DNA of 64,000 bases from Candidatus Woesearchaeota archaeon (GTDB lineage: Archaea > Nanobdellota > Nanobdellia > Woesearchaeales > GCA-2686295): the NCBI GenBank assembly GCA_937912225.1, contig CALDOJ010000034.1, positions 556 to 64,555 on the forward strand. The letters are read 5' to 3'. The notes beneath the pieces were generated by a model, which ran no database searches, had not been told where the DNA came from, and saw only the letters and a program-made list of their open reading frames with translations. Position 1 is the stretch's first letter; the number at the start of each line of letters is the position of its first letter. The translations under genes were made by a program, and so were the position numbers. Positions 1 through 64,000 of the stretch are shown here, one piece after another.

Positions 1-1457
1 GCTTCTTCTTTCATCTTTTCAATGTCCGCTTCTGAAAGGTTACTTGACGCAGTTATTTTGATGCTTTGTTCTTTTCCAGTTCCTAAATCTTTTGCATTTA
101 CATGAACTATTCCATTTGCATCAATATCAAATGTAACTTCTACTTGAGGTATTCCTCTTGGTGCTGGCGGTAGTCCTACTAAGTCAAATTGACCTAATAA
201 TTTATTATCAGCAGCCATGCTTCTTTCTCCTTGGAATACTCTGATTGTTACTGCTGTTTGATTATCGGCTGCAGTACTAAAGACTTGACTTTTCTTGCTT
301 GGAATAGTGGTGTTTCTTTCTATTAAACTAGTCATTACGCCTCCCAAAGTTTCAATTCCTAAACTTAGTGGTGTTACGTCTAATAGTAAAACATCTTTTA
401 CTTCTCCACCTAAGATTCCTGCTTGAATTGCAGCTCCTAATGCTACTGCTTCGTCAGGGTTTACGCTTTTATCCCCTTCTTTACCAGTAATAGTTTTTAC
501 TAAAGCTTCAACTGATGGAATTCTTGTACTTCCACCAACCAATATTACTTTGTTGATGTCACTTGAAGACATTTTCGCATCTTTTAGTGCTAATTGTGTT
601 GGAACTTTTAATCGTTCTAAGATTGGTTCTAGCATATTTTCGAATTCTGCTCTTGACAAATCCAAGTTTAAATGTTGTTTTTCTGCAATAAAAGGTATGT
701 TAACATTTGCTTTAACTTTTGTTGACAACTCAATTTTTAATTTTTCAGCTGCTTCTTTTAGTCTTTGCATCGCAGTTTTATCAGATGTTAAATCAATTCC
801 TTCTTTGTTTTTGAATTGTTCTGCCATCCAGTCTACTAGCATTTTATCAATATCATCTCCACCTAAGTTGTTATCTCCGTTTGTTGCTTTTACTTCAAAG
901 ACTCCATCTCCTAGTTCTAAAATTGATACGTCAAAGGTTCCGCCTCCAAAATCAAATACTAATATTGTATGATCATGTCCTTTGTCTAATCCGTATGCTA
1001 AGCTTGCTGCTGTTGGTTCGTTAATTATTCTTAAGACTTCTAATCCTGCAATTTTTCCTGCGTCTTTTGTTGCTTGTCTTTGACTATCTTCAAAGTATGC
1101 AGGAACTGTGATTACTGCTTGAGTTACTTCATGTCCTAAATATGCTTCTGCATCTTTTTTTAGTTTTTGAAGAACCATTGCACTAATTTCTTGTGGCGAG
1201 TAGTCTTTATCCCAAATTTTAGCTTTAAAATCTGAACCCATCTTTCTTTTAATACTTGAAACTGTGTGTTCTGGATTTGTAACTGCTTGGTTTCTAGCTA
1301 CTTGTCCTACTAATCTTTCTCCATCTTTAGTTACACTAACTACTGATGGCGTTGTTCTTTGTCCTTCAGCATTTGATATTATTATCGGCTTTCCACCTTC
1401 TAATACTGATACTGCTGAAAATGTTGTTCCTAAATCAATTCCAATTATTTTTCCCAT
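1..1457 (-). CDS. dnaK: Molecular chaperone DnaK (Hsp70). The C-terminal part runs off the window edge; the N-terminus is at 1457.
   Basis: Minus-strand translation gives [24 protein letters not shown]..., DLGGGTFD and the GQFDL...[16 protein letters not shown] hallmark motifs. The plus-strand ORFs listed here are antisense artefacts. Confidence 0.95.
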
Positions 1458-1543
1458 TTTATTTACCTCGTGTTTATTTTTTTAGATTCTATTTTTTCGA
1501 TACCATCAAAAAACTTTGTTTTTTGGGGGGTCCCAAAACACAG

Positions 1544-2005
1544 TTAGTGTTTTGATACTTTTACTTTTGAGTGCCTTAACACTTTATCTTTGATCATATA
1601 TCCTTTTTGTAATTCTTCAAGGACGGTGTTTGGTTCTTTTTTTGATTTCTCCGTTAATAATGCTTCATGAAGGTATGGATCAAATTGTTTGTTCACTGCA
1701 ATTATTGGCTGCAATCCTTTATCTTCCAGCATTTGTAATAGCTGAGCATATATTAGCTCCATTCCTTTTGAGAAATCTGTTTTTTCAGTGTTGCTTTTCA
1801 ATGCTAGTTCAAAGTTGTCTATTATTAATAGCAATTCTTTGATTAAGTTTTGTTCTGCTCGTTCTTTAAATTGAATTATTTCTTGTTCTGTTCGCTTTCG
1901 GTAGTTGTCAAACTCTGCTTGTAATCTTTGTAAGGTATCTATAAGTTCGCCTATCCTTCGATCTTTCTCGTCAATAGTTTGTTTTTTTATTGCTTTCTTA
2001 ACCAT
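1544..2005 (-). CDS. grpE: Nucleotide exchange factor GrpE
   Basis: 153 aa with a coiled-coil N-terminus and a GrpE-like C-terminus (KGLQPI...FDPYLHEAL). It lies directly upstream of dnaK on the same strand. Confidence 0.9.
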   Translation of the reverse strand: MVKKAIKKQTIDEKDRRIGELIDTLQRLQAEFDNYRKRTEQEIIQFKERAEQNLIKELLLIIDNFELALKSNTEKTDFSKGMELIYAQLLQMLEDKGLQPIIAVNKQFDPYLHEALLTEKSKKEPNTVLEELQKGYMIKDKVLRHSKVKVSKH

Positions 2006-2066
2006 TTCAAATCCTCTTTTCCGTTGACTTTAAATCAACGAAGTTTAAGTTAGGTAGTACCAAGGC

Positions 2067-2108
2067 ATATATAAAGCTTTCGATTTCGCAAATCATTTAT
2101 TAACTACT
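2067..2108 (-). promoter_or_regulatory. Putative archaeal-type promoter of grpE-dnaK: the AGTAGTTA box, a BRE-like cgaaag and the TATA box tttatata, read on the minus strand.
   Basis: The minus strand reads cagtagttaataaatgatttgcgaaatcgaaagctttatatat about 60-100 nt upstream of the grpE start. The same arrangement recurs at 35648 and 46812. Confidence 0.4.
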
Positions 2109-2162
2109 GTGCAGGAGTTAAAAAAAGAAACATTTATATATTAGAAGTATTAATAATAAAAT

Positions 2163-2834
2163 ATGAATTGGAAGAATATTCTTTTAACAAGCGTATTAAT
2201 AGCAACTACTCTATATAATTGCAAGCCACATACAGAATTAAAAATTAGTAACAACACTGGTAAAAAAACATTCATTTCTCAAGAAGAAGGAGAACAGGAT
2301 CTTCAAATATTAGCGCAATACAAAAATAAAGAAGATGCATGGATATATTTTGATGGAATGTGGGCTGATATTGGAACCAACATAACAAACAACAGTGTTA
2401 GCAAATCTAATAGTACAATTCTTAATGCAATCCCTGAAGATGTCTTGTCATCCATAACAATTCATGAATACCACACACATCCAGGTAACGAATTCATTAA
2501 CAATACCCCACCAGGACCAAGCGATTATAAATCTTTAGCTGAAAATAAAAAATTTCTAAGAGCACAGCGAAACGTTAATGTTGTTGGAAATGTAGTTACA
2601 GCAACAGGTGTTTGGACTTACGACTTAACTCGACATTTAACATATAAATTAACAAGTCCACAAGAACAATTACAAAAAAAAGTATCATCACAATTATCAG
2701 AACAAACATTCTACTTGGCAGGAAGAGTTTTCACAAATCCTGATTTAAACAAAGAAGAACAAATTCAATCATTTATAGACTCTATGAAAGTTGAAGGCGT
2801 ATTAATGCAATATAAACCGTTTGAAAAAAACTAA
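2163..2834 (+). CDS. Hypothetical secreted protein or lipoprotein with an HTHPG motif that resembles JAB/MPN
   Basis: N-terminal hydrophobic signal with Cys at residue 20 (LYNC), which looks like a lipobox. IHEYHTHPGNE...PSD resembles the JAMM H-x-H-P...S..D metal-binding motif, but the spacing is atypical. RBS and start are plausible. Confidence 0.5.
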   Translation: MNWKNILLTSVLIATTLYNCKPHTELKISNNTGKKTFISQEEGEQDLQILAQYKNKEDAWIYFDGMWADIGTNITNNSVSKSNSTILNAIPEDVLSSITIHEYHTHPGNEFINNTPPGPSDYKSLAENKKFLRAQRNVNVVGNVVTATGVWTYDLTRHLTYKLTSPQEQLQKKVSSQLSEQTFYLAGRVFTNPDLNKEEQIQSFIDSMKVEGVLMQYKPFEKN

Positions 2835-2839
2835 CTCAC

Positions 2840-3655
2840 TTATTCTTTAACAAAAACATTCAAGTCTTCTAACTCCATAGAATAAGGTATTAAATAATCC
2901 GTTCCTTTAGAAGAACCAGCCCAATTATAACCGTCATATGATAATCTCTCAGCAACCTCCATAAAAGGATTTGCAGGAGTGCCTATAACTATTGCACCAA
3001 AATTTAAAGGAATTGAAGGATAACGGTTTTCTAAAAAATCCAACACATCATGACCTCCCTTCATCAACAAAGTGTTTGTTGCACAATTATATTCAGGAAT
3101 AATCTCAGGTTTCTCAGCATCACCAGTAACTCGAAATGGCTTCTGAGATTCGTCAATTATATCTTGTGATTTTAAAGTACTAACTATATCGTTAATTCGC
3201 GCATCAGAGTAAGTATCTACATCCCACCACATATTAGGAACTTCTTCTTCTTGATAAAAACCAATATCCTGAAAAACAACTTTGTCAAAAATTCTTAACC
3301 AATAAAAATCAACTCCTGAAAAAGGATAATAACATTCGCCCTTAACAGATTCTGGCAGAAAAGAAGCAATGTTATCCAATACTCGAACAGCTTCGTTCAT
3401 TGCAGGATAACCTTCTTTTGCTTCTAAAGCTTCAAGTTCTCTATATCCATTCACATAACCAACCCATTCAACAGCAACAGCATTATGCATTCTAGAAATA
3501 AAATCTTGATCTTCAAGAGCTTTTTTTAAGTTACCATCATATTCGTTTCCAAGCATGTTTGTTGCAGTACTTAATGCTCGTTTATGAGCTGCTTTTATAC
3601 TCGATTCAAGGTTTATACGCTCAGCAGATTTAGTCATTGTGATTGTTAGGGCCAT
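2840..3655 (-). CDS. Hypothetical protein (271 aa)
   Basis: Long ORF with non-repetitive composition. Its start overlaps the stop of the upstream gene 3630..4442 by 26 nt in a different frame, which suggests a coupled pair or a frameshift. Confidence 0.55.
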   Translation of the reverse strand: MALTITMTKSAERINLESSIKAAHKRALSTATNMLGNEYDGNLKKALEDQDFISRMHNAVAVEWVGYVNGYRELEALEAKEGYPAMNEAVRVLDNIASFLPESVKGECYYPFSGVDFYWLRIFDKVVFQDIGFYQEEEVPNMWWDVDTYSDARINDIVSTLKSQDIIDESQKPFRVTGDAEKPEIIPEYNCATNTLLMKGGHDVLDFLENRYPSIPLNFGAIVIGTPANPFMEVAERLSYDGYNWAGSSKGTDYLIPYSMELEDLNVFVKE

Positions 3656-4442
3656 TTAGATATTTCTCTTTAAAAGCTTTAATTGGATGAATTGCTACAC
3701 TTGCTTTAATCGGATGAGCTAACCAATACAAAGCACCTCCAAGTTGTTTTACAGGAGTATAAATTTCTTCTTTACCACCAAACTCTTCAAGATGATCTTT
3801 GACATAAGTTTTGCCAGTTTTCTTTACATGATCAAGTTCAATTCTAGAAATATTATAACCTTCTCTTAAATCAGCTTTAAACTGTTGAAATGCATTCCTA
3901 GTATATATACTGTCTCTTTGAAGTTCAATAGGAGCGCCATACCATTGTTTAATTGCATTGCTTAATCCAGTAGTTAAAAAAACTGATTCTGAGCTTGGAT
4001 TAATTATATCTTCCATTAAATCTCTTATTGTTTGATTATGTTCGCCACACATACAGTTTATAACCGCTTTGTCAAGATCATTTTCTTCAGACATTAATTT
4101 AAACTGTCTTATTAATCGACCATTATCAAGCGTTAAAGGAAACTCTCTTCGATAATCATCTATTTTGTCTATGATTGATAATCCCATTTTATCACGCGCT
4201 TTTACATGTTCTAGAATTTCATTTGGAGAATAAAACTGTTTACCAGATTGTATTTTATCAGGAATTTGACCTAGTTTACCATAAGTATCAGAAAAGTTCC
4301 TAGTTTTTTTTCTTTCGTAACTATCAACCCATTCAGAAAGTCCGTCTTCAATTATTTGCTGTATTGCAGGATTATGAGAAGTTAAATCAGTTTCTCTAAT
4401 TAATTCAACAAGTTCGTCAAAAGTATGTTTTTCAGTCATCAA
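3630..4442 (-). CDS. Hypothetical protein (270 aa)
   Basis: Long ORF with a CMCGEH motif and no recognisable family. First gene of a two-gene minus-strand unit. Confidence 0.55.
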   Translation of the reverse strand: MMTEKHTFDELVELIRETDLTSHNPAIQQIIEDGLSEWVDSYERKKTRNFSDTYGKLGQIPDKIQSGKQFYSPNEILEHVKARDKMGLSIIDKIDDYRREFPLTLDNGRLIRQFKLMSEENDLDKAVINCMCGEHNQTIRDLMEDIINPSSESVFLTTGLSNAIKQWYGAPIELQRDSIYTRNAFQQFKADLREGYNISRIELDHVKKTGKTYVKDHLEEFGGKEEIYTPVKQLGGALYWLAHPIKASVAIHPIKAFKEKYLNGPNNHND

Positions 4443-4590
4443 GCATCACCTATTACTCGAAGGAATACAGAATAATTTATAAAACTATTTCTTAATAACC
4501 ACTTAAAAGTTAATAATAATTAAATCAACATAAATCATTTTAATAAAACACAAATTCAAAACCTTTTTAAATTATTGTCAATACAACACT

Positions 4591-5280
4591 ATGATGAGTC
4601 TGGAAAATCGAAATCAAAATATTCTTTTAACAGTAGATATCATTGTTTTCTCAGTTATGCATGATAAATTAAATGTTCTTCTTATCAAAAGAAAAAACCC
4701 TCCTTTTCAAGGAGAATACGCTTTACCAGGTGGTTTTGTGAAAGATGATGAAGATTTACAAGAAGCTGCTAGACGAGAGTTAGTTGAAGAAACTAATGTT
4801 AAAAACATTTTCATGAAAAAATTGAATGTTTATGGTAAAGTTGATAGAGACCCTAGAGGTAGAGTTGTAAGTGCAGCTTACATTGCTTTAATTGACCATG
4901 AAAAGTTTCAATTAAAAGCTACAACTGATGCTTTAAAAGCAGAATGGATTCCATATGAGCACATTAAAGTTTTAGCTTTTGATCATAAAAAAATTTTATC
5001 TGAAGCATTAAAAGAATTAAGATATGATGTTCAAACAACAAATATTGCATCCCAATTATTACCTAATAGATTTACACTCACAGAACTTCAAAGATTGTAT
5101 GAAACCATATTAAACCAAGAACTTGATAAAAGAAATTTCAGGAAAAAAATAAAAACTTTCGAGATTCTAAAACCATTGAATGAAACTAAGATGGAAGGCG
5201 CGCATAGACCTGCTCAATTATTTTCATTTAAAGAAAAAGATTATCAACCATTAAAGGATAAAATTAAAGTATTTCTTTAA
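4591..5280 (+). CDS. Nudix-related transcriptional regulator (NrtR-like): an N-terminal Nudix domain with a C-terminal winged helix
   Basis: Nudix box GGFVKDDEDLQEAARRELVEETNV. The C-terminal ~80 aa (FTLTELQRLYETILNQELDKRNFRKK) has the wHTH pattern of NrtR/ADP-ribose-responsive regulators. It sits next to the nadBAC operon. Confidence 0.65.
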   Translation: MMSLENRNQNILLTVDIIVFSVMHDKLNVLLIKRKNPPFQGEYALPGGFVKDDEDLQEAARRELVEETNVKNIFMKKLNVYGKVDRDPRGRVVSAAYIALIDHEKFQLKATTDALKAEWIPYEHIKVLAFDHKKILSEALKELRYDVQTTNIASQLLPNRFTLTELQRLYETILNQELDKRNFRKKIKTFEILKPLNETKMEGAHRPAQLFSFKEKDYQPLKDKIKVFL

Positions 5281-5282
5281 TT

Positions 5283-5855
5283 ATGAAAATGTATAGAAGA
5301 CTAAATGAGTTTTATAAAGCTCAAAAATGGAAAGAAAATCACCCTTTAACTAAACTTGGTAAAGTCTTTAAAATTATTACACTAACTTCTTTTTGTTATT
5401 TTGGTTTAAACACAGGCCATAATTTGTATCAAGATAAACAACTCATGTTTTCAGAAACAGGTCAAGAAATCATTCATCTTGAGAAAGTAAACCTTTCTTT
5501 AAACATGGAGAAAGCAAATCTTAAAAAAAATAACGCGAATTCTTATAGGTTAAATAATGCTTTTGAAGATTATGAATTAATTATTAATCAAGATTCAACT
5601 ATTAAAACTCAATTAAATGAACTTGCCGGCAGAAATGAATGTGAGAAAAAAATTGCAAGCATAGAATCAATAGTTTCAACTATTGAAGAAAAAGTTGATT
5701 CTTTGGAAAGTTCAGAACCTTATAAAGAAACATTAGACTCAATAAATAACAATACTAAAAAAAATGGTCTTATTGCTTTAATTTCATGTTTAGGTGTTTT
5801 CTTATCTTTGAAAATAGAAACTGTTGGCTATGAAAAAAAAGAACGAGAATATTAA
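5283..5855 (+). CDS. Hypothetical membrane-anchored coiled-coil protein
   Basis: 190 aa with an N-terminal hydrophobic segment, a coiled-coil middle and a C-terminal hydrophobic segment. It is spaced 2 nt from the preceding gene. Confidence 0.45.
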   Translation: MKMYRRLNEFYKAQKWKENHPLTKLGKVFKIITLTSFCYFGLNTGHNLYQDKQLMFSETGQEIIHLEKVNLSLNMEKANLKKNNANSYRLNNAFEDYELIINQDSTIKTQLNELAGRNECEKKIASIESIVSTIEEKVDSLESSEPYKETLDSINNNTKKNGLIALISCLGVFLSLKIETVGYEKKEREY

Positions 5856-5883
5856 TTCAAAATTAAATGTCGTTATAAAAAAA

Positions 5884-6279
5884 TTATTCTTTACTTCGTC
5901 TTGTTTGTATGTTCCAATCAGGCAAATCTTTTTCTAACAATCTTAATTGAGCAGTATTTATAGGCAGATTATAATGAAAGTCAAGACCTTCAAAAATCAT
6001 TAGTTGATATTTATGATGAGCTCTTACTTCGCCTGTTCCTCGTAGATGATACTCGTGACCAACAGGCGCTGGAACTTGACCGCTTATGCCTTTTAATGGC
6101 TCGCACATTTCATAACTAACTTCATTTTCATCAAGAAAAGATTTTAACATATCAGGATGTTGTACACCAACTTTGTCAAATATAATATAATTTTGTCCAC
6201 GCAGTTCTAACTGAACCACATTATTAATACATCTATCTTGAGGGGTGTTTACCATCTTGACTAAAGTTGGTTTGTTCAT
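5884..6279 (-). CDS. Hypothetical protein (131 aa)
   Basis: ORF with the His-rich motif HEYHLRGTGEVRAHH. No family assignment. Confidence 0.45.
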   Translation of the reverse strand: MNKPTLVKMVNTPQDRCINNVVQLELRGQNYIIFDKVGVQHPDMLKSFLDENEVSYEMCEPLKGISGQVPAPVGHEYHLRGTGEVRAHHKYQLMIFEGLDFHYNLPINTAQLRLLEKDLPDWNIQTRRSKE

Positions 6280-6358
6280 TTTAAATCTGTGAGTAAAATT
6301 TAATAAAAAGAATTAAAAATTCATATATAAAGATTTGCTTAATAAGAATAGAAAACAA

Positions 6359-6754
6359 TTATTCTATCATAGAAGTGTGCATGATCTCAATTACAAAATT
6401 AATGAACAAGTCTGGTAAGTCAAACCACAATTCAATATCAGACCAACCACCTTGTCTGAAAGTTAAACCTTTATTTTCAGCCCATTGTTTGATTTTTTCA
6501 ACATCTTCTTTATGAGTAGTTGATATGAATGCAATATGAGTATTAATTTTTTTTTCAATTGGAAGAATTTGTTGATCTTCAGTTTCAATTATTTGAATAT
6601 CAATAGATAGAGGTTTTTGTTGAAACATACACCATCGTTCATCTCCTTCTCTGTAAGTCATCTCGCAACCTAATTGTTCAAAGAGTTCTATAATTAATTC
6701 TAAACTATTTGGTCTTATATCATATGCAAAATGATGTAATTTTGAGTTCATCAT
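6359..6754 (-). CDS. Hypothetical protein, possibly VOC/glyoxalase-like
   Basis: 131 aa. The HHFAYDIRPNSLELIIELFEQLG beta-alpha pattern is weakly reminiscent of the VOC fold. Unverified. Confidence 0.4.
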   Translation of the reverse strand: MMNSKLHHFAYDIRPNSLELIIELFEQLGCEMTYREGDERWCMFQQKPLSIDIQIIETEDQQILPIEKKINTHIAFISTTHKEDVEKIKQWAENKGLTFRQGGWSDIELWFDLPDLFINFVIEIMHTSMIE

Positions 6755-6816
6755 TATTAGTTAGAAATCAATCTTTAAAAATTTTTAGAAAGAATAGACA
6801 TCCAATCTATATACTT

Positions 6817-6925
6817 AAAAACCACAATATTTATATATGGTAAGTGTTTAACTAACACTAAGATAATAAAACAACACTCATTTTTGCAAAAGACTAAGTG
6901 TAAAAAAAACAATAAGGCAATCAAA
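6817..6925 (+). repeat. Copy A of a ~105-nt conserved intergenic element. It has a TATA-like box followed by two inverted-repeat pairs built from AGTGT/ACACT half-sites.
   Basis: aaaaccacaatatttatatatggtaagtgtttaactaacactaagataataaaacaacactcatttttgcaaaagactaagtgtaaaa. It is near-identical to 16805-16912. It lies upstream of the operon that contains nadBAC. Confidence 0.75.
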
Positions 6926-6976
6926 AGCAATGCTTTTGGGTCTGGAAATAAAAAATAAAATTTCAAGGTGAAACAA

Positions 6977-7390
6977 ATGAGCAAAGAAAACTTGGTGGAA
7001 AAAGTCGTACAATACGTAAAACGTGCAGAACAAGAAAAAGACATCCCTTCATACCCAATAGATGAAGAAGACACTTACAAATACATAACAGGCAATTCTA
7101 GTGAACGAAGCAATGATCGAAGAACAGGAGGAATATACACTGGAAGATTCATTGATGTTGTAGCAACAATAGTTCAAAAATCTGATTTCTATGGTTTCTG
7201 GTGTAGCGAAGTTAACAATTCAAGCAACGGATACTTAATTCATTACAGACCTCAAATCGAAACAGTAAATGAAATTGAAGGACTTGACGACTATGTTATA
7301 AAAATACAAACTCTAGAAGAGGAAGCAGAGCAACTAGGTGTAAAACTAGAAGGATTAAACAAACAAATAGAAGAGAATTATTCAAAATAA
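6977..7390 (+). CDS. Hypothetical protein (138 aa). An alternative GTG start is at 6968.
   Basis: An ORF with a ggtga RBS before the ATG at 6977. First gene downstream of conserved element copy A. Confidence 0.5.
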   Translation: MSKENLVEKVVQYVKRAEQEKDIPSYPIDEEDTYKYITGNSSERSNDRRTGGIYTGRFIDVVATIVQKSDFYGFWCSEVNNSSNGYLIHYRPQIETVNEIEGLDDYVIKIQTLEEEAEQLGVKLEGLNKQIEENYSK

Positions 7391-7400
7391 AAACAAAGAG

Positions 7401-7679
7401 GTGAACATAAAAATGGTATTAAACGCGAACGAAGTGGAAAAGAAAACTACTGCAGATAAAATAAAAATTACTCGATTAGAAACTTTAATTGATAAAGCAT
7501 TAAAAAGAAATTTTCGAGGAAGTCATAGCTCAGTAATTTTTGAATATGAAACTGCAATAACTGCACTTAAACCATATCACTTACAAGAATTATTTAATGA
7601 ATATAGACAACAAGGTTGGGACGTTCAAGAACATTCAGACCAAAGAGAAGGAGAATACATCACTTTTTCAAAAAAATGA
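7401..7679 (+). CDS. Hypothetical protein (92 aa)
   Basis: ORF with RBS gaggtga, lying between the previous gene and nadB. Confidence 0.45.
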   Translation: MNIKMVLNANEVEKKTTADKIKITRLETLIDKALKRNFRGSHSSVIFEYETAITALKPYHLQELFNEYRQQGWDVQEHSDQREGEYITFSKK

Positions 7680-7784
7680 AAGAATTAACTAAAAGACTTA
7701 AAGATAAAACAATATTACTAGGTGCAAAATGAAACAAACAAAATTTAAAATTTTGGAACTTCAAAATTATGCTGAGGTGAAATT

Positions 7785-9407
7785 TTGAAACAAATTGAAT
7801 TTTTAATCATTGGAAGTGGAATTGCAGGCCTTCGAGCAGCAATCGAACTAAGCAAGCAAGGAAAGCAATCAACAATCATAACCAAAACAACTGTTGAAGA
7901 CTCAAATACAATGTATGCGCAAGGAGGAATTGCAGGAGTAGATCCTGTAAGAGTTGCAAATAACGAAGATAGTTTTGAATCACATGCGAATGATACAATT
8001 AACGCTGGTAAAGGATTAGTTAATGAAACAGTTGCACACAACTTTGCAAATCAAGCTTATGAAACAATTGATTTCTTAATGCAAGAAGGAGTTGAATTTA
8101 CTAAAAATGGCAAAAGTTATCCTTATGAATTACATCAAGAAGGAGGCCATGAACATCCTAGAATTTATTGCGTTGGAGACTTTACAGGTAAGGCAATTGA
8201 AGAAACACTTGTAGAAGTTGTAAAAGCAGATCCGAACATCACAATCCTAGAACAACACTCAGCAATCAACTTAATTACAAATGAAAAGTGCTTAGGCGCT
8301 TACGTCTTAAATAGGGAAACTGAAGAAATCGTCACAATCCAAGCGAAGAAAACTTTCTTAGCAACAGGAGGGGCAGGAAGGGTTTTTCAATACACAAGTA
8401 ACCCTCAAAATGCAACTGGCGATGGAATTGCAATGGCTTACAAAGCAGGTGCAAGAATCGCTAACATGGAATTCGTCCAATTCCACCCTAGCGTACTCTA
8501 CGAAGAAAACCCTAAAGACCCTTCAGAAAAAAGATTCTTATTAACTGAGGCTTTAAGAGGAGCAAAAATGGGTGGAATCTTAACAAATGATAAAGAATCA
8601 TTAGAAGATTTCGTGCTTAATTATAACCAAGAAGGATCACATTCAACAAGAGATATCGTTGCAAGAGCAATCGATACTGAAATGAAAACAAAAGGACTAA
8701 AGAATGTTTGGCTTAATGTAACGCCAGTTGTTACTGGCAAAAGCGAAGAATACATTAAAGAACATTTTCCAAAAATTTATGAGAAATGCTTAGAAAAAGG
8801 TATTGATATAACTAAAGAAGCAGCTCCAGTTGTTCCTGCAGCACATTATACTTGCGGAGGAGTCTTAGTTAATGAACATGGAGAAACAGACATTCCTAAT
8901 TTATATGCAATAGGTGAAGTTTCATACACAGGACTAATGGGTGCAAATAGACTTGCTTCAAACTCATTAACAGAAGGAGCACTTTATGGAAGACTTGCTG
9001 TAGAACACGCATTAGAAACAGCAGATAATGAAGAATATCAAACAATTGCAGATTGGGAAACTAGTCAAATTAAAGAAAACATTGATGTTGCAACTAGAAA
9101 CCAGTTTTGGGATACAACAAGACAAATAATGAGCAATATGTGTGGAATTGACAGAACTGCAGAGCGATTAAGTCTAGCATCAACTACAATTGATGCATTG
9201 GCTGACGCCGCAAATGAATTTTACTGGAATCACTTTCCAACAGCTGAAATCATTGAATTAAGAAATATAACACAAGTTGCAAAACTAATAGTTGATTCAG
9301 CAAAACAACGAAAAGAAAGCAGGGGCGGACATTACCGTTCAGACTTTCCAGAAATGAATGAAGATTACAATACAATAACAATAATTCAAAAAGAATTATT
9401 AAACTAA
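7785..9407 (+). CDS. nadB: L-aspartate oxidase
   Basis: TTG start after RBS gaggtga. FAD-binding GSGIAGL, and family motifs of the NadB/succinate dehydrogenase flavoprotein family (HYTCGG, RGGHYRSDFP). Confidence 0.9.
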   Translation: MKQIEFLIIGSGIAGLRAAIELSKQGKQSTIITKTTVEDSNTMYAQGGIAGVDPVRVANNEDSFESHANDTINAGKGLVNETVAHNFANQAYETIDFLMQEGVEFTKNGKSYPYELHQEGGHEHPRIYCVGDFTGKAIEETLVEVVKADPNITILEQHSAINLITNEKCLGAYVLNRETEEIVTIQAKKTFLATGGAGRVFQYTSNPQNATGDGIAMAYKAGARIANMEFVQFHPSVLYEENPKDPSEKRFLLTEALRGAKMGGILTNDKESLEDFVLNYNQEGSHSTRDIVARAIDTEMKTKGLKNVWLNVTPVVTGKSEEYIKEHFPKIYEKCLEKGIDITKEAAPVVPAAHYTCGGVLVNEHGETDIPNLYAIGEVSYTGLMGANRLASNSLTEGALYGRLAVEHALETADNEEYQTIADWETSQIKENIDVATRNQFWDTTRQIMSNMCGIDRTAERLSLASTTIDALADAANEFYWNHFPTAEIIELRNITQVAKLIVDSAKQRKESRGGHYRSDFPEMNEDYNTITIIQKELLN

Positions 9408-9456
9408 AGTCTCGGAGAGATTTAAGTAACAATTGTACAGAAGGAGGCATAAAAAA

Positions 9457-10365
9457 ATGGATGAGAAACAATTAGTAAAAGAAATTAAAAGGTTAAAAAA
9501 AGAAAAAAACGCAATTATTCTAGTGCATAATTATCAAAGACCAGAAATCTACCAAGTAGCAGATTTACTAGGAGATTCTTTAGAATTAGCAAAGAAAGCA
9601 GCTGAAACTGATAAAGACACAATAGTTTTTTGTGGAGTTCATTTTATGGCTGAAACAGCCAAATTATTGAATCCTTCAAAGAAAGTTTTACTGCCTGAAA
9701 TCAACGCAGGATGTCCAATGGCAGACATGGTAAAACCTGAAGATGTAGCTAGAATGAGAAAGGAACATCCAAAAGCAGTTGTTGCTTGCTACATTAATAC
9801 TACTGCTGAAACAAAAGCATTATGTGATATCTGTGTAACTTCAGCAAATGCAGTAGACGTAATTAACTCACTTGATGCAGATGAAGTAATTTTTGTTCCA
9901 GACATGAACTTGGGAAATTATGTTCAAAAGTTTACAAAGAAAAAAATGATTCCTTTCCAAGGATATTGTCACGTACACCATTCATTTGATGAAGAAAAAT
10001 TAAAACTTGCAAAAGAAAAATATCCTAAAGCAGTTGTAATAGCTCATCCTGAATGTCCTGAATTTATTTTAAAACATGCAGACGAAATTAGGTCCACTTC
10101 AGGCATGATTACTGCAGCAAGAGATAGTGACGCTCAAGAATTTTTAATTGCAACAGAACTTGGAATGATTGAAAGATTAAAACTTGAAGTTCCTGAAAAA
10201 ACCTTTTATTCAGCAGGAGCTATAAGAGTTTGTCCTAACATGAAAAAGACTTTTTTAGAATCAGTCTACAAAGCATTAAGAGATGATCAATACGAGATTG
10301 AAGTTCCAGAAGCAATTGCAACAAAAGCAGTTGAATGTGTTAACAGAATGATGAAGGTGAAATAA
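9457..10365 (+). CDS. nadA: Quinolinate synthase A
   Basis: RBS gaaggagg before MDEKQ. The ORF in the supplied track starts earlier, at 9433. NadA motifs and Cys ligands are present: FCGVHFMAE, AGCPMA, VFVPDMNLG, AHPEC. Confidence 0.9.
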   Translation: MDEKQLVKEIKRLKKEKNAIILVHNYQRPEIYQVADLLGDSLELAKKAAETDKDTIVFCGVHFMAETAKLLNPSKKVLLPEINAGCPMADMVKPEDVARMRKEHPKAVVACYINTTAETKALCDICVTSANAVDVINSLDADEVIFVPDMNLGNYVQKFTKKKMIPFQGYCHVHHSFDEEKLKLAKEKYPKAVVIAHPECPEFILKHADEIRSTSGMITAARDSDAQEFLIATELGMIERLKLEVPEKTFYSAGAIRVCPNMKKTFLESVYKALRDDQYEIEVPEAIATKAVECVNRMMKVK

Positions 10366-10366
10366 A

Positions 10367-11344
10367 ATGTTTGAACAAACAGCAGGAATGAGAATAGATA
10401 TGACCAATCAAGTTTATGATCAAAGTTGGCAATTAGAATTAAATGTTTCTGCACCAAAAAAGCCATTTGTTGATTATACAACCAGAGTTACTAACTTCAT
10501 CAATACAATGTTAGAAAATGATATTGGTGAAGGCGACTTAACAACTAAACTTGTTACAAATCCAAATCAGGAAGCTACAGCAATTATTAGCACTGAAGAA
10601 AATGGCGTTGTTGCAGGAATTGAAGAAGTAGTTAATTACTATGAAACTCATGGTGTTAAAGCCGTTCCTAAAGCAGAAGACGGAGATGTAGTTGAAAAAA
10701 ATCAAGAACTAATTTATCTTGAAGGTAAAGCACAATCTTTGTTAACACTTGAGCGAGTTGGGTTAAATATTATTAGACGAATGAGTGGCATTGCAACTTT
10801 AACAAGAGAATATGTTAATTTGTTAGAACCTTATAATACTCAGGTTGCAGGAACTAGAAAGACTAACTCTGAAGAATTATTGGAGAAAAAAGCAATCTAT
10901 CATGGAGGAGGATTAACTCATCGTTTAGGTTTAGACCAGCACATTATGATTAAGGATTGTCATTTAGATTTAATTGCTGCAGAAGGATATGAGCATCCAA
11001 TTACTGAAGCAGTAAACAGAGCTGAAGAAGTTCATTATAACACAATTGAAGTCGAGGTTAAAAATATTGGTGAAGCTGTTGAAGCTGCAAAAGCCATTTA
11101 TTCAGGGTTTGATATTGATAAACGATATGTTATAATGCTTGATAATATGCAACCAATTGAAATTACAGATACTCTTGAAGCACTTGGTAATTTGACCAGA
11201 GGAATTATCTTTGAAGCATCTGGCGGAATTAATCTTGATACTGCAGAAAGTTATGCTAAAACTGGAGTAGATGTTGTTTCTACCAGTCAAATTACTGAAC
11301 GAGCTATGCCTTTGAATATACATCAGAAGATAAAAATTAAATAA
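10367..11344 (+). CDS. nadC: Nicotinate-nucleotide pyrophosphorylase [carboxylating] (quinolinate phosphoribosyltransferase), with a ~40-aa N-terminal extension or a later true start
   Basis: LENDIGEGDLTT, AGTRKT, IMLDNM are classic NadC motifs. Its start overlaps the nadA stop. Confidence 0.9.
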   Translation: MFEQTAGMRIDMTNQVYDQSWQLELNVSAPKKPFVDYTTRVTNFINTMLENDIGEGDLTTKLVTNPNQEATAIISTEENGVVAGIEEVVNYYETHGVKAVPKAEDGDVVEKNQELIYLEGKAQSLLTLERVGLNIIRRMSGIATLTREYVNLLEPYNTQVAGTRKTNSEELLEKKAIYHGGGLTHRLGLDQHIMIKDCHLDLIAAEGYEHPITEAVNRAEEVHYNTIEVEVKNIGEAVEAAKAIYSGFDIDKRYVIMLDNMQPIEITDTLEALGNLTRGIIFEASGGINLDTAESYAKTGVDVVSTSQITERAMPLNIHQKIKIK

Positions 11345-11362
11345 AAAAATAAAAAAAATTAT

Positions 11363-11962
11363 TTATTCAAAAAGATTAGTTGGTGCAACACTTGTTCCTG
11401 CATCCGCTTCAAACATATCTCTGGTTTCAAATCCGAATATTCCGGCCATTATATTTGAAGGAAATTTTCTAACTTTCAAATTATAATTTTTTACAGCTTT
11501 ATTGAAAATATCTCTTTCAACTTTAATTCGGTTTTCAGTTCCAGCTAATTCATCTTGAAGTGATAAGAAATTTTCTGTAGCTTTTAATTCAGGGTATCTT
11601 TCTACATTAATATTTAATCCAGAAAATCCTGCTACTGCACTTTCAACTTGCATAGATGCTGCACTTACTTCTGCAGGTGTACTTGCTGATGCCATTGCTT
11701 GTTGTGCTGCAACTGCACTTGTTCTTACTGCAGCGATTTGAGTGTGTGTTTCTTGTTCAAATTCTACTGCTGCTTGTACCGTGTCAACTAGATTTGGAAT
11801 CAAATCTGCTCGTCTTTGATATGCTGTTTGTACGTTAGCCCATTTTTCATCAACAGTTTCATCAACTGTGATTAAACCATTGTACGAACCAATAACCATC
11901 AATATCAGCAAAGCTGCTACTCCTAGTACAATCCATAAAGTTCGATTATTTTTTTTTGCCAT
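11363..11962 (-). CDS. LemA family membrane protein
   Basis: An N-terminal TM helix followed by the LemA helical domain (DETVDEKWANVQTAYQRRADLIPNLV...). Confidence 0.85.
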   Translation of the reverse strand: MAKKNNRTLWIVLGVAALLILMVIGSYNGLITVDETVDEKWANVQTAYQRRADLIPNLVDTVQAAVEFEQETHTQIAAVRTSAVAAQQAMASASTPAEVSAASMQVESAVAGFSGLNINVERYPELKATENFLSLQDELAGTENRIKVERDIFNKAVKNYNLKVRKFPSNIMAGIFGFETRDMFEADAGTSVAPTNLFE

Positions 11963-12000
11963 TTTAATTCATCTCCTGTGAAATTAAATCTCAAAATTTT

Positions 12001-12303
12001 TTAAATTTTGTTGTTTGGTTTCACCTTTAATTTGTTCTTTTTTAAAGTCCCAAAAGCTTTGTTTTTGACTGCCTTTTTACCAAGTTCTGATAATTTATTA
12101 ATTTCTCCATCATCAAGCCACATGCCTTGACAAAATGGACAAACATCAATCACTATTTTATTTTTTTCTATTTTATCCAATTTTGAAGAACATCTTGGAC
12201 AGGTTAAATCATTATCATCCGATATTAATAATCTTTTCCCTAAGAAAATCCAAGATAGTTTTTGTTTGAGTTTACTTGTACCTGTTTCTTTTATTTCTGA
12301 CAT
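12001..12303 (-). CDS. Zinc-ribbon protein (zf-TFIIB-like, CPxC...CxxCxGxWxDxGE)
   Basis: CPRCSSKL...CPFCQGMWLDDGEINKL. The real start is probably MSEIKETG at 12303. The longer ORF in the track reads through the GC-rich Gly-codon repeat of the upstream gene. Confidence 0.65.
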   Translation of the reverse strand: MSEIKETGTSKLKQKLSWIFLGKRLLISDDNDLTCPRCSSKLDKIEKNKIVIDVCPFCQGMWLDDGEINKLSELGKKAVKNKAFGTLKKNKLKVKPNNKI

Positions 12304-12304
12304 T

Positions 12305-13138
12305 TTACCATCCTCCTCCGGCTCCGCCGCCGCCAAAACCACCGCCACCAAAGCCACCAAAGCTTCCACCGCCACCAAATCCTCCTCGTCCGCCTCTTAA
12401 CATTGAGGACGCAAGCATAGCAGCAAAGAAAAGATTTCCATTATCTTTTCTTGTTCCGTGTTTTCCTTGACCTTTTGCAGCAATTGATCTTATCATTGAC
12501 ATTATAAAAAATACTATTAAAAATATTAATCCAGGACTAATACCTGGTTGTGTTCTTGGTGTTGGAATTGCAACTTTATTTGTTAATTCGACTTGTAATT
12601 CATTTGCAATTTCATTTATTGCAGCCATACTACCTTCAAAATAAGATTCTTCTTTAAAATACGGAACTAATAATTCTCGCCCAATCCTACCAACTTTTGC
12701 ATCGTTAAAAATAGGCTCTAAACCTCTTCCAACATTAAACCAGTATGCTCTGTCTTCAACTGCAATTAATAATAATAAACCGTTGTTTGTTTCTGAATTA
12801 CCTAAGTTTTCATTAGAAATTTCTTGAGCAAACATTTGAATATCATAACCATCTAATGATTTGATAGTTACAATTGAAACTTCAGCTATTTTTGAATTAT
12901 AAATATTTAATAATGAACTGCTCAACAGTTCTTCTTGTGCATCAGAAAAGATATTCCCATAATCATTCACTAAATAAGTTATTTTTATTTCTGAAGGAGA
13001 TTCGGCAATAGTTAAAGGTATAACTAATAATAAAATTGTTAATAGAACTAAATATTTTGTTCTCATAAAGAAGAGTGCAGAAAGCATAATATAAAAAACT
13101 ATTGAATATTGTTTTTTTTTCAAAAAGTTATTAAACAA
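12305..13138 (-). CDS. TPM-domain (YgcG-like) membrane protein with a Gly-rich C-terminal tail
   Basis: Signal peptide (the probable true start is MRTKYLVLL near 13063), a TPM-like domain, a TM helix and a GGGGSFGGFGGGGFGGGGAGGGW tail typical of this family. It co-occurs with LemA, as is usual. Confidence 0.7.
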   Translation of the reverse strand: MFNNFLKKKQYSIVFYIMLSALFFMRTKYLVLLTILLLVIPLTIAESPSEIKITYLVNDYGNIFSDAQEELLSSSLLNIYNSKIAEVSIVTIKSLDGYDIQMFAQEISNENLGNSETNNGLLLLIAVEDRAYWFNVGRGLEPIFNDAKVGRIGRELLVPYFKEESYFEGSMAAINEIANELQVELTNKVAIPTPRTQPGISPGLIFLIVFFIMSMIRSIAAKGQGKHGTRKDNGNLFFAAMLASSMLRGGRGGFGGGGSFGGFGGGGFGGGGAGGGW

Positions 13139-13158
13139 ACTCGCGTCACTTTTTAGTT

Positions 13159-15258
13159 ATGAGTTCAGATTTAGATTACATAACAGTTCTTGAAGCTTTA
13201 CAAAGCATTCCTTTTAATGTTGGAAAGAAATTGTTATCAGATGTTTTAAGAGGAGATGATAAGAACGAGTCTGTTAAAAAGAATTTTTTGAATCGTTTAG
13301 ATACTTTTGGAACTCTCGCGTATGAACCTCATGAAATCAATGCCATAGTTGATAGATTAATATTAAATGGTTTAATTAAATCTGTTTCTTTGCCTGGAAA
13401 ATCTTTTTGGAAGGTTTTAGAGCTTACTCCTAAAGGCAGAGAAGAAATTCTTAATCCTACTTTACATAAGAAAAAGCTTTCAAATCATGTTAAACATTAT
13501 GAAACTAATATTACTGATAAAGATAGAACAGTATTTTCTGCTCTTGAGTCATTTTTGTCTAAATTTAATGATGGTCAGAAAAAAGCAATTATTAGTTCTA
13601 ATAAACACATTTTGTGTATTGCAGGTGCAGGTTCAGGAAAAACTACTGTTTTAACAAAGAGAATCGAGTTTTTAACAAAGTATAAATCAGTTAATCCTTC
13701 AAAAGTTTTAGCAATTACTTTTACTAGAAAAGCTCGTCAAGAAATGATGGCTCGTATTGGAAAGTTTGATCCTTTAGGAAAAATTAGAGTTGAAACTTTT
13801 AATTCGTTCTGTGAAAAAATATTGCAAAAACATAATGATTTGGTTTATGGCAAAAAAGTTCGAGTATTAGCCTATAGAGAAAAATTTTCTGTTATTAATA
13901 AAGCACTTGCTTCATTAAATACTAATATGAAACGAGCTGTTGCTTCATACTTTACAACTCAGCAAAGAAGTGGCCGGTCTGATGAACAATTAGCAAGTAT
14001 TTTCATGAACGATTGTTTTTTTATTAGAGATTATTTTAAATTTAAGAATTTGCCTTTATCTTCAAAATTATTTGAAGGTGCAGATTATAAAAACAAACCA
14101 AGCGCAGAATTAGTTTATCATGTTTCTAAATATATTGAGGAATTTATGAATGAAGAAGGATTGCGAGATTTTGCAGATCAATTATTAGATACTATGAATC
14201 TGTTTAGAGTCCATCCTGAGTTAATTCCAAAGTTCGAACATATTTTAATTGATGAATACCAAGATGTTAATTCTACTCAAATAGAATTTGTTGATATGTT
14301 AAATGTTTCAAATGTTTTTGCAGTTGGTGACCCTCGTCAATCAATCTTTGGATGGAGAGGCTCAGACATTAAATATATTTTAGGTTTTGAAGAAAAGTAT
14401 GAAGGTTGTGAAGTTGTATCTTTAGTTATGAACTATCGTTCTACAAAAGCAATTGTTGACTTAATGAATTCTGCAATTAAATCTTTAGGAATGAATGATT
14501 TAGAAAGCAGTTTTGAAGGTGAACGAGAATTGTCGTTGTTAAAATTTAGTTCTGAATATTCTGAATTTAATCATGTTGTTGAAGAAATTAAAAAATCAAC
14601 TGTTCCTAGAAAAGAAATATTTGTTTTAGCTAGAACCAATAAACAATTAAATGAATTATCCAATATGTTAAAGAATAATTTGATTGATCATGTTGTTAAA
14701 AGCGATGAGATGAAGTCTTCAATTCTTGCTGGAGCAAATCAAGTAACTCTTGCCACAATTCATGCAATTAAAGGTTTAGAAGCAGACTTAGTTTATGTTG
14801 TTGGTTGTAATGGTTCAAACTTTCCATGTAAAGGAAGCGAACATCCAATAATCGATCTTGTTAAAGTTGATGAATATGATAAAGAAGAAGAGGAAAAAAG
14901 ATTGTTTTATGTTGCAATTTCACGAGCTCGAAAGAAATTATGTTTATCTTATTCTGGAACTAGAGCTACAATGTTTATTACTGAAGAAATGCTGAAAATG
15001 TTAAAAGAAGAAAACAAAGTGATGACTGAAGACGAAGAAGGTTCTACTAAAGGGTTAGAAAGAAGATTAAAGGACTGGCGGTTGATGAAAGCAAAAGAGT
15101 TAGGAGTACCTGCTTACACAATCATGCACGACAAAACGATTATAGACATTCGAATGAAATTACCTCAGAGTTTACGAGAGTTAGAAGAAGTTTATGGCTT
15201 TGGACCAACTAAAATCATGAGGTATGGTGAAGAAGTATTGGGGCTTATTATTGGTTGA
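13159..15258 (+). CDS. UvrD/PcrA-family superfamily-1 DNA helicase with a C-terminal HRDC domain
   Basis: Walker A AGAGSGKTT, DEYQD motif, the VATIHAIKGLE and YVAISRAR helicase motifs, and an HRDC-like C-terminal domain (LGVPAYTIMHDKTIIDI...GFGPTKIMRYGEEVL). Confidence 0.85.
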   Translation: MSSDLDYITVLEALQSIPFNVGKKLLSDVLRGDDKNESVKKNFLNRLDTFGTLAYEPHEINAIVDRLILNGLIKSVSLPGKSFWKVLELTPKGREEILNPTLHKKKLSNHVKHYETNITDKDRTVFSALESFLSKFNDGQKKAIISSNKHILCIAGAGSGKTTVLTKRIEFLTKYKSVNPSKVLAITFTRKARQEMMARIGKFDPLGKIRVETFNSFCEKILQKHNDLVYGKKVRVLAYREKFSVINKALASLNTNMKRAVASYFTTQQRSGRSDEQLASIFMNDCFFIRDYFKFKNLPLSSKLFEGADYKNKPSAELVYHVSKYIEEFMNEEGLRDFADQLLDTMNLFRVHPELIPKFEHILIDEYQDVNSTQIEFVDMLNVSNVFAVGDPRQSIFGWRGSDIKYILGFEEKYEGCEVVSLVMNYRSTKAIVDLMNSAIKSLGMNDLESSFEGERELSLLKFSSEYSEFNHVVEEIKKSTVPRKEIFVLARTNKQLNELSNMLKNNLIDHVVKSDEMKSSILAGANQVTLATIHAIKGLEADLVYVVGCNGSNFPCKGSEHPIIDLVKVDEYDKEEEEKRLFYVAISRARKKLCLSYSGTRATMFITEEMLKMLKEENKVMTEDEEGSTKGLERRLKDWRLMKAKELGVPAYTIMHDKTIIDIRMKLPQSLRELEEVYGFGPTKIMRYGEEVLGLIIG

Positions 15259-15325
15259 ATAATTTCTACAATAATTAAAGATCATAAAAATAATAACTTC
15301 AAATTTATATTTCAAAGTTAATGTT

Positions 15326-16273
15326 CTATTTTTGATACTTTTTTCTTATCTCATCAACTGTTTTGATTGTATTTGGTTGTGCCATCAAGAATACTATATA
15401 AGAATATGCCATTGAGTGATATATTACTGCAAATTCTTTTTCATTACATTTGTTTGAAAGTTTTGGTCCTTCATCAAAGTATATTTTATTCCATAAGTGA
15501 TTAATTTCTGTAAATTCTTTAGTATTACTTTTGTGATACATTTTATAAAATAATTCATATAATTTTCCTGATTTTTCATATAGCGAAATTACTTCTTTGT
15601 TTATTTTTTCATCAGATTTTATTTTGTTTAACTTTTGATAAAGAAAATAATTATCATAGTTTGTTATAACTAGTCTTTCTAATAATAAATCTGCAAAAAC
15701 CTCTTCTATTCTTGAAATTAATGCTTGTTTATGTATTGCTCTTCTACAAAACAAAGAGAATCTTCTAGTATCAGATATTAATTGGTCCAGTAGTTTTTGA
15801 TTATCAAATTTATTCTTTATTATATCTTCTAATACAACTGTGTGAGTATACTTTATTATGTTTAATAATCGATCCATGATGGTTTTTACTTCTTTAATTG
15901 TTGGGTGTGCTGTTTCTGCAATTTTGCAATAGTTATCTTTTTGTTTAACAATTTCAAAACCATTCAGATTAGATACTATTTCTTGTATTATATTCATTGC
16001 ATCTTTATCTTCAAAAGTTATTTCTAAGATATCATCGCCTCGAAGATAATGATTTTCTATATTTATCCTGTAATAATGATCTATTCCTTTTTTTAAGTGT
16101 AAAGAAACTTTTTTTGATTCAGATATATTATCAGTTGTAATTTTTAATCCTTCTTCGTCTTCTAAAATTTCAACTTCATCAGATCCTTCAAGACTATGAT
16201 CTCTAATCCATTTAATTGGGAGAGTAACTGTGTATGCAGTTTTTTGTCGGGTAATTTTTCGTTTCATAGACAA
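15326..16273 (-). CDS. Hypothetical protein, possibly an AbrB-type N-terminal domain or a PhoU-like regulator
   Basis: 315 aa. The N-terminus YTVTLPIKWIRDHSL...EVEI resembles a swapped-hairpin AbrB/SpoVT domain. The rest is helical. Family unverified. Confidence 0.45.
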   Translation of the reverse strand: MSMKRKITRQKTAYTVTLPIKWIRDHSLEGSDEVEILEDEEGLKITTDNISESKKVSLHLKKGIDHYYRINIENHYLRGDDILEITFEDKDAMNIIQEIVSNLNGFEIVKQKDNYCKIAETAHPTIKEVKTIMDRLLNIIKYTHTVVLEDIIKNKFDNQKLLDQLISDTRRFSLFCRRAIHKQALISRIEEVFADLLLERLVITNYDNYFLYQKLNKIKSDEKINKEVISLYEKSGKLYELFYKMYHKSNTKEFTEINHLWNKIYFDEGPKLSNKCNEKEFAVIYHSMAYSYIVFLMAQPNTIKTVDEIRKKYQK

Positions 16274-16372
16274 GTATAAGTTTAACTCATTTATAAAGTT
16301 TTCCCGGGATATATAGGAAATATAATGGAATCATATATATTATTATGAATAACCACTATATTGTGATTAAAA

Positions 16373-16747
16373 ATGAAAGAAAAATTAACAAAAACATTAA
16401 CTAAAGGAGATCTTGAAGTAAATTGGGGTTTCAAAGAAAAATTATTTGTCGGATCTTTTTTTACACCTCAGATTATGTCTTTTTTAACAGGCGTAGGAGT
16501 TGCACTCAATGAAGAAAATGGTCCTGTAGGATTAGAAAATATGGTTTACTTATCAGTTCCTGTCATAGGTGGAATTGTAGCTGCACTTGGAACAGGTGTT
16601 GTTGCAATACCGTTAGGATATGCTTCGCATTCCTCTCCTTCAGATATAATAAAACCAATGGCTTTTATGGGCGGTGTTTATACTGCAACATCTTGTGTCG
16701 CATTAGGACTAGGGTACGGAATAGTTAAAGGAATTAAATATTTGTGA
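16373..16747 (+). CDS. Hypothetical small membrane protein
   Basis: 124 aa with several Gly-rich hydrophobic helices. Confidence 0.45.
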   Translation: MKEKLTKTLTKGDLEVNWGFKEKLFVGSFFTPQIMSFLTGVGVALNEENGPVGLENMVYLSVPVIGGIVAALGTGVVAIPLGYASHSSPSDIIKPMAFMGGVYTATSCVALGLGYGIVKGIKYL

Positions 16748-16804
16748 AAAAAATAGTTTAGTTCATTCTGAGCATTCAATCTCGTTCTACCACACTTATA
16801 TACT

Positions 16805-16912
16805 ACAAAACCACAATCTTTATATAGACTAAGTGTTTAACTAACACTAAGATAATAAACGCAACACTTATTCTTACGAAAGACTAAGTGTAAAACAAAC
16901 AATAACTAAACA
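16805..16912 (+). repeat. Copy B of the ~105-nt conserved intergenic element. It lies upstream of the radical SAM-nadE operon.
   Basis: aaaaccacaatctttatatagactaagtgtttaactaacactaagataataaacgcaacacttattcttacgaaagactaagtgtaaaac. It is about 85-90% identical to 6817-6925, with the same half-sites at the same spacing. Confidence 0.75.
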
Positions 16913-16918
16913 AAGAAA

Positions 16919-17032
16919 ATGACAAACATAACAACAAACGAAGAACTAAGAGACCTAGGAACTGTTCATGGTAAAGAAGGCAACTTCGCAGTTCTAATGG
17001 TGAACCAAGAGGTACAATTCGTACAAATATAG
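16919..17032 (+). CDS. Small upstream ORF (37 aa). Its stop codon directly abuts the GTG start of the radical SAM gene. It may be a leader peptide, a coupling ORF or a precursor peptide.
   Basis: Translates to MTNITTNEELRDLGTVHGKEGNFAVLMVNQEVQFVQI. The last 6 nt read TAG GTG: the stop at 17030-17032, then the GTG start at 17033-17035. The ORF is not in the supplied track because it is shorter than 60 aa. Confidence 0.3.
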   Translation: MTNITTNEELRDLGTVHGKEGNFAVLMVNQEVQFVQI

Positions 17033-17917
17033 GTGATTAAAACGAGAATACAAACATATAGCGTAATTGCAGGAAGCACAGCATGCAATGCTAAATGCCC
17101 ATACTGTGTTTCAAGAATGACACCAAAAGTTGGACTCGACTATAAAATCAGCGAGCCAAACTGGCGAAACTTTGAGAAAGGATGCGAATATGCAAAAGAC
17201 AGTGGAGTCTCAACAGTTTTAATCACAGGTAAAGGCGAGCCAACATTATTCCCTGATCAAATATCAGATTATTTAACTCATTTAGAGAATTACAAGTTCC
17301 CATTCATCGAAATGCAAACAAACGGTATAACATTAGCCAAACAACAAGAGAAAATGAAACCATACCTAAAAGACTGGTATGACAAGGGACTTACAACATT
17401 TGCAATCTCAATGGTTCATTACGATTCAAAGAAGAACAAAGAAATCTACGAACCTACTGCAAAAGAACACTACGAACTTGAAGATTTAATCAAAAACCTA
17501 CATGATGAAGGATTCTCAGTAAGATTAACAAATGTAATGGTTAAAGATTACATAGACAATCTTGAAGGAGTTTTAGATTTAATCAACTTTGCAAAAGAAA
17601 ACAAAGTCGAACAATTAACAGTAAGGTCAGTTGAATCACCAAACGAAGCAGAAGATGCAAGCGTAAAAGAATGGGCTGACGAAAGAAAAATAGAACAAGA
17701 AAAAGTTGACGAAATTAGAGATTTCTTAGACGAAAACGGAACCAGACTTCTAGAATTAGTTCATGGAGCAATTGTTTATGATTACGAAGGACAAAATATC
17801 TGTGTTAGCAACTGTCTAACAATGGATCCAAACGAAGAGCGAATCAGACAATTAATTTTCTTCCCAGACGGACATTTAAGATATGACTGGGCACATGAGG
17901 GGGCAATAATACTATGA
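17033..17917 (+). CDS. Radical SAM domain protein
   Basis: CNAKCPYC is the CX3CX2C motif, near the N-terminus. GKGEPTLFP is a glycine-rich SAM motif. GTG start. The 3' end overlaps the nadE start (ATGA). Confidence 0.75.
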   Translation: MIKTRIQTYSVIAGSTACNAKCPYCVSRMTPKVGLDYKISEPNWRNFEKGCEYAKDSGVSTVLITGKGEPTLFPDQISDYLTHLENYKFPFIEMQTNGITLAKQQEKMKPYLKDWYDKGLTTFAISMVHYDSKKNKEIYEPTAKEHYELEDLIKNLHDEGFSVRLTNVMVKDYIDNLEGVLDLINFAKENKVEQLTVRSVESPNEAEDASVKEWADERKIEQEKVDEIRDFLDENGTRLLELVHGAIVYDYEGQNICVSNCLTMDPNEERIRQLIFFPDGHLRYDWAHEGAIIL

Positions 17918-18804
17918 GACGAATAAAATTAGCAAGAATGAACCCAGAACAAGTTGCCAATGAAATTGGAGATTTCATCATTAACTACACATTCGGCTCA
18001 AAAGGAGGAGTAATGGGTTTGTCAGGAGGCGTTGATTCAACAACTGTTGCAGCATTAACAAAAAAAGCTTTTGACAGATATAATCAACACAACAAAAACC
18101 AACTAGAACTTGTTGGATACATGCTTCCTTCAGGAGTTAATAATAAAGAAGATACTAAAGACGGAGTTTATGTTGCAAACAAATTAGGCATCAGATATGA
18201 AATACAAAACATCGATGCAATCGTTAATTCTTACAAAACTACTAATCCCAAAACACTAGAAAATAATTTTCACAAAGGAAATCTAATGTCTGAAGTTCGA
18301 GCTTCAATTCTACACAGAAAAGCGGCAACTGAAGGAAAATCAGTAATTGGAACTGGTAATAAAGATGAAGATTTTGGAATTGGTTATTACACTTTATTTG
18401 GAGATGGTGCAGTTCATATGAGCCCAATCGGTAACTTACCAAAAAGATTAGTTAGAGAAATGGCAGCATACCTGGGATTTACAGAATTAGCTAACAGAAT
18501 TCCAACTGCAGGTCTAGAACCAGATCAAACTGACTTCAAAGATTTAGGTTACAGCTACGACGTTGTAGAACTAATCACTGAAGGAATAAATCAAGGATTC
18601 GAATATAACCAATTAATCAATCATGAACAAGTAATTCCATTAGTAAACAAAGAACTGGAGGCATACGAAAAAATGTACGAAACAAGAAAATTTAACTCTG
18701 TAGAAGACGTTGTAAATGACATATACAACAGACACGATTTAGCAAACATCAAAGCAAATATCATCAACCCACCAATTGCAGAAATAACATTAGAATACAG
18801 GTAA
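17914..18804 (+). CDS. nadE: NH3-dependent NAD+ synthetase
   Basis: PP-loop GLSGGVDSTTVAAL and NadE-type downstream motifs. Confidence 0.9.
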   Translation: MRRIKLARMNPEQVANEIGDFIINYTFGSKGGVMGLSGGVDSTTVAALTKKAFDRYNQHNKNQLELVGYMLPSGVNNKEDTKDGVYVANKLGIRYEIQNIDAIVNSYKTTNPKTLENNFHKGNLMSEVRASILHRKAATEGKSVIGTGNKDEDFGIGYYTLFGDGAVHMSPIGNLPKRLVREMAAYLGFTELANRIPTAGLEPDQTDFKDLGYSYDVVELITEGINQGFEYNQLINHEQVIPLVNKELEAYEKMYETRKFNSVEDVVNDIYNRHDLANIKANIINPPIAEITLEYR

Positions 18805-18868
18805 ATAAAATGCGACCCCAAACAAAAATAGAATTTTTGAAAATTCATAATTTCAAAAAGGTGAAACC

Positions 18869-19306
18869 ATGAATCAACCATACCCACTACCAGCAACAGA
18901 CGTAATAATAGAATACAAAAATTGTGTTAAAGAAGGAATTGTATTAATTACTAGAAAATATAATTCTAAAGGCAAAATTGCTTTACCTGGTGGACATGCA
19001 GAGCTTGGATTAACACTCGAAGATAACGCGGTAAAAGAAGCTAAAGAAGAAACTGGACTAGATGTAATAATTCAAAATCCAAACAGACCTTGGGTTTATT
19101 CTGATGGAAATAGAGATCCTCGAGGCCATTACATCAGCAATACTTACATCGCAACTGGAACCGGAACAATACAAGCAGGTGACGATGCTGCAACTGCAAC
19201 TCTTTACAGTTTAGATGAAGTTGTTAATCTGCTTGATAAAAATAAATTTGCATTCGATCATGAAGATATTGTAAAAGATTATCTAAGACATAGGAGGGTT
19301 CTATAA
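18869..19306 (+). CDS. Nudix hydrolase (ADP-ribose pyrophosphatase-like)
   Basis: Nudix box GGHAELGLTLEDNAVKEAKEETGL. It is adjacent to an NMNAT-like gene, as in NadM-Nudix fusions. Confidence 0.8.
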   Translation: MNQPYPLPATDVIIEYKNCVKEGIVLITRKYNSKGKIALPGGHAELGLTLEDNAVKEAKEETGLDVIIQNPNRPWVYSDGNRDPRGHYISNTYIATGTGTIQAGDDAATATLYSLDEVVNLLDKNKFAFDHEDIVKDYLRHRRVL

Positions 19307-19307
19307 A

Positions 19308-19922
19308 ATGAGTTTAGGAAGGACAGGTTTTATTGGAAGATTCAAACCATTACATTTGGGAGCTGCTTTAGCACTTGAAACATTATGCCAACAATCAGAT
19401 CACGTAATTATTGGTATTGGCAGTTCTAATAAATATAATGCTCGAAGTCCTTTTACAGCCGAAGAATCTGAAGATATGATTAATGCTGTTTTAGCAGAAT
19501 ATTCTAATTATGAAATTGTTAAAATCCCTGATTTTGCTCAAGAAGCGAAATATAGCGATGGTAATAAATGGAAAAGTTATATGATTCAAGAATTTGGAAC
19601 GCTCGATCATTTCGTTTCAGGAAATACTTATGTTTCAGATTTATTGTCAACTCATTACGATGTTATTCATCCCGCTTCTTTAATTCCTCCAGATGAACAA
19701 ATTCCAATTAGAGCAACAGAAGTTAGAATTAAAATGGCTCAAAACACTGTTTGGCAATCATTAGTTCCTGAAATAGTTGTTGATTATTTAGAGAATAACA
19801 ATCTTGTTGAAAGGTTTAGAAATGAGTTTGGTTTAGAAACACTTACTCACTTAATCAACCATCCAGATTATCTTACTGATGAGAGTACTTTAGCAGAAAA
19901 ATTACATACAACGGAGACATAA
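19308..19922 (+). CDS. Archaeal-type (NadM-like) nicotinamide-nucleotide adenylyltransferase homolog. It carries HLGA in place of the canonical HxGH.
   Basis: GRFKPLHLGAA compared with the archaeal NMNAT consensus GRFQPFHxGH. IRATEVR is the ISxTxIR-like C-terminal motif. Its start follows 1 nt after the Nudix stop. Confidence 0.6.
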   Translation: MSLGRTGFIGRFKPLHLGAALALETLCQQSDHVIIGIGSSNKYNARSPFTAEESEDMINAVLAEYSNYEIVKIPDFAQEAKYSDGNKWKSYMIQEFGTLDHFVSGNTYVSDLLSTHYDVIHPASLIPPDEQIPIRATEVRIKMAQNTVWQSLVPEIVVDYLENNNLVERFRNEFGLETLTHLINHPDYLTDESTLAEKLHTTET

Positions 19923-19923
19923 A

Positions 19924-20694
19924 ATGAGTTTACTAGGTAATTATGAAATCATAAAAGAAATCGCCGAAGGAGGTTTTAGTAGAATATTCCAAGGCAGACA
20001 TACAATTCTTAACGAGTATGCTTGTCTTAAACAAAATAAAGAAGCAACAAAAGATGATGTTGCTTTACTAGAGCTTGAAGCTAAACTTTTATGGAACCTT
20101 TCAGAACATCATTCTATTCCTTCAACAAAAGATTTTTTCAGACTTGGAAAACATAATTGTGTTATGGTGATGGATTATATTGAAGGTAAAACTATCGATC
20201 AAACTATTCCAGATGGCTCCCAAATGCATCCTGAAGAAGCTTGTTGGATTACTGAGCGATTACTCGGAGCATTATATTATGTTCATTATAATGGTGTTAT
20301 TCATTCAGATATTAAACCTCAAAATGTAATTATCGAACCAAAAAAACACGATATTAAACTAATAGATTTTGGACTTGCAACATTCAAACCAACTAGTGGT
20401 TCTAGACCTGTTGGTTACACAGCACAATATGCTGCCCCCGAAGTTTTAGATATGAAACCACCAATTCCTGAAAGTGATTTATATGGTGCAGGCATCATCA
20501 TGTTATATGCGCTAGGTGGAGATATTCCAACAAAATCTTTTCCAAAAAATACTCCAAAACCAATAGTTGAATTTTGCAATCCATTACTCAGATATGATCC
20601 TAAAGATAGACCTAATTGGGATAAAATAAATTTAATTGAAGAGCTGTCAGACGTTAGATACGAGGTTTTCGGAAGAAGACATTGTTCTGAATAA
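19924..20694 (+). CDS. Ser/Thr protein kinase (Hanks-type)
   Basis: Gly-rich loop region (EGGFSRIFQG), catalytic loop HSDIKPQNVII, DFG (IDFGLA) and APE (YAAPEV). Confidence 0.85.
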   Translation: MSLLGNYEIIKEIAEGGFSRIFQGRHTILNEYACLKQNKEATKDDVALLELEAKLLWNLSEHHSIPSTKDFFRLGKHNCVMVMDYIEGKTIDQTIPDGSQMHPEEACWITERLLGALYYVHYNGVIHSDIKPQNVIIEPKKHDIKLIDFGLATFKPTSGSRPVGYTAQYAAPEVLDMKPPIPESDLYGAGIIMLYALGGDIPTKSFPKNTPKPIVEFCNPLLRYDPKDRPNWDKINLIEELSDVRYEVFGRRHCSE

Positions 20695-20760
20695 AAAACG
20701 TATGACTGAGATTTGAGCTAGCGATAGCTCTACAATAAAAAACTAGTAGGAGGAGATAAA

Positions 20761-21759
20761 ATGTACGGATGGGGTTCAGACACCACCAGTTGGAAAGGAC
20801 CTAAGAAATACGAGTATGATTCTGCAAGGAGTCCATACTTGGATAAATTAGGATCTTCTTCCAAAGCAAAAGGTCCGAGAAGTTATATGTCTCGAAGTTC
20901 ACCAGATATGGATTTGGTAAACCCTCGAGGCAAAAATATTACCAGCGATAGTGAAAACCCTATTATTTTAGGTGTTGATGTGACTGGTTCTATGGCTACT
21001 TGGCCGGCAGAGATTTTTGATAGGTTGCCATTGTTCTACCAAACACTTTCCCAGTATCGGAAAGATGTAGAAATTAGTTTTGCAGCCATCGGAGACGCAT
21101 ACTGCGATAGTTACCCAATACAAGTTACGGATTTCACAAAGGAACTGGACTTGGAAAAAAAGCTAAATGCTTTATGCCCTGAAGGAGGCGGCGGAGGACA
21201 AGTTAGCGAGACTTACGAATTATTTGGACATTTTCTGTTAAATCATTGTGAGACTCCAAATGCTAAAACTCCATTCTTATTTTTATTTGGAGATGAAAAG
21301 TTCTACGACACCGTGAATCCAGATCAAATAGAACATTATATTGGTGATAAAGTGCAATCTGCACCTAATTCTAATGAGGTTTGGAAAGGGCTAATGCAAA
21401 AGTTCAATGTTTACTTGTTACATAAACCATACGGTTATGGTGATAGTTCAAGTGTTGACAAAGAAGTAGTTGATCATTGGGCTAAAGCAATTGGTAGACA
21501 ACGAATAATTGAGCTTCCTAGCAAGGAAAGAGCTGTTGATATTGCAATGGGAATTGTTGCAAAGCACTGGGGTAAATTCTCTGATTTTGGAGATAACTTG
21601 AGTGCAAGACAAGATTCTAGTTCTTCAGCTCCAGTGTATGATTCATTGAGGATGATAGATGACCCTTCAACGTCAAATCATTCTGTAGTGACGAGAAAAG
21701 CTAGTGGAGACAAAACTACATCATTAAGCGAAATGTTTGATGATGCTAAAAAACCATGA
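20761..21759 (+). CDS. vWA-domain protein
   Basis: MIDAS DVTGSM, a second MIDAS element (GGGGGQVSETY), and FLFGDE. The C-terminus is Ser-rich. Strong RBS (aggagg). Confidence 0.7.
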   Translation: MYGWGSDTTSWKGPKKYEYDSARSPYLDKLGSSSKAKGPRSYMSRSSPDMDLVNPRGKNITSDSENPIILGVDVTGSMATWPAEIFDRLPLFYQTLSQYRKDVEISFAAIGDAYCDSYPIQVTDFTKELDLEKKLNALCPEGGGGGQVSETYELFGHFLLNHCETPNAKTPFLFLFGDEKFYDTVNPDQIEHYIGDKVQSAPNSNEVWKGLMQKFNVYLLHKPYGYGDSSSVDKEVVDHWAKAIGRQRIIELPSKERAVDIAMGIVAKHWGKFSDFGDNLSARQDSSSSAPVYDSLRMIDDPSTSNHSVVTRKASGDKTTSLSEMFDDAKKP

Positions 21760-21825
21760 AGATGTTCAAAAAAATATTTTCAGGGTGCCAGAAAAATAAA
21801 GTTTTTCTGAGCATAAGTGAGGTAA

Positions 21826-22188
21826 ATGAAAATGGGAGATGAAATTGCAGATAGGGTTGCAGAAGCAAATTATTCCATAGTTACAACTACTAGAGCCAAA
21901 TATTTTGGAGAAGTAGTGCCTAATGGTGGAAAAGGAATAACTATAAATTCTGCGTATGAAGTGCAAGGTGAAAAAGAACCGCAGGCAGTTGCAATGGGTT
22001 TTATTAGAGGCAAACTCTATGGCGAAAACAAGAAAATCGAATTATCGGATGCTCTTGTTGAGTCCGTAACAGATGCTTTAGATGAGACTCGAATTTTGAA
22101 GACTTATGAAGCATTGCTACCTGAAGCAGAGAAACGAGCTCTTGGAATTATGACTTTCAAAGCGCTTGAAGACTTGCTTTCGAAATAA
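21826..22188 (+). CDS. Hypothetical protein (120 aa)
   Basis: ORF preceded by RBS gaggtaaatg. No family recognised. Confidence 0.45.
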   Translation: MKMGDEIADRVAEANYSIVTTTRAKYFGEVVPNGGKGITINSAYEVQGEKEPQAVAMGFIRGKLYGENKKIELSDALVESVTDALDETRILKTYEALLPEAEKRALGIMTFKALEDLLSK

Positions 22189-22226
22189 TTTTTTGAGGGG
22201 CTTTTCGCCCTTCTTTTTATTTTAAA

Positions 22227-23207
22227 ATGAAACTGAACATATTTAAAAAGGAAAACAAAGGTGAACTAAAAATGAAACATATAACAACAAAGATTTTAAC
22301 TAAACCTAAAGCAATAGTTACAATACCTCCATACGCTCCTTTCATCCACGAAGTATTACAGCACGAAGCTGTTTCTGGAATTAGATTAAATACTGTTATG
22401 CCAATTACTGAACCTTTAGAAGATGTTGTTGATAGATTAAATTCTGAAGCTTTAAGATATGGTAAAGAATTATGGGTTGATTTAAAATGTCGACAGTTAA
22501 GAGTTAAAACTTATGGCGTCCCCCCATTTACAGAAATCGAACTAACTCACAATATTAATGTTCGAACTCCTATTACCGCTTATTTTTCTGATGGTAAAGA
22601 ATCTGCCACTGTTTTAAGAGTTGATAAGAATCGATTAATAATGCAAGAAGGTCCTGGTAGAGTTGTTGGGCCTGGCGAATCAGTTAATATTCCTGATTAC
22701 TCTTTGCGTATTGAAGGTTTCTTTACGAATACTGATAAAGCCTATATTGAAGCTGGCAAACAAATTGGTTTTCATAATTATATGCTTTCATTTATTGAAG
22801 ATAAAAATGATAAATCTGAACTGTTAAAGCTTGACCCTAAGGCAATAATCGTTGAAAAAATTGAATCATTGAGAGGAATGGATTATGTTGTTAATGATTG
22901 GGATGGCTCAACAAATTTAATGACTGCAAGAGGAGATTTATATTTAGAATTAAAAATGCCTCATAAAATTGTTCAAGCTCAAGAAACCGTTATTAAAAAA
23001 AATCCTGCTGCGATTGTTGCATCAAGAATATTTAGTTCACTTGCTTATAATCTTGAACCTAGTTGTGAAGATATTGGCGATGTTGAAAACTTGTTAAGAA
23101 CAGGTTACAAAACTTTGATGTTTGGCGACGATATTTGTATGAAGCGAGAATCAATTATTAGTGGTTTAAATTTGTTTGAAACTATGAGTCGGAGGTATGA
23201 GAGATAA
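22227..23207 (+). CDS. Hypothetical protein (326 aa)
   Basis: Long ORF in an operon context. The N-terminal KAIVTIPP...GIRLN...VDLKCRQLR very weakly resembles the N-terminal strand of a PK/HpcH-type TIM barrel. Not assignable. Confidence 0.5.
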   Translation: MKLNIFKKENKGELKMKHITTKILTKPKAIVTIPPYAPFIHEVLQHEAVSGIRLNTVMPITEPLEDVVDRLNSEALRYGKELWVDLKCRQLRVKTYGVPPFTEIELTHNINVRTPITAYFSDGKESATVLRVDKNRLIMQEGPGRVVGPGESVNIPDYSLRIEGFFTNTDKAYIEAGKQIGFHNYMLSFIEDKNDKSELLKLDPKAIIVEKIESLRGMDYVVNDWDGSTNLMTARGDLYLELKMPHKIVQAQETVIKKNPAAIVASRIFSSLAYNLEPSCEDIGDVENLLRTGYKTLMFGDDICMKRESIISGLNLFETMSRRYER

Positions 23208-23209
23208 AA

Positions 23210-24268
23210 ATGGTTTACAAAAAAGATCAATACATCGGAACTTTACTTGGTTGTGCTATTGGAGATTCTCTTGGCATGCCTGTAGAGACTTGGAAGCCTG
23301 AACAAATTCGAAAGTATCATGGTAGAATTGAACGTCTTGTTGCACCAATCCCTCCCACTGATAAAGATGGTAAAGTTGTTTCTAAAGATGAGTATGGGAA
23401 GATTCGTCCAATTAGAGATTTTAAGAAAGGAGAATACACTGATGATACTATCCTAACTCTTGCTTTAGCCGAATCAATTATTGAAATGAAAGGTTTAGAT
23501 TTAAATCATATTGCAAAAACTCAATTAGAAGCTTTTCAAGCTAGAAGACAAAATGGCGGTTTTGGTTGGACTACTAAGACTGCTTTTGAAAAATTAGAAC
23601 AAAGTGAAAGTCCTTTAACAACTGGTTTACATGAAGGAATTGGTAATGCTCCTCCTATGAAAATGTCTCCAATTGGTTTGTACATGGATTCAACTGGTGA
23701 TGTTGATGGAGGCATTGAATATGCAAGACGAATTTCAGAAATGAGCCATCTTGATCCACGAGCAGTTGCTGCAGGTATTTTGCAAGCACGAATGATCTAT
23801 GAATTACTACAAGATAATTATACATCTCAATATAGCGATAAATTTATGGAGAAAATCATGAATCAAGTTAAAGAACATGAATTAAAATTAACTAGCAAAA
23901 ATAGTTTTATTGAAGAAGGAAGACTTCAAGATAAATTACAATGGATTAATTCTCATAAATATGCGCCCGATGCTGAAGCTTATGAAATTCTTGGTAATTC
24001 TAGTAAATCTCACGAATCTTATCCTTTCACAATTTTCATGTTTCAAAAGTATTGGAACGAACCAATAACCGGGTTGTTAGAAACTATTAATTACGGAGGA
24101 GATTGTGATACAACTGGTGCAATGTTTGGAGCTCTTGCTGGTGCAAAGCATGGAATGTTTTTCTCCAAAGATTGGATTCGTGATTTAAAAGATTCGGATA
24201 CAATTATTGAAGTGGCAGACAAATTTTACAACACAAAATTATATAAAGTTTTGAGGTTTCCAAAATGA
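23210..24268 (+). CDS. ADP-ribosylglycohydrolase family protein (ARH/DraG-like)
   Basis: N-terminal signature LGCAIGDSLGMPVE and C-terminal GGDCDTTGAMFGALAGAKHG. These are the two metal-binding motifs of the ARH family. Confidence 0.85.
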   Translation: MVYKKDQYIGTLLGCAIGDSLGMPVETWKPEQIRKYHGRIERLVAPIPPTDKDGKVVSKDEYGKIRPIRDFKKGEYTDDTILTLALAESIIEMKGLDLNHIAKTQLEAFQARRQNGGFGWTTKTAFEKLEQSESPLTTGLHEGIGNAPPMKMSPIGLYMDSTGDVDGGIEYARRISEMSHLDPRAVAAGILQARMIYELLQDNYTSQYSDKFMEKIMNQVKEHELKLTSKNSFIEEGRLQDKLQWINSHKYAPDAEAYEILGNSSKSHESYPFTIFMFQKYWNEPITGLLETINYGGDCDTTGAMFGALAGAKHGMFFSKDWIRDLKDSDTIIEVADKFYNTKLYKVLRFPK

Positions 24269-25278
24269 TGCCTATGAATAATAACAGCAGAATTCTGATC
24301 ATATCAAAAACTACTGAATTAGAAGCATATGAAATGATACATGGTGCAACTGTAGAAGAATATCTTGAAAGAACTAATAAAAACATTTTAGATCTTGAAC
24401 GAAGAAGAGATAGACATAATGAAAGTTTAGAAATGATTAGAGATGCTTTTGAAAGCAGAGGCGTAAGACCCGCAGTTTTTAGAAATCAAAGTATTACTAA
24501 AAGAGATTTACAACAAGACTGGGATTTCATTATACCTGTTGGTGGTGATGGAACTTACATGGACGCTGCAAGATATATTCTTGATGATACACCTTTATTT
24601 GGAATTAAATCAAATCCTTATTCTGCAGGAGGACATTATAACACTCATTTTTCAAATGCAGAAGAACATATTGCAAGATTATTTTCTGGCGATTTTAGTT
24701 TGGAACAAAGAACGCGTATTGAAGGTCGAGTAAAAAATGGTTATAACATTGTTGATTTAGCTTTAAACGAAATCATGGTGGGCGATAAAAATACTGCTGG
24801 TTTTGCAAAAGCAGACATACATATTAATGGCGAAGTTTATAGGACTGGTTCTTCAGGTGTTGTTGTTGCAACCTATAAAGGTTCTACTGGGTGGGCATAT
24901 AAAATACCAATCATAGAAGCAGATAATGAGCGACTTAATCCTATCAAAGAAGCTTTAAGAACTGCAGGATTAGAAGACGAAGCTAATAAAATTAGAATTG
25001 TTTCTGAAGATGCAGAATTTAAAGATGGAGAAGAAAATATTATAAGATATAAAGTTCGCGAAACAGGTCATGAAGGCTCAGGCATCGGTCATGATTATGG
25101 AATTTTAAAACCAGGAGAAGAAATGACAATTGTTTCTAAAATGTTTTCAGGCGGTAGTGCTATTTTTGACGGAAATAAAGAAACCATGTCAAGACACAGA
25201 GTTTATGACTTGCCTCTAAGTTCTGAAATAAAAATAAGAATTTCTGATAAACCATTATATGTTGTGCAGTTTGATTAG
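24265..25278 (+). CDS. NAD kinase homolog with a ~90-aa N-terminal extension
   Basis: GGDGT (IIPVGGDGTYMDAARY), NE motif (ALNEIMVGDK) and ATYKGSTGWAY, which resembles the TPTGSTAY substrate loop. Its start overlaps the ARH stop (ATGA). Confidence 0.75.
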   Translation: MMPMNNNSRILIISKTTELEAYEMIHGATVEEYLERTNKNILDLERRRDRHNESLEMIRDAFESRGVRPAVFRNQSITKRDLQQDWDFIIPVGGDGTYMDAARYILDDTPLFGIKSNPYSAGGHYNTHFSNAEEHIARLFSGDFSLEQRTRIEGRVKNGYNIVDLALNEIMVGDKNTAGFAKADIHINGEVYRTGSSGVVVATYKGSTGWAYKIPIIEADNERLNPIKEALRTAGLEDEANKIRIVSEDAEFKDGEENIIRYKVRETGHEGSGIGHDYGILKPGEEMTIVSKMFSGGSAIFDGNKETMSRHRVYDLPLSSEIKIRISDKPLYVVQFD

Positions 25279-25292
25279 AAAATAACACTAGC

Positions 25293-26678
25293 TCATTTTA
25301 GAATTGTAAAATCAATATCTGCTTTTTCACAAAAGTCGTGGTGGTTTTTATATAACCAAGTATTAACATTATTATTCTGTTGATTATTAAATAAAATATT
25401 AGAAGTAACTTCTCTTAGCATATCAACTTTTTCTTGGTCGTCTGCGTTTTCAAATTGACTTATGAATTTTGTTGTACTATGATAATTTCTTAATGATTCG
25501 TTCCAAGATAATCTTGGCTGTAATTCATGTATAATTGCATCATCAGTTGATGGATAAACCATGAACTCTGCTAGTTCAGGACTTAAATTTGCAACATATT
25601 GTCTTCTTACATCTGAATTAAGAACTCTTTCAAAATAATTTTTTGATTTGTCTAAGTTGTTTAATAAAGTTTTAAACTCCAGATGATTGCCATTATTAGA
25701 ATCTGCTCCTGCTCTAACTGCTGTTTCATATAATTCATTTAAATTCTTTATTCTTCGTTCTAGAATTGAAGGACTTGCATCATAAAATCCTAAATCGACA
25801 AGTTCGATTAAAGTTTTTTGATGTTCGTTCCCATTAAGAACTTCAAGCTCTTTAGGACTTGCATCAACAAATGGATTCATTCCGAAATAAACAACTGCGT
25901 TCTTTGCTTTTTTTGTTGAATATAAATAAAATAAAGTACTATCTTCAGTTCTTATAACACAAGAATTTGTTGAAGCTGAAAACACTTTTGTATCTGGAAC
26001 TTCATACCTTGATAATGAACCAAGCTTTTTTCGTAGTTTCATTGCTTTAGTTGCTAAATCACTAATTTTACTCGGGTTTAATAACGCATTTTTAGGATTG
26101 GATTTTAATTGTTCTAATAACTCAGTAATTTCTAAGAATTTATCAACTGTTCCTAAAGGAGTGTCTAAGACCATTGATAAATCATAAGCTCCTGTTTTAA
26201 ATTTTTCAGGAAATAAATGTGCTTCAGTTAAATCAAGATTTCCTCTTTTACTAGTAACTGTTCCAACTAAACCTTCATGGATTCCAAAATCTCTAATTAA
26301 TGTTTCACCGCTAGTATAAACATTTTCTATTAAAGGATTTAAATATGATCGAGTACTTGAAATGTGATCTGACATTAACTGTCGTAAAGATAAAAAAATA
26401 ACTTTATTTTCTTTATCAGAATAATCAAATCCGCCTGAAATATCAATTGCTTTTGGCAAATTAGCATCAACTTTTACGTCTAAAATATCTGCTAAATGTT
26501 GTTTCTCATCTCCTTTAACAGAATAAAGAGAAGGCAGTTTTACTGTTAAAGATTTCTGTGGTAATAATGATGAGAATTCTAAAAAATCTTGCTCTAGCTG
26601 ATTAGTATGCATTCCATCGCTGCCTTCAGCTATGGTTTTTAATCGCTGTAATCGCATAAGATCTTTTAATCCTTTCAT
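25293..26678 (-). CDS. Hypothetical protein (461 aa). Last gene of the minus-strand supercluster.
   Basis: Long non-repetitive ORF with a 10-nt gap to the upstream gene. No recognisable family. Confidence 0.6.
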   Translation of the reverse strand: MKGLKDLMRLQRLKTIAEGSDGMHTNQLEQDFLEFSSLLPQKSLTVKLPSLYSVKGDEKQHLADILDVKVDANLPKAIDISGGFDYSDKENKVIFLSLRQLMSDHISSTRSYLNPLIENVYTSGETLIRDFGIHEGLVGTVTSKRGNLDLTEAHLFPEKFKTGAYDLSMVLDTPLGTVDKFLEITELLEQLKSNPKNALLNPSKISDLATKAMKLRKKLGSLSRYEVPDTKVFSASTNSCVIRTEDSTLFYLYSTKKAKNAVVYFGMNPFVDASPKELEVLNGNEHQKTLIELVDLGFYDASPSILERRIKNLNELYETAVRAGADSNNGNHLEFKTLLNNLDKSKNYFERVLNSDVRRQYVANLSPELAEFMVYPSTDDAIIHELQPRLSWNESLRNYHSTTKFISQFENADDQEKVDMLREVTSNILFNNQQNNNVNTWLYKNHHDFCEKADIDFTILK

Positions 26679-26688
26679 GTTTATCTAC

Positions 26689-28431
26689 CTATTTTGATCT
26701 TTTTCCATCTTTTTCAAGATTTTTCAAGAATCTTGTACTAGCATCATTAATTCTTGCTTCTTGAGATGCAGCAGTGATTTCAGTTCTTGTTTGAATATAA
26801 TCATCAAATTTTCCAAGAACAATCTTATAAGTTATATTTTTCAATTGTTCATTTCGATAAGCCATATGTTTATCAAAAGTTGCACCTATTAAAGTATCTG
26901 GAAGATCATAATCACTTCCTAATGATCTTAATACGTGACCAACTTCACGATTGCTTAAAGGAGAATCTAATATGTATTGTCCTATCTCAGCCCATTGTTT
27001 ATCTTTAATTGGAATTTCATCACTTCCTTTAGTAATTGTTCTTCGTGCTAATTCTGCAAAGTCAGTCGGGTCATCAAATCTTTTCATTTCAACAATTTCA
27101 TCAAATAATCTGCTTTGAGTAGCATCATCAATTCCTTCAATATAATTAGCATCCATGATTGACATGAACTTTCCGTTTTTTGGAATCATAGTTCCATCAA
27201 ACATTTTAAAGTAAATTCCTAAAGTGTTCTTCTGTTCAGCTGATAAATTAGGGTCATTTCTTGACTGAAAAATTGTATCTGCATCAGCCACATACATAAC
27301 AACTGCTCCAGGGAATGCTTTAATTTGTTCGCCTAATGCAGCCAATTTATTAGATGTTTGATTTTGATAATGAGATGCGTAATCAGTAATACTGTGTGTC
27401 ATAACCCATAAAGGTAAATTATTTTGTCTACAAAGATCTGCAAAAGACCTTAAGTAACCATGAGAAATAAAAGTTTTCCCACTTCCAGGTCCACCAAATG
27501 TGAATATTGTAGATGCTGGTTTATGAGGATTCATTTGTTTTTCTTGGTCATATGCAGATAATTTTTTCATATTCTCCCAAATAACAGATCCTAATTTTGG
27601 AGAACCGTCAAGATAAGTTCCCTCCCCACCTATTACATCTTCTTTTGTTATTGGCATAATTTTATCATCAATAACTACTTGATTGAACTTTCGACTAAAA
27701 TCGTCTTTTGTTATTGAAAAATTACCATATCGAAGTTTTAAATCACTAACTTTATTTTTAGCAGCTATATCTTCAAAAGATTCCCAACTAAACTGATTTA
27801 CCCACGAAGTAAATACTGCTTGTAATGTGTTTTTTAAATTGTCATCAGTTACTTCTTTTCCTTTATTCTGTTGTTGAGTAATAACTCTTGTCAAATCTTC
27901 TGTTGTCATAGTTGTTAATACAGAAGTTAAAGCATCTCGTTCTTTACTCGTTTCATATCTTGTTCCAAAAGCAAAAGTTTTGTCTATATCTGCTTTGTTT
28001 GTTCCTAATAATGCTAATCCAACATGACCAGCAAAGTTTAAAGCATATCTATTTGAAAAAAGTATTGCATCACTTGTTTGTTTTTCTAATTCATAAGTTG
28101 CTTTAGAAGCACTTTTAGATTGTGTTTCTCTAGCTTCAACAAATCCTTTTTGCGAATCTAATCTTCTTTCAAGTGTTATAACATCCATATCTTTTCTTAA
28201 TTCTAAAGCCGCAGCTCTAAAAACACCAACTGATTTTTCAAATACTTCTAAATAATTTATTTGATCAACAGTGTTTCTTGTACCATTTGATAAAGAGTCG
28301 ACAACTAAAGAATAAAGAGTATTTTCTTTTAGTAATCTTTGAGCAGGTTTTCTAACTCCACTAATTAATTCTTTAACATGATCTTGTTCCGAGATAATTT
28401 TTTCATTTAAATCAATTTCATTATTACTCAT
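26689..28431 (-). CDS. Protein with a C-terminal classical AAA ATPase domain and a novel ~270-aa N-terminal region
   Basis: Walker A FTFGGPGSGKTF, Walker B VVMYVADAD, and IMDANYIEGIDDATQSRLFDEI, which resembles the sensor-1/Arg-finger region of classical AAA proteins. Confidence 0.7.
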   Translation of the reverse strand: MSNNEIDLNEKIISEQDHVKELISGVRKPAQRLLKENTLYSLVVDSLSNGTRNTVDQINYLEVFEKSVGVFRAAALELRKDMDVITLERRLDSQKGFVEARETQSKSASKATYELEKQTSDAILFSNRYALNFAGHVGLALLGTNKADIDKTFAFGTRYETSKERDALTSVLTTMTTEDLTRVITQQQNKGKEVTDDNLKNTLQAVFTSWVNQFSWESFEDIAAKNKVSDLKLRYGNFSITKDDFSRKFNQVVIDDKIMPITKEDVIGGEGTYLDGSPKLGSVIWENMKKLSAYDQEKQMNPHKPASTIFTFGGPGSGKTFISHGYLRSFADLCRQNNLPLWVMTHSITDYASHYQNQTSNKLAALGEQIKAFPGAVVMYVADADTIFQSRNDPNLSAEQKNTLGIYFKMFDGTMIPKNGKFMSIMDANYIEGIDDATQSRLFDEIVEMKRFDDPTDFAELARRTITKGSDEIPIKDKQWAEIGQYILDSPLSNREVGHVLRSLGSDYDLPDTLIGATFDKHMAYRNEQLKNITYKIVLGKFDDYIQTRTEITAASQEARINDASTRFLKNLEKDGKRSK

Positions 28432-28433
28432 TT

Positions 28434-29567
28434 TTATACCTCTATAATTCTTATTTGTGTTCCTAACACTGAATCAGCCACTCTTGAAGAATATTTTGCA
28501 GGAGTTATAATCATTTCATCTCTCCAGTCTTCTCGATATATGACTTGTGCTAGTTCTTTTCCTTTTGTTTTATGATTAGGAGCGTAAGTGTATTGTCTTG
28601 AAAATCTTAAAAATCCTGCTTCCGGGTCTTCTTCTAATAATTCTTTTGTTATTGGTAATTGTGGAATTTCATTCGATCCTGTTTGATATTTTGTTTCAAA
28701 AGGACCTATTAAGGATTTTGATACATGAACTGGATGTAAACTTTCAAAGCCTTCATCTATTTTTTTTAAAACATACCATGCAGCTAAACTATCAGAATTA
28801 AATTTTAGTGCAGATCTTAACTGATTAGTTAATTGATATTCACCATTACTATCTTTTTCAATATGTGTTTCTCTAATATCCTGCCATAAATCTATAGTGT
28901 ATGCTTGAAACATTCCAGATGCTAATGAATAATTTACGAACGAGATATTAAATTGAGTTTCTCCAGCGAATGATTTTAATTTTGTAATTGTAGGTTTCAA
29001 ATCACTTGACTCCCAACCTAATAGAGTTGCATCTTTTAGTTGTTCAAGATAATTTATTCTCATAGCTTGTTTATGAATATCTTCAGCTACTCCGCCCACA
29101 TTTCCAATTTCAACATCATCTTGTAATAATAATCTGTCAAGATTTTGAGCTAATTTTGTAAAAGAAGGTAATTTTTTTAGTTTGTCTGGTGCAGATTTTT
29201 TTAGTTTGTTTAAAGCTATAAAATCGAATTGCCAAGGTAAACCTGACGAAGCGTTTATGTTTGCTTCTTCAAAATACCCTTTATTCTTTGAAGGATCATC
29301 TTTAGAAGTTTGCCAATCTAACCATTGATATTCTTCTCTTACAGTTTGAACCATGTTTGAAAGAGTTTTATAAGTGTTAGTAAACTTTGGTAACCTTTGC
29401 CAATCCCAATCTTTTCTTTTTGCAAAGTCTTCCATAGTTTTGAAATGATCAGCTTCTTTTTCAAAAACTAAATTTTGAGCTAATACGCCTAGAAATTTAT
29501 CTATTTGACTCAAGTAACGTGATTGTTCATCTCCTATTAATTTATGTTCTCTCACAACTCTTGTCAT
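28434..29567 (-). CDS. Hypothetical protein (377 aa)
   Basis: Long ORF with an aggtataaaaatg RBS. Trp-rich. No family. Confidence 0.6.
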   Translation of the reverse strand: MTRVVREHKLIGDEQSRYLSQIDKFLGVLAQNLVFEKEADHFKTMEDFAKRKDWDWQRLPKFTNTYKTLSNMVQTVREEYQWLDWQTSKDDPSKNKGYFEEANINASSGLPWQFDFIALNKLKKSAPDKLKKLPSFTKLAQNLDRLLLQDDVEIGNVGGVAEDIHKQAMRINYLEQLKDATLLGWESSDLKPTITKLKSFAGETQFNISFVNYSLASGMFQAYTIDLWQDIRETHIEKDSNGEYQLTNQLRSALKFNSDSLAAWYVLKKIDEGFESLHPVHVSKSLIGPFETKYQTGSNEIPQLPITKELLEEDPEAGFLRFSRQYTYAPNHKTKGKELAQVIYREDWRDEMIITPAKYSSRVADSVLGTQIRIIEV

Positions 29568-29595
29568 TTTTGCACCTCTTTAAAAATAAATTTAA

Positions 29596-29626
29596 AAAAT
29601 GCTCAGCAGATAATCTGCTGGCATGC
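29596..29626 (-). terminator. Candidate intra-operon terminator or attenuator: a hairpin followed by a T-tract on the minus strand
   Basis: The minus strand reads gccagcagattatctgctgagcattttttaaatttattttt. This is a 6-bp stem (cagcag/ctgctg), a 5-nt loop and a T-run. It lies between the stop of 29667..30896 and the start of 28434..29567. Confidence 0.3.
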
Positions 29627-29666
29627 TCAAAACTAAAAATTTCTGAGCAAAAAATAAAAAATAACT

Positions 29667-30896
29667 TCACTGATGCGTTGCATAGTGAGGTTGTTCTGGA
29701 ATAGCAGATAATCTTTGCTGGTTCTCTGCCCATTCCATCTTTTGATTGTTAAGGTCTTTCATAAAGCCTTGAACTTGTTGAGTTACAGCTTCTGCTTTAT
29801 CAACATCATAGATAGGAGTTTTTAATAAATCAAAAACCTCTGCAGCTAAATGCGTAGTTAAATGTGCATTAGCTTCCATTAACTGTTGTGATTTAGCAGC
29901 AACTTCTACTAAAGTCTTTTTAATATCTAAAGCAGCAACACCGGCTGAAGCAATCTTTCCTTGTATTTTAAATACAGGAACCATATCTTCCATTGCGTGT
30001 TTATATTTAATTTCAAGTTCGCTCATTGAGTCTATCAAAGCATTGATAGCTACATAGTTTGCTTTTGAAGCAGCTGCAGCTCCTTTTGCTGATTGAACTC
30101 CTTCTGCCGAGTCTAATATTTCTCTTCTAATACTAGAAACTACTCCATCTGCAGATAATTTTCCATCCAGAACTCCATATTTCATGTCTAAGACTTGAGT
30201 CATTTCACTTGTCAATCTGTCTACAGATTTCAAATCACTTGATTCTTTTGCTACTTGTATTTGACTTTCATAATCAACAAGAACTGTTTCAATATCTTTT
30301 AGTTCTGTTTGTAATTTCTCAACTTCACTCTTTGCTTGTTCCATATCAGAAGAAGTATATAATCCATTTTTCAGACTATCAATTAATTTTTGATCAAGAG
30401 ATTTCATATGAGCAACATTTTCAACTTGCATTGATTCTGCATTTGCTCTTCCATCAATTGCGTTTTGATATTGGTCTCCTAAGACTTCAGCTATACGATC
30501 AACCATGTATTCTAATGCATCTCCTTTTTTTCCAGCTGCATCAATTTTCATTTGTCTAGCTTTTCCTTTTCGTCCAATAAATTCATTGAATTTAATTCTA
30601 ATACCTTCTCCAGTAGTATATAATTTCTTTGAACCAATTAATGTTTGAAAATTAACATTTAATTTTCCATATGTTTCTGCTAATTCAACCATATCTAGTT
30701 GTAAAGCAGCCATTTCTTTGTGAATAGCACCAGTACTTGTTTGTGTTGAAGAAGGCACTTTACCTAATCTTTTTTTGTCCATTTCTAGTGTTTCTTCTGA
30801 TGCGTCAAACGCTTCATACACTTCTTCTTTAGAAGTTGATTTTTCAACTTTATATTTATCAGTTAGTTCTTCCAATTTTGTTTTTTGTTCACTCAT
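29667..30896 (-). CDS. Long coiled-coil protein (409 aa), all alpha-helical. A TelA- or PspA-like architecture is possible but unproven.
   Basis: Heptad-rich sequence throughout. Strong RBS (aggaggaataaaatg). It has its own promoter-like region upstream. Confidence 0.6.
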   Translation of the reverse strand: MSEQKTKLEELTDKYKVEKSTSKEEVYEAFDASEETLEMDKKRLGKVPSSTQTSTGAIHKEMAALQLDMVELAETYGKLNVNFQTLIGSKKLYTTGEGIRIKFNEFIGRKGKARQMKIDAAGKKGDALEYMVDRIAEVLGDQYQNAIDGRANAESMQVENVAHMKSLDQKLIDSLKNGLYTSSDMEQAKSEVEKLQTELKDIETVLVDYESQIQVAKESSDLKSVDRLTSEMTQVLDMKYGVLDGKLSADGVVSSIRREILDSAEGVQSAKGAAAASKANYVAINALIDSMSELEIKYKHAMEDMVPVFKIQGKIASAGVAALDIKKTLVEVAAKSQQLMEANAHLTTHLAAEVFDLLKTPIYDVDKAEAVTQQVQGFMKDLNNQKMEWAENQQRLSAIPEQPHYATHQ

Positions 30897-30963
30897 TTTA
30901 TTCCTCCTAATATACTCTTTTTTTTATAAAATATCGAAAATATACTCTTTTTTATCACTGCGA

Positions 30964-30990
30964 AGTAGTTATTATATATAAATGTTTCTA
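30964..30990 (-). promoter_or_regulatory. Putative promoter of the 29667..30896 unit, with a TATA box, a BRE-like box and an inverted AGTAGTTA 8-mer
   Basis: The minus strand reads agaaacatttatatataataactacttcg. Two 14-bp direct repeats (aaaaaagagtatat) sit in the downstream 5' leader at about 30905-30960. Confidence 0.35.
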
Positions 30991-32421
30991 TTAAAAGTCT
31001 TTAATATCATATAAACCACCTATTGCACTGCCAACATCCCTGATCATACCGCCCGCGAATTGCCCGTTTGAAACAGGAACAACTTTAGTATCAGGTCCTG
31101 CAGCCATTCCAATTTCTTTAGTTATAGCCCGAGTACTTGAGTTTCCATCAATTAAAAACAATCTAAGCATGATTTCAGGACAATCTCGAAATTTAGAAGC
31201 TGAATTAATAGCTGCTTCAACAGAATCAGGCGCTCCATCACTAATTAAATAAGCAATAGAAGGACCTTTGCCTTGCAATACGTTAAACAACCAATCTAAA
31301 GCTAAATGAGTAGGTGTGCCACCATAAGGATGCACATTCTTCATCAAATCAGCAGTAGAAACAGGCCTAACTGAATCTTGACTATAAACAGATAAATAAA
31401 CATTATTCGAAGGATTTAATTGTCTCATCAAAGAATGATTAGCAAGAACAGTCTTTTGAGCCATAGAAAAACGATCACCCTCCATACTACCACTAAGATC
31501 AAGACTCATAGCAGTATCAATAGATACTTTAGTAGACTCAAAACTCTGCGATTTACCAACAATTAAATAAGGAAATTGAGGCTTTCTATAACCTCTTGTA
31601 CGAGAATAAATAGTAGATTGAACCCAATCAACATCAGATAATTCAGATAAATCTTCCATTTCATCCCAATGATCAACTACACCATCATAAGTTCTTTTTA
31701 AGTTTGACATGAACCCAGAATGACCGTCAGATGTCTCAATACCTTTAACAATTTCATCCAAAAAGATATCTTCTAAAGACTTCACAATTTGTTGCTCATC
31801 AAACTGCAGAACACCAGATTCATTAGATACATATTCAGAACTTTCAATAAAAGTTTTAAGTTTCTCTTTAGCAATTCTTGTAGCATCTGTTTTAATATTA
31901 ACTTCAGATTTTTGATCTTCCAGTTTAGATTCAATATCACCCTTCTTATTCTCAAATTCATCAGCAATGTTTCGAGTTTGTTCTTCTTTTTCAGTTATAC
32001 TCTGTTGATAAGCATCAGAAGCACCAACTAAATAATCATTAGCGCCACGCACAGCATCAGTATTATTAAGCAAAGTTTGTTCTGCTTGACTTAAAGCTAA
32101 AAGTTCATCTGTAAGATTAGCATCATAAACTTCTTGAATACTATCCCTAGTTTCAATTGCATAGGCTTCAATCATTTTATCAGTTTTTTTTGCATACCAA
32201 CCTTTGAAAACTTTTTTTCCAACAGCAAGTCTAAGACGAGCAGAACCAGATAAATCAAGAAAATCATGAACTATTTCACGAAAAACTGTTTCAGATTTAT
32301 AACGATTAGAAAAACGTTCAATAAACTCTTCTAATTGAGGAACTTGAGAAATACCACTAAAAGAACTAACAGGTTCTTGACCTTCATTCACAATTTCATC
32401 TATTTTATCTTCCATTTTCAA
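30991..32421 (-). CDS. Protein with a coiled-coil N-terminus and a C-terminal vWA domain
   Basis: MIDAS LDLSGSM, GGTPTHLALDW and ISDGAPD in the last ~190 aa. The N-terminal ~270 aa is a helical coiled coil. Confidence 0.75.
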   Translation of the reverse strand: MKMEDKIDEIVNEGQEPVSSFSGISQVPQLEEFIERFSNRYKSETVFREIVHDFLDLSGSARLRLAVGKKVFKGWYAKKTDKMIEAYAIETRDSIQEVYDANLTDELLALSQAEQTLLNNTDAVRGANDYLVGASDAYQQSITEKEEQTRNIADEFENKKGDIESKLEDQKSEVNIKTDATRIAKEKLKTFIESSEYVSNESGVLQFDEQQIVKSLEDIFLDEIVKGIETSDGHSGFMSNLKRTYDGVVDHWDEMEDLSELSDVDWVQSTIYSRTRGYRKPQFPYLIVGKSQSFESTKVSIDTAMSLDLSGSMEGDRFSMAQKTVLANHSLMRQLNPSNNVYLSVYSQDSVRPVSTADLMKNVHPYGGTPTHLALDWLFNVLQGKGPSIAYLISDGAPDSVEAAINSASKFRDCPEIMLRLFLIDGNSSTRAITKEIGMAAGPDTKVVPVSNGQFAGGMIRDVGSAIGGLYDIKDF

Positions 32422-33227
32422 AATAATTTATAATTAAGTACTTTCCAGACTTTTCTACCAAATCGATAAATAGGCCCGTCTTTTTGTTCAGTAGCAGTTT
32501 TTCGTTGCCAAAAATGTTTCTTCTCAACTAAAGTATCAAGAGTTTCACCTTCTAAAGGATCAATCTCCCCTTTAACAGTTGCAAGATCTAAAGCTCTTTG
32601 AATATTAGAACTCCCATAATAAGCAAAACTTTGATCTGCATAAGCAGGATCCATACTGGAAACATCAAGATGACTTACACGTTTCTTTCGTTTAGCTTTT
32701 TTCTTTTCAGGACCTGAATAACCATCTTGTAAAGCATCATTAATTCTCATAAGTTTTTCATAAGCTTCACGACCGCCAACTGCTTGTAATTTCTCTTCAA
32801 TTCTCGCCCTCATTTCATTAAGACGAGCTTGAGCAGCAGTATACGCTTTATTTGATGAATCAACTTTAGAATCGGCGTCTCTTTTAGCTCTTTCTTTATC
32901 AGCAACTTCTTTACCAAGAGTTTGTTCAATTTCAAAAAGAACTTGTTCTTTTTCAAATTCTTCTGCAGCAATAGCTTTTTTTTGTTGATAATCAAGCTTA
33001 TCAAGTGCAGCATCTTTTTGAAACTCAAGATTCTCAGCGATTTGTTCAGATAACTGTTCAATAATACTATAATCATTAAGAATCGCATCAACAGCATTTG
33101 TTGCAGAAGAGCCATTCTTCCAAGCATCAACCATTGCACGCTTAATAACTTCGTCTATATTAGAAAAATCAATAGGCGGAATACGAAATAATGCACAATC
33201 CGCTAACCTATAATCGCTAAGTCTCAT
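32418..33227 (-). CDS. Coiled-coil protein (269 aa) with a basic patch
   Basis: Helical with a KKKAKRKKR stretch. It overlaps the next gene by 4 bp. The Lys/Leu-rich ORF inside it in another frame is spurious. Confidence 0.55.
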   Translation of the reverse strand: MRLSDYRLADCALFRIPPIDFSNIDEVIKRAMVDAWKNGSSATNAVDAILNDYSIIEQLSEQIAENLEFQKDAALDKLDYQQKKAIAAEEFEKEQVLFEIEQTLGKEVADKERAKRDADSKVDSSNKAYTAAQARLNEMRARIEEKLQAVGGREAYEKLMRINDALQDGYSGPEKKKAKRKKRVSHLDVSSMDPAYADQSFAYYGSSNIQRALDLATVKGEIDPLEGETLDTLVEKKHFWQRKTATEQKDGPIYRFGRKVWKVLNYKLF

Positions 33228-33237
33228 TGTTCAGAGA

Positions 33238-35532
33238 TTACTTTTCTCCACCAATTTCACAACTAGTGTTCTCTCTGCTCTTCATAAAATACTCCATCGA
33301 TGTAATTAATTCAGAAACAGTTATTTCACCAAAGTTTGGTTGTTGTCTAAACAAGTAATCCATGAAAGGAAACATTATTTTTGCTTCTTGTTGTCTCTTT
33401 GAAGGATTCGGACTATAAGCCTGTTTAACTTGGTTAAAATTAGCAGTTGCAACTTCAACATTATTTTCATATGAATCTAATTCTTGAATTAAATTATCTT
33501 CAATTTCAGGAATTTGAGTCTTTGCAATAGCAACTTCTTTATAAGCTCTGCACCACCAAGTATCTTCTTCTCGATTCAAGACATCATTAAAATTGTTCTC
33601 AACCCATCCAATAAGTGCCTCTTTAGAACTAATATCCGCGTCACGAGTACTTTCTTGAACTCTAGAACAAAAAGCGAATTGAATACCAGAAATAGCATAT
33701 TCTGCAGTTGCAACTTCAGGAGCTTCTTCATAAAACAATTTATCAAGAGTTAATTGTGCTCTTGCAGCATCTAATGCATCAAACTTTGCACGATTACTTC
33801 CAGTTTCTTTTTGCTTTCCAGCACCAGTATATTCTGCTCTAAATTTTAAAAATAAAGCATCAACTGCTCGTTCAATAATTACAGGCATTTGAACCTTTCT
33901 AATTGATAACTCACCATTATCTCTGTGCGTATCTCCAACGTCATAAGATTCAACTTCATTTGCTTCTTTATGATAACCTTTTCTAGTAATACTATAACTA
34001 GTATCTTCATCTGTTGGATAACGAATAGCCATAAGAGCCATTCGATCATTCAAAGGACCAGTAAACACAGTATGATCATTCGCAGTTCCAATTATTAAAG
34101 CATCCGCAGGATATTCAAATCTTAATTGATCAGGTTTAATAGTTTCATCTTCAAGCGCTTTTAACATGCTACTATAAGCTTGAGGTCTTAACTTATCCAT
34201 CTCATCAAAAAATGCAATGCCATTATTTGTTCTTACAAGCAAACCTGCATGAAATCCTTCAGGATCGAAGTCACTTTCTCGTTTACCAGTTGTAGTACCA
34301 TCAAGTTTAGGAGTTTTATAACCTGCCAAATCCATTCGTTTTAAACCTTCAGTTCCTTCTGAACTTTCAATACCCATACCTTTACCATACTTTGCAACTT
34401 TGACTTTTACATCTTTAGCAGCAGGTTTTTTGAAAAAACCAGTATCTTTAAAATTAGGGTCGTAAGAAATTTTACATTCAGGACAAGCATCAATTATTTT
34501 TGAAAAGTCCTCATCAAAAAGACTATAAGGATTACATTGTGCTTGACAACCATCAACAATGAAAATAACTTCTTGTTGTTGTGCAATATCAATAATATCT
34601 GCACTAATTTGCGATTTTCCACCACCCGGAGGACCATAGAAAACAAAGTCTTTTCCAAGTAATAAAGCCTTTACAACTCTTTCGGCTCTTTTTGTACTAA
34701 TAACAGTTTTTGGAAAGAATTCGCCAAGAACATATCTTTTAATTTCTTCTTCTTTATCAGCAGGAACTATTTGTCCTAAACTAGAAGCTTGAATATCTTC
34801 ATAATGACCATTAATTCCTAATTTAAAGTTAGTTCTTCTTCCTTGTTTAGCAATAGGTTCATCAAACTCGACATCTATTGTATTACGAGAAGGCACATAA
34901 TGTTTAAGCATAGCAGTTGCTCCCGCCTCAATTTTAATTCCACCACTAATTCGTTCAGAATTAGAATCCCAAACACTTGATGCATCAAATCCTTTTTTAA
35001 ATCTGATCTTATGTCCAAGTTTTTTATCAGCAACAACTTCATCATCAAGAGAATAACCAACAGTTATAGTTCTCTTTCCAGGAAATAGTTTTAAATTATT
35101 CAAAGGAACATATAATCCATGTTCATCATTAAGAGCACCATTCAAATTATTAGCACCTTCAAATCCTTTATTAAATTCAATTCCAACTAAAGGTACTCCT
35201 CTAGTAGTTATTGGCGTTTTAATAACTCCCTTCATACCAGCTATAGGTCGCCCTTCATAATTAGACATTGCTTCAACTTTCATTCCTTCTTGAGCATACT
35301 TCATTATTTCCTCAGCACCAGTTACTAATGGAGGAACTTTTTCAGTTATACTGTTGAATGCAGAATTCCATTTTCCAAGCATTTCATCATTTATTTGCGG
35401 TACAATTGTTTTGAGAATTGACTCTAATCTTCTACGAGTGATTAAAGCGAGATGTGTTGAAGAAGTTTTTGGAACAACTCCTAAATTTACTAAATCTTTT
35501 CCTGTTTTGACCTTAAGGTAATCTTCAAGCAT
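33238..35532 (-). CDS. AAA+ ATPase of the ChlI/MCM/ComM-like clade. A Cys4 zinc-ribbon insertion lies between Walker A and Walker B.
   Basis: Walker A FYGPPGGGKSQ, CQAQCNPY...CPECK insertion, Walker B IAFFDEMDKL, sensor-1 IIGTAN and Arg-finger-like LNDRMALMAIRY. RBS ggaggcg. A promoter sits upstream. Confidence 0.8.
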   Translation of the reverse strand: MLEDYLKVKTGKDLVNLGVVPKTSSTHLALITRRRLESILKTIVPQINDEMLGKWNSAFNSITEKVPPLVTGAEEIMKYAQEGMKVEAMSNYEGRPIAGMKGVIKTPITTRGVPLVGIEFNKGFEGANNLNGALNDEHGLYVPLNNLKLFPGKRTITVGYSLDDEVVADKKLGHKIRFKKGFDASSVWDSNSERISGGIKIEAGATAMLKHYVPSRNTIDVEFDEPIAKQGRRTNFKLGINGHYEDIQASSLGQIVPADKEEEIKRYVLGEFFPKTVISTKRAERVVKALLLGKDFVFYGPPGGGKSQISADIIDIAQQQEVIFIVDGCQAQCNPYSLFDEDFSKIIDACPECKISYDPNFKDTGFFKKPAAKDVKVKVAKYGKGMGIESSEGTEGLKRMDLAGYKTPKLDGTTTGKRESDFDPEGFHAGLLVRTNNGIAFFDEMDKLRPQAYSSMLKALEDETIKPDQLRFEYPADALIIGTANDHTVFTGPLNDRMALMAIRYPTDEDTSYSITRKGYHKEANEVESYDVGDTHRDNGELSIRKVQMPVIIERAVDALFLKFRAEYTGAGKQKETGSNRAKFDALDAARAQLTLDKLFYEEAPEVATAEYAISGIQFAFCSRVQESTRDADISSKEALIGWVENNFNDVLNREEDTWWCRAYKEVAIAKTQIPEIEDNLIQELDSYENNVEVATANFNQVKQAYSPNPSKRQQEAKIMFPFMDYLFRQQPNFGEITVSELITSMEYFMKSRENTSCEIGGEK

Positions 35533-35647
35533 TTTTTACGCCTCCAAAAATGTTAATTTTTGAGATTCCAGAAAGCTCTGCTTTCCGATAACCTCCTAAA
35601 AAATAATATATTTTAAACATGTTTTTACTCTTAGAATAAGATTATAG

Positions 35648-35676
35648 TATATAAATGTTTCGATTTGTAACTACTA
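35648..35676 (-). promoter_or_regulatory. Putative promoter of the AAA+/vWA unit: the AGTAGTTA box, a BRE-like cgaaac and the TATA box tttatata
   Basis: The minus strand reads cttaatagtagttacaaatcgaaacatttatatac, about 115 nt upstream of the ATG at 35532. Confidence 0.4.
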
Positions 35677-35698
35677 TTAAGTGATAATAAATTGGGTC

Positions 35699-36835
35699 TT
35701 AGAAATAATTCCTAATCATATCAGTAAAAGCCCTAGCAATATTATTCAACTGCCTTTTTTCAAACTTTGTTTCAGCAAGAGTTTGACCCTCTAAAGGTTT
35801 ATCAGAACCTACACCAGCAAAGAAATATCTTACTGCATCAACACCATCATAATGATTATGATAACTAGCCATAGGGCCCCATTCCATATCAATAGTTGTA
35901 GCACCAAGATCTCTTGCTTCTTCTAACACAACTCTTTTTTGTCTTAAGATTGATGCAGTATTCAAAGTCGAACCTTCATGAAATGAACCAACATATTTTT
36001 CAAGCATTTCCGTAGCTTTAGGATTAATTAATAATTGATTATTAATTGGATAAATTGTTTGTAAATTATCCTTCAATAATTTCTCATCCATAAATCCTGT
36101 TGGTACAAATACATCTCCAACATTAGCTTTTGAATCTAAAACTCCAACTTTACCATAATGAAAAATATTAACCCACGCACCCAATACTTCATTATTAGTT
36201 GCTAAACAAAATTGTTCTATAACATTCTTTGCCTGGTCAGCAAAAACATAATCAAAATTAACAGCAAAATATCCGCCCATGTCAAGCAATCTGTAATTCA
36301 AAAAATCATTTTTTATTTCATCAATTACTTCAATACCTTCATCTAATGGAAAATTATCAAACGGTCCAAAAATAACATTTAAAACACCATCATGAGTAAA
36401 CTCTTCAACATCCAATCTATCATAAGCCTCATTTACAAGTTCAAATGCTAAATCTCTAAATCTTGCACTTGCAAATTTTTGTTCGCCACCAAAATGTTTT
36501 ATATCCCAGTTTAGTTTTTGTTCTGTTGCTCTTCCTAAAATACCAAAATGATGCCTGATTCTATCATAACGTATATCGCCTTTAGTATTTATTACATGAA
36601 GCGTTCCTGTTGCTTCATCATAGAAATTGCTTTCAACAGAAGCAATTGGTTTAAACTTGAGAAAGCCCCCCATCTCAGGTTCTACTTCCTCTGGTTTAAA
36701 TCCATTATGAAGAACTAAATGTTCTAAGTTCTCAAGTTGTTTTGCCCTGATTGCCTCATCAGGATGCAGTTGTCTATCAACAGTATATTGCACTCTTTTT
36801 TCATCATCCATTAAATCTGTATATATATCAGTCAT
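35699..36835 (-). CDS. Phosphorylase-superfamily (PNP/MTAN-like) nucleosidase-domain protein with an N-terminal extension
   Basis: VGDVFVPTGFM (resembles GDVVV), ATTIDMEWGPMA (resembles the VEMEAAA catalytic-region motif) and FFAGVGSD (resembles RAISD), all in the C-terminal half. Confidence 0.65.
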   Translation of the reverse strand: MTDIYTDLMDDEKRVQYTVDRQLHPDEAIRAKQLENLEHLVLHNGFKPEEVEPEMGGFLKFKPIASVESNFYDEATGTLHVINTKGDIRYDRIRHHFGILGRATEQKLNWDIKHFGGEQKFASARFRDLAFELVNEAYDRLDVEEFTHDGVLNVIFGPFDNFPLDEGIEVIDEIKNDFLNYRLLDMGGYFAVNFDYVFADQAKNVIEQFCLATNNEVLGAWVNIFHYGKVGVLDSKANVGDVFVPTGFMDEKLLKDNLQTIYPINNQLLINPKATEMLEKYVGSFHEGSTLNTASILRQKRVVLEEARDLGATTIDMEWGPMASYHNHYDGVDAVRYFFAGVGSDKPLEGQTLAETKFEKRQLNNIARAFTDMIRNYF

Positions 36836-36836
36836 T

Positions 36837-37037
36837 TTAATAGTAAGTATTCCTCATTCTTCTTTCTCTTCTGCCAGAGCCATATAAATTAAAATGGTCT
36901 CCTGCTTTATCCCAAATAGCTCCAGCTCCAGCTCCAAGAGCAGTATATCCTAAAAGAACTAATCCAAATAAGCCTATACGGAATTTGTTTAAATTAGATC
37001 CTGCTTTAAAGTTCATTTCATAACCATCCATAGCCAT
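36837..37037 (-). CDS. Small membrane protein (66 aa)
   Basis: One Gly/Ala-rich TM helix (IGLFGLVLLGYTALGAGAGAIW). Its stop is 1 nt from the downstream start. Confidence 0.4.
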   Translation of the reverse strand: MAMDGYEMNFKAGSNLNKFRIGLFGLVLLGYTALGAGAGAIWDKAGDHFNLYGSGRRERRMRNTYY

Positions 37038-37070
37038 TTTTTATTTAATAATTCGTTTCAATATATAAAG

Positions 37071-37850
37071 CTACCTATTTTTACCACTCTTTAGTGGTTT
37101 ATTCAAATATTTTTGCATATGATTGAAAGGATCGTCATAACAAAGACAACCAAGAGGAGTTAAAAAATCAGAGAATGTTTGTGCATAAGCAACCAAATCA
37201 CTTATTAAATCTTTATGGTCTTGAAAATTTTGATAAACAACTTCTCTGCCAACAACTCTACCTTTGTTAAGTTCAGATTTATTAATACAATGATCTTTAA
37301 TTAACCAATCAATTGTTTCAGTATCATTAGGATCAAAAATAGCACCAAAATCAATTTGATTAATTTTCAAATCACCAGTTAATAAAACATTAACAGCTCG
37401 CCTATCTTTCAAAGCTAAAGTGTTAACAAGCTCCATTGAATAACCAAAACTATATGCAACTTCCAATTCTTTACCTTCAGGAACATAAAATTTTTTGCCA
37501 GGAAGACCTTCCATCATGACGAGATTTTCATTATGAAGGCCATCCCAAGTAATAAAATTGTGATTCGCACCAGCCAAAATATTATCCAAAGCCATACCAA
37601 GAGCTTCTCTAGAAGCACCTTCCAAAGAAGTTTTAACATAAACATCTTTCTTAGAACCGTTCTTAAGAACAGCTTCATACTTATCAACAGAATAACCAGT
37701 TTTAATTTCAGAAACGTGTTTGAACTTCACAGGTTTTTCACCAAACAAAACACCAGATAATTGTTTAATTCTTCGCGTACGATAATTAAAATGACTAGGT
37801 GCAGGCGGAAGACGAACACGACCAAGAAGTTTATCCAAATCAACATTCAT
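37071..37850 (-). CDS. PI3/PI4-kinase-like atypical kinase-fold protein, group A paralog 6
   Basis: DVYVK Lys, alphaC Glu (SREALGM), catalytic loop ALKDRRAVNVLL and IDFGAIF. Confidence 0.7.
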   Translation of the reverse strand: MNVDLDKLLGRVRLPPAPSHFNYRTRRIKQLSGVLFGEKPVKFKHVSEIKTGYSVDKYEAVLKNGSKKDVYVKTSLEGASREALGMALDNILAGANHNFITWDGLHNENLVMMEGLPGKKFYVPEGKELEVAYSFGYSMELVNTLALKDRRAVNVLLTGDLKINQIDFGAIFDPNDTETIDWLIKDHCINKSELNKGRVVGREVVYQNFQDHKDLISDLVAYAQTFSDFLTPLGCLCYDDPFNHMQKYLNKPLKSGKNR

Positions 37851-38605
37851 CGAGCAACCCCCAAATAATCACACATATAAACAAACGGATCATCACAAAC
37901 AGGTTTTTGAACACAAGTGAAATCTTCAAAAGACCTTGCATAAACAATTAAATCTTCAATTAAATTTTTATTATCTTTAAAATTTTGACGCACCACTTCT
38001 TTACCAGCAACTCGTCCTTTATTTAATTGAACAGAATCCATACTATGAAAATCAATTAAATATTCAATAGAACCATTATCACCAGGATAAAAAAGCGAAC
38101 CAAAATCAATATGATTAATATTAAAGGTTTCAGTTAACAAAACATTAGTAACCCATCTATCTTTAAGAGATAAAGCATTTACTAATTCCATCGAATATCC
38201 AAGATTAAAAGCAACTTCTTTTTCTTTGCCTTTTGGCACATAAAAATCCTCTCCAGGAAGATTTTCCATCACCAGATTATGATTACCAAAACGATCATCC
38301 CATAAAAAATAATTATGACCTGCATCTTGCAACATATTTGCCAAAGTCATTCCAAGCGCTTCTTTGTAAACACCTTCCCAAGACTGTTTAACATAAAAAT
38401 CCTTTTTTGAACCATCTTGAAAAGTAGCTTTATACATATGAACAGTTGATGCATGACCAAGATCACAAGAATGACTAATTTTCTTAGGCATTTCATCAAA
38501 TAATAAACTAGATAATTGTTTAATTCTACGCTTATAAGTATTAACATTAAAAGGCTCAGGAAGTTCAACAATTCCAAGATGTTTATCTAAAACAATATCA
38601 GTCAT
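37847..38605 (-). CDS. PI3/PI4-kinase-like atypical kinase-fold protein, group A paralog 5
   Basis: DFYVK, LKDRWVTNVLL and IDFGSLF. 4-bp overlaps on both sides. Confidence 0.7.
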   Translation of the reverse strand: MTDIVLDKHLGIVELPEPFNVNTYKRRIKQLSSLLFDEMPKKISHSCDLGHASTVHMYKATFQDGSKKDFYVKQSWEGVYKEALGMTLANMLQDAGHNYFLWDDRFGNHNLVMENLPGEDFYVPKGKEKEVAFNLGYSMELVNALSLKDRWVTNVLLTETFNINHIDFGSLFYPGDNGSIEYLIDFHSMDSVQLNKGRVAGKEVVRQNFKDNKNLIEDLIVYARSFEDFTCVQKPVCDDPFVYMCDYLGVAR

Positions 38606-39399
38606 CGAGAAACCCCCAAATAAAGTTTCATATGAGTAAAAGGATCATCTAAAATATAATCATCCTCTTCAGAACACATTTTCTTAGAAAAATAATTAAC
38701 CATTGATTCAATCTCAGGTTGATATTTTAAAAAATTATTACGAATAAGTTTATAGCCATCAATTGTTCCTTCAGAAACAGCATCTTCATCTAAATGAAAC
38801 CATTTAATATGGTAATCTCCTTGAAATAAATCCTTATGATAAAATAAACAATCATTATCAAGATGTCGAACAGCTCCTTTTTCAGATACTAGTATGTTTC
38901 CAGCATGTCGATCATCTAATGCTAAAGTTCTAGCCAATTCTAAAGCAATGCCAAAAGAATAACTAATTTCAGTTTTTAGAGTTTCAGGAAAACCCAATCT
39001 AGAACCTCGCAGTTGATCAATAACAATCATTCTTTCAGGAGTTGAATCATCTAAAGAATCTGAATAAAGAAATTTTTGTTCTTCACCAAGTAATAAATTC
39101 TGTAAAGTTATGCCAACCGCTTCAAACAAAGGATGAGATTTTGGTTCTTTTGCAAAGAAAGTTTCTGAACGTCCATTTTCAAGCAAGATATTAAAACCTG
39201 TAATAGTAGTATAAATCTCCTTTAACATAGCAATACCAAAACTTTTAATTGAAGCTATTTCATCAACTGAAACACCATATAAATCTGATGCAACTTTCTT
39301 TTGAAGAGCTAAATCCTCATGAAAAGTTTTAAGACTGGGAAGAGCAACTTCATAACTAAACAATTCTTTTACAGTATCAGAAAGTTCAGGCAAACTCAT
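38602..39399 (-). CDS. PI3/PI4-kinase-like atypical kinase-fold protein, group A paralog 4. Its DFG position is degenerate.
   Basis: TFFAKEP, LDDRHAGNILV and HLDNDCLF, which has no DFG. Confidence 0.7.
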   Translation of the reverse strand: MSLPELSDTVKELFSYEVALPSLKTFHEDLALQKKVASDLYGVSVDEIASIKSFGIAMLKEIYTTITGFNILLENGRSETFFAKEPKSHPLFEAVGITLQNLLLGEEQKFLYSDSLDDSTPERMIVIDQLRGSRLGFPETLKTEISYSFGIALELARTLALDDRHAGNILVSEKGAVRHLDNDCLFYHKDLFQGDYHIKWFHLDEDAVSEGTIDGYKLIRNNFLKYQPEIESMVNYFSKKMCSEEDDYILDDPFTHMKLYLGVSR

Positions 39400-40148
39400 C
39401 GCTTAACCCCCAGATAATCACACATGTAAGCAAACGGATCATTCAAAACATCAGGTCTTGAAGCAAAAGGTATTTGTTCATCAACCCAATCAACAACCAT
39501 TTTAATATCATCTTTATTATCAATAAATCGTTGACGAATAGCTTCATGAGCTGAAAGTCTTCCTTTGTTAAATTTACGACGACTTAAACCATAAGCATCT
39601 GCAACTTTCGCACCAGTTATCAAATCTTTTTCATCAAATAAACATTCATAATCAATATGTCTGATAGTTCCTCTCCCATCAACTAATAAGTTTCCAGTAT
39701 TTCTATCTTTTAAATGCAAAACCATTTCTAATTCTGAAGCCACACCAAGATTAAAACTGGCTCTTTTCTTACGACCTACATTTTTAAAAATTCTTCCAGG
39801 AATCGCTTCCATCAAAATAGAACTAGGATCTGTTGTATAATCATCAAGTTGAGGAATTGCATAACTCCAATTCTCACCAGTTAAAACATTGTTCAAATAC
39901 CAACCAAGTCCTTCTAATAAAGAACCTGTATGAAAACAATCTTTAACATAAAAAGTCTTATTAGAACCATCACCCAAAGTTAATTCATAACCTTTAATCA
40001 TTTCTTGATTAGTAATTAAACTACTAGAAACAATTTTTTCATCAATACCAAATAAAGCTTTAGGAACATCAGCCATTCTTTTCTCAGAATATACATCATA
40101 AAAAGAAGGAACATCTCCAATCCGAAGTAATTTTTCAGGCGAAGTCAA
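39396..40148 (-). CDS. PI3/PI4-kinase-like atypical kinase-fold protein, group A paralog 3
   Basis: TFYVKD, LKDRNTGNLLV and HIDYECLF. Confidence 0.7.
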   Translation of the reverse strand: MTSPEKLLRIGDVPSFYDVYSEKRMADVPKALFGIDEKIVSSSLITNQEMIKGYELTLGDGSNKTFYVKDCFHTGSLLEGLGWYLNNVLTGENWSYAIPQLDDYTTDPSSILMEAIPGRIFKNVGRKKRASFNLGVASELEMVLHLKDRNTGNLLVDGRGTIRHIDYECLFDEKDLITGAKVADAYGLSRRKFNKGRLSAHEAIRQRFIDNKDDIKMVVDWVDEQIPFASRPDVLNDPFAYMCDYLGVKR

Positions 40149-40936
40149 TTTATTTCACCCTCTAATTTTTGTTTTATATAATCAAAAGGAGAAATAGTTT
40201 CAAACAATTCAGATCTTAATAAACCATCATAAGCCCAGTTAGCCAAATCGCGAATTAGTTCTTCATTAGTTTTGAAATTAACTCTCATCTCTTCACGAGC
40301 ATCAAGTCTGCCTTTTTCAAATTCCTCTTCAGAATAACCACTATTCTTAACTAATTGTTTACCAGTTCGATCATCCCAACCAGCCCAAAATAATGCTCCA
40401 AAATCTATATTACGAATTACTAAGTTATCATCAATTAACATATTAGGACTTCTTCGATCAGCAAGATTTAAAATTTTGGCAGATTCAAAAGCCCGACCCA
40501 TTGAATAAGAAATTTCAGTTAAGAAATCATAATTAACATTAAAAGTTGTTCCAGGAACTTCATCCATAATAACCACATTAATAAAATTATCAAGCAAATC
40601 CAATTTATTAACTAACATCAAGAAATTTCTGTCTTCACCAGTTAATAGATTATTCAAAGTAATACCAACTGCTTCTTGAAACGCACCAGTCACATAGCAA
40701 TCTTCTTCTTCTTTAACATAATAAGTTTTAGAAGTTCCATCTTTAAGCATTAATTTATGACCTGCAACGTTCGAATTTCCAGATGCAAAAGGTTCATCAA
40801 TAAGAATATCGTCTGAATCAACCCCATACATTTCTCTAGCAACATATCTGCCTAAATTTTGAGAATCAAGAAGAGTAACTTCATCAGTAAAAGGCCTATA
40901 ATTCAACAAGTCTTTCATTCTATCTGGAAAACTCAT
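40145..40936 (-). CDS. PI3/PI4-kinase-like atypical kinase-fold protein, group A paralog 2
   Basis: TYYVKE, LADRRSPNMLI and IDFGALF. Confidence 0.7.
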   Translation of the reverse strand: MSFPDRMKDLLNYRPFTDEVTLLDSQNLGRYVAREMYGVDSDDILIDEPFASGNSNVAGHKLMLKDGTSKTYYVKEEEDCYVTGAFQEAVGITLNNLLTGEDRNFLMLVNKLDLLDNFINVVIMDEVPGTTFNVNYDFLTEISYSMGRAFESAKILNLADRRSPNMLIDDNLVIRNIDFGALFWAGWDDRTGKQLVKNSGYSEEEFEKGRLDAREEMRVNFKTNEELIRDLANWAYDGLLRSELFETISPFDYIKQKLEGEIN

Positions 40937-41736
40937 TTCTCAGCCTCCAAATAAAGTTTCATATAAGAAAAAGGATCTTCAATATGCTTTTCATCATCCA
41001 AATATTGCAAACCAGATTGTTCGCTAAAATATGTTAATACATCTTTAATTAATGATTCATTATCTAAAAAATTTTTAACAATTATTTTTCTTGCATCTGA
41101 TTGTCCTTGTGAAACTAATTCTGCATCAAGTCCCAGAACATATCCTCCTTTAAAAATATCTTTTAACATTCCAAGATTCCAAGAATATTCTTTATTAAAA
41201 ATAGTTTCATAATCAACATTTCTAATAATAGAATTTTCACAAATAACCAAATTTGAATTATTACGGTCGGTTAAAGAAAGAGTTTTAGCCAATTCTAAAC
41301 TAGCACCAAAACTTTGACTCATATTAGTACTAGCATCATTAAAATATGTCACACTAGTTCCAATATCTTCCATAGCAACATAACCAAATTTCCAATCACC
41401 AGTTTCAGATCTGCTAGCAACAAAGTTATGGTTTTCACCTAAAAGAATATTGCTTAAAGTCCAACCAACAGCTTCACTTAAAGAACTTTCAAGACATTTC
41501 TTATAATAAAATTGTTTAATTAAACCATCCTTAAAAAGAGTTTCATATACTCGAGTGTTAGGAGACCAAACAGTATCTAAGAAATTAACAGTTATAATTT
41601 CTGATTCAGGAACACCATAAAGTGAACTTGCAACAGACTCCATAATATCAGGATTATTTTTAACTTTTGAAAAATCTGGAAGAGAGGTTAACCTAAGTAA
41701 ATCTTCAATCTTTGTTTGAGTTGATTGTTTAGTCAT
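40933..41736 (-). CDS. PI3/PI4-kinase-like atypical kinase-fold protein, group A paralog 1
   Basis: QFYYKK, LTDRNNSNLVI and VDYETIF. Confidence 0.7.
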   Translation of the reverse strand: MTKQSTQTKIEDLLRLTSLPDFSKVKNNPDIMESVASSLYGVPESEIITVNFLDTVWSPNTRVYETLFKDGLIKQFYYKKCLESSLSEAVGWTLSNILLGENHNFVASRSETGDWKFGYVAMEDIGTSVTYFNDASTNMSQSFGASLELAKTLSLTDRNNSNLVICENSIIRNVDYETIFNKEYSWNLGMLKDIFKGGYVLGLDAELVSQGQSDARKIIVKNFLDNESLIKDVLTYFSEQSGLQYLDDEKHIEDPFSYMKLYLEAEK

Positions 41737-42224
41737 TTTATTCGACGATATTCAAAAACATTTTTTTTTAAGTATAATTGCATATGACTTGGTAAATGTT
41801 CACCAATCTGATTTATTGCATCAGGCGATTGGTTATGAATAAGTAAACTATGTAAAGCTTCAACAGGAATATTTTGAAATGAAATAAATTCTCTAAAATA
41901 ATCAGTCGATTTTCTATAAGGATTTCTTTCAATACCTAACTCCTGAGCAAATTTTTCAGCCATAGATTCATAACCCGAATATTTGAACAATTCACTATTT
42001 TCTTTAATATAATTATTATCAAGAACGAATCCAGTACTACCACCCCAAAAATCTACATTTGCTTTTTTTGGCATTGGAAATTTTTCTTCCCAATAAGCAA
42101 AACAAATTCTATCATTAGATGATTCAAAATAATTTTTATTACCTGTTTCAGAAGGTAATCTTAAACCTTCACTAAGTATAGGAAGGACAGATATCACTTC
42201 AGTCATATGTGTCAATATCGGCAT
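41733..42224 (-). CDS. Small paralog family member 3 (~163 aa, unknown domain)
   Basis: Alignment with its two paralogs places the true start at MPILTHMTEV, 1 nt after the upstream stop. Conserved motifs are THxT, LPSETGN, DRI(C/S)F, NIPVE(A/G) and a C-terminal HMQLYL...YRRIK. Confidence 0.6.
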   Translation of the reverse strand: MPILTHMTEVISVLPILSEGLRLPSETGNKNYFESSNDRICFAYWEEKFPMPKKANVDFWGGSTGFVLDNNYIKENSELFKYSGYESMAEKFAQELGIERNPYRKSTDYFREFISFQNIPVEALHSLLIHNQSPDAINQIGEHLPSHMQLYLKKNVFEYRRIK

Positions 42225-42225
42225 T

Positions 42226-42750
42226 TTATTTAATCCTCCGATAAAATGAGTCATCAGTTTGTTTAGTATATAATCCCATATGTGCTGGCAAAATTGATTT
42301 AATTTTTTGAAATTCTTCTGTCTCAAGAGATAATATTGTATTAAATCTAGAATCTAAAAATAAACTGTGAATTCCTTCTACAGGAATATTTTCAAAAGAT
42401 ACTACTTCATTAAAATTAAATCTTGGAACTTCTAAGTCTATAACTTCCATTCCTTGTCTATTTGCATAATCAATTACTTCTTCACTCTTAGTAATATAAC
42501 ATTTGAATTCGTCTTTATTTTCAGATATGTACTTTGGGTCTAAAACTAAATTAATGTCATTATTCCAACCGCTTAAATAAGTATTTTCGCTTTCTAAATC
42601 TAAATCAGGATTACATGAAAAACTTATTCTATCTGTAGGAAAAAACCAATCCCAATTACTATTACCTGTTTCTCGTGGTTTTTTAATCCCATTTTTAAAA
42701 ATAGGTTCTAGATATTCCAGATAAGTTGAATGTGATAAAACTCCGTTCAT
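42226..42750 (-). CDS. Small paralog family member 2 (174 aa, unknown domain)
   Basis: KPRETGNSNW, DRISF, NIPVEG, AHMGLY...FYRRIK. Confidence 0.6.
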   Translation of the reverse strand: MNGVLSHSTYLEYLEPIFKNGIKKPRETGNSNWDWFFPTDRISFSCNPDLDLESENTYLSGWNNDINLVLDPKYISENKDEFKCYITKSEEVIDYANRQGMEVIDLEVPRFNFNEVVSFENIPVEGIHSLFLDSRFNTILSLETEEFQKIKSILPAHMGLYTKQTDDSFYRRIK

Positions 42751-43256
42751 TTCATCCTCCGATAAAATAAATCATCTGTTTGTTTTGAATATAATCGAAT
42801 ATGAGCAGGTGCTTGTTTTTGAATTTCATTAATTTCAGATTTTGAATCTGATTGGTGAAATAATGCATATAATCCTTCAACAGGAATATTTGCAAATGAA
42901 ACTACTTCATTAGGAACTTCATGTTTGGTTGGATTTTTAATAGTCCTAATTCCAAGTTCTTTGATAAATGTTTGAAAAATATCTTCACGCGCAGGTTCTG
43001 CTTCAAAATTATTCAAATTATCTTTTAAGTAATCAGGATCGACAAAGAATCCAGTTCTTTCTCCATACCAAAAATCATTAAAACCAATACTTGTTTTTGG
43101 AAAAGGTGTTTCTTCAGGATGAAGTAAAAAGCTTATTCTATCACTCGCAGAATACTCTGGCCAATTACAATTACCAGTTTCAGAAGGTAATTTTAATCCT
43201 TCTTTAAGTATTAAAGGCACATATACATTCCGTGTTGCATGAGTTAGAATTGTCAT
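42747..43256 (-). CDS. Small paralog family member 1 (~170 aa, unknown domain)
   Basis: The true start is probably MTILTHATRN. LPSETGNCNW, DRISF, NIPVEG, AHIRLY...FYRRMK. Confidence 0.6.
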   Translation of the reverse strand: MTILTHATRNVYVPLILKEGLKLPSETGNCNWPEYSASDRISFLLHPEETPFPKTSIGFNDFWYGERTGFFVDPDYLKDNLNNFEAEPAREDIFQTFIKELGIRTIKNPTKHEVPNEVVSFANIPVEGLYALFHQSDSKSEINEIQKQAPAHIRLYSKQTDDLFYRRMK

Positions 43257-43257
43257 T

Positions 43258-44160
43258 TTATTCTCGCAACACCTCGGCCTTTGATGAATTTGTATAAGAA
43301 TGAATACTATTATGAGGATCGTAATCGAAGTTAGCACCTCTATGAACTGCATAATTAAGAAGCTCTTGAATTAAACCTTGATTAATGGCAATATTTTTAG
43401 CAATTAGTTCTCTGCCAAATAACTTACCAGCTTCAAATTGTTCTTCTTCACAATCTGAAAGCGTAATATCATAACATGGATCAACTTGTAAGCCTACTTC
43501 TTCACAAAAAATTGTGCTAAAATCAATAGGCACAATAGTTTCATCATCACCTAAAATAATATTCTCATCATGTCTATCATCTAAACCTAAAGCAGTTGAT
43601 AGTTCTGAAGCAACACCATAATTAAAAGATTCTTTATCTGAAAAAATATAACCCCTTTCCATATTTGCAAAAGTTTTCCCAGGAATTCCAACTGATAAAA
43701 AAGTTCCAGTTTCTTCACAAGCAGCAAATCTATAAGTTTCAGTTTCATTATCTGAAGATAAAATATCTCCAAGAACACTTCCTAAAGCATCTACTATAAT
43801 CGGCCTTTGCCAAGCAGGTTTAGCATAAAAATCGCTCTTTGTACCATCTTTAAATTCTACAAGAAAACGAGCATAGAAATCACAATCTTCATAAAAAAAA
43901 TTAGAATCTTTTTCAATTGAAACAACTGATTCTGGTTCACAAGAATATAAAGAAGCAGCAACATCAACCATGTCTGCAGTTCCTGAAACTATATTAATAA
44001 TATGTGGTAAATCTTTCAAGCTTAACATTGAACGTAAATAATTTTCAGGTAAATCACCATTCCAAACAGTTTCAGGTTTATGATAAGCTAAAGGTAAACG
44101 TTCATATTCTTCTAAATAACTTGACAGGTCTGAATTGTTTGAATTTTGTGTGTTAGTCAT
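43258..44160 (-). CDS. PI3/PI4-kinase-like atypical kinase-fold protein, group B paralog 3
   Basis: SDFYAKP, LGLDDRHDENIIL and PIDFSTIF. The start is probably MTNTQNS. Confidence 0.7.
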   Translation of the reverse strand: MTNTQNSNNSDLSSYLEEYERLPLAYHKPETVWNGDLPENYLRSMLSLKDLPHIINIVSGTADMVDVAASLYSCEPESVVSIEKDSNFFYEDCDFYARFLVEFKDGTKSDFYAKPAWQRPIIVDALGSVLGDILSSDNETETYRFAACEETGTFLSVGIPGKTFANMERGYIFSDKESFNYGVASELSTALGLDDRHDENIILGDDETIVPIDFSTIFCEEVGLQVDPCYDITLSDCEEEQFEAGKLFGRELIAKNIAINQGLIQELLNYAVHRGANFDYDPHNSIHSYTNSSKAEVLRE

Positions 44161-44161
44161 T

Positions 44162-45652
44162 TTATTCTTGCATTGACCTCCTGTGCGCACTAACATAAGA
44201 ATCTATACTTTCTTCAGGTTTATGAGTAAAAGATGCGTTTTTATGATGTGCATAAGCAATCAACTGATGTATTACGCCTTTATTTTGTTCATAATTCTTC
44301 GTAATCATTTCTAATCCCATTTGTCTTCCTGCTTTAACCATTTCTGCATTAGCAGGTTCTTCATGACTACAAGAATATTCACTAGTTGAAGAAGTACGAA
44401 ACAAAGTTCCAAAATCAATAGGAATAACCATATCATCATCTGCAATCATAATATTTTGATCGTGCCGATCAGTTAATCCTAAAGCTCTTGATAATTCTAT
44501 TGCAACTCCATAATTAAATGCTGCTTGATCTGAAAAATCTTCTCCCTTATGTTTAAAGGTCGTAGCAGAAATTCCAGTTGAAGCACAAGTTTTATTTTCT
44601 TCGCAACCTATAAATGAGTAAGTAGTTTTTGGAAGATGACCTTTAGTTAGAATATAAGCTAAAGTATTACCAAGTGTTTCAGAAACTACTGATCCTTCCC
44701 AATTTTTTTTAAGATAAAAATCACTTTTCACACCATTTTTAAAATCTATAAAAAAATGATTAACAGTACCATAACCAAATTTTCTATCTTTCTTAATTGA
44801 TTTAATAGATTTAATATCACAAGAATATAATTTTGCAGCAATTTCTTTACGCTGTTTATAAGTTCCCATACCAACACTATAATAAAATCCAACATCAGCA
44901 GATATATCAGGCAAATCAACTAAACCCAATATTTCTCGAAGAACTTCTTCAGAAGTTTCACCAGTCCATACAGGATCAGGTATTGACTCTGGTTCTGGTT
45001 TAGGTTCAGGTAATTTAATTTCAACAGGATCAGGCCTATCAACAACCATTCCAATATTTTGCAAAGGAACTTCTTCTTTAGGTAACTTAAGTATAGCGCC
45101 TAAATCATAAGGATTTTGAAATCCAAATATATTAAGAAAACCATAAGGCTTATTAACATGATAAGGATTAACTGCAGGTTCTTGTTCTTTTCCTGCAATA
45201 ATATCTTCAAGTAAAAGAGGATTATCAACCACATATCTAATTTGTTTTTCATTTTGTTCTTGTTTATTATTCATACCGTGCAAGAATTTTTTATCTTTTT
45301 CTCGCAGACCACCATAAGGTTGAATCTTTGGGTTTACCAAAAGCTCCATATTTCTAATAAAACCAAAATCATAATTAATAAGTTCAACTTTTTCTTTCTT
45401 GGGTTGTTTATGCACAAGCTTTTCTTTACGATCAACAGGAGCAAAATCTAAAAGAGGATCAACTAAATCTTGTTGAAGATAATTTATGGCATTATCAGGA
45501 TTAATACCACCCATTGCATACATCATAGCGCCAGCCAAAGGTAACATCATATTTCTGGCTCTATTTAGTCCTCGATGTTCTGCATTTTCATTAGACTTTT
45601 TTTTAGGAGAGTTATGAGATTCTTTGTTTAATCTTTGTTTAAGTATCATCAT
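44162..45652 (-). CDS. PI3/PI4-kinase-like atypical kinase-fold protein, group B paralog 2, with a ~200-aa basic or low-complexity N-terminal extension
   Basis: SDFYLKK, LGLTDRHDQNIMI and IPIDFGTLF. Confidence 0.7.
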   Translation of the reverse strand: MMILKQRLNKESHNSPKKKSNENAEHRGLNRARNMMLPLAGAMMYAMGGINPDNAINYLQQDLVDPLLDFAPVDRKEKLVHKQPKKEKVELINYDFGFIRNMELLVNPKIQPYGGLREKDKKFLHGMNNKQEQNEKQIRYVVDNPLLLEDIIAGKEQEPAVNPYHVNKPYGFLNIFGFQNPYDLGAILKLPKEEVPLQNIGMVVDRPDPVEIKLPEPKPEPESIPDPVWTGETSEEVLREILGLVDLPDISADVGFYYSVGMGTYKQRKEIAAKLYSCDIKSIKSIKKDRKFGYGTVNHFFIDFKNGVKSDFYLKKNWEGSVVSETLGNTLAYILTKGHLPKTTYSFIGCEENKTCASTGISATTFKHKGEDFSDQAAFNYGVAIELSRALGLTDRHDQNIMIADDDMVIPIDFGTLFRTSSTSEYSCSHEEPANAEMVKAGRQMGLEMITKNYEQNKGVIHQLIAYAHHKNASFTHKPEESIDSYVSAHRRSMQE

Positions 45653-46773
45653 TGCACCTCTTTTTCTAAACTAGAACTCTTAACATTAGTAGCATAAGAA
45701 CTAAGAACAGTTTCGGGTTTTTCTGAAAAATCTGCACCAAGATGTTGAGCATAAGATATAAGTTCAGATATTAAGCCTTTATGTCGTTCATAATTACTTG
45801 CAATTACTTCTCTGGCTTTTAATTTACCTTCTTCAATTAAATCAGTATTTGTTGGTTTAACCGCACCAAAATCATGATACCGTTCATAATTAGGAGGATT
45901 TTCAGGACCAAATATAGTATCAAAATCGATTTGTACAACAACATCATCAGATCTTAAAAGAGTATTAAGATCGTGTCTATCACGCAGGCCTAAAGCAAGC
46001 GATAATTCTACTGCCATGCCATAACTTAAAGTTGCTTTATCAGAAAACTCTTCAGGTTTAACATCTTTAAACATCTTACCTTCAATTCCAACTGATGCAA
46101 AAGTTCCTGTTTCTTCACATGCTGCAGATTGATATGTGTCTTTAAGAGTTTCATCTCCTAAAAGATTCAATAAAGCATTTCCTAAAGCATCCACGATTAC
46201 TGGTGCATTCCAGGAAGGTTTTACATAGAAATCACTTTCAGTTCCATCATCAAACTTGACTAAAAAACGGCCGTAATTATTTCTGTTTGAAAAATTAAAA
46301 TTTCCATCTTGAACAATGGAAACAACTTCATCAGGTTTACATCCATATACGGTTGAAGCGAGTTCTACCAAATCAGTTTCGCCTGAAACAATTTCTCTAC
46401 TATCAGGCAAATTAACTAAACCTAATAATCCTTGTAATTTTTCTTCAGGAATACTTCCAATCCAAGTAGCAGGATGTTTATTAGATTTAAGAGGATTACG
46501 AGAAGAATACTTCTGTATTGTGTTTCTATGTTTTAAATTTTCATCAAAATATTCTAAATATAATTCTAAATTTTCAAAAGTTAATCGATTATCAATAGCC
46601 CTAACTATTTCAGAATGATATTGAGCCATTAATTGATCTTTATCAGTATGTACTTCTTCGTCAGAAAAATCATCTTCAGGAGAAAGTATACTCAGACGTT
46701 CTAAAGCAGGATCTACATAAGGTAAAAACAATTCAACTGGATTATAACATTCAAATAAATTGGCTTTAAGCAT
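45649..46773 (-). CDS. PI3/PI4-kinase-like atypical kinase-fold protein, group B paralog 1. First gene of the array.
   Basis: SDFYVKP, LGLRDRHDLNTLL and QIDFDTIF. Confidence 0.7.
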   Translation of the reverse strand: MLKANLFECYNPVELFLPYVDPALERLSILSPEDDFSDEEVHTDKDQLMAQYHSEIVRAIDNRLTFENLELYLEYFDENLKHRNTIQKYSSRNPLKSNKHPATWIGSIPEEKLQGLLGLVNLPDSREIVSGETDLVELASTVYGCKPDEVVSIVQDGNFNFSNRNNYGRFLVKFDDGTESDFYVKPSWNAPVIVDALGNALLNLLGDETLKDTYQSAACEETGTFASVGIEGKMFKDVKPEEFSDKATLSYGMAVELSLALGLRDRHDLNTLLRSDDVVVQIDFDTIFGPENPPNYERYHDFGAVKPTNTDLIEEGKLKAREVIASNYERHKGLISELISYAQHLGADFSEKPETVLSSYATNVKSSSLEKEVQ

Positions 46774-46811
46774 TCAAATACCTCTTTTTACACCATTTAT
46801 AGCAGTTTTAC

Positions 46812-46840
46812 TATTTAAATGTTTCGTTTTTTAACTACTT
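46812..46840 (-). promoter_or_regulatory. Putative promoter of the 12-gene array: the AGTAGTTA box, a BRE-like cgaaac and the TATA-like box tttaaata
   Basis: The minus strand reads gttactataaagtagttaaaaaacgaaacatttaaatag, 40-70 nt upstream of the ATG at 46773. Confidence 0.4.
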
Positions 46841-46919
46841 TATAGTAACAACATTAAATACATTTAAATATAACCAACCATTACCAAATAAAAAAACCAA
46901 TATTTAAGGTGATGAAATT

Positions 46920-47792
46920 ATGGAAATTGGAACCTATGCAATATACGACAAAGATACTCAATTAATCGGATTTGGTGAAGGCAGATTCAATGTAAAAGGA
47001 GATGATTTAAATCTTACAATAGATGTTTTAGCAAAAGAATTAGATGTACAAACAGAAAGACAAACTCTTCTAAATCCAAAATTCAAAGAAGGAGAAATAG
47101 TTGAATTAAATTCAGGAGACTATAAAATTAAAGTCGAAGGAAAAACAGAATTAGATCACATAGTAACTGGAGCTAACGCAAATATCAAATACAAACAAAA
47201 AGGAAATTCTTCATCAATAAACATTTCAAGCGGCTCAGTAGTCATAATTAATGGCTCAGTAGTTTCAGGAAATATGCAACAATCAATCGGTTCAAATATG
47301 GAACCTCAAAACTTAGAAGTTTATGGAAATAATGCAGATATCAAATTCAAATCAGGAGCAAGTTCATTATCAGTTTACGGAGATAATTGCAAAGCTAAAA
47401 CTGACGTTGGAAGTGGACAATTTTATGGAACAGGAGAATCAATGAAAGTAAAAATAGATGCAGGAAGCGGAAAAACAACAGTCGAAGGAGATAACGCAAA
47501 TGTTGATGTTGATGCAGGAAGCGGAGATGTAACTGTCAAAGGAAAATATGCAACCGTAAAAGTAGATGCAGGAAGTGCAAAAGTTTTTGTTGAAGGAGAA
47601 CGTGCAGAAATCAACACGGATTTAGGAAGTGGACAAGTTCATTACACAGGCAATAACGGAATACTCGATTTAGACTTTGGTAGTGGAAAATTATATTTGA
47701 ACGGAGATAACAACGATGTAACTGTTGATGGGTCAAGAAGTCCAAAACACCATGTTGTTGATAATGGGAAAAATAACAATATTCACGACTAA
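46920..47792 (+). CDS. Beta-strand repeat protein (DUF4097/toast-rack-like repeats)
   Basis: About 19-residue repeats of the form xxDxGSGxVxVxG: DAGSGKTTVEGDNANVDVDAGSGDVTVKG, DAGSAKVFVEG, DLGSGQVHYTG, DFGSGKLYLNG. Confidence 0.6.
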   Translation: MEIGTYAIYDKDTQLIGFGEGRFNVKGDDLNLTIDVLAKELDVQTERQTLLNPKFKEGEIVELNSGDYKIKVEGKTELDHIVTGANANIKYKQKGNSSSINISSGSVVIINGSVVSGNMQQSIGSNMEPQNLEVYGNNADIKFKSGASSLSVYGDNCKAKTDVGSGQFYGTGESMKVKIDAGSGKTTVEGDNANVDVDAGSGDVTVKGKYATVKVDAGSAKVFVEGERAEINTDLGSGQVHYTGNNGILDLDFGSGKLYLNGDNNDVTVDGSRSPKHHVVDNGKNNNIHD

Positions 47793-47885
47793 TTATTTTT
47801 TATTTCAATTTTCTTAAACCTATAAAGCACTCGCACTGGACACAAGCCCGCAGAGTATTTAAACAAATAATTCTAAAAAACCATT

Positions 47886-48983
47886 ATGAACAAATGGGAA
47901 AAAGCAAAGATTCTTGGAGCTGCTGGAAGCTATGATTCATGCGGTCCAAAGATGTGCGAAGTTAACATCAAAGAAGGACTTGGAGGAATTTATCATGCAC
48001 AAGCAGAACATAAGGATTGTCGAATCTTCAAGACCCTTATGGATAATCGTTGTACATTTGATTGCAAGTATTGCGCAAACGCAGCAGGTTGCAAAAAAAA
48101 ACCTGCAAGCTACGAACCTGAAGAACTTGCTCAAGTATTCACATTCCTGGAAAAAAATCTAAAAGTGGATGGACTCTTTCTTAGCTCCGCCATCACTGGC
48201 AACCCCGACCAAGTCTCGGAAAAGATGTTAGACGCCGTCCGTCTTCTAAGAAACAAATATCATTTCCGAGGCTACGTCCACTTTAAGGTATTACCAGGAA
48301 CAAGTTACGACTTAATTAAACAAGCAGCAGAACTCAGCAATAGAATGAGCATCAATGTTGAAGCACCCAACAAACAAGTTTTATCAGAGTTATCAACAAA
48401 TAAAGATTTTAAAATAGATATCTTAAGAAGACAGGCTTGGATTTCAAAAATGAATCTTAGAAGCGGACAAACAACCCAAATGATAATCAATAATTTAGCA
48501 ACTGACAAAGATGTTCTAAAAATGGTTGATTGGGAATACAAAAATATTGAACTAAAAAGAATGTACTTTTCAGCATTCAAACCAGTGAAAGGAACAGCTT
48601 TACAAAATGAAGCTCCAGAAACACAACTAAGAGAAGCACATCTTTACAACGTTGATTTTTTAATGAGACAATATGATTTTAAAGTAAAAGAATTTAATCC
48701 AATTCTTGATAACGGAATGCTTCCAAGAGAAGACCCAAAACTAGCATTAGCAAAAGCAAACTTTGACTCACACATCGATATTAATCAAGCTTCATACCAA
48801 GAACTAATTCGAATTCCAGGTATTGGACCAACAACTGCACAAAGAATATTAAATTCCAAAACTAAAATTAAAAAATATGAAGATTTACATAAATTAGGTG
48901 GATGGGTTAAAAGAGCAAAACCATTCATAGAAGTAGGCGGTAAAAGACAACAAATGCTCAACGCTTACTATCAAAAAGCTTGA
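47886..48983 (+). CDS. Radical SAM protein with a C-terminal helix-hairpin-helix motif, putatively DNA-associated
   Basis: CTFDCKYC is the CX3CX2C motif. The C-terminal IRIPGIGPTTAQRIL is an HhH. Confidence 0.7.
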   Translation: MNKWEKAKILGAAGSYDSCGPKMCEVNIKEGLGGIYHAQAEHKDCRIFKTLMDNRCTFDCKYCANAAGCKKKPASYEPEELAQVFTFLEKNLKVDGLFLSSAITGNPDQVSEKMLDAVRLLRNKYHFRGYVHFKVLPGTSYDLIKQAAELSNRMSINVEAPNKQVLSELSTNKDFKIDILRRQAWISKMNLRSGQTTQMIINNLATDKDVLKMVDWEYKNIELKRMYFSAFKPVKGTALQNEAPETQLREAHLYNVDFLMRQYDFKVKEFNPILDNGMLPREDPKLALAKANFDSHIDINQASYQELIRIPGIGPTTAQRILNSKTKIKKYEDLHKLGGWVKRAKPFIEVGGKRQQMLNAYYQKA

Positions 48984-49009
48984 GTTAGCTTTTTGGGAGT
49001 CCCAAAAAT

Positions 49010-49714
49010 TCAATAGGATTTTTGATGACTGTTGAGAATATTATTAACTTCTCTAAAATCATTTATAAAATAATCCGCATATTCACGCATCATTTCAGAT
49101 TCATGAGTTCCTGAATTCACAACAATTGACAAACCAACTTTTTCTAAAACAGGAATGTCACTTTTACTATCACCAAAATAAGCTATTTCTGAAAAATCAA
49201 GTCCATAAGGAATTAATTCTTTTTCAAGCGAACCAACTTTATCCCACATATCAACTGCTTTAACAGTCCCATCAAAAACATCTCCAGAAATACCTAGTTC
49301 ATTAACAACTGCAAAAGAAAATTTACCAGGAAAATCTTGCATAATTTTATCAGAAACTAAAGTAAAACTAGCACTCAAAATACCATGAATATAATCACCG
49401 TTTAAACCAGAAATAAAATCTTCAAAACCAGCAGTATAAGGTAATTTTCCATCAGGATAAAGAGCGTCTTTAGCTTTTTGAACTGGAAAACCTTTAAGCA
49501 AAGCAGAATCCGCTTTCGTCCATTCAATAATATCTTGAGGCCTTGGATAATAATAATCTAAATGCTCTCTCCAAGTAGTTTTTTGAGGTTCTGGCAAGAT
49601 ACCACCAATCGCATCCCAAGAACTCTTAAATTTAGAAGTTACATACTGAACAGAAGTCCCGTCTAAATCAAAAACTAATGCTTTAATATGTGAATAATCA
49701 GTCATAAAAATCAA
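49010..49714 (-). CDS. HAD-superfamily hydrolase
   Basis: Motif I ALVFDLDGT and a distal GDSKSD motif. Confidence 0.75.
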   Translation of the reverse strand: MIFMTDYSHIKALVFDLDGTSVQYVTSKFKSSWDAIGGILPEPQKTTWREHLDYYYPRPQDIIEWTKADSALLKGFPVQKAKDALYPDGKLPYTAGFEDFISGLNGDYIHGILSASFTLVSDKIMQDFPGKFSFAVVNELGISGDVFDGTVKAVDMWDKVGSLEKELIPYGLDFSEIAYFGDSKSDIPVLEKVGLSIVVNSGTHESEMMREYADYFINDFREVNNILNSHQKSY

Positions 49715-49737
49715 GAATTAGAATTCTTATTTAAACC

Positions 49738-50979
49738 TTAGTGGTTCTGAACAAGATCTTCATTCCCTTTTACTTCAACAACTTTGTAGAATTTATCGTT
49801 CATCCGACATTTAGGAACTTTAAAAGTAATTAAATCCCCTTTCTTAACAACAGAAACAAATTTATCATTCAGCACCATCTCAGGCATTTGTCCTTCAATA
49901 ACACCTGTTGTTGGCCCCATCACATAGAACACATCGCCTTTTGCAATTGAATTTGATTCAATTTTAACTTCTGCAACTCCAGATTTCGAATAATAATTAG
50001 AAATCTTTCCAAGCAACATTTTTCGAGTTGTTGCTTTTGAGCCATAAACACCAGCCCATGCATGAATTGGTTTACCCATATAAAAGCCAGTTTCAAAACC
50101 ACGATTGTAAACTCGCTCCATTTTTGTAATCAATTCTTTTTTCTTTTTTTCAGTTAGTTTTTTAGCAATGTGTAAATCAATTGCTTCTCGGTATGCTTCA
50201 ACTACTCCTTTAACATATTCAGGAGAACGAGCACGACCTTCAATTTTAAAAACTGAAATTCCAGAGTCAATAATTTGCTCAATTATTGGCATTGTACACA
50301 TATCTTTTGGAGACATTACATACTGGTTGTCTAACTCCAACTCTACATCTTCTTCAACATCAGTGATTTTATACTTACGTCTGCAAACTTGTATGCATTC
50401 GCCACGATTAGCAGATTTATCACAAGTAATTTGAGACATAAAACATCTGCCTGAAACTGCAATACACATCGCACCATGAATAAAACATTCAATTTCAGCA
50501 TCTAACTTCTCTTTCTTAATCTGAGCAATAATTTTCTTAATTTGTTCTAAATCTAACTCTCTAGCTAAAACAAATCTTTTAATTCCAAAATCATAATAAA
50601 ATTTTAAAGCTTCAAAATTAGCAACTGATGCTTGAGTTGAAAGATGTAATTCTAAACCAAGAGCTTTAGCTTTTTGTAAAACCATTAAATCCCATGCAAT
50701 AATTGCATCAACTCCAGTATCTTTTGCAGCCTGCAAAGTTTTATCCAACAAAGAATCTTCATTTGGATAAATAATGCTATTAACAGTCAAGTAAACTCGA
50801 ACTTTTTTTGCATGAGCTCGAATTACTGCTTCTTTTAACTCTTCAAAAGAAAAGTTTGAACTACCTAAAGTTCGCATATTTAATTCTTGACATCCTAAAT
50901 AAACAGAATCTGCACCTGCATCTATTGCTGCTTGTAAAGATTCAAAATTTCCAACCGGAGCTAAAAGTTCAGGAGCCAT
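49738..50979 (-). CDS. Peptidase U32 family protein
   Basis: N-terminus MAPELLAPVGNFESLQAAIDAGADSVYLG, which is the U32 signature region. Confidence 0.8.
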   Translation of the reverse strand: MAPELLAPVGNFESLQAAIDAGADSVYLGCQELNMRTLGSSNFSFEELKEAVIRAHAKKVRVYLTVNSIIYPNEDSLLDKTLQAAKDTGVDAIIAWDLMVLQKAKALGLELHLSTQASVANFEALKFYYDFGIKRFVLARELDLEQIKKIIAQIKKEKLDAEIECFIHGAMCIAVSGRCFMSQITCDKSANRGECIQVCRRKYKITDVEEDVELELDNQYVMSPKDMCTMPIIEQIIDSGISVFKIEGRARSPEYVKGVVEAYREAIDLHIAKKLTEKKKKELITKMERVYNRGFETGFYMGKPIHAWAGVYGSKATTRKMLLGKISNYYSKSGVAEVKIESNSIAKGDVFYVMGPTTGVIEGQMPEMVLNDKFVSVVKKGDLITFKVPKCRMNDKFYKVVEVKGNEDLVQNH

Positions 50980-51022
50980 AGTAAAAAGAAAAAAAGAGTA
51001 TTTTTAAACTTTTACTTAAAGC

Positions 51023-51727
51023 TCATCTAAAAACATTCCAATCTAAAACTATATCCAGAGTTTTAAAAACATTACCTTTGCTTAATCCATAATCTGTTAA
51101 ATATTCAATTGTTTCAACTGGCTCCTTAGCTCCAGAATAATCAAGAACCCGTTTTACATCCATAATTCCATCTAAATTTAAATCACAAGATTCTTCCAAA
51201 ACAAGTTTTTTTTTCGTTTGAATTTTTTGTCTAACACAGAAGAGCTCCCCTTCTTCATATAATTTAGCATTAATAGTATCTTGTTCTAATCCTAAGTTAT
51301 AATCTTGAACTTGAATAGTATCTCCAAGAATAATAAATTCTAATTTTTCTCTTTTACCAGTCTCATCATAAAATCTGTTTGTTTTGTAAGAAATAGAATC
51401 TCCAACATTATAAGTGACTAATTTTTGAGTAACTCCATTTTTATATTCAGATTCTTCAACAACAGAAGATTCGCCATAAAAATAAGTTTTTTTCATAACA
51501 CCTTCTTCACGAGTGCCTGTTCTTTCAATTGCTTGTTTAACTCCTCGAACAATAGATGTATCAATAATAATATTTTCTTGAGCAAAAGATAAAGATTCAA
51601 ATAACAAGAACGAAGCAGTCATCAACCTCAATAACCCTTGTTTAAGAGTCATAAAAAAACAATAATAGACCAAACTATAAAAAGATTTATCAAAATCACA
51701 ATACATAACGTTTATAAACATAAGCAA
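51023..51727 (-). CDS. Hypothetical secreted or membrane-anchored protein
   Basis: 234 aa with an N-terminal hydrophobic signal. No family. Confidence 0.45.
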   Translation of the reverse strand: MLMFINVMYCDFDKSFYSLVYYCFFMTLKQGLLRLMTASFLLFESLSFAQENIIIDTSIVRGVKQAIERTGTREEGVMKKTYFYGESSVVEESEYKNGVTQKLVTYNVGDSISYKTNRFYDETGKREKLEFIILGDTIQVQDYNLGLEQDTINAKLYEEGELFCVRQKIQTKKKLVLEESCDLNLDGIMDVKRVLDYSGAKEPVETIEYLTDYGLSKGNVFKTLDIVLDWNVFR

Positions 51728-51750
51728 CTAATTATAGTTAAAGAGAAAAA

Positions 51751-52644
51751 ATGACTATATTAGCATCAATACTAGAAGTTGTTCTTAACAGCTTACAAAA
51801 AATAATTCTAATAGCAATTATTCTTTTTTTAACTGCAACCATTGCCAAATTAATGAATATGTTGCTTCATAAATCATTTCAAAAAGCCTCTAAGAGATTA
51901 AAAATTGATCACACAAAATACTCGTTTATTAAACATCTAACCTCAGGAGTAATTTATCTAATAGGAATAAGTATCGCAATCTATGTAATACCATCATTAA
52001 GAGCATTATCAGTTTCTTTACTTGCAGGAGCAGGAATACTGGCAGTAGTAATTGGTTTTGCTTCACAACAAGCATTTGCAAATGTTATTAGCGGAATATT
52101 CATCGTTATATTCAAACCTTTCAGAGTCGGAGACAGGATTAATATTGGCGTAACTTCTGAAATGAGAGGAATTGTTGAAGATATCACTTTAAGACACACA
52201 GTTATTAGAAATTTTGAAAATAAAAGAATAATAGTTCCAAACTCAATTATCAGCAATGAAACAATTGAAAACTCAACTATTGGTGATGAAAAGATTTGTA
52301 AATGGGTTGATTTTGGAATTAGTTATGATTCAAATGTTGATAAAGCAAAGAAAATAATTATGGAAGAAGCAGTTAAACATCCAGAACATATCGATAATCG
52401 AAGCGAAGAAGAAAAAAACAACAATGATCCAATTGTCAGAGTAAGAGTTGTCTCATTTGGAGATTCGTCAGTTAATTTAAGAGCTTATGTTTGGTGTTCA
52501 AATGCAACAGCCGCTTTTAAACTTGGATGTGATTTAAATGAAAGTGTAAAAAAACGATTTGACAAAGAAGGAATTGAAATCCCATTCCCTTATCGAACTA
52601 TTGTTTTTAAAGATAATAAAACTAAAAAGAAACTTAACAAATGA
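51751..52644 (+). CDS. Mechanosensitive ion channel, MscS family
   Basis: TM helices followed by ANVISGIFIVIFKPFRVGDRINIG...GIVEDITLRHTVIR, which is the MscS beta-domain pattern. Confidence 0.8.
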   Translation: MTILASILEVVLNSLQKIILIAIILFLTATIAKLMNMLLHKSFQKASKRLKIDHTKYSFIKHLTSGVIYLIGISIAIYVIPSLRALSVSLLAGAGILAVVIGFASQQAFANVISGIFIVIFKPFRVGDRINIGVTSEMRGIVEDITLRHTVIRNFENKRIIVPNSIISNETIENSTIGDEKICKWVDFGISYDSNVDKAKKIIMEEAVKHPEHIDNRSEEEKNNNDPIVRVRVVSFGDSSVNLRAYVWCSNATAAFKLGCDLNESVKKRFDKEGIEIPFPYRTIVFKDNKTKKKLNK

Positions 52645-53576
52645 TTGAAATAAGATATTTAGATGGAACAATAAAAAAAGCAGAGTTTTCAAATTTAAAG
52701 AAGCTTCTTAGATTTCCTGTTTGGGTTGACTGCACCAACATAACTAAAGAAGAATCTGAAAATTTAAGAAAAGAATTTGGACTCCATTCATTAACAACTG
52801 AAGATTTATACAATTCAAATACTAGAATAAAAATTGAAGAATTTTCAGAATATTTATTCTCAGTATTTTACAATATAAATGAACAACACGAACTAATGGA
52901 AATGGATTTCATCATAGGGAAAAACTTCTTAATTACAAATCATAAAAAACCAATAGAAACATTTGAAACATTAAAAAAAGATGAGGAAAAACTTTCTTTA
53001 CTATTCAAAAAAGGACTTGATTTTTTGTTTCATCGATTGCTTGATAAAGAAATAGATGAATACTTCACAGCAATAGAAAAACTGGAAGATAATATAGAAC
53101 AATTAGAAGAAGCCGCAATTAATCGAGCAAGACCTGAACTATTAAGCAGAATTTTAAAACTTAAAAGAATGGTTGTACATATAAAAAGAGTTACAACAAC
53201 TCAAAGAGATAAAACAGGACTTCTAGCAAAAAGCAATTACAAACAAATATCAAAAAGAGCAGAACCATACTTTAGAGACATTTATGATCACGCAATAAGA
53301 GTTTCAGACATAATAGATAATAACAGAGAATCAATTGGAAACGCTTTTGACGTTTATATGTCTACAATGTCTAACAATATGAACGAAGTGATGAAAGTAT
53401 TAAGTATTATTGCAACAATTGCACTCCCATTAACAGTTATATCAGGAATCTATGGAACTAATTTTACAATTCTACCAGGAGCAAGTTTTCCATATGGATT
53501 TTGGTCTATGATTTTAGTAATGATATTAATGGGTCTTGGAATGATGTGGTTTTTTAAAAAAAGAAACTGGTTCTAA
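52641..53576 (+). CDS. CorA-family divalent cation transporter with GTN in place of GMN
   Basis: A cytoplasmic coiled-coil domain, then two C-terminal TM helices and YGTNF at the GMN position. Its start overlaps the upstream stop. Confidence 0.75.
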   Translation: MIEIRYLDGTIKKAEFSNLKKLLRFPVWVDCTNITKEESENLRKEFGLHSLTTEDLYNSNTRIKIEEFSEYLFSVFYNINEQHELMEMDFIIGKNFLITNHKKPIETFETLKKDEEKLSLLFKKGLDFLFHRLLDKEIDEYFTAIEKLEDNIEQLEEAAINRARPELLSRILKLKRMVVHIKRVTTTQRDKTGLLAKSNYKQISKRAEPYFRDIYDHAIRVSDIIDNNRESIGNAFDVYMSTMSNNMNEVMKVLSIIATIALPLTVISGIYGTNFTILPGASFPYGFWSMILVMILMGLGMMWFFKKRNWF

Positions 53577-53599
53577 AAAAAAAAAAAAGTTAAAAAAAA

Positions 53600-55750
53600 T
53601 TACAATTTTTTCAACTTCAACAATAAAGAATTACTTACAACACTAACACTACTTAAAGCCATGGCTCCTCCAGCAATCATTGGATTTAAAAAACCCAGCG
53701 CTGCAAATGGAATACCAACTGTGTTGTAAATTAAAGCCCAGAACATATTCTGACGAATCTTAGACATAGTCATCTTACTTAACTTAATAGCTTTAGCAAC
53801 ATCTAACAAGTCATCTCGCATCAAAACAACATTACCTGTCTCCATTGCAACGTCAGTTCCTGAACCCATTGCAATACCAATGTCTGCTTGAGCAAGAGCA
53901 GGTGCGTCATTTATTCCATCGCCAACCATTGCAACCTTGCCTTTAGCCTGAAGTTTTTTAACATAACCAGCTTTTTCTTCAGGTAAGACTTCTGCAAAGA
54001 CATTTCTAATGCCTGCTTGTTTAGCAATTGCATTAGCAGTACGAGTATTATCGCCAGTAATCATATAAACATCCAACTTCATATCATGCAACATTTTAAC
54101 TGCTTGTTTTGAACTGTCTTTAATAGTATCAGCAACAGCAATCAAACCAAGTAGTTTTCTGCCATCAGATAAAAGCATAACTGTTTTTCCAGCATACTCT
54201 AAACGTTGAATATTTTCAACATGTTTCTTGTACAAAATCTTATTTATATCCATCAACTTAACATTTCCAAAAAAGTAATTTTTCGAATCAATAACACCAG
54301 TTATTCCGTGTCCAGGAATCGCTTCGAAGTGAGATGTGCTTTTCAAACTAAGACCTTCAGCTTCTTTAACAATTGCTTCAGCTAAAGGATGTTCACTACC
54401 TTTTTCTAAACTAGCAGCAAGAATTAAAAATTCTTCTCTAGGTTTTTCAAAAGCAATAACATCAGTAACTTCAGGCTCGCCTTTAGTAATAGTTCCAGTT
54501 TTATCAAATATAACTGACTTAATCTTATGAGCAGTTTCTAAAGCTTCACCACCTTTGATTAGAATACCATTAGTAGCGCCTTTTCCAGTACCAACCATTA
54601 TAGCTGTAGGAGTTGCAAGACCAAGCGCACAAGGACAAGCTATAACTAATACTGCAACGCTTGCTAAAAGCGAAGTTCTAAAATCAGCTCCAACAATAAA
54701 GAACCAGACTGAAAAAGTAATAATTGCAATCACTAAAACAACCGGTACAAAATAACCTGCAATCATATCTGCAAATCTTTGAATAGGAGCTTTACTGCCT
54801 TGAGCATCTTCAATTAATTTAATGATTTGAGCAAGAGTAGTATTCGCACCAACCTTTGTAGCTTTAAAAGTAAAATAACCATGTTTGTTAATAGTCGCAC
54901 CAATGACTTCATCACCAAGAGATTTTTCAACAGGAATACTTTCGCCAGTAACCATTGATTCGTCAATTGAAGTTTGACCTTCAACAATCATTCCATCAAC
55001 AGGAATTTTCTCACCAGGTTTAACAATTACAAGATCACCTTCAACAACTTCATCAACAGGAATACTAATTTCTTTATTATCTCGAATAACAAGAGCTTCC
55101 TTTGGTTTTAAACCAACTAATCGTTTTATAGCTTCAGAAGTTTTACCTTTAGCTCTAGCTTCTAATAGTCTTCCAAAAACAACAATAGTGATTAAAACAG
55201 CACTCGCTTCAAAATATTGATGACCCATACCAGATATAACTGCATAAACACTGTAAAAGTAAGCAGCACTCGTACCCATTATAACAAGTGTATCCATGTT
55301 TGCACTAAATCCTTTTAATGCATTAATCGCACTTTTATACATTGGCCAAGCAACGAAGAATTGAACTGGCGAAGCCAATATCCACATAATATAATTTTGA
55401 AATGGAACAGGATTATTCATAAAGAACATTCCTAAAATAAAAGTAGGAAGAGCAAAAACTAAACCAGTATAAAATTCGTTCTTTAATTGTCTAATTTCAT
55501 TTTCTTTTTTCTTTGCATCTTTTTTAAAATCAGTTTGTTCAATTTCACAAGCACCATAACCTTTTTTTTTAACAACTTCAATAAGTTCGTTAACAGAAAT
55601 TTTTGACTCATCAAATTCAACAGATGCTTTGTTAGTTGTAAGGTTCACGTTAGCAGTCACACCATCAAGTCTATTCAAAGCTCTATCAATCAGAGTTGAA
55701 CAACTAGCACAATGCATACCAGTAATGTCTAAAACTATTTTCTTAACCAT
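53600..55750 (-). CDS. copA: Copper/heavy-metal translocating P1B-type ATPase
   Basis: N-terminal HMA (GMHCASC), TM CPC (ACPCALG), DKTGTIT, the GDGINDAP hinge and the [14 protein letters not shown] region. Confidence 0.9.
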
Positions 55751-55752
55751 TT

Positions 55753-56181
55753 TTATACAAACCTATGTCTTCCATCAACGATATCCTTCACATTTATTAA
55801 AATGTTGTCTCCTTTAACTGTGTGTGGCAAATAACTTGGCCAGCAACCATAACCTTTATTCTCAGTTCCTAAACCATCAATATCAAAAACTCGTCCACAA
55901 TTATTACAAACTATATCAGTTCCTTGTTGTTTATAACCTTTGCTTCCACCACAAACATCACATGCATCAAATGCAGTTCTAACTTCCCCATCAGTTCCTT
56001 TAACAGCAAAGTATCTGATAGTTACACTTCCGACCTTGTGTTCATAAAAACTTACTTCTTCAGACAAATCTGAAATCGGTATTGAAACTACATCTGCATT
56101 ATTAGTTACTTGACCAGTTGGTGAAGAACTACAAGCAGTAATTAACAATAATAAAGCCAATATAAATATCATTTGTTTCAT
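55753..56181 (-). CDS. Lipoprotein with a Cys4 metal-binding motif
   Basis: The probable start is MKQMIF with lipobox [13 protein letters not shown]...CNNCG is a zinc-ribbon-like motif. Proteins of this type often sit next to HMA membrane proteins. Confidence 0.5.
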
Positions 56182-56182
56182 T

Positions 56183-57649
56183 TTATCTTCCTCCACCGCA
56201 GCCACAGCCACCACTTCCACTACCACCACAAGACCCACCTACAGGATCAGGAACGCTGTTCAATTCTTTTTCTACAGCAGCAGCATCTTCTAAGTTAATA
56301 TCTTCTTTTACAATAAAAGTTCCTGGAATCATACCCATCCAACAAGACCAAGATATTACTCCTTCATTTTCAGGCGTAAATTCAATTGTTTGTAAACCTT
56401 GTTTAATATCAAAGTTTAAACCATACTTTGGAACTTGAATTGCATTATTACAACCATTTATTTCCCTGCCGTCAATTACCCATTTAACAGGAACACCTTT
56501 TTTCAAAACAAACTTGTCTGGTTCCCAACCATATCTGTCAACAGTCATTTCAATTACCTGATATCCGCCTTCCATCTTGATAACATTCCCGGTCGAACTT
56601 GCCGAACTTGCTGAAACTGATGCAACTAAAGTGTTAACATCAAAACCTGAACCTGTTAAAGCCAAACCTCTGTTAACCATTATAACACCAAGCACTATAA
56701 CAATTGCACCAGATAACTTTAAAATTTTATGAGTGGCTTTTTTTGAAATATAACTAGTAATAAAACCAAAACCTAAAAGTACAGGTAAAGTTCCAAGACC
56801 GAATATGAATAATAATTTTGCACCTTCAATCATACTACCAGTTCCAGCAGCCATAATATACATTGCTTGTAAAGGTCCGCAAGCTATTAATAAACCATTT
56901 AATAAACCAATAACCAGGGGACTGGAAGACTCAGACTTTTTCTTGAACACATATTTATTCAGGAATTGGGGTGTTTTGAATGATAGCTTTCTAAGAGCGG
57001 GAAATATATTCAACATTTTTAATCCAAAAAGAACTAAAAATAAACCTGCAAATATTCCAGCAAAACCCCTCATCATTGGTGTGAATGCAAATATTGAACC
57101 AATTAAACCAAAAATCGCTCCAATAATAGTATAAGATAATGTTTTTCCAAGTCCATACATAGCATGAGACTTATGAGGTTTAACTCCTTGTTTAGCATCT
57201 TTGGTAGTATATCCAACAACAAATCCTCCACACATACCAACACAATGAAAACCAGTCAATAAACCTACTACAAATAATAAACCATAACCCATGTTTTGAG
57301 TTAATTCAGGCATATTAATACCGTCAACAAAGTTAAATAAAAAGTAAGCTGCAATTAATAAACCAACAGCAGAAAATATCCAACCAAACAATTTATCAAC
57401 ATTTAATTTATTAGAAGAATTACCTTTTTCATCTAAAACATAACAAACATAATTCTTCTCTTCAATCTTATCAAGAATGATATCTAAGTCAGTTTTTTTA
57501 TCGTCATATGTTACATAACCTGTTTCAGTACTTAAATCAAACTCAACAGCTTTAACACCTTTAACTTTCAAAACTTGACGTTTAATTATTTTTTCACAAC
57601 TCTCACAAAACGTTCCTTCCGCGATAAACCCCTTTTTTACAATCATCAT
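56183..57649 (-). CDS. Polytopic membrane protein with an N-terminal HMA-like domain. The membrane domain is a DsbD/CcdA- or TauE-like permease type. The tail is Cys/Gly-rich.
   Basis: N-terminal CESCEKI ferredoxin-like metal-binding fold, at least 6 TM helices with a CVGMCGG Cys pair in a TM helix, and a C-terminal GSCGGSGSGGCGCGGGR. Confidence 0.55.
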   Translation of the reverse strand: MMIVKKGFIAEGTFCESCEKIIKRQVLKVKGVKAVEFDLSTETGYVTYDDKKTDLDIILDKIEEKNYVCYVLDEKGNSSNKLNVDKLFGWIFSAVGLLIAAYFLFNFVDGINMPELTQNMGYGLLFVVGLLTGFHCVGMCGGFVVGYTTKDAKQGVKPHKSHAMYGLGKTLSYTIIGAIFGLIGSIFAFTPMMRGFAGIFAGLFLVLFGLKMLNIFPALRKLSFKTPQFLNKYVFKKKSESSSPLVIGLLNGLLIACGPLQAMYIMAAGTGSMIEGAKLLFIFGLGTLPVLLGFGFITSYISKKATHKILKLSGAIVIVLGVIMVNRGLALTGSGFDVNTLVASVSASSASSTGNVIKMEGGYQVIEMTVDRYGWEPDKFVLKKGVPVKWVIDGREINGCNNAIQVPKYGLNFDIKQGLQTIEFTPENEGVISWSCWMGMIPGTFIVKEDINLEDAAAVEKELNSVPDPVGGSCGGSGSGGCGCGGGR

Positions 57650-57864
57650 TCCACCTCGAAGCCTTCGCCTCTAATCACAGTTTTAACTCTTTCTTCAGTT
57701 ATTTCGTTAGCATCAAAATCTACTGTTACTCGCTGATCAGGATTTGAAGCTTTAACACTAGTTACACCTTCCTCTTCTGATAAAGCATCTTCAATAAGCA
57801 TTTCACAAGCATGACAAGTCATACCATTTACGAAAAATATTTTTTCCATTGTAAAAACCTCCAT
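57646..57864 (-). CDS. copZ: Copper chaperone CopZ-like HMA protein
   Basis: 72 aa with GMTCHACE, which is the MxCxxC motif. Confidence 0.8.
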   Translation of the reverse strand: MEVFTMEKIFFVNGMTCHACEMLIEDALSEEEGVTSVKASNPDQRVTVDFDANEITEERVKTVIRGEGFEVE

Positions 57865-57981
57865 TGCAGATTAATAATCAAGCCTTTATTAATACCATTC
57901 GATGAAAAAAAGAACGCCTAAAACGTTTGAAACCAGAGAATTATCGTCCCAGAACGTTTAATAATGATTTTTTAGAACTTG

Positions 57982-58500
57982 TTATTTTGAAGAATTACTC
58001 CTAATATGATGCCTATAATAACCAATAATATTACCTAATAAGAAGTTTCCCTCTACAATAACACCCATTGGAGAGAAAATTATTGCATTATAAACTATTA
58101 TTAGAGATGTACCAACCATCATCAATCTTCTCATTAGTTTGTGATTTGCTTGAAAGTTTCCAATCATGAAAATACACGAACCTGCATAAATTATTAAGTC
58201 ATACATTTCAACGTAAGTAAAGATTAAAACTAAAGTATTTATAATTAAGAACAAATAAAGATATTTTTTATTTGTTGAGAAATAACAAACAATAAATCTT
58301 AATACTGCAAAAAATACAATTATTCCAGCAGCAACTTTTCCTAATAAAAAGTAATGAGCACTTATTAAACTTGCAGAAATAACAAAACTCAAATAAATTG
58401 ATTTCCTATTATTAAACTGCATTCCTAAGAAATCAAAGCCCATTGCAAAGAGCATTAGTATTTGAGAAAGAATAAAAGATAATGTGAAATCAATCATCAT
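57982..58500 (-). CDS. Hypothetical integral membrane protein
   Basis: 172 aa with 5-6 hydrophobic helices. Confidence 0.45.
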   Translation of the reverse strand: MMIDFTLSFILSQILMLFAMGFDFLGMQFNNRKSIYLSFVISASLISAHYFLLGKVAAGIIVFFAVLRFIVCYFSTNKKYLYLFLIINTLVLIFTYVEMYDLIIYAGSCIFMIGNFQANHKLMRRLMMVGTSLIIVYNAIIFSPMGVIVEGNFLLGNIIGYYRHHIRSNSSK

Positions 58501-58504
58501 TTTT

Positions 58505-59035
58505 TTAGAACTTTTTTCTTAAGAATACTTCATTAGTTTTTCCAGACTTTTTTCGACTAATGATTTCTTTTTCTTCTAAGCTTTTTAAAAGTAATGATAA
58601 TGATGTTTTTGACATGCCAGTTCGATAACGAAGAGTTGATTGTGTAATACCTTCTTGTTCGTGAACCGCTTTTAGAACTATTTGTTCTTCAGAATCAAAT
58701 CCTCCTAAAAATGCCGTGAAATGATCTTTTTTTGTAGCTTCTTTTAATGCTGAAGAAACTTTTACTTGGTGTTCTTCCAGAACTTTTTGTGTTTTATCAA
58801 ATAAAAGCAGATAGATTCCAAGAATTATTAATGCTAATGAAATAACTCCTCCAATGATATAAACTGAGAAATCCCTGTCCTGATGAAGACAAGTACCATC
58901 AGCCAAATAACAAGTACCCATTTCATCAACAAAAGCATTGATGTAAACATCTTCTTTTGCTTTAAACATAAAGACGAGAATTGACAACAATATTCCAAAT
59001 ATTAAAATTGCAACCCCTATTTGTTTTTGATTCAT
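58505..59035 (-). CDS. Membrane-anchored winged-HTH regulator (MarR/ArsR-like)
   Basis: N-terminal TM helix, a Cys pair (CYLADGTC), a second TM helix and a C-terminal wHTH (ITQSTLRYRTGMSKTSLSLLLKSLEEKEII). Confidence 0.55.
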   Translation of the reverse strand: MNQKQIGVAILIFGILLSILVFMFKAKEDVYINAFVDEMGTCYLADGTCLHQDRDFSVYIIGGVISLALIILGIYLLLFDKTQKVLEEHQVKVSSALKEATKKDHFTAFLGGFDSEEQIVLKAVHEQEGITQSTLRYRTGMSKTSLSLLLKSLEEKEIISRKKSGKTNEVFLRKKF

Positions 59036-59103
59036 TAACTATAGAAAAGTCTGAACTGTTTAAAAAAGTTTGCTAAAAAAGAATTAAACTGTTTAAAACC
59101 AGA

Positions 59104-59424
59104 TTATTTACCATCAGAAATAAACACATGATAAGTAATATCTTTAAGTTCAATCATTAAAGCACCATTTTCATAACCAGAATAATGTGCAGGATTATTT
59201 TCAATTCTTTTAAGATTAACAAATAAAGATTGTCCACCTTTCATTTGCAAATACACATCTAAACCTTCTTGCGAAGCAATAATAGGATTTTTTCTTTTAT
59301 GTTTGAGAGTAACATAATCATTTAATTCTTTTAATCTAAGTTCTAAAGAAGATAGTTTCATTTCATCATTTAACGGAATAGGCATTCCTTGATCAGTCCA
59401 TTCCATAGCCAAATATTTAAACAT
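59104..59424 (-). CDS. Hypothetical protein (106 aa)
   Basis: ORF with a normal composition. Confidence 0.4.
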   Translation of the reverse strand: MFKYLAMEWTDQGMPIPLNDEMKLSSLELRLKELNDYVTLKHKRKNPIIASQEGLDVYLQMKGGQSLFVNLKRIENNPAHYSGYENGALMIELKDITYHVFISDGK

Positions 59425-59519
59425 TATAAAAGAAGAATCAGGAATAACATTTAAATGTTACTATTTGGTGGTGGTTATTTTCCACAATATTTAAATAGTT
59501 AATTTGGTTTTCTAACAAA

Positions 59520-60059
59520 ATGAATTCCTTAGAAAAAGAAATCGAATTAATGCAAAAAGAAGGATTCTTAAAACGAGCATTCAAAGTAAAAGGTAAAAAT
59601 GTCCCACACATGTTACTAAGTGGAGGACTTGCAATTGCCGCAAGATATTTCTACGCAAAACACGCAGGAGAAGCAGGAATGAGTGATGAAGCGCTAGCCC
59701 CAATGGCAACCTTAGTTGATATTGGTGTTTTCTGGGGAACATATCTTCCACAAATAGCTTATAAAGAACGAAAAGAAATGAAAGAAAAAGGAAAATATGT
59801 GGTATCAAAAATCGCAAAAAAAGTAGTTGCGTTCGGAGGATTATTTGGACAAAGTGAAATATTCTACACCGGAATAAGCATAGCTCTTCAATACACCTTT
59901 CAAAAAATGGAAATCTCTCCTGAAAATGCCTCATTAATGATTCAAATACCAGCAGTATTATTCTTTTCGGGAGCGATGCCCCTAATGGAATACTCATCAA
60001 AAGTAGGGTCAGAATATTTATTTAAAGCATTTAAGAAACAACCAAAACCTTACAAATAA
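59520..60059 (+). CDS. Hypothetical protein (179 aa), probably membrane-associated
   Basis: Its composition is more protein-like than that of the overlapping antisense ORF 59581..60000. Confidence 0.45.
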   Translation: MNSLEKEIELMQKEGFLKRAFKVKGKNVPHMLLSGGLAIAARYFYAKHAGEAGMSDEALAPMATLVDIGVFWGTYLPQIAYKERKEMKEKGKYVVSKIAKKVVAFGGLFGQSEIFYTGISIALQYTFQKMEISPENASLMIQIPAVLFFSGAMPLMEYSSKVGSEYLFKAFKKQPKPYK

Positions 60060-61259
60060 TTATCTTCTTCGGCCTCTATTAAAGCCTTTATTTCTAAAAC
60101 TATTCTTTTTCTTCTTAACAAAAGAAGATTGTTTAATAGGTGCTTTTTGAAAAGTTGGAACATCTTCTTTTGGAACATTCAAATCAGAATGCATTCTAAA
60201 AATATTAGAGAAATTATTATGGTCCATCGGAGCTAGAATGTTAATTACTTTTCCATCTTTACCTGCTCTTGCAGTTCGACCAATTCGGTGAACATATTCT
60301 TTAGGGTCACCAGGAATATCATAATTGTAAACATGCGAAACACCAGGAATATCTAAGCCTCTTGCAGCAACATCAGTACAAACTAAAATTGTTTCTTTTC
60401 CTGATTTAAAGTCTTCCATTGAAGAACTTCTTTTAGCTTGAGTAAAACCACCATGAATAGCAATAGCATTTAATTTATTGAATTTTAAATTCTTAGCTAA
60501 GAAATCTGCTTGATTTCTAGTATTACAAAATATCAATACTAAACCAGAATGTTCTTCTCCAAGAAGATGAACTAATAATGAGAACTTCATATGGTCTCGC
60601 ACATCATAATAAATTTGTTTAAGCTTTGTAGGATCTACTTGAGCTTTGGCTCTTATAGAAATAGGATCTTTCATATATTTGTTTTTAATTTTTTGAATAT
60701 CTTCAGATAGTGTTGCTGAGAAAAGAAGTGTTTGTCTATATTTTGGGCATTTAGCAATGATTTTATTAACTTCATCAATGAAACCCATATCAACCATCCT
60801 GTCTGCTTCATCCAAAACCAACATTTTAACTTTAGTTAAATTAACGGTTTTTCTTTCAATATGATCAAGAATTCTTCCAGGTGTTGCAACAACTACATCT
60901 GCAGTTGTTAACTTGTTAATTTGAGGATTAATTGCTACACCACCATAAACAGGTGTGACTCTCAAAAATTTATATTGAGAGAATTCTGCTAAAGCTTCAC
61001 AAACTTGTTCTGCCAGTTCTCTAGTAGGAGTTAAAACTACTGCTTGTAAACCCTTACCTTTGTCAATATTCTGAATAATTCCACAACCAAAAGCTAAAGT
61101 TTTACCACTGCCAGTTTCAGATTGGCCAATCACATCTTTTCCTTCAAGAATAGGCGGGATTGATTTTTCTTGAATATAAGTAGGTGTTTCAAAATCCTTA
61201 TCTTCAAGAGTACGTAGTATCTCTTCAATAATACCCAATTTTCTAAAAGCTTCAACCAT
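60060..61259 (-). CDS. DEAD-box ATP-dependent RNA helicase
   Basis: Q-motif region, motif I QSETGSGKT, DEAD (VLDEADRM), SAT and HRIGRTARAG. The C-terminal tail is basic. Confidence 0.9.
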   Translation of the reverse strand: MVEAFRKLGIIEEILRTLEDKDFETPTYIQEKSIPPILEGKDVIGQSETGSGKTLAFGCGIIQNIDKGKGLQAVVLTPTRELAEQVCEALAEFSQYKFLRVTPVYGGVAINPQINKLTTADVVVATPGRILDHIERKTVNLTKVKMLVLDEADRMVDMGFIDEVNKIIAKCPKYRQTLLFSATLSEDIQKIKNKYMKDPISIRAKAQVDPTKLKQIYYDVRDHMKFSLLVHLLGEEHSGLVLIFCNTRNQADFLAKNLKFNKLNAIAIHGGFTQAKRSSSMEDFKSGKETILVCTDVAARGLDIPGVSHVYNYDIPGDPKEYVHRIGRTARAGKDGKVINILAPMDHNNFSNIFRMHSDLNVPKEDVPTFQKAPIKQSSFVKKKKNSFRNKGFNRGRRR

Positions 61260-61265
61260 AAGAAA

Positions 61266-61457
61266 TCACAATTTTGTTACTTTTGTAGCTACAAGTCCTC
61301 TATCGCCTTCATTCCCTTCAAATTCAACTTCATCATTATCGGCTAGAGCTACTTGGTCAACGATGTTTGATAAATGAACAAAATACGCATTTCCATCGTC
61401 TCCATTAATAAATCCAAATCGTTTCTCTGAGTTAAAATATTTTACTTTTCCTTTCAT
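61266..61457 (-). CDS. Cold-shock domain protein (CspA-like)
   Basis: MKGKVKYFNSEKRFGFI carries the RNP1-like FGFI motif. The longer ORF in the track includes an unlikely N-terminal extension. Confidence 0.75.
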   Translation of the reverse strand: MKGKVKYFNSEKRFGFINGDDGNAYFVHLSNIVDQVALADNDEVEFEGNEGDRGLVATKVTKL

Positions 61458-61569
61458 TTGTTTATTCCTCTTAAATGTATTTTTATAAATTAAAAAAAAC
61501 TCTTTATTAATAAAGGCTTCGGATTTCTGTAGCACAAGCTTTTTATAAATAACTAAACTCAAGAAAAAC

Positions 61570-62133
61570 ATGGATTTGTTCAAAGAAAAAATAATTATTC
61601 TGTGGGATACGGAATTTACTTGCTGGAAAGGTTGTAAAGAAAATGGTTGGGATAAAGAAAGGAATCAATTCAGAGAATTCATACAAATTGCTTTAATTAA
61701 AGTAGATATAAACACGATGAATATAATTAATGAATTCCAAACTTTTGTAAAACCAATTAAGAACCCACAATTATCAGATTATTGCACTAATCTAACGCAT
61801 ATAGAACAAGACATTATTGATGAAGCCGACACATTTGATAAAGTGCAACCTGCAATGTTAAATTTTATTGGCAATACAAAATGTTATTCTTTTGGTCAAG
61901 ATTTTAAAGTATTATACGAAAATCAAGAGATTAATAATTTGAATAATCCTTTTAAAGACCAATTCTTTGACTTAAGAATTATGCTTATAGAAGAAGGTTA
62001 TGATGTGAAAAGTTATTGTAGCGGAACACTTTCAGAACTCTTTGGAATAAAATCAGAATTTCATACTCATGATGCGGTTGGTGATGCAAAAACAGTTTTA
62101 ATTGCATTAAAAGAATTAAAAAAGAAACTTTAA
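61570..62133 (+). CDS. DEDDh 3'-5' exonuclease (DnaQ/oligoribonuclease-like)
   Basis: Exo motif I ILWDTEFT and exo motif III HTHDAVGDA. Confidence 0.7.
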   Translation: MDLFKEKIIILWDTEFTCWKGCKENGWDKERNQFREFIQIALIKVDINTMNIINEFQTFVKPIKNPQLSDYCTNLTHIEQDIIDEADTFDKVQPAMLNFIGNTKCYSFGQDFKVLYENQEINNLNNPFKDQFFDLRIMLIEEGYDVKSYCSGTLSELFGIKSEFHTHDAVGDAKTVLIALKELKKKL

Positions 62134-63245
62134 GTCTTGCCCTTTCTAACAATTTGTAAATGAGGATAAGCAATTTCAATATTTTTTTCTTGTTTAACTG
62201 CATCTAAGAACGCGAGAAATATTTCAGTTTTGTTCTTCGAGATTTTATCATAAGGCGTAAAGAACTGAGCAATTAACTGGATTGCTGAATCTAACAAATC
62301 AATTCTAATTCTTGGTTTAAATTCTTCATCAAACTTTTGAAGTTCTAAATCAATTTGTTCTCGCTCAATTTGAAGTTTTTTTGCTTCTTCATCAGCTTCC
62401 TTACTATCAATACCTTCATATTTTGTTAATAACCCACTAATAAAAGCGTTAACTTTTTTTCTTTGAACATTAAGATTTCGTTTGTAATGACTTTTATTCT
62501 TCCGAGTCAAATCAATAATAATTTCACGCAATAATTTTCTTGCTTTATGATAATCGCTCTCATAAGTAATAGTTATACTTATTTCTTCAACCAGATAGTT
62601 ATAATTTTTAGTATAATTCTGAACTTCCGAAGTTAAAACTAGTTCATTAGGAAAAGTTACTATTTTACCACTAGACCTGTCCGAACGCTCTAATAATCCG
62701 TCCAAAACAGTATTCATAACTTGAATTTCTTTTACATCGCCTCTTATTTCTCCAACTTTTATACGATCACCTTCAGAGTAAACATGCTTCAGAATAATTG
62801 TAACCCAACCAACAAAATTCAAAATTGGTTTTTGTAATGCAAAAGTAATTCCAAAACCAATTAAACCAAAGGAAGCCAGTAATCCAAGAACATTTCCAAA
62901 GATTAAAGAAACCGCGGCAAATATAAACAAAACCCACCAAGCAAAAGTTACTAATTTTGAAATCCTTTTATAGTCATTTTCTTTATGAAGATTTTTATAA
63001 ACACTCATCAATAAACGTTTTATTAAAAAAGCATCAATTAACTTAAAAAAAAGGAATAACATTCCAATCAAGAATAATTTTGTAGCATAAGGCATCATGT
63101 GACCAAGCAGCCAAGCAAGATGTTTCATAATAAAACTCAAATAATTATACTCTGTAGTCACTAATAAAACCAGCATTATAACTAGAACAAGAACTAACCA
63201 AAATAAAGTATTCAGAAATTTAAACTTATTTTTGTTTCCCCTCAC
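62130..63245 (-). CDS. MscS-family mechanosensitive channel
   Basis: N-terminal TM helices and GDRIKVGEIRGDVKEIQVMNTVL, the MscS beta-domain motif. Confidence 0.7.
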   Translation of the reverse strand: MRGNKNKFKFLNTLFWLVLVLVIMLVLLVTTEYNYLSFIMKHLAWLLGHMMPYATKLFLIGMLFLFFKLIDAFLIKRLLMSVYKNLHKENDYKRISKLVTFAWWVLFIFAAVSLIFGNVLGLLASFGLIGFGITFALQKPILNFVGWVTIILKHVYSEGDRIKVGEIRGDVKEIQVMNTVLDGLLERSDRSSGKIVTFPNELVLTSEVQNYTKNYNYLVEEISITITYESDYHKARKLLREIIIDLTRKNKSHYKRNLNVQRKKVNAFISGLLTKYEGIDSKEADEEAKKLQIEREQIDLELQKFDEEFKPRIRIDLLDSAIQLIAQFFTPYDKISKNKTEIFLAFLDAVKQEKNIEIAYPHLQIVRKGKT

Positions 63246-63326
63246 AAATGAGAACTAAATCTTCAAAGTATATATATTTTACGAAAAGAAAACAATTAAA
63301 TATCTCCCAATCAAAACACTATACTT

Positions 63327-63938
63327 ATGCATAATAATTTCACAAATATAAATAAATTATTCTCAACTGTAAAACACTATTTTTATGAACACCCAATAAT
63401 AAAATTCATCTTATTAATAATAATAATACTCAGTTATCTTTCCCTATCAATTATAAAATTTGGTGGAAAAGAAGGATTTTTAATCAGTGCATTAACTTGG
63501 AGTTTCTTTGTTTTATGCACTCCAATTGCAGATGCAGGATTTCTACTCGATTTACCAATAAGAATTTTTACCGGAATAAAGATGATTTATTCGGAAATAA
63601 TTGTGTGGATAATAGCAATTGGAATTAATTTGTTCACAATGTCCAACAACCCATTAATTTATGAAGATACAATCATCCTCTCATTATTCCACCACATCAT
63701 ATCACACCCCATTCCATATGCATCAATAATAATCTTGTCAGGAATAGGAACATTTCTTTCATTGTTATTTGGAGATGAAATAATAGATGTTTCTTACGAA
63801 GAAAAAGAAGTTCGAGAACACCACCTAAAACATAGACACAAACACCACCTTGTAATATTAATATTCTTGTTCATAATAATATTCATCATATATGATTTAC
63901 TTCTAAATAAATTAGGAATGCACATCCCATTACTTTAA
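63327..63938 (+). CDS. Hypothetical integral membrane protein
   Basis: 203 aa with multiple TM helices and a His-rich C-terminus. Confidence 0.45.
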   Translation: MHNNFTNINKLFSTVKHYFYEHPIIKFILLIIIILSYLSLSIIKFGGKEGFLISALTWSFFVLCTPIADAGFLLDLPIRIFTGIKMIYSEIIVWIIAIGINLFTMSNNPLIYEDTIILSLFHHIISHPIPYASIIILSGIGTFLSLLFGDEIIDVSYEEKEVREHHLKHRHKHHLVILIFLFIIIFIIYDLLLNKLGMHIPLL

Positions 63939-64000
63939 CGAAGAAATTCTAATGCAAATGTCCAGGAACTAATAAAGTTACTAATAACACAATTGCAACA

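Follow-up and report, generated by a model that had tools for sequence, protein, structure and literature searches.

The window, a stretch of 64,000 nucleotides from a Candidatus Woesearchaeota archaeon, carries on its minus strand a cluster of seven genes whose products include two dissimilar motors driven by ATP, an adaptor that depends on a metal, and coiled-coil proteins. The cluster is specific to DPANN archaea, tiny symbionts of which a few possess it, and is without a studied relative. With modest confidence we favour the view that its two modules encode a soluble, DPANN-specific two-motor machine for protein remodelling, a variation on the AAA+/vWA chaperone theme.

Gene content, synteny and distribution

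The original prediction comprised three genes, all of which proved to be real open reading frames of the minus strand with unchanged coordinates. They encode a 764-aa AAA+ ATPase (33238-35532), a 269-aa helical protein (32418-33227) and a 476-aa coiled-coil vWA protein (30991-32421). Joint conservation in related genomes had been named as the point on which this triad should stand or fall, and the genes were found colinear, in the order A1-A2-A3, in all 22 loci with enough sequence, the gene of the helical protein always lying between the other two. Packing is tight: the AAA+ and 269-aa genes are 10 nt apart, and the 269-aa and vWA genes overlap by 4 nt, given a TTG start of the vWA gene, which database gene calls start at an ATG two codons downstream. 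With the TTG start, the supposed 4-bp overlap is thus present at the second junction but not at the first. The supposed upstream promoter is present, but is archaeal BRE/TATA-like rather than of sigma-70 type, as the host is a DPANN archaeon. This element, GAAACATTTATATA (35648-35661, minus strand), lies some 115 nt before the ATG of the AAA+ gene. A second, identical sequence (30975-30988, minus strand) precedes four further genes. The window has four copies of the 14-nt element where 0.12 would be expected, and each of them precedes the start of a gene or operon.

We take the triad to be the first transcription unit, module A, of a system with two modules. Its dense packing and constant order stood up as evidence of a unit, but the conserved unit has seven genes, and the four downstream ones (25293-30896; module B) had been overlooked. 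These minus-strand genes encode a 409-aa coiled-coil protein with a weakly TelA-like C-terminal third (29667-30896), a 377-aa orphan (28434-29567), a 580-aa AAA ATPase (26689-28431) and a 461-aa orphan (25293-26678), for which the sequence search found only 91 relatives among 1.84 billion representatives. In the 377-aa orphan the polar residues D150, E203, D271, H278 (within HPVH), E291 and Q341 are invariant and H281 and H332 nearly so, a pattern that is enzyme-like as judged from the alignment. Based on profile matches, alignment and translation, the 580-aa protein can be placed in the classical clade as a VAT/Cdc48/katanin-like ATPase (PDB profile matches to VAT, Afg2, katanin and Msp1, E ~1e-8). 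It has a unique 290-aa N-terminal region, the Walker A motif GGPGSGKT and an aromatic pore-loop residue, Tyr351. Its Walker B motif reads D-A-D without the Glu (D-A/V-D in 7 of 7 sequences), and thus the enzyme may hydrolyse ATP poorly. The two ATPases of the cluster resemble each other in the P-loop region only.

The whole seven-gene set is present in 14 loci. Among loci, module A may precede or follow module B, the two may be divergent, or an insertion may be present, and the flanking genes differ from locus to locus. The kinase array regarded as a possible constant neighbor is absent from all 30 other loci. In L007 and L009 no module B adjoins module A, and module B was found with no module A nearby in L014, a divergent Woesearchaeon, which indicates that the modules may work independently. 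Toxin-antitoxin genes are located near the cluster in L005 and L012. The named homologues belong to Woesearchaeota, Pacearchaeota or Nanoarchaeota with two exceptions, which probably are misbinned. No viral homologues were found in IMG/VR or phage records. With about 50 sequence clusters among 5.8 billion, the system is rare, and it is patchily distributed. Pairwise-identity vectors correlate across the seven families (r 0.80-0.94), which we read as co-inheritance; the families diverge in parallel (mean identity 32-49%), and lengths and architectures are uniform across loci. Transmembrane segments were found in none of the seven families; the products are soluble cytoplasmic proteins.

The proteins of module A

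The 764-aa protein was characterized by translation, alignment of homologues and an AF2 model (pLDDT 91, pTM 0.82). A helical N-terminus (residues 1-52) is followed by an SH3-like barrel (~80-150), a second beta domain (~155-250), the AAA+ module with the putative Zn module (260-520) and a helical lid with C-domain (550-753). The barrel (35083-35295, minus strand) is supported by AF2 beta strands and by Pfam SH3_12 (Xrn1 SH3-like), which matches 4 of 8 orthologues (best E 4.3e-7); an alignment gap marks its absence from the shorter relatives P0043, P0044 and L011. The predicted AAA+ motifs were confirmed on the minus strand by translation: Walker A GPPGGGKS (34612-34635), Walker B FFDEMD with the catalytic Glu444 (34195-34212), and the stretch IIGTANDHTVFTGPLNDRMALMAIRY (34018-34095) with sensor-1 (N485) and Arg-finger (D496, R497). 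All of 40 homologues share G300, G303, K306, E444, N485, D496 and R497, and the ATPase is intact.

The same 40 homologues all retain C329, C333, C350 and C353, the four-Cys site predicted between Walker A and Walker B. This putative Zn module, CQAQC-x16-CPEC (34474-34548, minus strand), follows strand beta-2 of the AAA+ core. The insertion of ~140 aa ascribed to this region has to be reduced, as 137 aa is the full Lys306-Asp443 spacing (137-143 in relatives), part of which is taken up by regular elements of the AAA+ core and a beta-hairpin. The true excess is about 70 aa, measured against the classical AAA of the same cluster (K319 to D383, 64 aa). A zinc ribbon fold could not be established: according to DSSP on the AF2 model a helix begins at the second Cys pair, so that the modelled site looks more treble clef-like.

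The proposed ChlI/MCM-type core is supported. Pfam matches comprise Mg_chelatase, AAA_5, MCM and Sigma54_activat, and PDB profile matches were obtained to BchI (1e-10), ChlI (1e-6), MCM7 (5e-5) and a 'serine protein kinase' chain, 9xip (5e-4). In Foldseek, MCM chains scored best (E 4e-11, alignments of ~680 columns, TM ~0.3, rmsd ~30 A), and BchI gave TM 0.65 and rmsd 6.4. The core thus groups with Mg-chelatase BchI/ChlI and MCM, with an architecture of its own. Nor is the protein a standard orthologue of Lon, ComM or Mg-chelatase, which would have made it a known one; all family scores were far under curated cut-offs or coverage was only about 55 residues. Membership of ChlI, MoxR, MCM and PrkA was tested and failed in every case. 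Pfam MCM stayed under its gathering threshold and NCBIfam MCM reached 16 bits against a cut-off of 940. Neither AAA_3 nor AAA_lid_2 matched the 764-aa protein; a genuine MoxR adjoining the cluster in L011 has both.

In the 269-aa family both ends are conserved, with the motif DYRxADCxLFRxPP at the N-terminus and the tail KVWxVLNYKLF at the C-terminus; between them lie a coiled-coil middle part and a variable linker. The basic character ascribed to the protein is not conserved, as the pI is 5.9 here and 5.0-9.7 in orthologues. A KKKAKRKKR patch in the protein of the window is not conserved in the alignment. For the 476-aa protein, the predicted coiled-coil protein with a complete C-terminal MIDAS vWA domain was borne out by alignment, AF2 and Foldseek. 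A single helix of ~105 residues (73-177; 31891-32205, minus strand; AF2 DSSP) can be read as a coiled-coil stalk in the model. The vWA domain (31012-31524, minus strand; pLDDT ~90 over residues 300-470) carries a full MIDAS, with DLSGS at 31486-31500 plus T369 and D395; D308, S310, S312, T369 and D395 are invariant. Foldseek matched it to Rpn10, TRAP and integrin I domains (E 1e-8, TM 0.68) and also to the helicase regulator TFIIH p44.

Possible functions of the cluster

By analogy with characterized pairs, we infer that the 764-aa protein would assemble into a ring-shaped ATPase of the BchI/MCM (helix-2-insert, pre-sensor-1 hairpin) type on which the coiled-coil vWA protein docks as co-chaperone. 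The MIDAS metal site may capture a client protein through an acidic residue, ATP hydrolysis would then pull on or re-shape this client, and the 269-aa protein may be a third subunit, either adaptor or stalk. [quoted passage not shown] Module B would contribute a classical AAA unfoldase-type motor, the weakly TelA-like coiled-coil protein and the two orphans; its proteins are the likeliest clients, scaffold or effectors, if the modules cooperate. That the best Foldseek E-values of the 764-aa protein belong to MCM helicases, which act on DNA, counts against remodelling. The Walker B motif without Glu in the second AAA and the occurrence of the modules apart from each other also count against a two-motor machine.

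That the cluster is a 'ternary' system of the MoxR-vWA kind, serving conflict or defence, with the AAA+/vWA pair arming or releasing an effector under attack by virus or host, is a possible but rather unlikely alternative. The 377-aa protein with its enzyme-like residues or the 461-aa orphan might be the effector, and the scarcity and patchiness of the cluster and of the 461-aa family, the differing flanks, the shuffled modules and the toxin-antitoxin genes close by at two loci are consistent with defence, as is a classical-clade AAA in one published class of such systems (PMC7159879). However, PADLOC matched generic AAA fragments only, and no nuclease, protease or TIR effector was recognisable in the cluster. 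Effector swapping, the hallmark of such systems, was not seen; uniform lengths and architectures and the parallel divergence of all seven families also argue against this reading. Furthermore, the published systems are enriched in multicellular bacteria and not in DPANN (PMC7159879).

Slightly less probable still is an action of the cluster on DNA or RNA, in which the 764-aa protein would be a helicase or translocase of MCM-like type. MCM chains lead the Foldseek list, and the combination of an N-terminal beta-barrel with a Zn site and an AAA+ module recalls MCM. The MCM Walker B signature is IDEFDKM, to which DEMDK is similar. The Lys/Arg patch of the 269-aa protein and the p44 match of the vWA model point in the same direction. 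Nevertheless, the global superposition is poor, BchI and not MCM is the best sequence-profile match, and the family scores are below threshold. The Zn site is part of the AAA+ module instead of an N-terminal OB domain, and a search for winged-helix or other DNA-binding domains detected none. The proteins have acidic pI values (5.3-6.6), and orthologues do not conserve the basic patch.

Insertion of a metal cofactor by a chelatase- or maturase-like AAA+/vWA pair into the His/Asp/Glu-rich 377-aa protein seems improbable. BchI is the closest solved relative, a MIDAS vWA domain is present in BchD-type partners, and the invariant D150, E203, D271, H278 and E291 and nearly invariant H281 and H332 would suit a metal acceptor; BchI-BchD, CobS-CobT and NorQ-NorD acting on their targets are the models. 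But a BchH-, ChlH- or CobN-like large subunit is absent from every locus, the vWA protein lacks the AAA-like N-terminal half of BchD, and the NCBIfam scores for BchD and cobaltochelatase are trivial. Under such a reading no role would remain for the second AAA, the 461-aa orphan and the coiled-coil proteins.

A distant PrkA/YeaG-YeaH-type stress or dormancy module, pairing an AAA+ with a vWA-like DUF444 partner, is very improbable. In its favour are the AAA domain of PrkA, in which Walker A and Walker B are likewise far apart, the 9xip match and faint AAA_PrkA matches at Walker A in the window protein and many homologues. Against it stand a score of 16 bits (cut-off 25) over only 44 residues, the lack of the C-terminal domain of PrkA, the absence of DUF444 and SpoVR partners from every locus and far better BchI and MCM profile matches.

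Comparison with known systems

The remodelling machine that we favour can be set beside several known systems. MCM replicative helicases share the order of N-terminal beta-rich region, AAA+ module and C-terminal helical domain as well as the best Foldseek E-values and a similar Walker B signature, but superimpose poorly, carry their Zn site elsewhere and score sub-threshold as a family; the protein described here has a vWA partner. Mg-chelatase contributes the closest solved relative of the AAA+ core, BchI, and likewise joins the motor to a C-terminal MIDAS vWA protein (BchD/ChlD). In contrast to its motor of ~350 aa, the 764-aa protein is extended N-terminally by a helical part, an SH3-like barrel and a second beta domain and C-terminally by a helical domain of 200 aa, and its AAA+ fold encloses a four-Cys module. 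In its vWA partner, a coiled-coil N-terminus takes the place of a degenerate AAA+ half. The cluster has no porphyrin-binding H subunit. Chlorophyll synthesis is not known from the host lineage.

The MoxR-vWA ternary conflict systems (Kaur et al. 2020), including the FtsH class, resemble the cluster in the layout of AAA+, vWA and third protein, and one published class has a classical-clade AAA ATPase. They consist of canonical MoxR and vWA proteins with highly variable C-terminal effector domains, unlike those described here, and their third component is VMAP, iSTAND or double-FtsH. An archaeal AAA+/vWA pair acting with coiled-coil or filament-forming proteins is known from ATV, whose MoxR protein p618 binds the vWA protein p892 and the filament-forming p800 (PMC4124505), and ORF618 was found among the viral fold matches. 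That system is viral with a canonical MoxR at its centre, whereas the cluster is chromosomal and has a second AAA.

In the MoxR-vWA pairs RavA-ViaA, CbbQ-CbbO and NorQ-NorD, an AAA+ motor of the same superclade adjoins a MIDAS vWA co-chaperone. Such pairs are described as chaperone and co-chaperone, the captured peptide being released in remodelled form, and in one class a classical-clade AAA is added (PMC7159879). Of the originally assumed Mg-chelatase/MoxR logic, the operon arrangement is shared, but the core is neither canonical ChlI nor canonical MoxR, so that the analogy spans a large sequence distance. The 764-aa protein lacks AAA_3 and AAA_lid_2 matches. The cluster is further distinguished by additional domains and the Zn module, by a dedicated helical protein as third subunit and by the linked module with a second motor. 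By analogy, its action is likely to be the same, namely client capture by the vWA domain and ATP-driven remodelling.

Conservation and genomic setting of the seven-gene cluster

HMMs of seven protein families were compared with all ORFs of 31 loci, 19 of which were recovered by scanning metagenomes with the vWA family. The genes for the 764-aa AAA+ protein, the 269-aa helical protein and the 476-aa coiled-coil vWA protein, here termed module A, were colinear in 22 out of 22 loci with enough sequence. The original prediction of a conserved triad was thus correct as to the association of these genes but drew the unit too narrowly, since four further genes (module B) are nearly always present, and the complete set of seven was recovered in 14 loci. 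In the window the triad is part of an uninterrupted run of minus-strand genes. The predicted 4-bp overlaps apply to one junction of the triad: the 269-aa and 476-aa genes overlap by 4 nt with a TTG start, whereas the AAA+ and 269-aa genes are 10 nt apart. Public gene calls start the 476-aa protein at an ATG two codons beyond the TTG.

The gene for the 409-aa protein of module B directly follows the vWA gene in 19 loci. Other arrangements were found in a few of the related contigs. Module B comes before the triad in L003 and L015, is divergently transcribed in one (L006), is separated from the triad by four unrelated genes in another (L001), and is not adjacent to it in two (L007 and L009), although locus tags place it 11 genes off on the same contig in the L009 genome. 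The genes flanking the cluster differ in each locus. Pairwise-identity vectors of the seven families correlated with r values of 0.80-0.94 across 8 complete loci, a small sample in which much of the signal comes from one close pair of loci. This fits inheritance of the seven genes as a single unit. Transmembrane segments were found in none of the seven families, and comparison by hhalign gave no paralogy among the three coiled-coil proteins of the cluster, for which heptad scoring by a crude heuristic of our own was in supporting use only.

Identical copies of a 14-nt element, GAAACATTTATATA, are located upstream of the AAA+ gene and of the 409-aa gene. The 64-kb window contains four copies, one of them with a single mismatch, at 2127-2140 on the plus strand and at 30975-30988, 35648-35661 and 46812-46825 on the minus strand, against 0.12 expected, and every one of them precedes the start of a gene or operon. 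The element looks like a strong BRE/TATA promoter of this organism, and its 12-nt core also occurs upstream of the AAA+ gene in L009. Since it precedes both the AAA+ and the 409-aa genes, we read the cluster as two transcription units, corresponding to modules A and B.

With two exceptions, all named homologues derive from metagenome bins of Woesearchaeota, Pacearchaeota or 'Nanoarchaeota'. One of these, a partial contig of 2 kb, had been assigned to Nitrosarchaeum and the other, a contig of 65 kb, to Acidobacteriota; we read both as probably misbinned. An exhaustive HMMER search of 1.84 billion representatives with the 461-aa protein of module B resulted in 91 relatives, 57 of them below 1e-30, and the most divergent (22-27% identity) were again from Woesearchaeota, including GW2011_AR15. 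This divergent lineage has a recognizable module B and no module A within 10 kb. No match to the 764-aa AAA+ protein was obtained by tblastn in phage records, and scans of IMG/VR with the AAA+ and 377-aa families gave no relatives. A scan of genome contigs was dominated by generic Walker A matches and returned one true locus. Considering the DPANN bins, the few relatives and the lack of viral matches, the cluster is a rare, chromosomal system restricted to DPANN archaea. Its proteins are named 'hypothetical protein' or generically 'MoxR-like ATPase' in the databases, and literature searches combining DPANN with vWA, MoxR or AAA found no description of the cluster.

The window has a G+C content of about 32% and carries ordinary cellular genes, such as those for a copper P-type ATPase, a DEAD-box helicase, a peptidase U32, an FAD oxidoreductase and a UvrD-type helicase. 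No tRNA, tmRNA or Rfam matches were found within its 64 kb. A 699-aa helicase (13159-15258, plus strand) combines a UvrD/Rep core with an RQC domain at its N-terminus and an HRDC domain at its C-terminus, an unusual fusion of RecQ-type accessory domains to a UvrD-type motor. Just upstream of the triad, a 378-aa protein (35699-36835, minus strand) matched DUF6909 and the nucleoside phosphorylase superfamily (PNP_UDP_1), both barely above the Pfam gathering scores; no homologue of it was present in the related loci. Further upstream, nine tandem paralogues of 250-496 aa with 24-52% identity occupy 37071-41736 and 43258-46773 on the minus strand, in a run that begins behind the promoter-like copy at 46812-46825. 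These proteins carry the PI3/PI4-kinase catalytic signature DRHxxN...IDFG, and two of them matched PF00454 weakly. A family expansion of this kind is uncommon in archaea with small genomes. The array is interrupted by three tandem paralogues of about 190 aa (32-44% identity; 41733-43352, minus strand). The kinase array had been proposed as a possible constant neighbour of the triad. Neither its kinase family nor the 190-aa family occurs in the other 30 loci, hence this neighbourhood is particular to the present genome.

Two of the related loci have distinctive neighbourhoods of their own. In L014 (11580-17907), from a GW2011_AR15-like Woesearchaeon, the divergent module B, without module A, has behind it a tandem array of ten paralogues of about 200 aa, which is not homologous to the kinase array. 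With their N-terminal hydrophobic segments and Thr/Pro-rich linkers, these proteins resemble secreted proteins or lipoproteins. On the opposite strand, a ThiF (E1-like) gene is located upstream. In L011, a canonical MoxR (AAA_3)-DUF58-BatA/vWA operon (215-3114) is located directly upstream of the seven-gene cluster, so that standard and new AAA+/vWA systems stand side by side there.

The 764-aa AAA+ protein

Translation of the AAA+ gene (33238-35532, minus strand) recovered every AAA+ motif quoted in the original prediction. In an alignment of 40 full-length homologues with identities of 38-51%, G300, G303 and K306 of Walker A, the Walker B glutamate E444, the sensor-1 asparagine N485, and D496 and R497 were invariant. 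The protein therefore possesses the Walker A motif, a Walker B motif with catalytic glutamate, the sensor-1 asparagine and the arginine finger expected of the AAA+ superfamily. An AlphaFold2 model derived from this alignment was confident over the full length (pLDDT 91, pTM 0.82). It comprises a helical N-terminus (residues 1-52), two beta-rich domains at about 55-250, the AAA+ module at 260-520 and a helical C-terminal part of 200 residues. The first beta-rich domain is an SH3-like barrel, which matched Pfam SH3_12 in 4 out of 8 orthologues (best E 4e-7) and is absent from the shorter relatives in the alignment.

An insertion of about 140 aa carrying a zinc ribbon had been proposed between Walker A and Walker B. 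The spacing is real (137 aa, and 137-143 aa in relatives), but it equals the entire distance between the two motifs, which in the classical AAA protein of the same cluster is 64 aa. This stretch holds strand beta-2, the cysteine module, a beta-hairpin at 376-392 and conserved loops. All four cysteines of the CxxxC...CxxC site (C329, C333, C350 and C353) are invariant in the 40 homologues, and this conservation gives good support to a putative four-cysteine metal site. A strict zinc-ribbon fold is not established, because the second cysteine pair begins a helix according to DSSP analysis of the model.

The assignment of the core was examined against the pre-sensor-1 hairpin/helix-2-insert superclade of AAA+ proteins (ChlI, MCM, MoxR, dynein-midasin and NtrC). 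The family profile matched the solved structures of BchI (E 1e-10), ChlI, MCM7 and, weakly, a PrkA chain. Foldseek returned MCM chains with E 4e-11 but a TM-score of about 0.3 and an rmsd of about 30 A, and BchI with a TM-score of 0.65 and an rmsd of 6.4 A. Pfam gave short, weak matches to Mg_chelatase, AAA_5, MCM and Sigma54_activat. From these matches taken together, with BchI and MCM at the top among solved structures, the core belongs to the superclade, beside ChlI and MCM, and the ChlI/MCM-like character ascribed to it at the outset was supported. In the model, the hairpin at 376-392 probably represents the superclade insert between beta-2 and Walker B, and short strands at 463-475 the one before sensor-1.

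Examined as a possible member of a known family, the protein fell short of the curated thresholds or the architecture of each of the ChlI, MoxR, MCM and PrkA families. MoxR proteins (COG0714) are characterized by PF07726 (AAA_3) and AAA_lid_2, a length of about 320 aa and an adjacent vWA co-chaperone gene. A vWA gene is indeed found two genes downstream of the AAA+ gene in 22 out of 22 loci; no match to PF07726 was obtained at E<=0.1. In the same kind of test, the canonical MoxR of L011 matched bpMoxR, AAA_3 and AAA_lid_2.

Partner proteins of the triad and module B

The 476-aa protein (30991-32421, minus strand) has 14 close homologues. In its AlphaFold2 model, residues 73-177 form one helix of about 105 residues, and residues 300-470 a confidently modeled C-terminal alpha/beta domain (pLDDT about 90). 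Foldseek matched this domain to those of the vWA type in Rpn10, TRAP, integrin I and TFIIH p44 (E 1e-8 to 1e-5, TM-score up to 0.69). In agreement with the MIDAS vWA domain expected at the C-terminus, all 14 aligned sequences share D308, S310, S312, T369 and D395. These residues form a complete MIDAS motif (DxSxS...T...D), and a metal site is predicted. The 269-aa protein (32418-33227, minus strand) has a conserved N-terminal motif, DYRxADCxLFRxPP, a helical middle part, a variable low-complexity linker and a conserved C-terminal tail. Its description as basic did not hold across the family, as the pI ranges from 5.0 to 9.7 among orthologues.

In module B, the 580-aa protein (26689-28431, minus strand) matched PF00004 in 7 out of 7 members (best E 1.7e-15), and its best PDB profile matches were VAT, Afg2, katanin and Msp1 with E values of about 1e-8. 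These matches assign it to the classical AAA clade (Cdc48/VAT, katanin, Msp1). It shares with the 764-aa protein the P-loop region alone, as judged by hhalign, and has a unique N-terminal region of 290 aa. Walker A, the sensor-1 residue Asn429, Arg441 and a conserved aromatic pore-loop residue are kept. The Walker B motif (residues 379-386; 27274-27297, minus strand) deviates from the canonical hhhhDE and reads D-A/V-D (D383-x-D385) in 7 out of 7 sequences. This protein may thus be a slow ATPase or bind ATP without hydrolysis.

The 409-aa protein (29667-30896, minus strand) is helical. TelA (PF05816; gathering cut-off 30 bits) matched 2 out of 8 orthologues, one with E 2e-4 and 21 bits and the other with E 6e-3 and 16 bits. 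In each case the alignment runs colinearly with the C-terminal third of TelA. We regard this possible likeness to TelA as a lead rather than a finding. A search with the coiled-coil protein gave only chance coiled-coil matches. The 377-aa protein (28434-29567, minus strand) and the 461-aa protein (25293-26678, minus strand) had no relatives in Pfam, PDB, PHROG or PADLOC, and a Pfam scan of all members of both orphan families yielded nothing consistent. In the 377-aa family, the polar residues D150, E203, D271, H278 (within HPVH), E291 and Q341 are invariant in 41 sequences, which suggests an active or metal-binding site.

Proposed function and comparison with known systems

The data establish that an intact ATPase of the ChlI/MCM type is encoded together with a MIDAS vWA protein fixed two genes downstream, a third small helical protein and a linked classical AAA module. 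The reading that we favor, with moderate confidence, is a soluble protein-remodeling machine with two motors. The 764-aa protein would assemble as a ring, onto which the vWA protein would dock and grip a client via its MIDAS site, and the client would then be remodeled by ATP hydrolysis. Candidate clients, scaffold or effectors would be the proteins of module B. BchI-BchD and MoxR-vWA are established AAA+/vWA pairs, and ring formation, docking and MIDAS-mediated capture are proposed by analogy to these and to the ATV proteins p618 and p892.

Membership in the MoxR-vWA ternary conflict systems is unlikely. Like the cluster, these combine an AAA+ motor and a vWA protein with further components. 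They are distinguished by variable effector domains on the vWA protein and by VMAP, iSTAND or FtsH as third component, whereas lengths and architecture are uniform in the cluster and neither effector nor PADLOC matches were obtained. PADLOC, PHROGs and NCBIfam recognized only generic AAA fragments and gave no match for the partner proteins. Slightly less probable still is an MCM-like motor acting on nucleic acids. The MCM matches among the solved structures are in its favor, while PF00493 reached 22.0 bits against a gathering score of 23.3 and NF040949 15.9 bits against a cut-off of 940. Furthermore, the zinc finger of MCM proteins is located on an N-terminal OB fold, in contrast to the cysteine site inside the AAA+ module found here. 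Insertion of a metal cofactor, as might be suspected from the similarity to BchI, appears more doubtful. PF01078 was restricted to residues 430-486 (profile positions 100-158 of 207; 25.9 bits), the chelatase models TIGR02031 and TIGR02442 gave 21.6 bits against a cut-off of 499 and 13 bits against 779, the vWA protein has a coiled-coil N-terminus instead of the AAA half of the D subunit, and no H/CobN-like gene was found in about 30 loci. A PrkA-like module, hinted at by the PrkA chain among the profile matches, is very improbable, with PF08298 (PrkA/YeaG) at 16 bits against a cut-off of 25 and no DUF444 or SpoVR neighbors in the loci examined. A small residual probability is assigned to none of these readings.

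Going beyond the remodeling machine favored here, the seven genes could conceivably, although we consider it rather unlikely, build a DPANN-specific intracellular scaffold of coiled-coil and possibly TelA-like proteins. Its assembly and disassembly would fall to two dedicated AAA+ motors from separate clades, coupled by the MIDAS vWA protein as adaptor, and it would be cytoskeletal or lie under the membrane, perhaps at a site of host contact. If true, it would amount to a novel type of cellular machine in archaea, without characterized counterpart. DPANN archaea rely on host cells, their genomes measure about 1 Mb, and most of their lineage-specific genes have no known function. A 10-kb cluster of seven genes with two motors is a large investment for a genome of this size, hence it is probably important to the lineages concerned. 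In terms of AAA+ enzymology, the cluster contributes a new, well-modeled family beside Mg-chelatase and MCM, with a putative metal site within the ATPase fold and a novel coiled-coil vWA partner, and it provides a natural case of ChlI-type and Cdc48/katanin-type motors encoded together. Since the proteins appear soluble, complex formation, ATPase stimulation and client capture are directly testable by expression in E. coli.

Among the known systems, p618 and p892 of ATV interact, and the pair stimulates ATPase activity and binds the filament-forming protein p800 (PMC4124505). In the general model, the vWA co-chaperone captures a peptide that the AAA+ protein releases remodeled, and the bacterial MoxR-vWA-FtsH systems likewise join a motor of the MoxR type to a vWA and a classical AAA protein (PMC7159879). 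The latter are variable conflict systems, in contrast to the architecturally uniform DPANN cluster. The AAA+/vWA logic is already known. What is new is the AAA+ family, including its putative zinc module and the domains at both its N- and C-terminus, together with a coiled-coil vWA partner and the third subunit. New as well is that these are constantly linked to a second module with a classical AAA protein and to two orphan families.

Follow-up and report, generated by a model that had tools for sequence, protein, structure and literature searches.

The window, by which we mean the whole 64,000-nucleotide stretch of woesearchaeal DNA analyzed here, carries on its reverse strand a species-restricted array of kinase-like genes (37071..46773) followed by a 66-aa and a 378-aa open reading frame (ORF), and the question raised by this locus is whether the 378-aa protein acts as a nucleosidase effector of that array or serves a function of its own. 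A sequence-only reading had taken the pair as the end of a "twelve-gene" kinase-array operon and, pointing to nucleosidases of prokaryotic conflict systems, had suggested a pairing between an ATP-consuming array and a nucleosidase. Both ORFs are present as that reading gave them, and the array does contain twelve genes; nine of these, however, encode PI3/PI4-kinase-like paralogues, whereas the three small ones are paralogues of a different family.

The 378-aa protein (35699..36835, reverse strand) belongs to the PNP_UDP_1 superfamily, as had been proposed from its motifs: its score for Pfam PNP_UDP_1 (PF01048), 27.9 bits, exceeds the gathering cut-off (25.1), residues 223-335 covering profile positions 72-191. 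The AlphaFold2 (AF2) model of the protein (pLDDT 90.6, pTM 0.89) has the three-layer alpha/beta fold of the NP-I family, and a Foldseek search with this model returned 646 PDB matches at E ≤ 1e-3; the 50 listed of these 646 are all NP-I enzymes at probability 1.0, including purine nucleoside phosphorylase (PNP), methylthioadenosine (MTA) phosphorylase (MTAP), uridine phosphorylase (UP), MTA/S-adenosylhomocysteine nucleosidase (MTAN) and AMP nucleosidase (AMN) structures with TM scores of ~0.7, the best match being an archaeal MTA phosphorylase. The catalytic domain is formed by residues 149-378 (35702..36391, reverse strand), with strands and helices in the same order as in MTAN and PNP and with Foldseek alignments of ~240 columns to 230-aa PNP/MTAP chains. 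It is preceded by a family-specific alpha/beta domain, residues 1-148 (36392..36835, reverse strand), whose limits were taken from DSSP of the model. When modeled alone, this N-terminal domain reached a pLDDT of 90.7, and a PDB fold search with it gave nothing significant, the best E value being 0.46 for a weak partial resemblance to uridine phosphorylase. Over residues 188-324 the protein also matches Pfam DUF6909 (PF21850), with 31.4 bits (cut-off 27), and the same assignment appears in the precomputed annotation of an identical database protein. By comparison with NCBIfam, no family was matched at E ≤ 0.01, AMN equivalogs included, and the AMN N-terminal domain of Pfam was unmatched at E ≤ 1. 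A literature search yielded nothing usable on DUF6909, NMN nucleosidase or structural details of AMN.

The three motifs on which the superfamily assignment had first been based were all located, at residues 240-244 (GDVFV), 314-323 (TIDMEWGPMA) and 340-345 (AGVGSD). The GDVFV strand (36104..36118, reverse strand) aligns with GDIVV of MTAN and with GDYLLP/GDYVLA of AMNs. Ahead of it lies the loop FHYGKVG, residues 225-231 (36143..36163, reverse strand), which hhalign against E. coli MTAN and DeoD, together with a hidden Markov model (HMM) alignment to AMN chains, identified as the counterpart of PNP R87-G92, MTAN N73-G78 and the G(K/H)CGG loop of AMNs; His226 occupies the position of the phosphate-binding Arg87 of PNP, and Lys229 agrees with the Lys/His of AMNs. 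The TIDMEWGPMA segment (35867..35896, reverse strand), aligned to MTAN by hhalign and to AMNs by HMM, contains M317/E318 as the ribose-binding Met-Glu pair, equivalent to M404/E405 of AMN and M173/E174 of MTAN. In the segment AGVGSDKPLEG, residues 340-350 (35786..35818, reverse strand), HMM alignment to 1t8r, 2guw, 7uwq and 1ybf places S344/D345 on the catalytic Ser-Asp of AMN (S427/D428), inside an AMN-type SDKPLxG motif that reads S427-D428-K-P-L-H-G in the E. coli enzyme. The catalytic Asp and Glu are conserved, and M317, E318, S344, D345 and P347 are each kept in at least 90% of the 91 family sequences. The hhalign comparisons used one sequence each of E. coli MTAN and DeoD, and their alignments, although short and of low probability, are consistent with the motifs.

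Searches of PDB sequences with the single sequence (phmmer) or with a 17-sequence profile gave nothing useful, and a profile of 91 family members alone reached the AMP nucleosidases. With this profile, AMP nucleosidases rank first, 1ybf at E 2.9e-4 and 7uwq, 1t8r and 2guw at E ~1.2e-3, and the alignment spans GKVGgL~GKCGGL, IDME~IDME and vSDKPLxG~VSDKPLHG. The kinship to AMP nucleosidase that the sequence-only reading had offered as one option thus stands, with AMN as the nearest characterized relative of the 378-aa protein by family profile. Because the protein has neither an NCBIfam match nor the AMN N-terminal regulatory domain, it is AMN-like rather than an Amn orthologue. Its family is found in DPANN archaea, where it forms ~120 clusters at 50% identity.

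Conservation in the N-terminal domain, where Y17, R21, E68, R89 and R92 are near-invariant in the family alignment, raises the possibility of an NP-I fold that has lost catalysis and instead senses a ligand or has a regulatory role, with NAD kinase as one conceivable target. The charged residues R21, E68, R89 and R92 could form a ligand site, and the gene is persistently found beside that of NAD kinase; yet a pseudo-enzyme would not be expected to retain the Met-Glu and Ser-Asp pairs as this family does, in at least 90% of its 91 divergent sequences, and we give this explanation hardly any credence.

We then considered whether the gene belongs with the array. The 66-aa ORF (36837..37037, reverse strand), identified from the ORF list, coding potential and hydropathy, is the first cistron of a two-gene unit, 33 nt from the last array gene and 1 nt from the 378-aa gene. 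It looks coding, as its codon usage scores 0.57 in frame (median of the genes, 0.49) whereas every other frame scores below -0.3, and its one hydrophobic segment (Kyte-Doolittle 19-residue maximum of 1.77) agrees with the single-pass membrane protein that had been proposed and is predicted here. The ORF is identical across all contigs of the source species and has no homologues in 21 other loci with a PNP-like gene (as we call the 378-aa gene and its relatives), i.e., it is a species-restricted ORFan. Contrary to the earlier view, the pair is not the end of the gene run: after a gap of 166 nt, seven more co-directional genes follow, forming a DPANN operon with two AAA+ ATPases (25293..35532, reverse strand) that lies between an NAD kinase gene and the PNP-like gene. 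Homologues of the seven genes occur across DPANN at 42-50% identity; L034 and L035 keep their order, at sites with no PNP-like gene nearby, and the 21 other PNP-like loci have no such homologue. The two-gene unit and the operon that follows each have promoter-like elements of their own.

For the two-gene unit, these elements are a TATA box, TTTATATA (37062..37069, reverse strand), 32 nt upstream of the ATG of the 66-aa ORF, a distance that implies a leaderless or near-leaderless transcript, and a palindrome, CCACTAAAGAGTGG (37084..37097), a candidate operator that lies 60 nt upstream of the same ATG and falls within the 3' end of the last array gene. The pattern TCACT-N4-AGTGA is also present at -51 to -67 of orthologous units in five loci (L001, L003, L006, L020 and L025), and in L003 and L006 a TATA box stands 30 or 31 nt ahead of the PNP-like ATG, a spacing that agrees with that of the window. 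Perfect copies number three in 341 kb (0.34 expected), all upstream of PNP-like units, and with up to two mismatches there are seven in 2.3 kb of upstream DNA versus ~0.8 expected; the short core CACT-N4-AGTG, with one mismatch allowed, occurs 13 times in the window where 16.5 are expected and so shows no enrichment, and only the position-specific cross-genome analysis is significant. A second palindrome, TCACTTAATAGTAG (35671-35684), with its own TATA box (35648-35655), lies directly after the stop of the 378-aa gene (together 35648..35684, reverse strand) and is a putative promoter of the next operon, which would mark the 3' boundary of the two-gene unit. Judged from these elements, the 66-aa/378-aa pair is predicted to be a unit under its own palindrome-plus-TATA promoter, common to orthologues.

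As for the factor that binds this palindrome, the NAD regulator NrtR was considered and rejected, since the NrtR-type site is a different palindrome with a GT-N7-AC core, AGTGTA-N5-TACACT, located at NAD operons and NrtR genes; upstream of the PNP-like unit it is absent, except in the divergent region shared by NrtR and the PNP-like gene in L024. A TrmB-family regulator is only a lead: such a gene adjoins the PNP-like gene in 2/21 loci, and the window has none.

The array itself was not found outside the source species. Its nine-sequence profile, run against 5.8 billion proteins, returned self matches only; a scan with a three-sequence alignment returned the same species only; and an array HMM run against all ORFs of the other loci gave nothing below E 0.3. 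The nine-sequence alignment is too variable for a DNA-pattern scan. A very different picture emerged for the genes of NAD metabolism. In the comparison set of 21 independent PNP-like loci from other DPANN archaea, a kinase-like array near the PNP-like gene was found in none (0/21), whereas genes for NAD kinase, NadE, NMNAT, NUDIX or NrtR are adjacent or within 6 kb in 17/21, so that co-occurrence with the kinase-like family, which had been put forward as a check on the pairing, did not hold elsewhere. NAD kinase abuts the PNP-like gene in eight loci (L001, L002, L003, L005, L006, L014, L023 and L032) and lies 0.3-5.3 kb away in five (L009, L018, L022, L025 and L026), NrtR adjoins it in three (L017, L020 and L024), and NMNAT, NUDIX and NadE are near it in L033. 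This linkage is seen in convergent, co-directional and divergent layouts and extends to a distant subfamily of the PNP-like gene (E ~1e-28 to 1e-32). Since the PNP-like gene is convergent with NAD kinase in most genomes, the two are not co-transcribed there.

The window conforms to this pattern at a distance. Its NAD cluster (17033..25278, forward strand), identified by blastp to the clusters that abut orthologues and by Pfam and NCBIfam, encodes a radical SAM protein, NadE, a NUDIX protein, NMNAT, a Pkinase-like protein, two unknown proteins, a PK-barrel-like protein, an ADP-ribosylglycohydrolase and NAD kinase, and lies 10.4 kb from the 378-aa gene with the seven-gene DPANN operon in between; an NrtR-type NAD regulator (NUDIX plus winged helix; 4591..5280, forward strand; Pfam NrtR_WHD 4.7e-26) is encoded further away. 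Both de novo-type clusters (nadBAC in the window, NadA in L032) and salvage-type clusters (PncA/PncB in L002, L005 and L033) are found beside the family, a distribution that favors a task in the common trunk of the pathway or in the recycling of by-products.

These data bear directly on the proposal that the nucleosidase is a conflict or defense effector, with the twelve-gene kinase-like array as its sensing or signaling part and with depletion of ATP or NAD when triggered. The proposal draws on the arrangement of all these genes on one strand at the short spacings given above, on the species-specific, paralogue-rich nature of the array, which resembles many variable islands, and on the precedent of Cap17 and Detocs DtcC, whose PNP_UDP_1 domains are proven ATP-nucleosidase immune effectors (bioRxiv 10.1101/2023.01.24.525353). 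Those defensive domains, however, group in a single clade of their own, and the majority of PNP proteins have housekeeping functions (bioRxiv 10.1101/2023.01.24.525353). A PADLOC v2.0.0 search at E ≤ 0.1, only indicative for Cap17/DtcC, left the 378-aa protein, the 66-aa ORF and the array proteins unmatched, and PHROGs gave no match for the nucleosidase or the array proteins. Moreover, the promoter element of the unit is its own and is common to orthologues that have no array. The sequence-only reading had itself named housekeeping conservation independent of the array as grounds for giving up the pairing; as the gene is conserved in this way, the effector proposal is largely refuted, and we consider it very improbable. 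The position of the 378-aa gene next to the array is a lineage-specific rearrangement and not a functional pairing, although the two may be co-expressed by read-through, the array being 33 nt and one small ORF away. The kinase-like array is therefore to be judged alone, without a nucleosidase effector.

The neighborhoods also contain a second recurrent partner, a ~550-aa class I SAM-dependent methyltransferase that is adjacent to the PNP-like gene in six genomes; in L001, L012, L023 and L026 it directly precedes that gene, the stop codon of one overlapping or abutting the start codon of the other. Together with the radical-SAM genes that the window, L006 and L033 carry in their NAD clusters, and with an archaeal MTA phosphorylase as the best Foldseek match, this would fit an MTAN/MTAP-like enzyme that cleaves S-adenosylhomocysteine, 5'-deoxyadenosine or methylthioadenosine produced by neighboring SAM-dependent enzymes. 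We regard such a function as doubtful: the family profile ranks AMP nucleosidases first and MTANs last (E 1-2), the MtnN and MTAP models of NCBIfam do not match the 378-aa protein, and a methyltransferase neighbor is lacking in most loci, the window among them. In addition, Lys229 stands at the position of MTAN Ser76 (hhalign), and sequence inspection of the GP(H/F)xS/N segment, in which no acidic residue follows G157-P158, made no counterpart of MTAN Glu12, the water-activating residue, evident.

A function in pyridine salvage fits the NAD-cluster context equally well. Here hydrolysis or phosphorolysis of nicotinamide riboside (NR) or NMN (or NaMN/NaR) by the enzyme would release nicotinamide or nicotinate for the PncA-PncB route, for which nicotinamidase (isochorismatase) and NAPRTase are encoded in the clusters of L002, L005 and L033. 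PNP/Urh1-type enzymes of yeast offer a parallel to such a role in pyridine nucleoside salvage; we know of no NR- or NMN-specific NP-I enzyme for comparison. The neighboring slot is taken by an IU-nucleoside hydrolase in L003 and by an ADP-ribosylglycohydrolase in several other loci, which suggests glycosidic cleavage of NAD-derived molecules as a function of these clusters. Against pyridine salvage, the de novo-type clusters of the window, L001 and L032 have no visible PncA/PncB, and the invariant Ser-Asp in SDKPLxG points to protonation of a purine N7, whereas a pyridinium leaving group needs none. We hold this alternative to be possible, though unlikely.

The explanation that we favor, with a probability of about 55%, is that the 378-aa protein is a housekeeping AMN-like enzyme of NAD(P) metabolism, with AMP as the preferred substrate, which came to lie next to the array by rearrangement. 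That the gene, in related archaea, keeps company with NAD genes and never with a kinase array speaks for salvage as a housekeeping task and not for a conflict-system effector, and the family as a whole is an uncharacterized, AMN-like, NAD-linked one. Most likely, the protein would cleave N-ribosyl bonds: as in AMN, MTAN and PNP, the Met-Glu pair would grip the ribose hydroxyls while the Ser-Asp of the SDKPLxG loop would protonate the departing base. The substrate would be an adenine nucleotide left over when NAD is made or turned over, with AMP as the leading candidate; AMP released by NadE or a NUDIX enzyme would be split into adenine and ribose-5-phosphate, and the latter could be converted to PRPP for use by NadC or PncB. 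AMP is preferred over NMN, NR, ADP-ribose or NAD(P) from motif similarity and context, and we infer likewise the enzymatic activity itself, hydrolysis over phosphorolysis, and the role of the N-terminal domain. The gene would be transcribed together with the species-specific 66-aa membrane ORF from the palindrome-plus-TATA promoter of the unit.

More tentatively, the family might represent an unrecognized archaeal NAD(P) recycling step, a version of the NAD(P) link to which we assign a low probability. The N-terminal domain would then confer specificity for, or an allosteric response to, a pyridine dinucleotide or a product of its breakdown (NMN, ADP-ribose, 2',5'-ADP or NAD(P) itself, for example), and a TrmB-like regulator would act through TCACT-N4-AGTGA. 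An operator of this type also precedes the seven-gene AAA+ operon in the source species, and the enzyme may have been drawn into a lineage-specific regulon adjoining the kinase-like array. With their very small genomes, DPANN archaea rely on salvage, so that an unannotated enzyme which is conserved in company with NAD genes (17/21 loci), among them those for NAD kinase, NadE and NMNAT, probably fills a gap in cofactor or nucleotide recycling. The family is well defined for assay: it comprises ~120 clusters, its catalytic residues are clear, its N-terminal domain is new, and its candidate operator is conserved.

Compared with known systems, the 378-aa protein stands closest to Amn (EC 3.2.2.4; 1t8r, 2guw, 7uwq and 1ybf), the top profile match of the family among solved structures. 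The two have in common the NP-I fold, the G(K/H)xGG loop, IDME and SDKPLxG, as well as an extra N-terminal domain ahead of the catalytic one. This domain, however, is unlike the regulatory domain of Amn by Pfam and has no significant structural match; at 378 aa the protein is shorter than E. coli Amn (484 aa), the match reaches no more than ~21-23 bits at low identity, and the family, unlike Amn, is tied to DPANN archaea and NAD gene clusters. Hexameric PNP, MTA phosphorylase and uridine phosphorylase (for example 1je1 and 1pr0) are the top Foldseek matches (E ~1e-10, TM ~0.7, ~240 columns), and DeoD-type enzymes share the Met-Glu and Ser-Asp motifs; by hhalign, PNP Arg87 is replaced by His226 and PNP Ser90 by Lys229, no counterpart of PNP Arg24 is evident on inspection of the GP(H/F)xS/N segment, and the extra N-terminal domain is not part of DeoD-type enzymes. 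MtnN/Pfs (1jys) has the same fold, and hhalign pairs IFHYGKVG...GDVFV with IINTGSAG...GDIVV and DMEW with EMEA, although MTAN chains are only weak matches of the family profile. An ordinary MtnN or DeoD orthologue is ruled out by the lack of an NCBIfam match together with the extra N-terminal domain. DUF6909 is matched over model positions 344-466 of 535, i.e., the NP-I core only. Cap17/DtcC, which cleave the adenine-ribose bond of a nucleotide, share PNP_UDP_1 with the 378-aa protein; unlike these immune ATP nucleosidases, the 378-aa protein has no sensor or receiver fusion, and its family is associated with defense genes in 0/21 loci and with NAD genes instead.

The ORF calls placed the two genes on the minus strand exactly where the sequence-only reading had put them, i.e., the 378-aa ORF at 35699-36835 and the 66-aa ORF at 36837-37037, separated by 1 nt, with 33 nt between the stop codon of the last kinase-like gene (37071-37850) and the start of the 66-aa ORF. 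The arrangement around the 378-aa gene was identical in 21/21 contigs of the same species from several samples. Codon usage in the 66-aa ORF resembles that of a gene, with an in-frame score of 0.57 and all other frames below -0.3 (median of 0.49 over 66-codon windows from real genes), and its product contains a single hydrophobic stretch, LFGLVLLGYTALGAGAGAI (Kyte-Doolittle average of 1.77). Source records assign homologues of the window proteins to Woesearchaeota, Nanoarchaeota or Pacearchaeota, which identifies the window as DNA of a DPANN archaeon.

The 378-aa protein contains GDVFV (residues 240-244), TIDMEWGPMA (314-323) and AGVGSD (340-345), the motifs from which it had been assigned to PNP_UDP_1, and this family call was correct: the Pfam score was 27.9 bits against a gathering cut-off of 25.1, with a DUF6909 match of 31.4 versus 27 bits. 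An AlphaFold2 model built with 17 homologues was confident (pLDDT 90.6, pTM 0.89), and a Foldseek search of the PDB with this model gave 646 matches at E ≤ 1e-3. All 50 of the matches listed were nucleoside-phosphorylase-I enzymes with a probability of 1.0 and target TM of ~0.7 across ~240 columns, including Sulfolobus MTA phosphorylase, PNPs, uridine phosphorylases, MTAN and AMP nucleosidase. By strand and helix order, the catalytic domain comprises residues ~150-378, while residues 1-148 form a distinct alpha/beta domain; modelled by itself (pLDDT 90.7), this domain found no significant match in a fold search (best E of 0.46). An exhaustive HMM search recovered 122 related clusters at 50% identity in three tiers, i.e., core, distant full-length and longer DUF6909-like, of which 91 were aligned for conservation. 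Residues kept in at least 90% of these sequences include Y17, R21, E68, R89 and R92 of the N-terminal domain, which is family specific and rich in conserved Arg and Glu.

The sequence-only reading had hinted at the nucleosidase as a possible effector of a conflict system together with the adjoining twelve-gene array. PNP-fold effectors are real for one clade of PNP_UDP_1, the ATP-nucleosidase immune effectors Cap17 and Detocs DtcC, but these defensive domains, fused or linked to sensors, make up a clade of their own, and the majority of PNP proteins have housekeeping roles (bioRxiv 10.1101/2023.01.24.525353). The array (37071-46773, minus strand) does hold 12 genes, although not of one family: nine are PI3/PI4-kinase-like paralogues and three are small. 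Each of the nine retains a Lys, a Glu, a DRxxxN catalytic loop (mostly DRHxxN) and an IDF(G) motif; the small paralogues (41733-43352, 174-201 aa) match each other only. By exact-protein look-ups and a scan of 185,579 species genomes, we collected 21 independent loci of the nucleosidase family (among the comparison loci L001 to L035 from other DPANN archaea) and compared every ORF in them with the window ORFs. Homologues of the array, the 66-aa ORF and the seven downstream genes were present in 0/21 loci (blastp at 1e-5), tblastn with the 66-aa ORF found no homologue in the other loci, and the best array HMM match among their ORFs had an E-value of only 0.3. A 9-sequence array profile matched this species only among 5.8 billion proteins, and the sole match in a metagenome scan was a 100%-identical contig. 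Neither PADLOC nor PHROG gave a match for the nucleosidase or the array, and the nucleosidase carries no sensor fusion. The effector model is therefore not supported: with the array near a family member in 0/21 loci, the two lack a conserved association, and the gene is conserved independently of the array, which the sequence-only reading had itself named as grounds for refutation. By that criterion the pairing is coincidental, although read-through co-expression may occur in this one species.

The family is instead persistently linked to NAD(P) genes. NAD kinase directly abuts the PNP-like gene in eight loci (L001, L002, L003, L005, L006, L014, L023 and L032) and lies 0.3-5.3 kb away in five others (L009, L018, L022, L025 and L026); the immediate neighbour is the NAD regulator NrtR in L017, L020 and L024, and L033 has NMNAT, NUDIX, NadE, PncA and PncB at 1.4 kb. 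NAD-gene linkage thus totals 17/21 loci, the remaining 4/21 being contigs of 2.7-5.6 kb. Orientation is mixed: in most loci the two genes converge and their stop codons overlap, whereas the PNP-like gene is co-directional with NADK in L005 (downstream of it) and L023 (upstream of it) and divergent from NrtR in L017 and L024. Because orientation varies and linkage is kept in the distant tier (L032 and L033, profile E-value only 1e-28 to 1e-32), the association is not simply inherited synteny. The NAD clusters always hold a 256-aa Hanks-type protein-kinase-like gene and an unannotated ~330-aa gene, as well as a ~300-aa protein with a pyruvate-kinase barrel only and sometimes a 120-aa gene. These genes (window 19924-23207, plus strand; orthologues in L001-L003, L009, L023, L025 and L032) share 50-69% identity from genome to genome and are much more strongly conserved than the nucleosidase.

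By blastp and Pfam/NCBIfam, the NAD cluster of the window (17033-25278, plus strand) encodes radical SAM, NadE, NUDIX, NMNAT, Pkinase-like, two unknown, pyruvate-kinase-barrel-like, ADP-ribosylglycohydrolase and NAD kinase proteins, with NrtR (4591-5280) and nadB-nadA-nadC (7785-11344) upstream. Between NAD kinase (end 25278) and the nucleosidase gene (end 35699) lies a minus-strand operon of seven genes (25293-35532; 764/269/476/409/377/580/461 aa) encoding two AAA+ ATPases and five proteins without Pfam domains. The largest, a MoxR/Mg-chelatase-like AAA+ protein, has homologues 42-50% identical throughout DPANN. Since the seven genes recur in the same order and sizes in L034 (10001-20072) and L035 (2171-12247), far from any PNP-like gene, this conserved operon has split the ancestral NADK/PNP-like junction. 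On its other side, the nucleosidase gene is flanked by the species-specific array.

Two elements precede the ATG of the 66-aa ORF, a candidate operator 60 nt upstream (the palindrome CCACTAAAGAGTGG, 37084-37097) and a TATA box at -32 (TTTATATA, 37062-37069). The palindrome falls within codons of the extra C-terminal stretch (37071-37100) of the last array gene, whose product ends …YLNKPLKSGKNR versus …YLGVAR in sister paralogues, consistent with an array juxtaposed onto a pre-existing promoter. In five other genomes, TCACT-N4-AGTGA also occurs at -51 to -67 ahead of the orthologous unit (L001, where it precedes a methyltransferase/PNP-like pair, L003, L006, L020 and L025), usually with a TATA box ~29 nt downstream. 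Across 341 kb, perfect elements numbered 3 versus 0.34 expected, 3/3 in the 2.3 kb of DNA that precedes PNP-like units, where up to 2 mismatches gave 7 matches versus ~0.8 expected. The PNP-like ATG of L003 and L006 comes 30-31 nt after the TATA box, the spot taken by the 66-aa ATG in the window; therefore, the 66-aa ORF is a species-specific first cistron between a conserved promoter and a conserved gene. The 3' limit of the two-gene unit is set by another copy of the element (35671-35684) and an accompanying TATA box (35648-35655), located after the nucleosidase stop codon and ahead of the seven-gene operon. The window has 20 matches with up to 2 mismatches, a count not above chance; six in promoter positions (4499, 13146, 16353, 30955, 35671 and 37084), ahead of genes for NrtR, a UvrD-like helicase, a 124-aa ORF, the 409-aa and 764-aa seven-gene-operon proteins and the 66-aa ORF, hint at a small regulon. 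A TrmB-family regulator is encoded directly downstream of the nucleosidase gene in L005 (11194-11937, minus strand) and L025 (8410-9144, minus strand), with no TrmB homologue in the window; as a lead only, the TCAC-N6-GTGA palindrome is similar to the TGM site that TrmB-like regulators have in Thermococcales. TCACT-N4-AGTGA was rejected as the NrtR operator, as a separate 17-bp palindrome, AGTGTA-N5-TACACT, marks NAD operons and NrtR genes. It carries the GT-N7-AC core described for bacterial NrtR (PMC2330246). In the window it lies at the NrtR, nadBAC and NadE-NADK cluster promoters (4574-4590, 6843-6859, 6897-6913, 16832-16848 and 16887-16903), the 17-mer being the same at 6843 and 16832, and it is also present at NAD operons of eight other DPANN loci (L001, L002, L005, L006, L009, L020, L024 and L033). 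These sites look like an archaeal NrtR regulon.

We propose that the 378-aa protein would cleave the N-ribosidic bond of a nucleotide tied to NAD metabolism. An adenine nucleotide such as AMP is the favoured substrate because the Ser-Asp of the SDKPLxG motif is the purine-protonating apparatus of AMN, because AMP is a product of both NadE and the NUDIX enzyme, and because the family adjoins both de novo-type clusters (the window; NadA in L032) and salvage-type clusters (PncA/PncB in L002, L005 and L033), which fits a function in the common trunk or on a by-product. The ribose-5-phosphate released from AMP could then be a source of PRPP for NadC or PncB. Alternatively, the enzyme might cleave NR or NMN, feeding nicotinamide salvage, or scavenge SAH, MTA or 5'-deoxyadenosine. 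Scavenging would fit the radical-SAM genes of some NAD clusters and a ~550-aa class I SAM methyltransferase adjacent to the nucleosidase gene in six genomes, upstream in L001 (8346-10004), L012 (435-1454), L023 (8286-9938) and L026 (756-2402) and downstream in L010 (2365-4023) and L018 (13423-15075); it is absent from the window. This second recurrent neighbour has large unannotated N- and C-terminal regions, and in many cases its gene ends in a stop codon overlapping the start of the nucleosidase gene. The nucleosidase family, found in DPANN archaea and uncharacterised, thus combines an AMN-like domain, a new N-terminal domain, a conserved candidate operator and strong NAD-cluster linkage.

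Among all solved structures, the 91-sequence profile ranked AMP nucleosidases, the nearest characterised relatives, first (1ybf, E-value of 2.9e-4; 7uwq, 1t8r and 2guw, about 1.2e-3), followed by PNPs, with MTANs last; zero NCBIfam models matched the 378-aa protein, so orthology to Amn, MtnN or DeoD is rejected. In the catalytic domain, G228, G231, M317, E318, S344, D345 and P347 are among the positions kept in at least 90% of the aligned family members. In alignment with E. coli AMN, I402-D-M404-E405 corresponds to I-D-M-E and V-S427-D428-K-P-L-H-G to G-S344-D345-K-P-L-E-G, so that the catalytic Asp and ribose-binding Glu, whose conservation the sequence-only reading had left to an alignment, are kept, inside an AMN-type SDKPLxG motif. 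The protein carries an intact AMN-type NP-I active site; a non-catalytic sensor is an improbable alternative. F-H-Y-G-K-V-G aligns with L-M-I-G-H-C-G of E. coli AMN, where 1ybf has G-K-C-G. Against E. coli MTAN and DeoD sequences checked to be identical to their PDB entries, His226 replaces the phosphate-binding Arg87 of PNP (DeoD), and Lys229 occupies the position of PNP Ser90 and MTAN Ser76.

Follow-up and report, generated by a model that had tools for sequence, protein, structure and literature searches.

Three small paralogs within an archaeal array of kinase-like genes belong to a predicted, unannotated ADP-ribosyltransferase-fold family related to DarT and Tpt1

In a 64,000-nucleotide stretch of a Candidatus Woesearchaeota genome (hereafter, the window), three small genes are embedded in a long array of kinase-like genes, raising the question of what the small proteins are and whether, as a reading of the sequence alone had proposed, they share a C-terminal peptide with the surrounding kinases. 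The three genes, S1 (positions 42747–43256; 169 aa), S2 (42226–42750; 174 aa), and S3 (41733–42224; 163 aa), all lie on the minus strand and are tightly packed, filling exactly positions 41733–43256. The stop codon of S1 and the start codon of S2 overlap (ATGA), a single nucleotide separates the S2 stop from the S3 start, and the S3 stop overlaps the start of the kinase-like gene that follows (K267). Longer versions, of 197 and 201 aa, are present in the list of open reading frames (ORFs); the shorter starts were preferred, as they are supported by the N-termini of the family, which read M-x-[IL]-L-x-H. The earlier statement that the three proteins align with one another was borne out far beyond chance in pairwise BLASTP comparisons (37%, E = 3e-31; 43%, E = 9e-36; 32%, E = 2e-21), identifying S1–S3 as true paralogs. 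Their alignment (A1) contains all of the motifs originally described, namely (T/S)HxT, P(S/R)ETGNxN(W/Y), DRI(S/C)F, (V/I)SFxNIPVE(G/A), P(S/A)H(M/I)xLY, and YRR(I/M)K, with the correction that the element given as THxT reads SHST in S2. An embedded Shine-Dalgarno sequence (GGAGG) of the next gene was considered and rejected as the only cause of the YRR(I/M)K conservation, given that single-copy members of the family likewise conserve (E/R)R(I/V)K. The base composition of the S1–S3 region is the same as that of its flanks (GC about 0.30), and a foreign or mobile origin was rejected on this basis.

S1–S3 are part of an operon of 12 genes, the other 9 of which are kinase-like, with neighboring genes overlapping by 4 nt or separated by 1-nt spacers. 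Three PI3K/PI4K-like kinase paralogs are located upstream (374, 496, and 312 aa; 43258–46773, minus strand) and are recognizable by DRHxxN and IDFG motifs, Pfam PF00454, and a profile match to PI4KA (E = 3.3e-6). Six further paralogs are located downstream (267, 263, 250, 265, 252, and 259 aa; 37071–41736, minus strand), their genes successively overlapping by 4 nt. Matches of the kinase-like proteins to PF00454 range from weak to gathering-level, with only 1 of the 5 scanned proteins reaching the gathering score. Compared to PI3K, PI4K, and PIKK proteins, the array kinases are minimal stand-alone domains of 250–270 aa in a prokaryotic nine-gene array. Two ORFs come after the array (35699–37037, minus strand), one hydrophobic and 66 aa long, the other phosphorylase-like (PNP_UDP_1/DUF6909) and 378 aa long. 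No precedent for this arrangement of kinase-like and predicted ADP-ribosyltransferase (ART) genes was found in the literature searched.

The description of S1–S3 as an unknown domain is accurate as far as Pfam, NCBIfam, and PADLOC are concerned, none of which has a matching model, and no ART model of Pfam, that of DarT included, matched the three proteins at E <= 1. A word-indexed homolog search returned nearly exclusively self-matches; the family was delineated by an exhaustive search of cluster representatives, which recovered 53 of them at E <= 1e-3 among 1.84 billion (1.84e9) clusters. When 40 family members were scanned against Pfam, the sole match to an ART model was a weak one to PARP (E = 0.23), and 7 members gave weak matches to DUF5846. 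Searches with alignment A1 uncovered no relatives in GTDB genomes or in viral contigs, and a metagenome scan yielded only part of the window locus and a second array that was already known (L002–L007, L034). Members of the family occur either singly in archaeal housekeeping contexts, where the single-copy genes are located between those for rpS6e and aIF5B/aIF2-gamma, or as tandem arrays of 3–4 copies. Overall identity within the array subfamily is only 28–44%, and only the middle genes of the arrays (L002 versus L014, 62%) can be matched clearly as positional orthologs, the tree giving no resolution elsewhere. Co-occurrence of homologs with the kinase-like genes, which the earlier reading had suggested checking, was seen only in the source organism and its near-identical relatives, and several members have no kinase-like gene within 6–10 kb.

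The relationships of the family emerged from comparison of a profile, built from only 40 member sequences, with the sequences of the PDB. The profile matched DarT1 (8baq) collinearly (residues 3–157 versus 16–196; E = 5.3e-6), and its next match was a segment of about 24 residues in KptA, LYHGT..ILKEGLKP (E = 1.3). A structure prediction for P0001, a relative 98% identical to S1, yielded a model (pLDDT 88.6) with the split β-sheet of the ART fold, and S2 and S3 match the ART-family HMM with E values of 1.2e-45 and 2e-47, respectively. The fold of the NAD+ lobe of Tpt1/KptA and its H-G-T...ILKEGL signature are likewise discernible in the small proteins. What had been put forward as speculation, an ADP-ribosyltransferase-like domain, is now strongly supported by the sequence profile, the predicted fold, and the active-site alignment, all of which point to S1–S3 as representatives of an unannotated ART-fold family related to DarT and Tpt1.

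The putative active site conforms to the H-Y-[EDQ] triad of ARTs, with His on strand β1, Tyr or Ser on β2, and Glu, Asp, or Gln at the start of β5. His6 (codon 43239–43241 of S1, minus strand), on strand β1, is conserved in all 40 members and aligns with the His residues of LFHFT in DarT1 and LYHGT in KptA. The second position, Ser42 in S1, is occupied by Tyr in 23 members, Ser in 9, Cys in 5, and Phe in 3; DarT1 also has Ser instead of the Tyr of H-Y-E. The third position, Glu117 (codon 42906–42908 of S1, minus strand), is invariant in S1–S3 and the array subfamily; its aligned counterpart in 8baq is SEQRES position 153, corresponding to the catalytic E152 of DarT1 (E152A in the crystal), and the published residues R35, R52, D54, S63, and F18 served to check the offset of +1 in numbering. 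The window paralogs carry a complete H-(S/C)-E triad. In the array subfamily, D39-R40 is invariant alongside the His, Ser/Cys, and Glu and is only a candidate counterpart to essential residues of DarT. Across the 40 members, position 117 is Gln in 24, Glu in 10, Cys in 3, and Gly in 3, with Glu in the array subfamily and Gln in most others. Because the catalytic Glu is not family-wide, the ancestral activity may have differed from classical transfer.

DarT1 and DarT2 (DUF4433, PF14487), the ssDNA guanine- or thymine-specific ART toxins of the DarTG and DarT-NADAR systems, are, together with the KptA lobe, the nearest characterized relatives of the family, but the small proteins differ from both. 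Compared to DarT, S1–S3 are about 40 residues shorter and superpose over only about 122 residues, suggesting that the DNA-binding ARTT scaffold may be absent. They do not match PF14487, and it takes a profile comparison with the PDB sequence to see the relationship. Of the DarT1 residues R52, D54, M71, N104, and E152 only the last is aligned; the other four are not demonstrably conserved, R52 and D54 lying in a stretch that is inserted with respect to the family profile. Unlike DarT, the family showed no adjacent DarG macrodomain or NADAR at the loci scanned, its neighbors here being kinase-like, and its members are organized in the tandem arrays or single-copy housekeeping contexts described above. 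The N-terminal RNA-binding lobe of Tpt1 carries an R-H-R-R tetrad. In contrast to Tpt1/KptA (PF01885, to which no match was obtained), the small proteins do not have this winged-helix lobe and hence the two-lobe architecture; their chains, of 163–174 aa, begin at β1 of the ART domain (Met1...His6) and retain Glu/Gln where classical ARTs have their catalytic residue.

The association of the small proteins with NAD and ADP-ribose genes elsewhere in the window, noted in the sequence-only reading, is real. A convergent operon on the plus strand (17914–25278) encodes NadE, a NUDIX protein, NMNAT, a Ser/Thr kinase, an ADP-ribosylglycohydrolase (23210–24268; ARH, PF03747, E = 7.6e-55), and an NAD-kinase-like protein, which are candidates for NAD supply and for an eraser function; NadABC and NrtR are also encoded in the window. 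The glycohydrolase gene lies 18 kb from S1–S3 in a separate operon, and the link is thematic only. Near the second array are an NrtR-NUDIX gene, at a distance of 1.7 kb, and genes for isochorismatase (nicotinamidase-like) and NMNAT-like proteins, at 2.7–4.5 kb. The NMNAT of the window is of the archaeal type, and its NadA is ~50% identical to homologs from Methanomethylovorans and from Clostridia alike.

Taken together, we consider it probable that S1–S3 are single-domain ARTs of about 165–175 aa, which belong to a rare, unannotated family, use NAD+, and are co-translated with PI3K/PI4K-like kinases. Given the complete H-(S/C)-E triad, each of the three would bind NAD+, expel nicotinamide, and transfer ADP-ribose to an acceptor, most likely a nucleic acid, judging from the relatedness to DarT and Tpt1, or otherwise a protein. 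Through translational coupling, the ADP-ribosylating and phosphorylating activities would be made together, probably serving one process, while the convergent operon would supply NAD+ (NadE, NMNAT, and the NAD-kinase-like protein) along with enzymes for clean-up or reversal (NUDIX and the DraG/Tri1-like ADP-ribosylglycohydrolase). The P-x-H-(M/I)-x-L-Y...RIK segment would correspond to the last two β-strands of the ART domain, inherited from a DarT-like ancestor.

This last point bears on a competing proposal, that a C-terminal peptide (HMxLYL) common to the small proteins and the kinases serves as a docking, targeting, or secretion signal or as a binding site for a shared partner. The literal likeness is closest for S3, in which SHMQLYLKK resembles the tails of K259 (NHMQKYLNK) and K265 (THMKLYL), and each motif is conserved in its own family near the C-terminus of co-expressed proteins, as DPFxxMxxYL is in the C-terminal helix of the kinases. 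However, the resemblance does not exceed chance. In ungapped BLOSUM62 comparisons with the nine kinase tails, S1 and S2 scored 22, a value reached by 37% of random 30-aa windows drawn from the same contig; S3 scored 33, reached by 0.3% of such windows, but a score of 34 was attained by 1 of 54 unrelated C-termini and by one internal window of S1, and the corresponding BLASTP HSP has an E value of 0.33. Profile–profile comparison of the two families with hhalign aligned just four columns, M.LY (probability 0.19%, E = 0.31), and the distance from Pro to Tyr is one residue longer in one family than in the other. In the models, the small-protein segment, which includes H152-I-R-L-Y156 of S1 (42789–42803, minus strand), is not a free tail but a β-strand of the ART core (154–158), followed by the last strand (165–167), whereas the corresponding kinase segment (253–261) is a confident α-helix. 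The motif was indeed retained when more homologs were added (Pro in 36 and His in 30 of 40 members), but this holds also for members without kinase neighbors, including archaeal single-copy genes, and the element aligns with the C-terminal YPQTIQRYY of DarT1. By these scores and models the likeness is coincidental, which leaves the proposal of a shared tail unsupported, highly improbable, and not worth pursuing as a targeting signal.

Other alternatives accept the ART fold and differ in what is made of it. S1–S3 could be catalytically dead or non-transferase modules, akin to pseudo-PARPs, that sense NAD+ or ADP-ribose or act as regulatory subunits of the kinases; we regard this as unlikely, since the His, Ser/Cys, Glu, D39, and R40 are invariant in the window paralogs and the array subfamily despite identities of 28–44%, which argues for selection on the active site. 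Slightly less likely would be a different use of NAD+, whether as NAD+ glycohydrolases, acting as toxins by depletion, in Tpt1-like ADP-ribosylation of phosphates, maybe those installed by the kinases, or in Arr-like modification of small molecules. The least probable reading is that of DarT-type toxins in toxin–antitoxin or antiphage modules, with the neighboring genes as antitoxins. The closest sequence relative, DarT1, is a toxin and defense effector, and conflict systems typically feature paralogs that have diversified in tandem; nevertheless, neither Macro nor NADAR matches of Pfam were found among the scanned window ORFs (at least 110 aa) or at other loci of the family, PADLOC and viral contigs gave no matches, the composition is not foreign, and single-copy members reside in archaeal housekeeping neighborhoods.

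With NAD+-using, single-domain ARTs as the favored reading, the locus adds to a young field, that of nucleic-acid ADP-ribosylation by DarT and Tpt1, in which few enzyme families are described, by defining another minimal DarT/Tpt1-related ART family that public domain libraries do not recognize. Co-translation with nine kinase-like genes is unusual and offers concrete genes to clone in the search for new ADP-ribosylation substrates and kinase–ART cross-talk in uncultivated microbes. As a bolder and improbable extension, the 12-gene operon and the convergent NAD/NUDIX/glycohydrolase operon might constitute an undescribed dual-modification system, in which diversified kinases and ARTs act on the same targets, and the single-copy archaeal members could be endogenous ARTs of the translation apparatus. 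In one conceivable scheme, phosphates installed by the kinases would be ADP-ribosylated in the manner of Tpt1, or phosphorylation would gate ADP-ribosylation, with a dedicated eraser and replenishment of NAD+.

Finally, no rRNA or tRNA genes were found in the window. Its gene content is bacterial-leaning, with CshA-like and PcrA/UvrD-like helicases, NrtR, and GrpE, and with genes for a cold-shock protein and a FemAB-like protein located just beyond it.

The three small minus-strand proteins S1 (43256-42747, 169 aa), S2 (42750-42226, 174 aa) and S3 (42224-41733, 163 aa) are clear paralogs. As the sequence-only reading stated, they align with one another (mutual BLASTP E values of 3e-31, 9e-36 and 2e-21; 32-43% identity), and each of the conserved motifs it listed is found in the alignment. 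Homologs all start M-x-(I/L)-L-x-H; a mechanical ORF list gives longer N-termini for these ORFs. No match to S1-S3 was found in the domain libraries searched (Pfam, NCBIfam and PADLOC), from which the family is absent, and an HMM run exhaustively against 1.84 billion cluster representatives recovered only 53 relatives at E <= 1e-3, indicating that the family is real but rare.

That reading had also raised, as speculation, an ADP-ribosyltransferase (ART)-like domain, and this idea proved correct. A 40-member family profile matches the ssDNA-modifying ART toxin DarT1 of E. coli C7 (PDB 8baq; E 5.3e-6) collinearly across the whole domain, its next match being the segment LYHGT..ILKEGLKP of the RNA 2'-phosphotransferase KptA; a profile of S1-S3 alone gave an earlier hint of the same relationship (E 0.098). 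Together with a confident AlphaFold2 model of P0001, a protein 98% identical to S1 (pLDDT 88.6, pTM 0.85), these matches make it very probable that S1-S3 are ART-fold relatives of DarT and Tpt1. They are relatives rather than members of either family, since neither the DarT nor the Tpt1 model matched in the Pfam scan and S1-S3 do not possess the N-terminal RNA lobe of Tpt1; compared with DarT, they are shorter by about 40 residues.

Conservation of the predicted active site was assessed in the 40 aligned members (S1 numbering). His6 is invariant (40/40), position 42 in beta2 is Y in 23, S in 9, C in 5 and F in 3, and position 117 is Q in 24, E in 10, C in 3 and G in 3. The window paralogs and the entire tandem-array subfamily carry H-(S/C)-E and an invariant D39-R40. 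Reading the HMM alignment residue by residue, with numbering checked against the DarT1 paper (8baq SEQRES indices run one ahead of the residue numbers, an offset that recovers the published R35, R52, D54, S63 and F18; PMC11543638), we aligned S1 Glu117 to SEQRES 153, that is, to DarT1 E152, the "ART-characteristic glutamate" replaced by Ala in the crystal (PMC11543638). DarT1 likewise has a Ser at the place of the Tyr of the H-Y-E class (PMC11543638), parallel to position 42 of the window proteins. No counterparts of DarT1 R52, D54, M71 and N104 were matched in S1-S3 in this alignment.

S1-S3 are embedded in a twelve-gene, translationally coupled minus-strand run, with three kinase-like ORFs upstream (46773-43258), six downstream (41736-37071) and 4-nt overlaps at most junctions; the S2 ATG overlaps the S1 stop as ATGA, and S3 starts 1 nt past the S2 stop. 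The nine neighbors carry GxxDRHxxN and IDFG motifs, their profile matches PI4KA (E 3.3e-6), and by sequence they are predicted PI3K/PI4K-type kinase domains. GC content of the array region equals that of its flanks.

The C-terminal HMxLY-type tail had been proposed as a docking, targeting or secretion signal common to S1-S3 and the kinases. The literal likeness is real for S3, whose SHMQLYLKK resembles the kinase strings NHMQKYLNK and THMKLYL, but the claim fails on statistics, register, structure and evolution. In register, the distance from the tail to a conserved Pro differs by one residue between the small proteins and the kinases. Against the nine kinase tails, the S3 tail scores 33, a value reached by 0.3% of 30-aa windows drawn at random from this contig, and those of S1 and S2 score 22, reached by 37%; a score of 34 is attained by 1 of 54 unrelated C-termini and by one internal S1 window. 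The tail HSP has a BLASTP E value of 0.33, and profile-profile comparison of the two families aligned four columns with a probability of 0.19%. In the ART model, H(I/M)xLY is predicted to form beta-strand 154-158 and the terminal YRR strand 165-167, whereas in the model of the 265-aa kinase ORF K265 (pLDDT 81, pTM 0.84), DPFTHMKLYL is an alpha-helix (253-261, local pLDDT about 91). P150 (36/40), H152 (30/40), L155 and Y156 are conserved across the ART family, and DarT1 carries YPQTIQRYY at the aligned position; the kinase tail is kept in the 60% ortholog P0056, and all nine paralogs show a looser version of it. Strand versus helix and separate conservation in each family thus make each motif intrinsic to its own fold, and the shared tail is refuted. 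At the nucleotide level, the C-terminal Arg-Arg codons of S1 and S2 (cgg agg; 42747-42765 and 42226-42245, minus strand) double as a Shine-Dalgarno sequence (GGAGG) lying 5 and 10 nt ahead of the following ATG; those of S3 are cgt cga, without a Shine-Dalgarno there. The RIK terminus is kept at the protein level even in single-copy homologs.

The array is followed by a 66-aa ORF and then by a same-strand run (25293-36835) encoding a 378-aa PNP_UDP_1/DUF6909 phosphorylase-like protein, two ATPases (AAA+/MCM-like, 764 aa; AAA, 580 aa) and five proteins that matched no family; array and run may constitute a single, very large system spanning about 21 kb. Converging on the end of the minus-strand genes (25293-46773) is a plus-strand NAD/ADP-ribose operon (17033-25278), which encodes a radical SAM protein, NadE, a NUDIX hydrolase, an archaeal-type NMNAT, a Hanks-type Ser/Thr kinase, pyruvate-kinase-barrel-like and NAD-kinase-like proteins and two unknowns. 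The operon also encodes a DraG/Tri1-like ADP-ribosylglycohydrolase (PF03747, E 7.6e-55) at 23210-24268 (plus); no macrodomain or NADAR was detected among the scanned window ORFs of at least 110 aa. Further upstream, also on the plus strand, are an NrtR regulator (NUDIX plus winged-helix; 4591-5280) and the de novo NAD pathway genes NadB-NadA-NadC (7785-11344), with the best GTDB matches of NadA (Methanomethylovorans, Clostridia) only about 50% identical. Divergent from the kinase operon, a 290-aa protein (46920-47792, plus) with (D/E)xGSG.V.V.G.NA.V.VDAGSG-like repeats and weak DUF3060 and SPP1_Dit matches is probably a beta-solenoid.

In the mechanism proposed for each of S1-S3, the beta1 His and the ILKEGL region of helix 1 would bind NAD+, and Glu117 would promote nicotinamide departure and ADP-ribose transfer; we consider active NAD+-dependent transferases a reasonably likely reading. 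Kinship with DarT and Tpt1 would make nucleic acid the most plausible acceptor, a tentative assignment to which protein is the alternative. Because output of the three diverged ARTs would be kept at a constant ratio to that of the nine diverged kinases, the arrangement suggests either one hetero-oligomeric machine or a set of different specificities directed at a common target class. The glycohydrolase, NUDIX and NAD-synthesis genes close by might provide reversal, clean-up and resupply. The chemistry and fold are already known, and the literature searched yielded no description of this family or of an ART-PI3K/PI4K-like operon; S1-S3 represent a new ART family that is well founded and open to testing, set in an unusual operon.

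Do homologs always co-occur with the kinases? Scanning every fetched locus with an HMM for each family turned up kinase-like ORFs in the window and in near-identical copies of it (L001, L015-L020 and L035) but nowhere else, and the association is therefore confined to this organism. What does recur among ART-family loci is tandem multiplication and a position close to NAD metabolism. A second three-gene array (170/164/166 aa; L002/L034 1202-2710, L003 8993-10501; present in L002-L007 and L034) has a membrane protein and unknowns on its flanks, with an NrtR-NUDIX gene 1.7 kb away and isochorismatase (nicotinamidase-like) and NMNAT-like genes at 2.7-4.5 kb. Its tetranucleotide correlation with the window (0.987; a piece of the contig that carries the window gives 0.988), its coverage in the same assembly (18.5 versus 19.6) and co-occurrence in at least 4 samples indicate that it probably belongs to the same genome, in which case the organism would have at least 6 paralogs. 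Four tandem paralogs (P0005, P0006, P0008 and a truncated P0004-like copy) occupy L014 30-2026, and the second of them shares 62% identity with the L002 array's middle gene.

Single-copy members include P0009, adjoining aCPSF1, HisRS and MetAP, one gene in a nondescript context, and Glu-containing genes between rpS6e and aIF5B with aIF2-gamma nearby (L008-L010; a JGI 3300071358 contig; P0030 and P0052), the latter contexts being archaeal. The aCPSF1 and rpS6e-aIF5B neighborhoods hint that part of the family has a housekeeping function or one linked to translation. Among the 40 members of the family alignment (proteins P0009-P0053), 7 show weak matches to Pfam DUF5846 (best E 0.0014), and the 938-aa P0051 contains two ART-like domains, both without the His.
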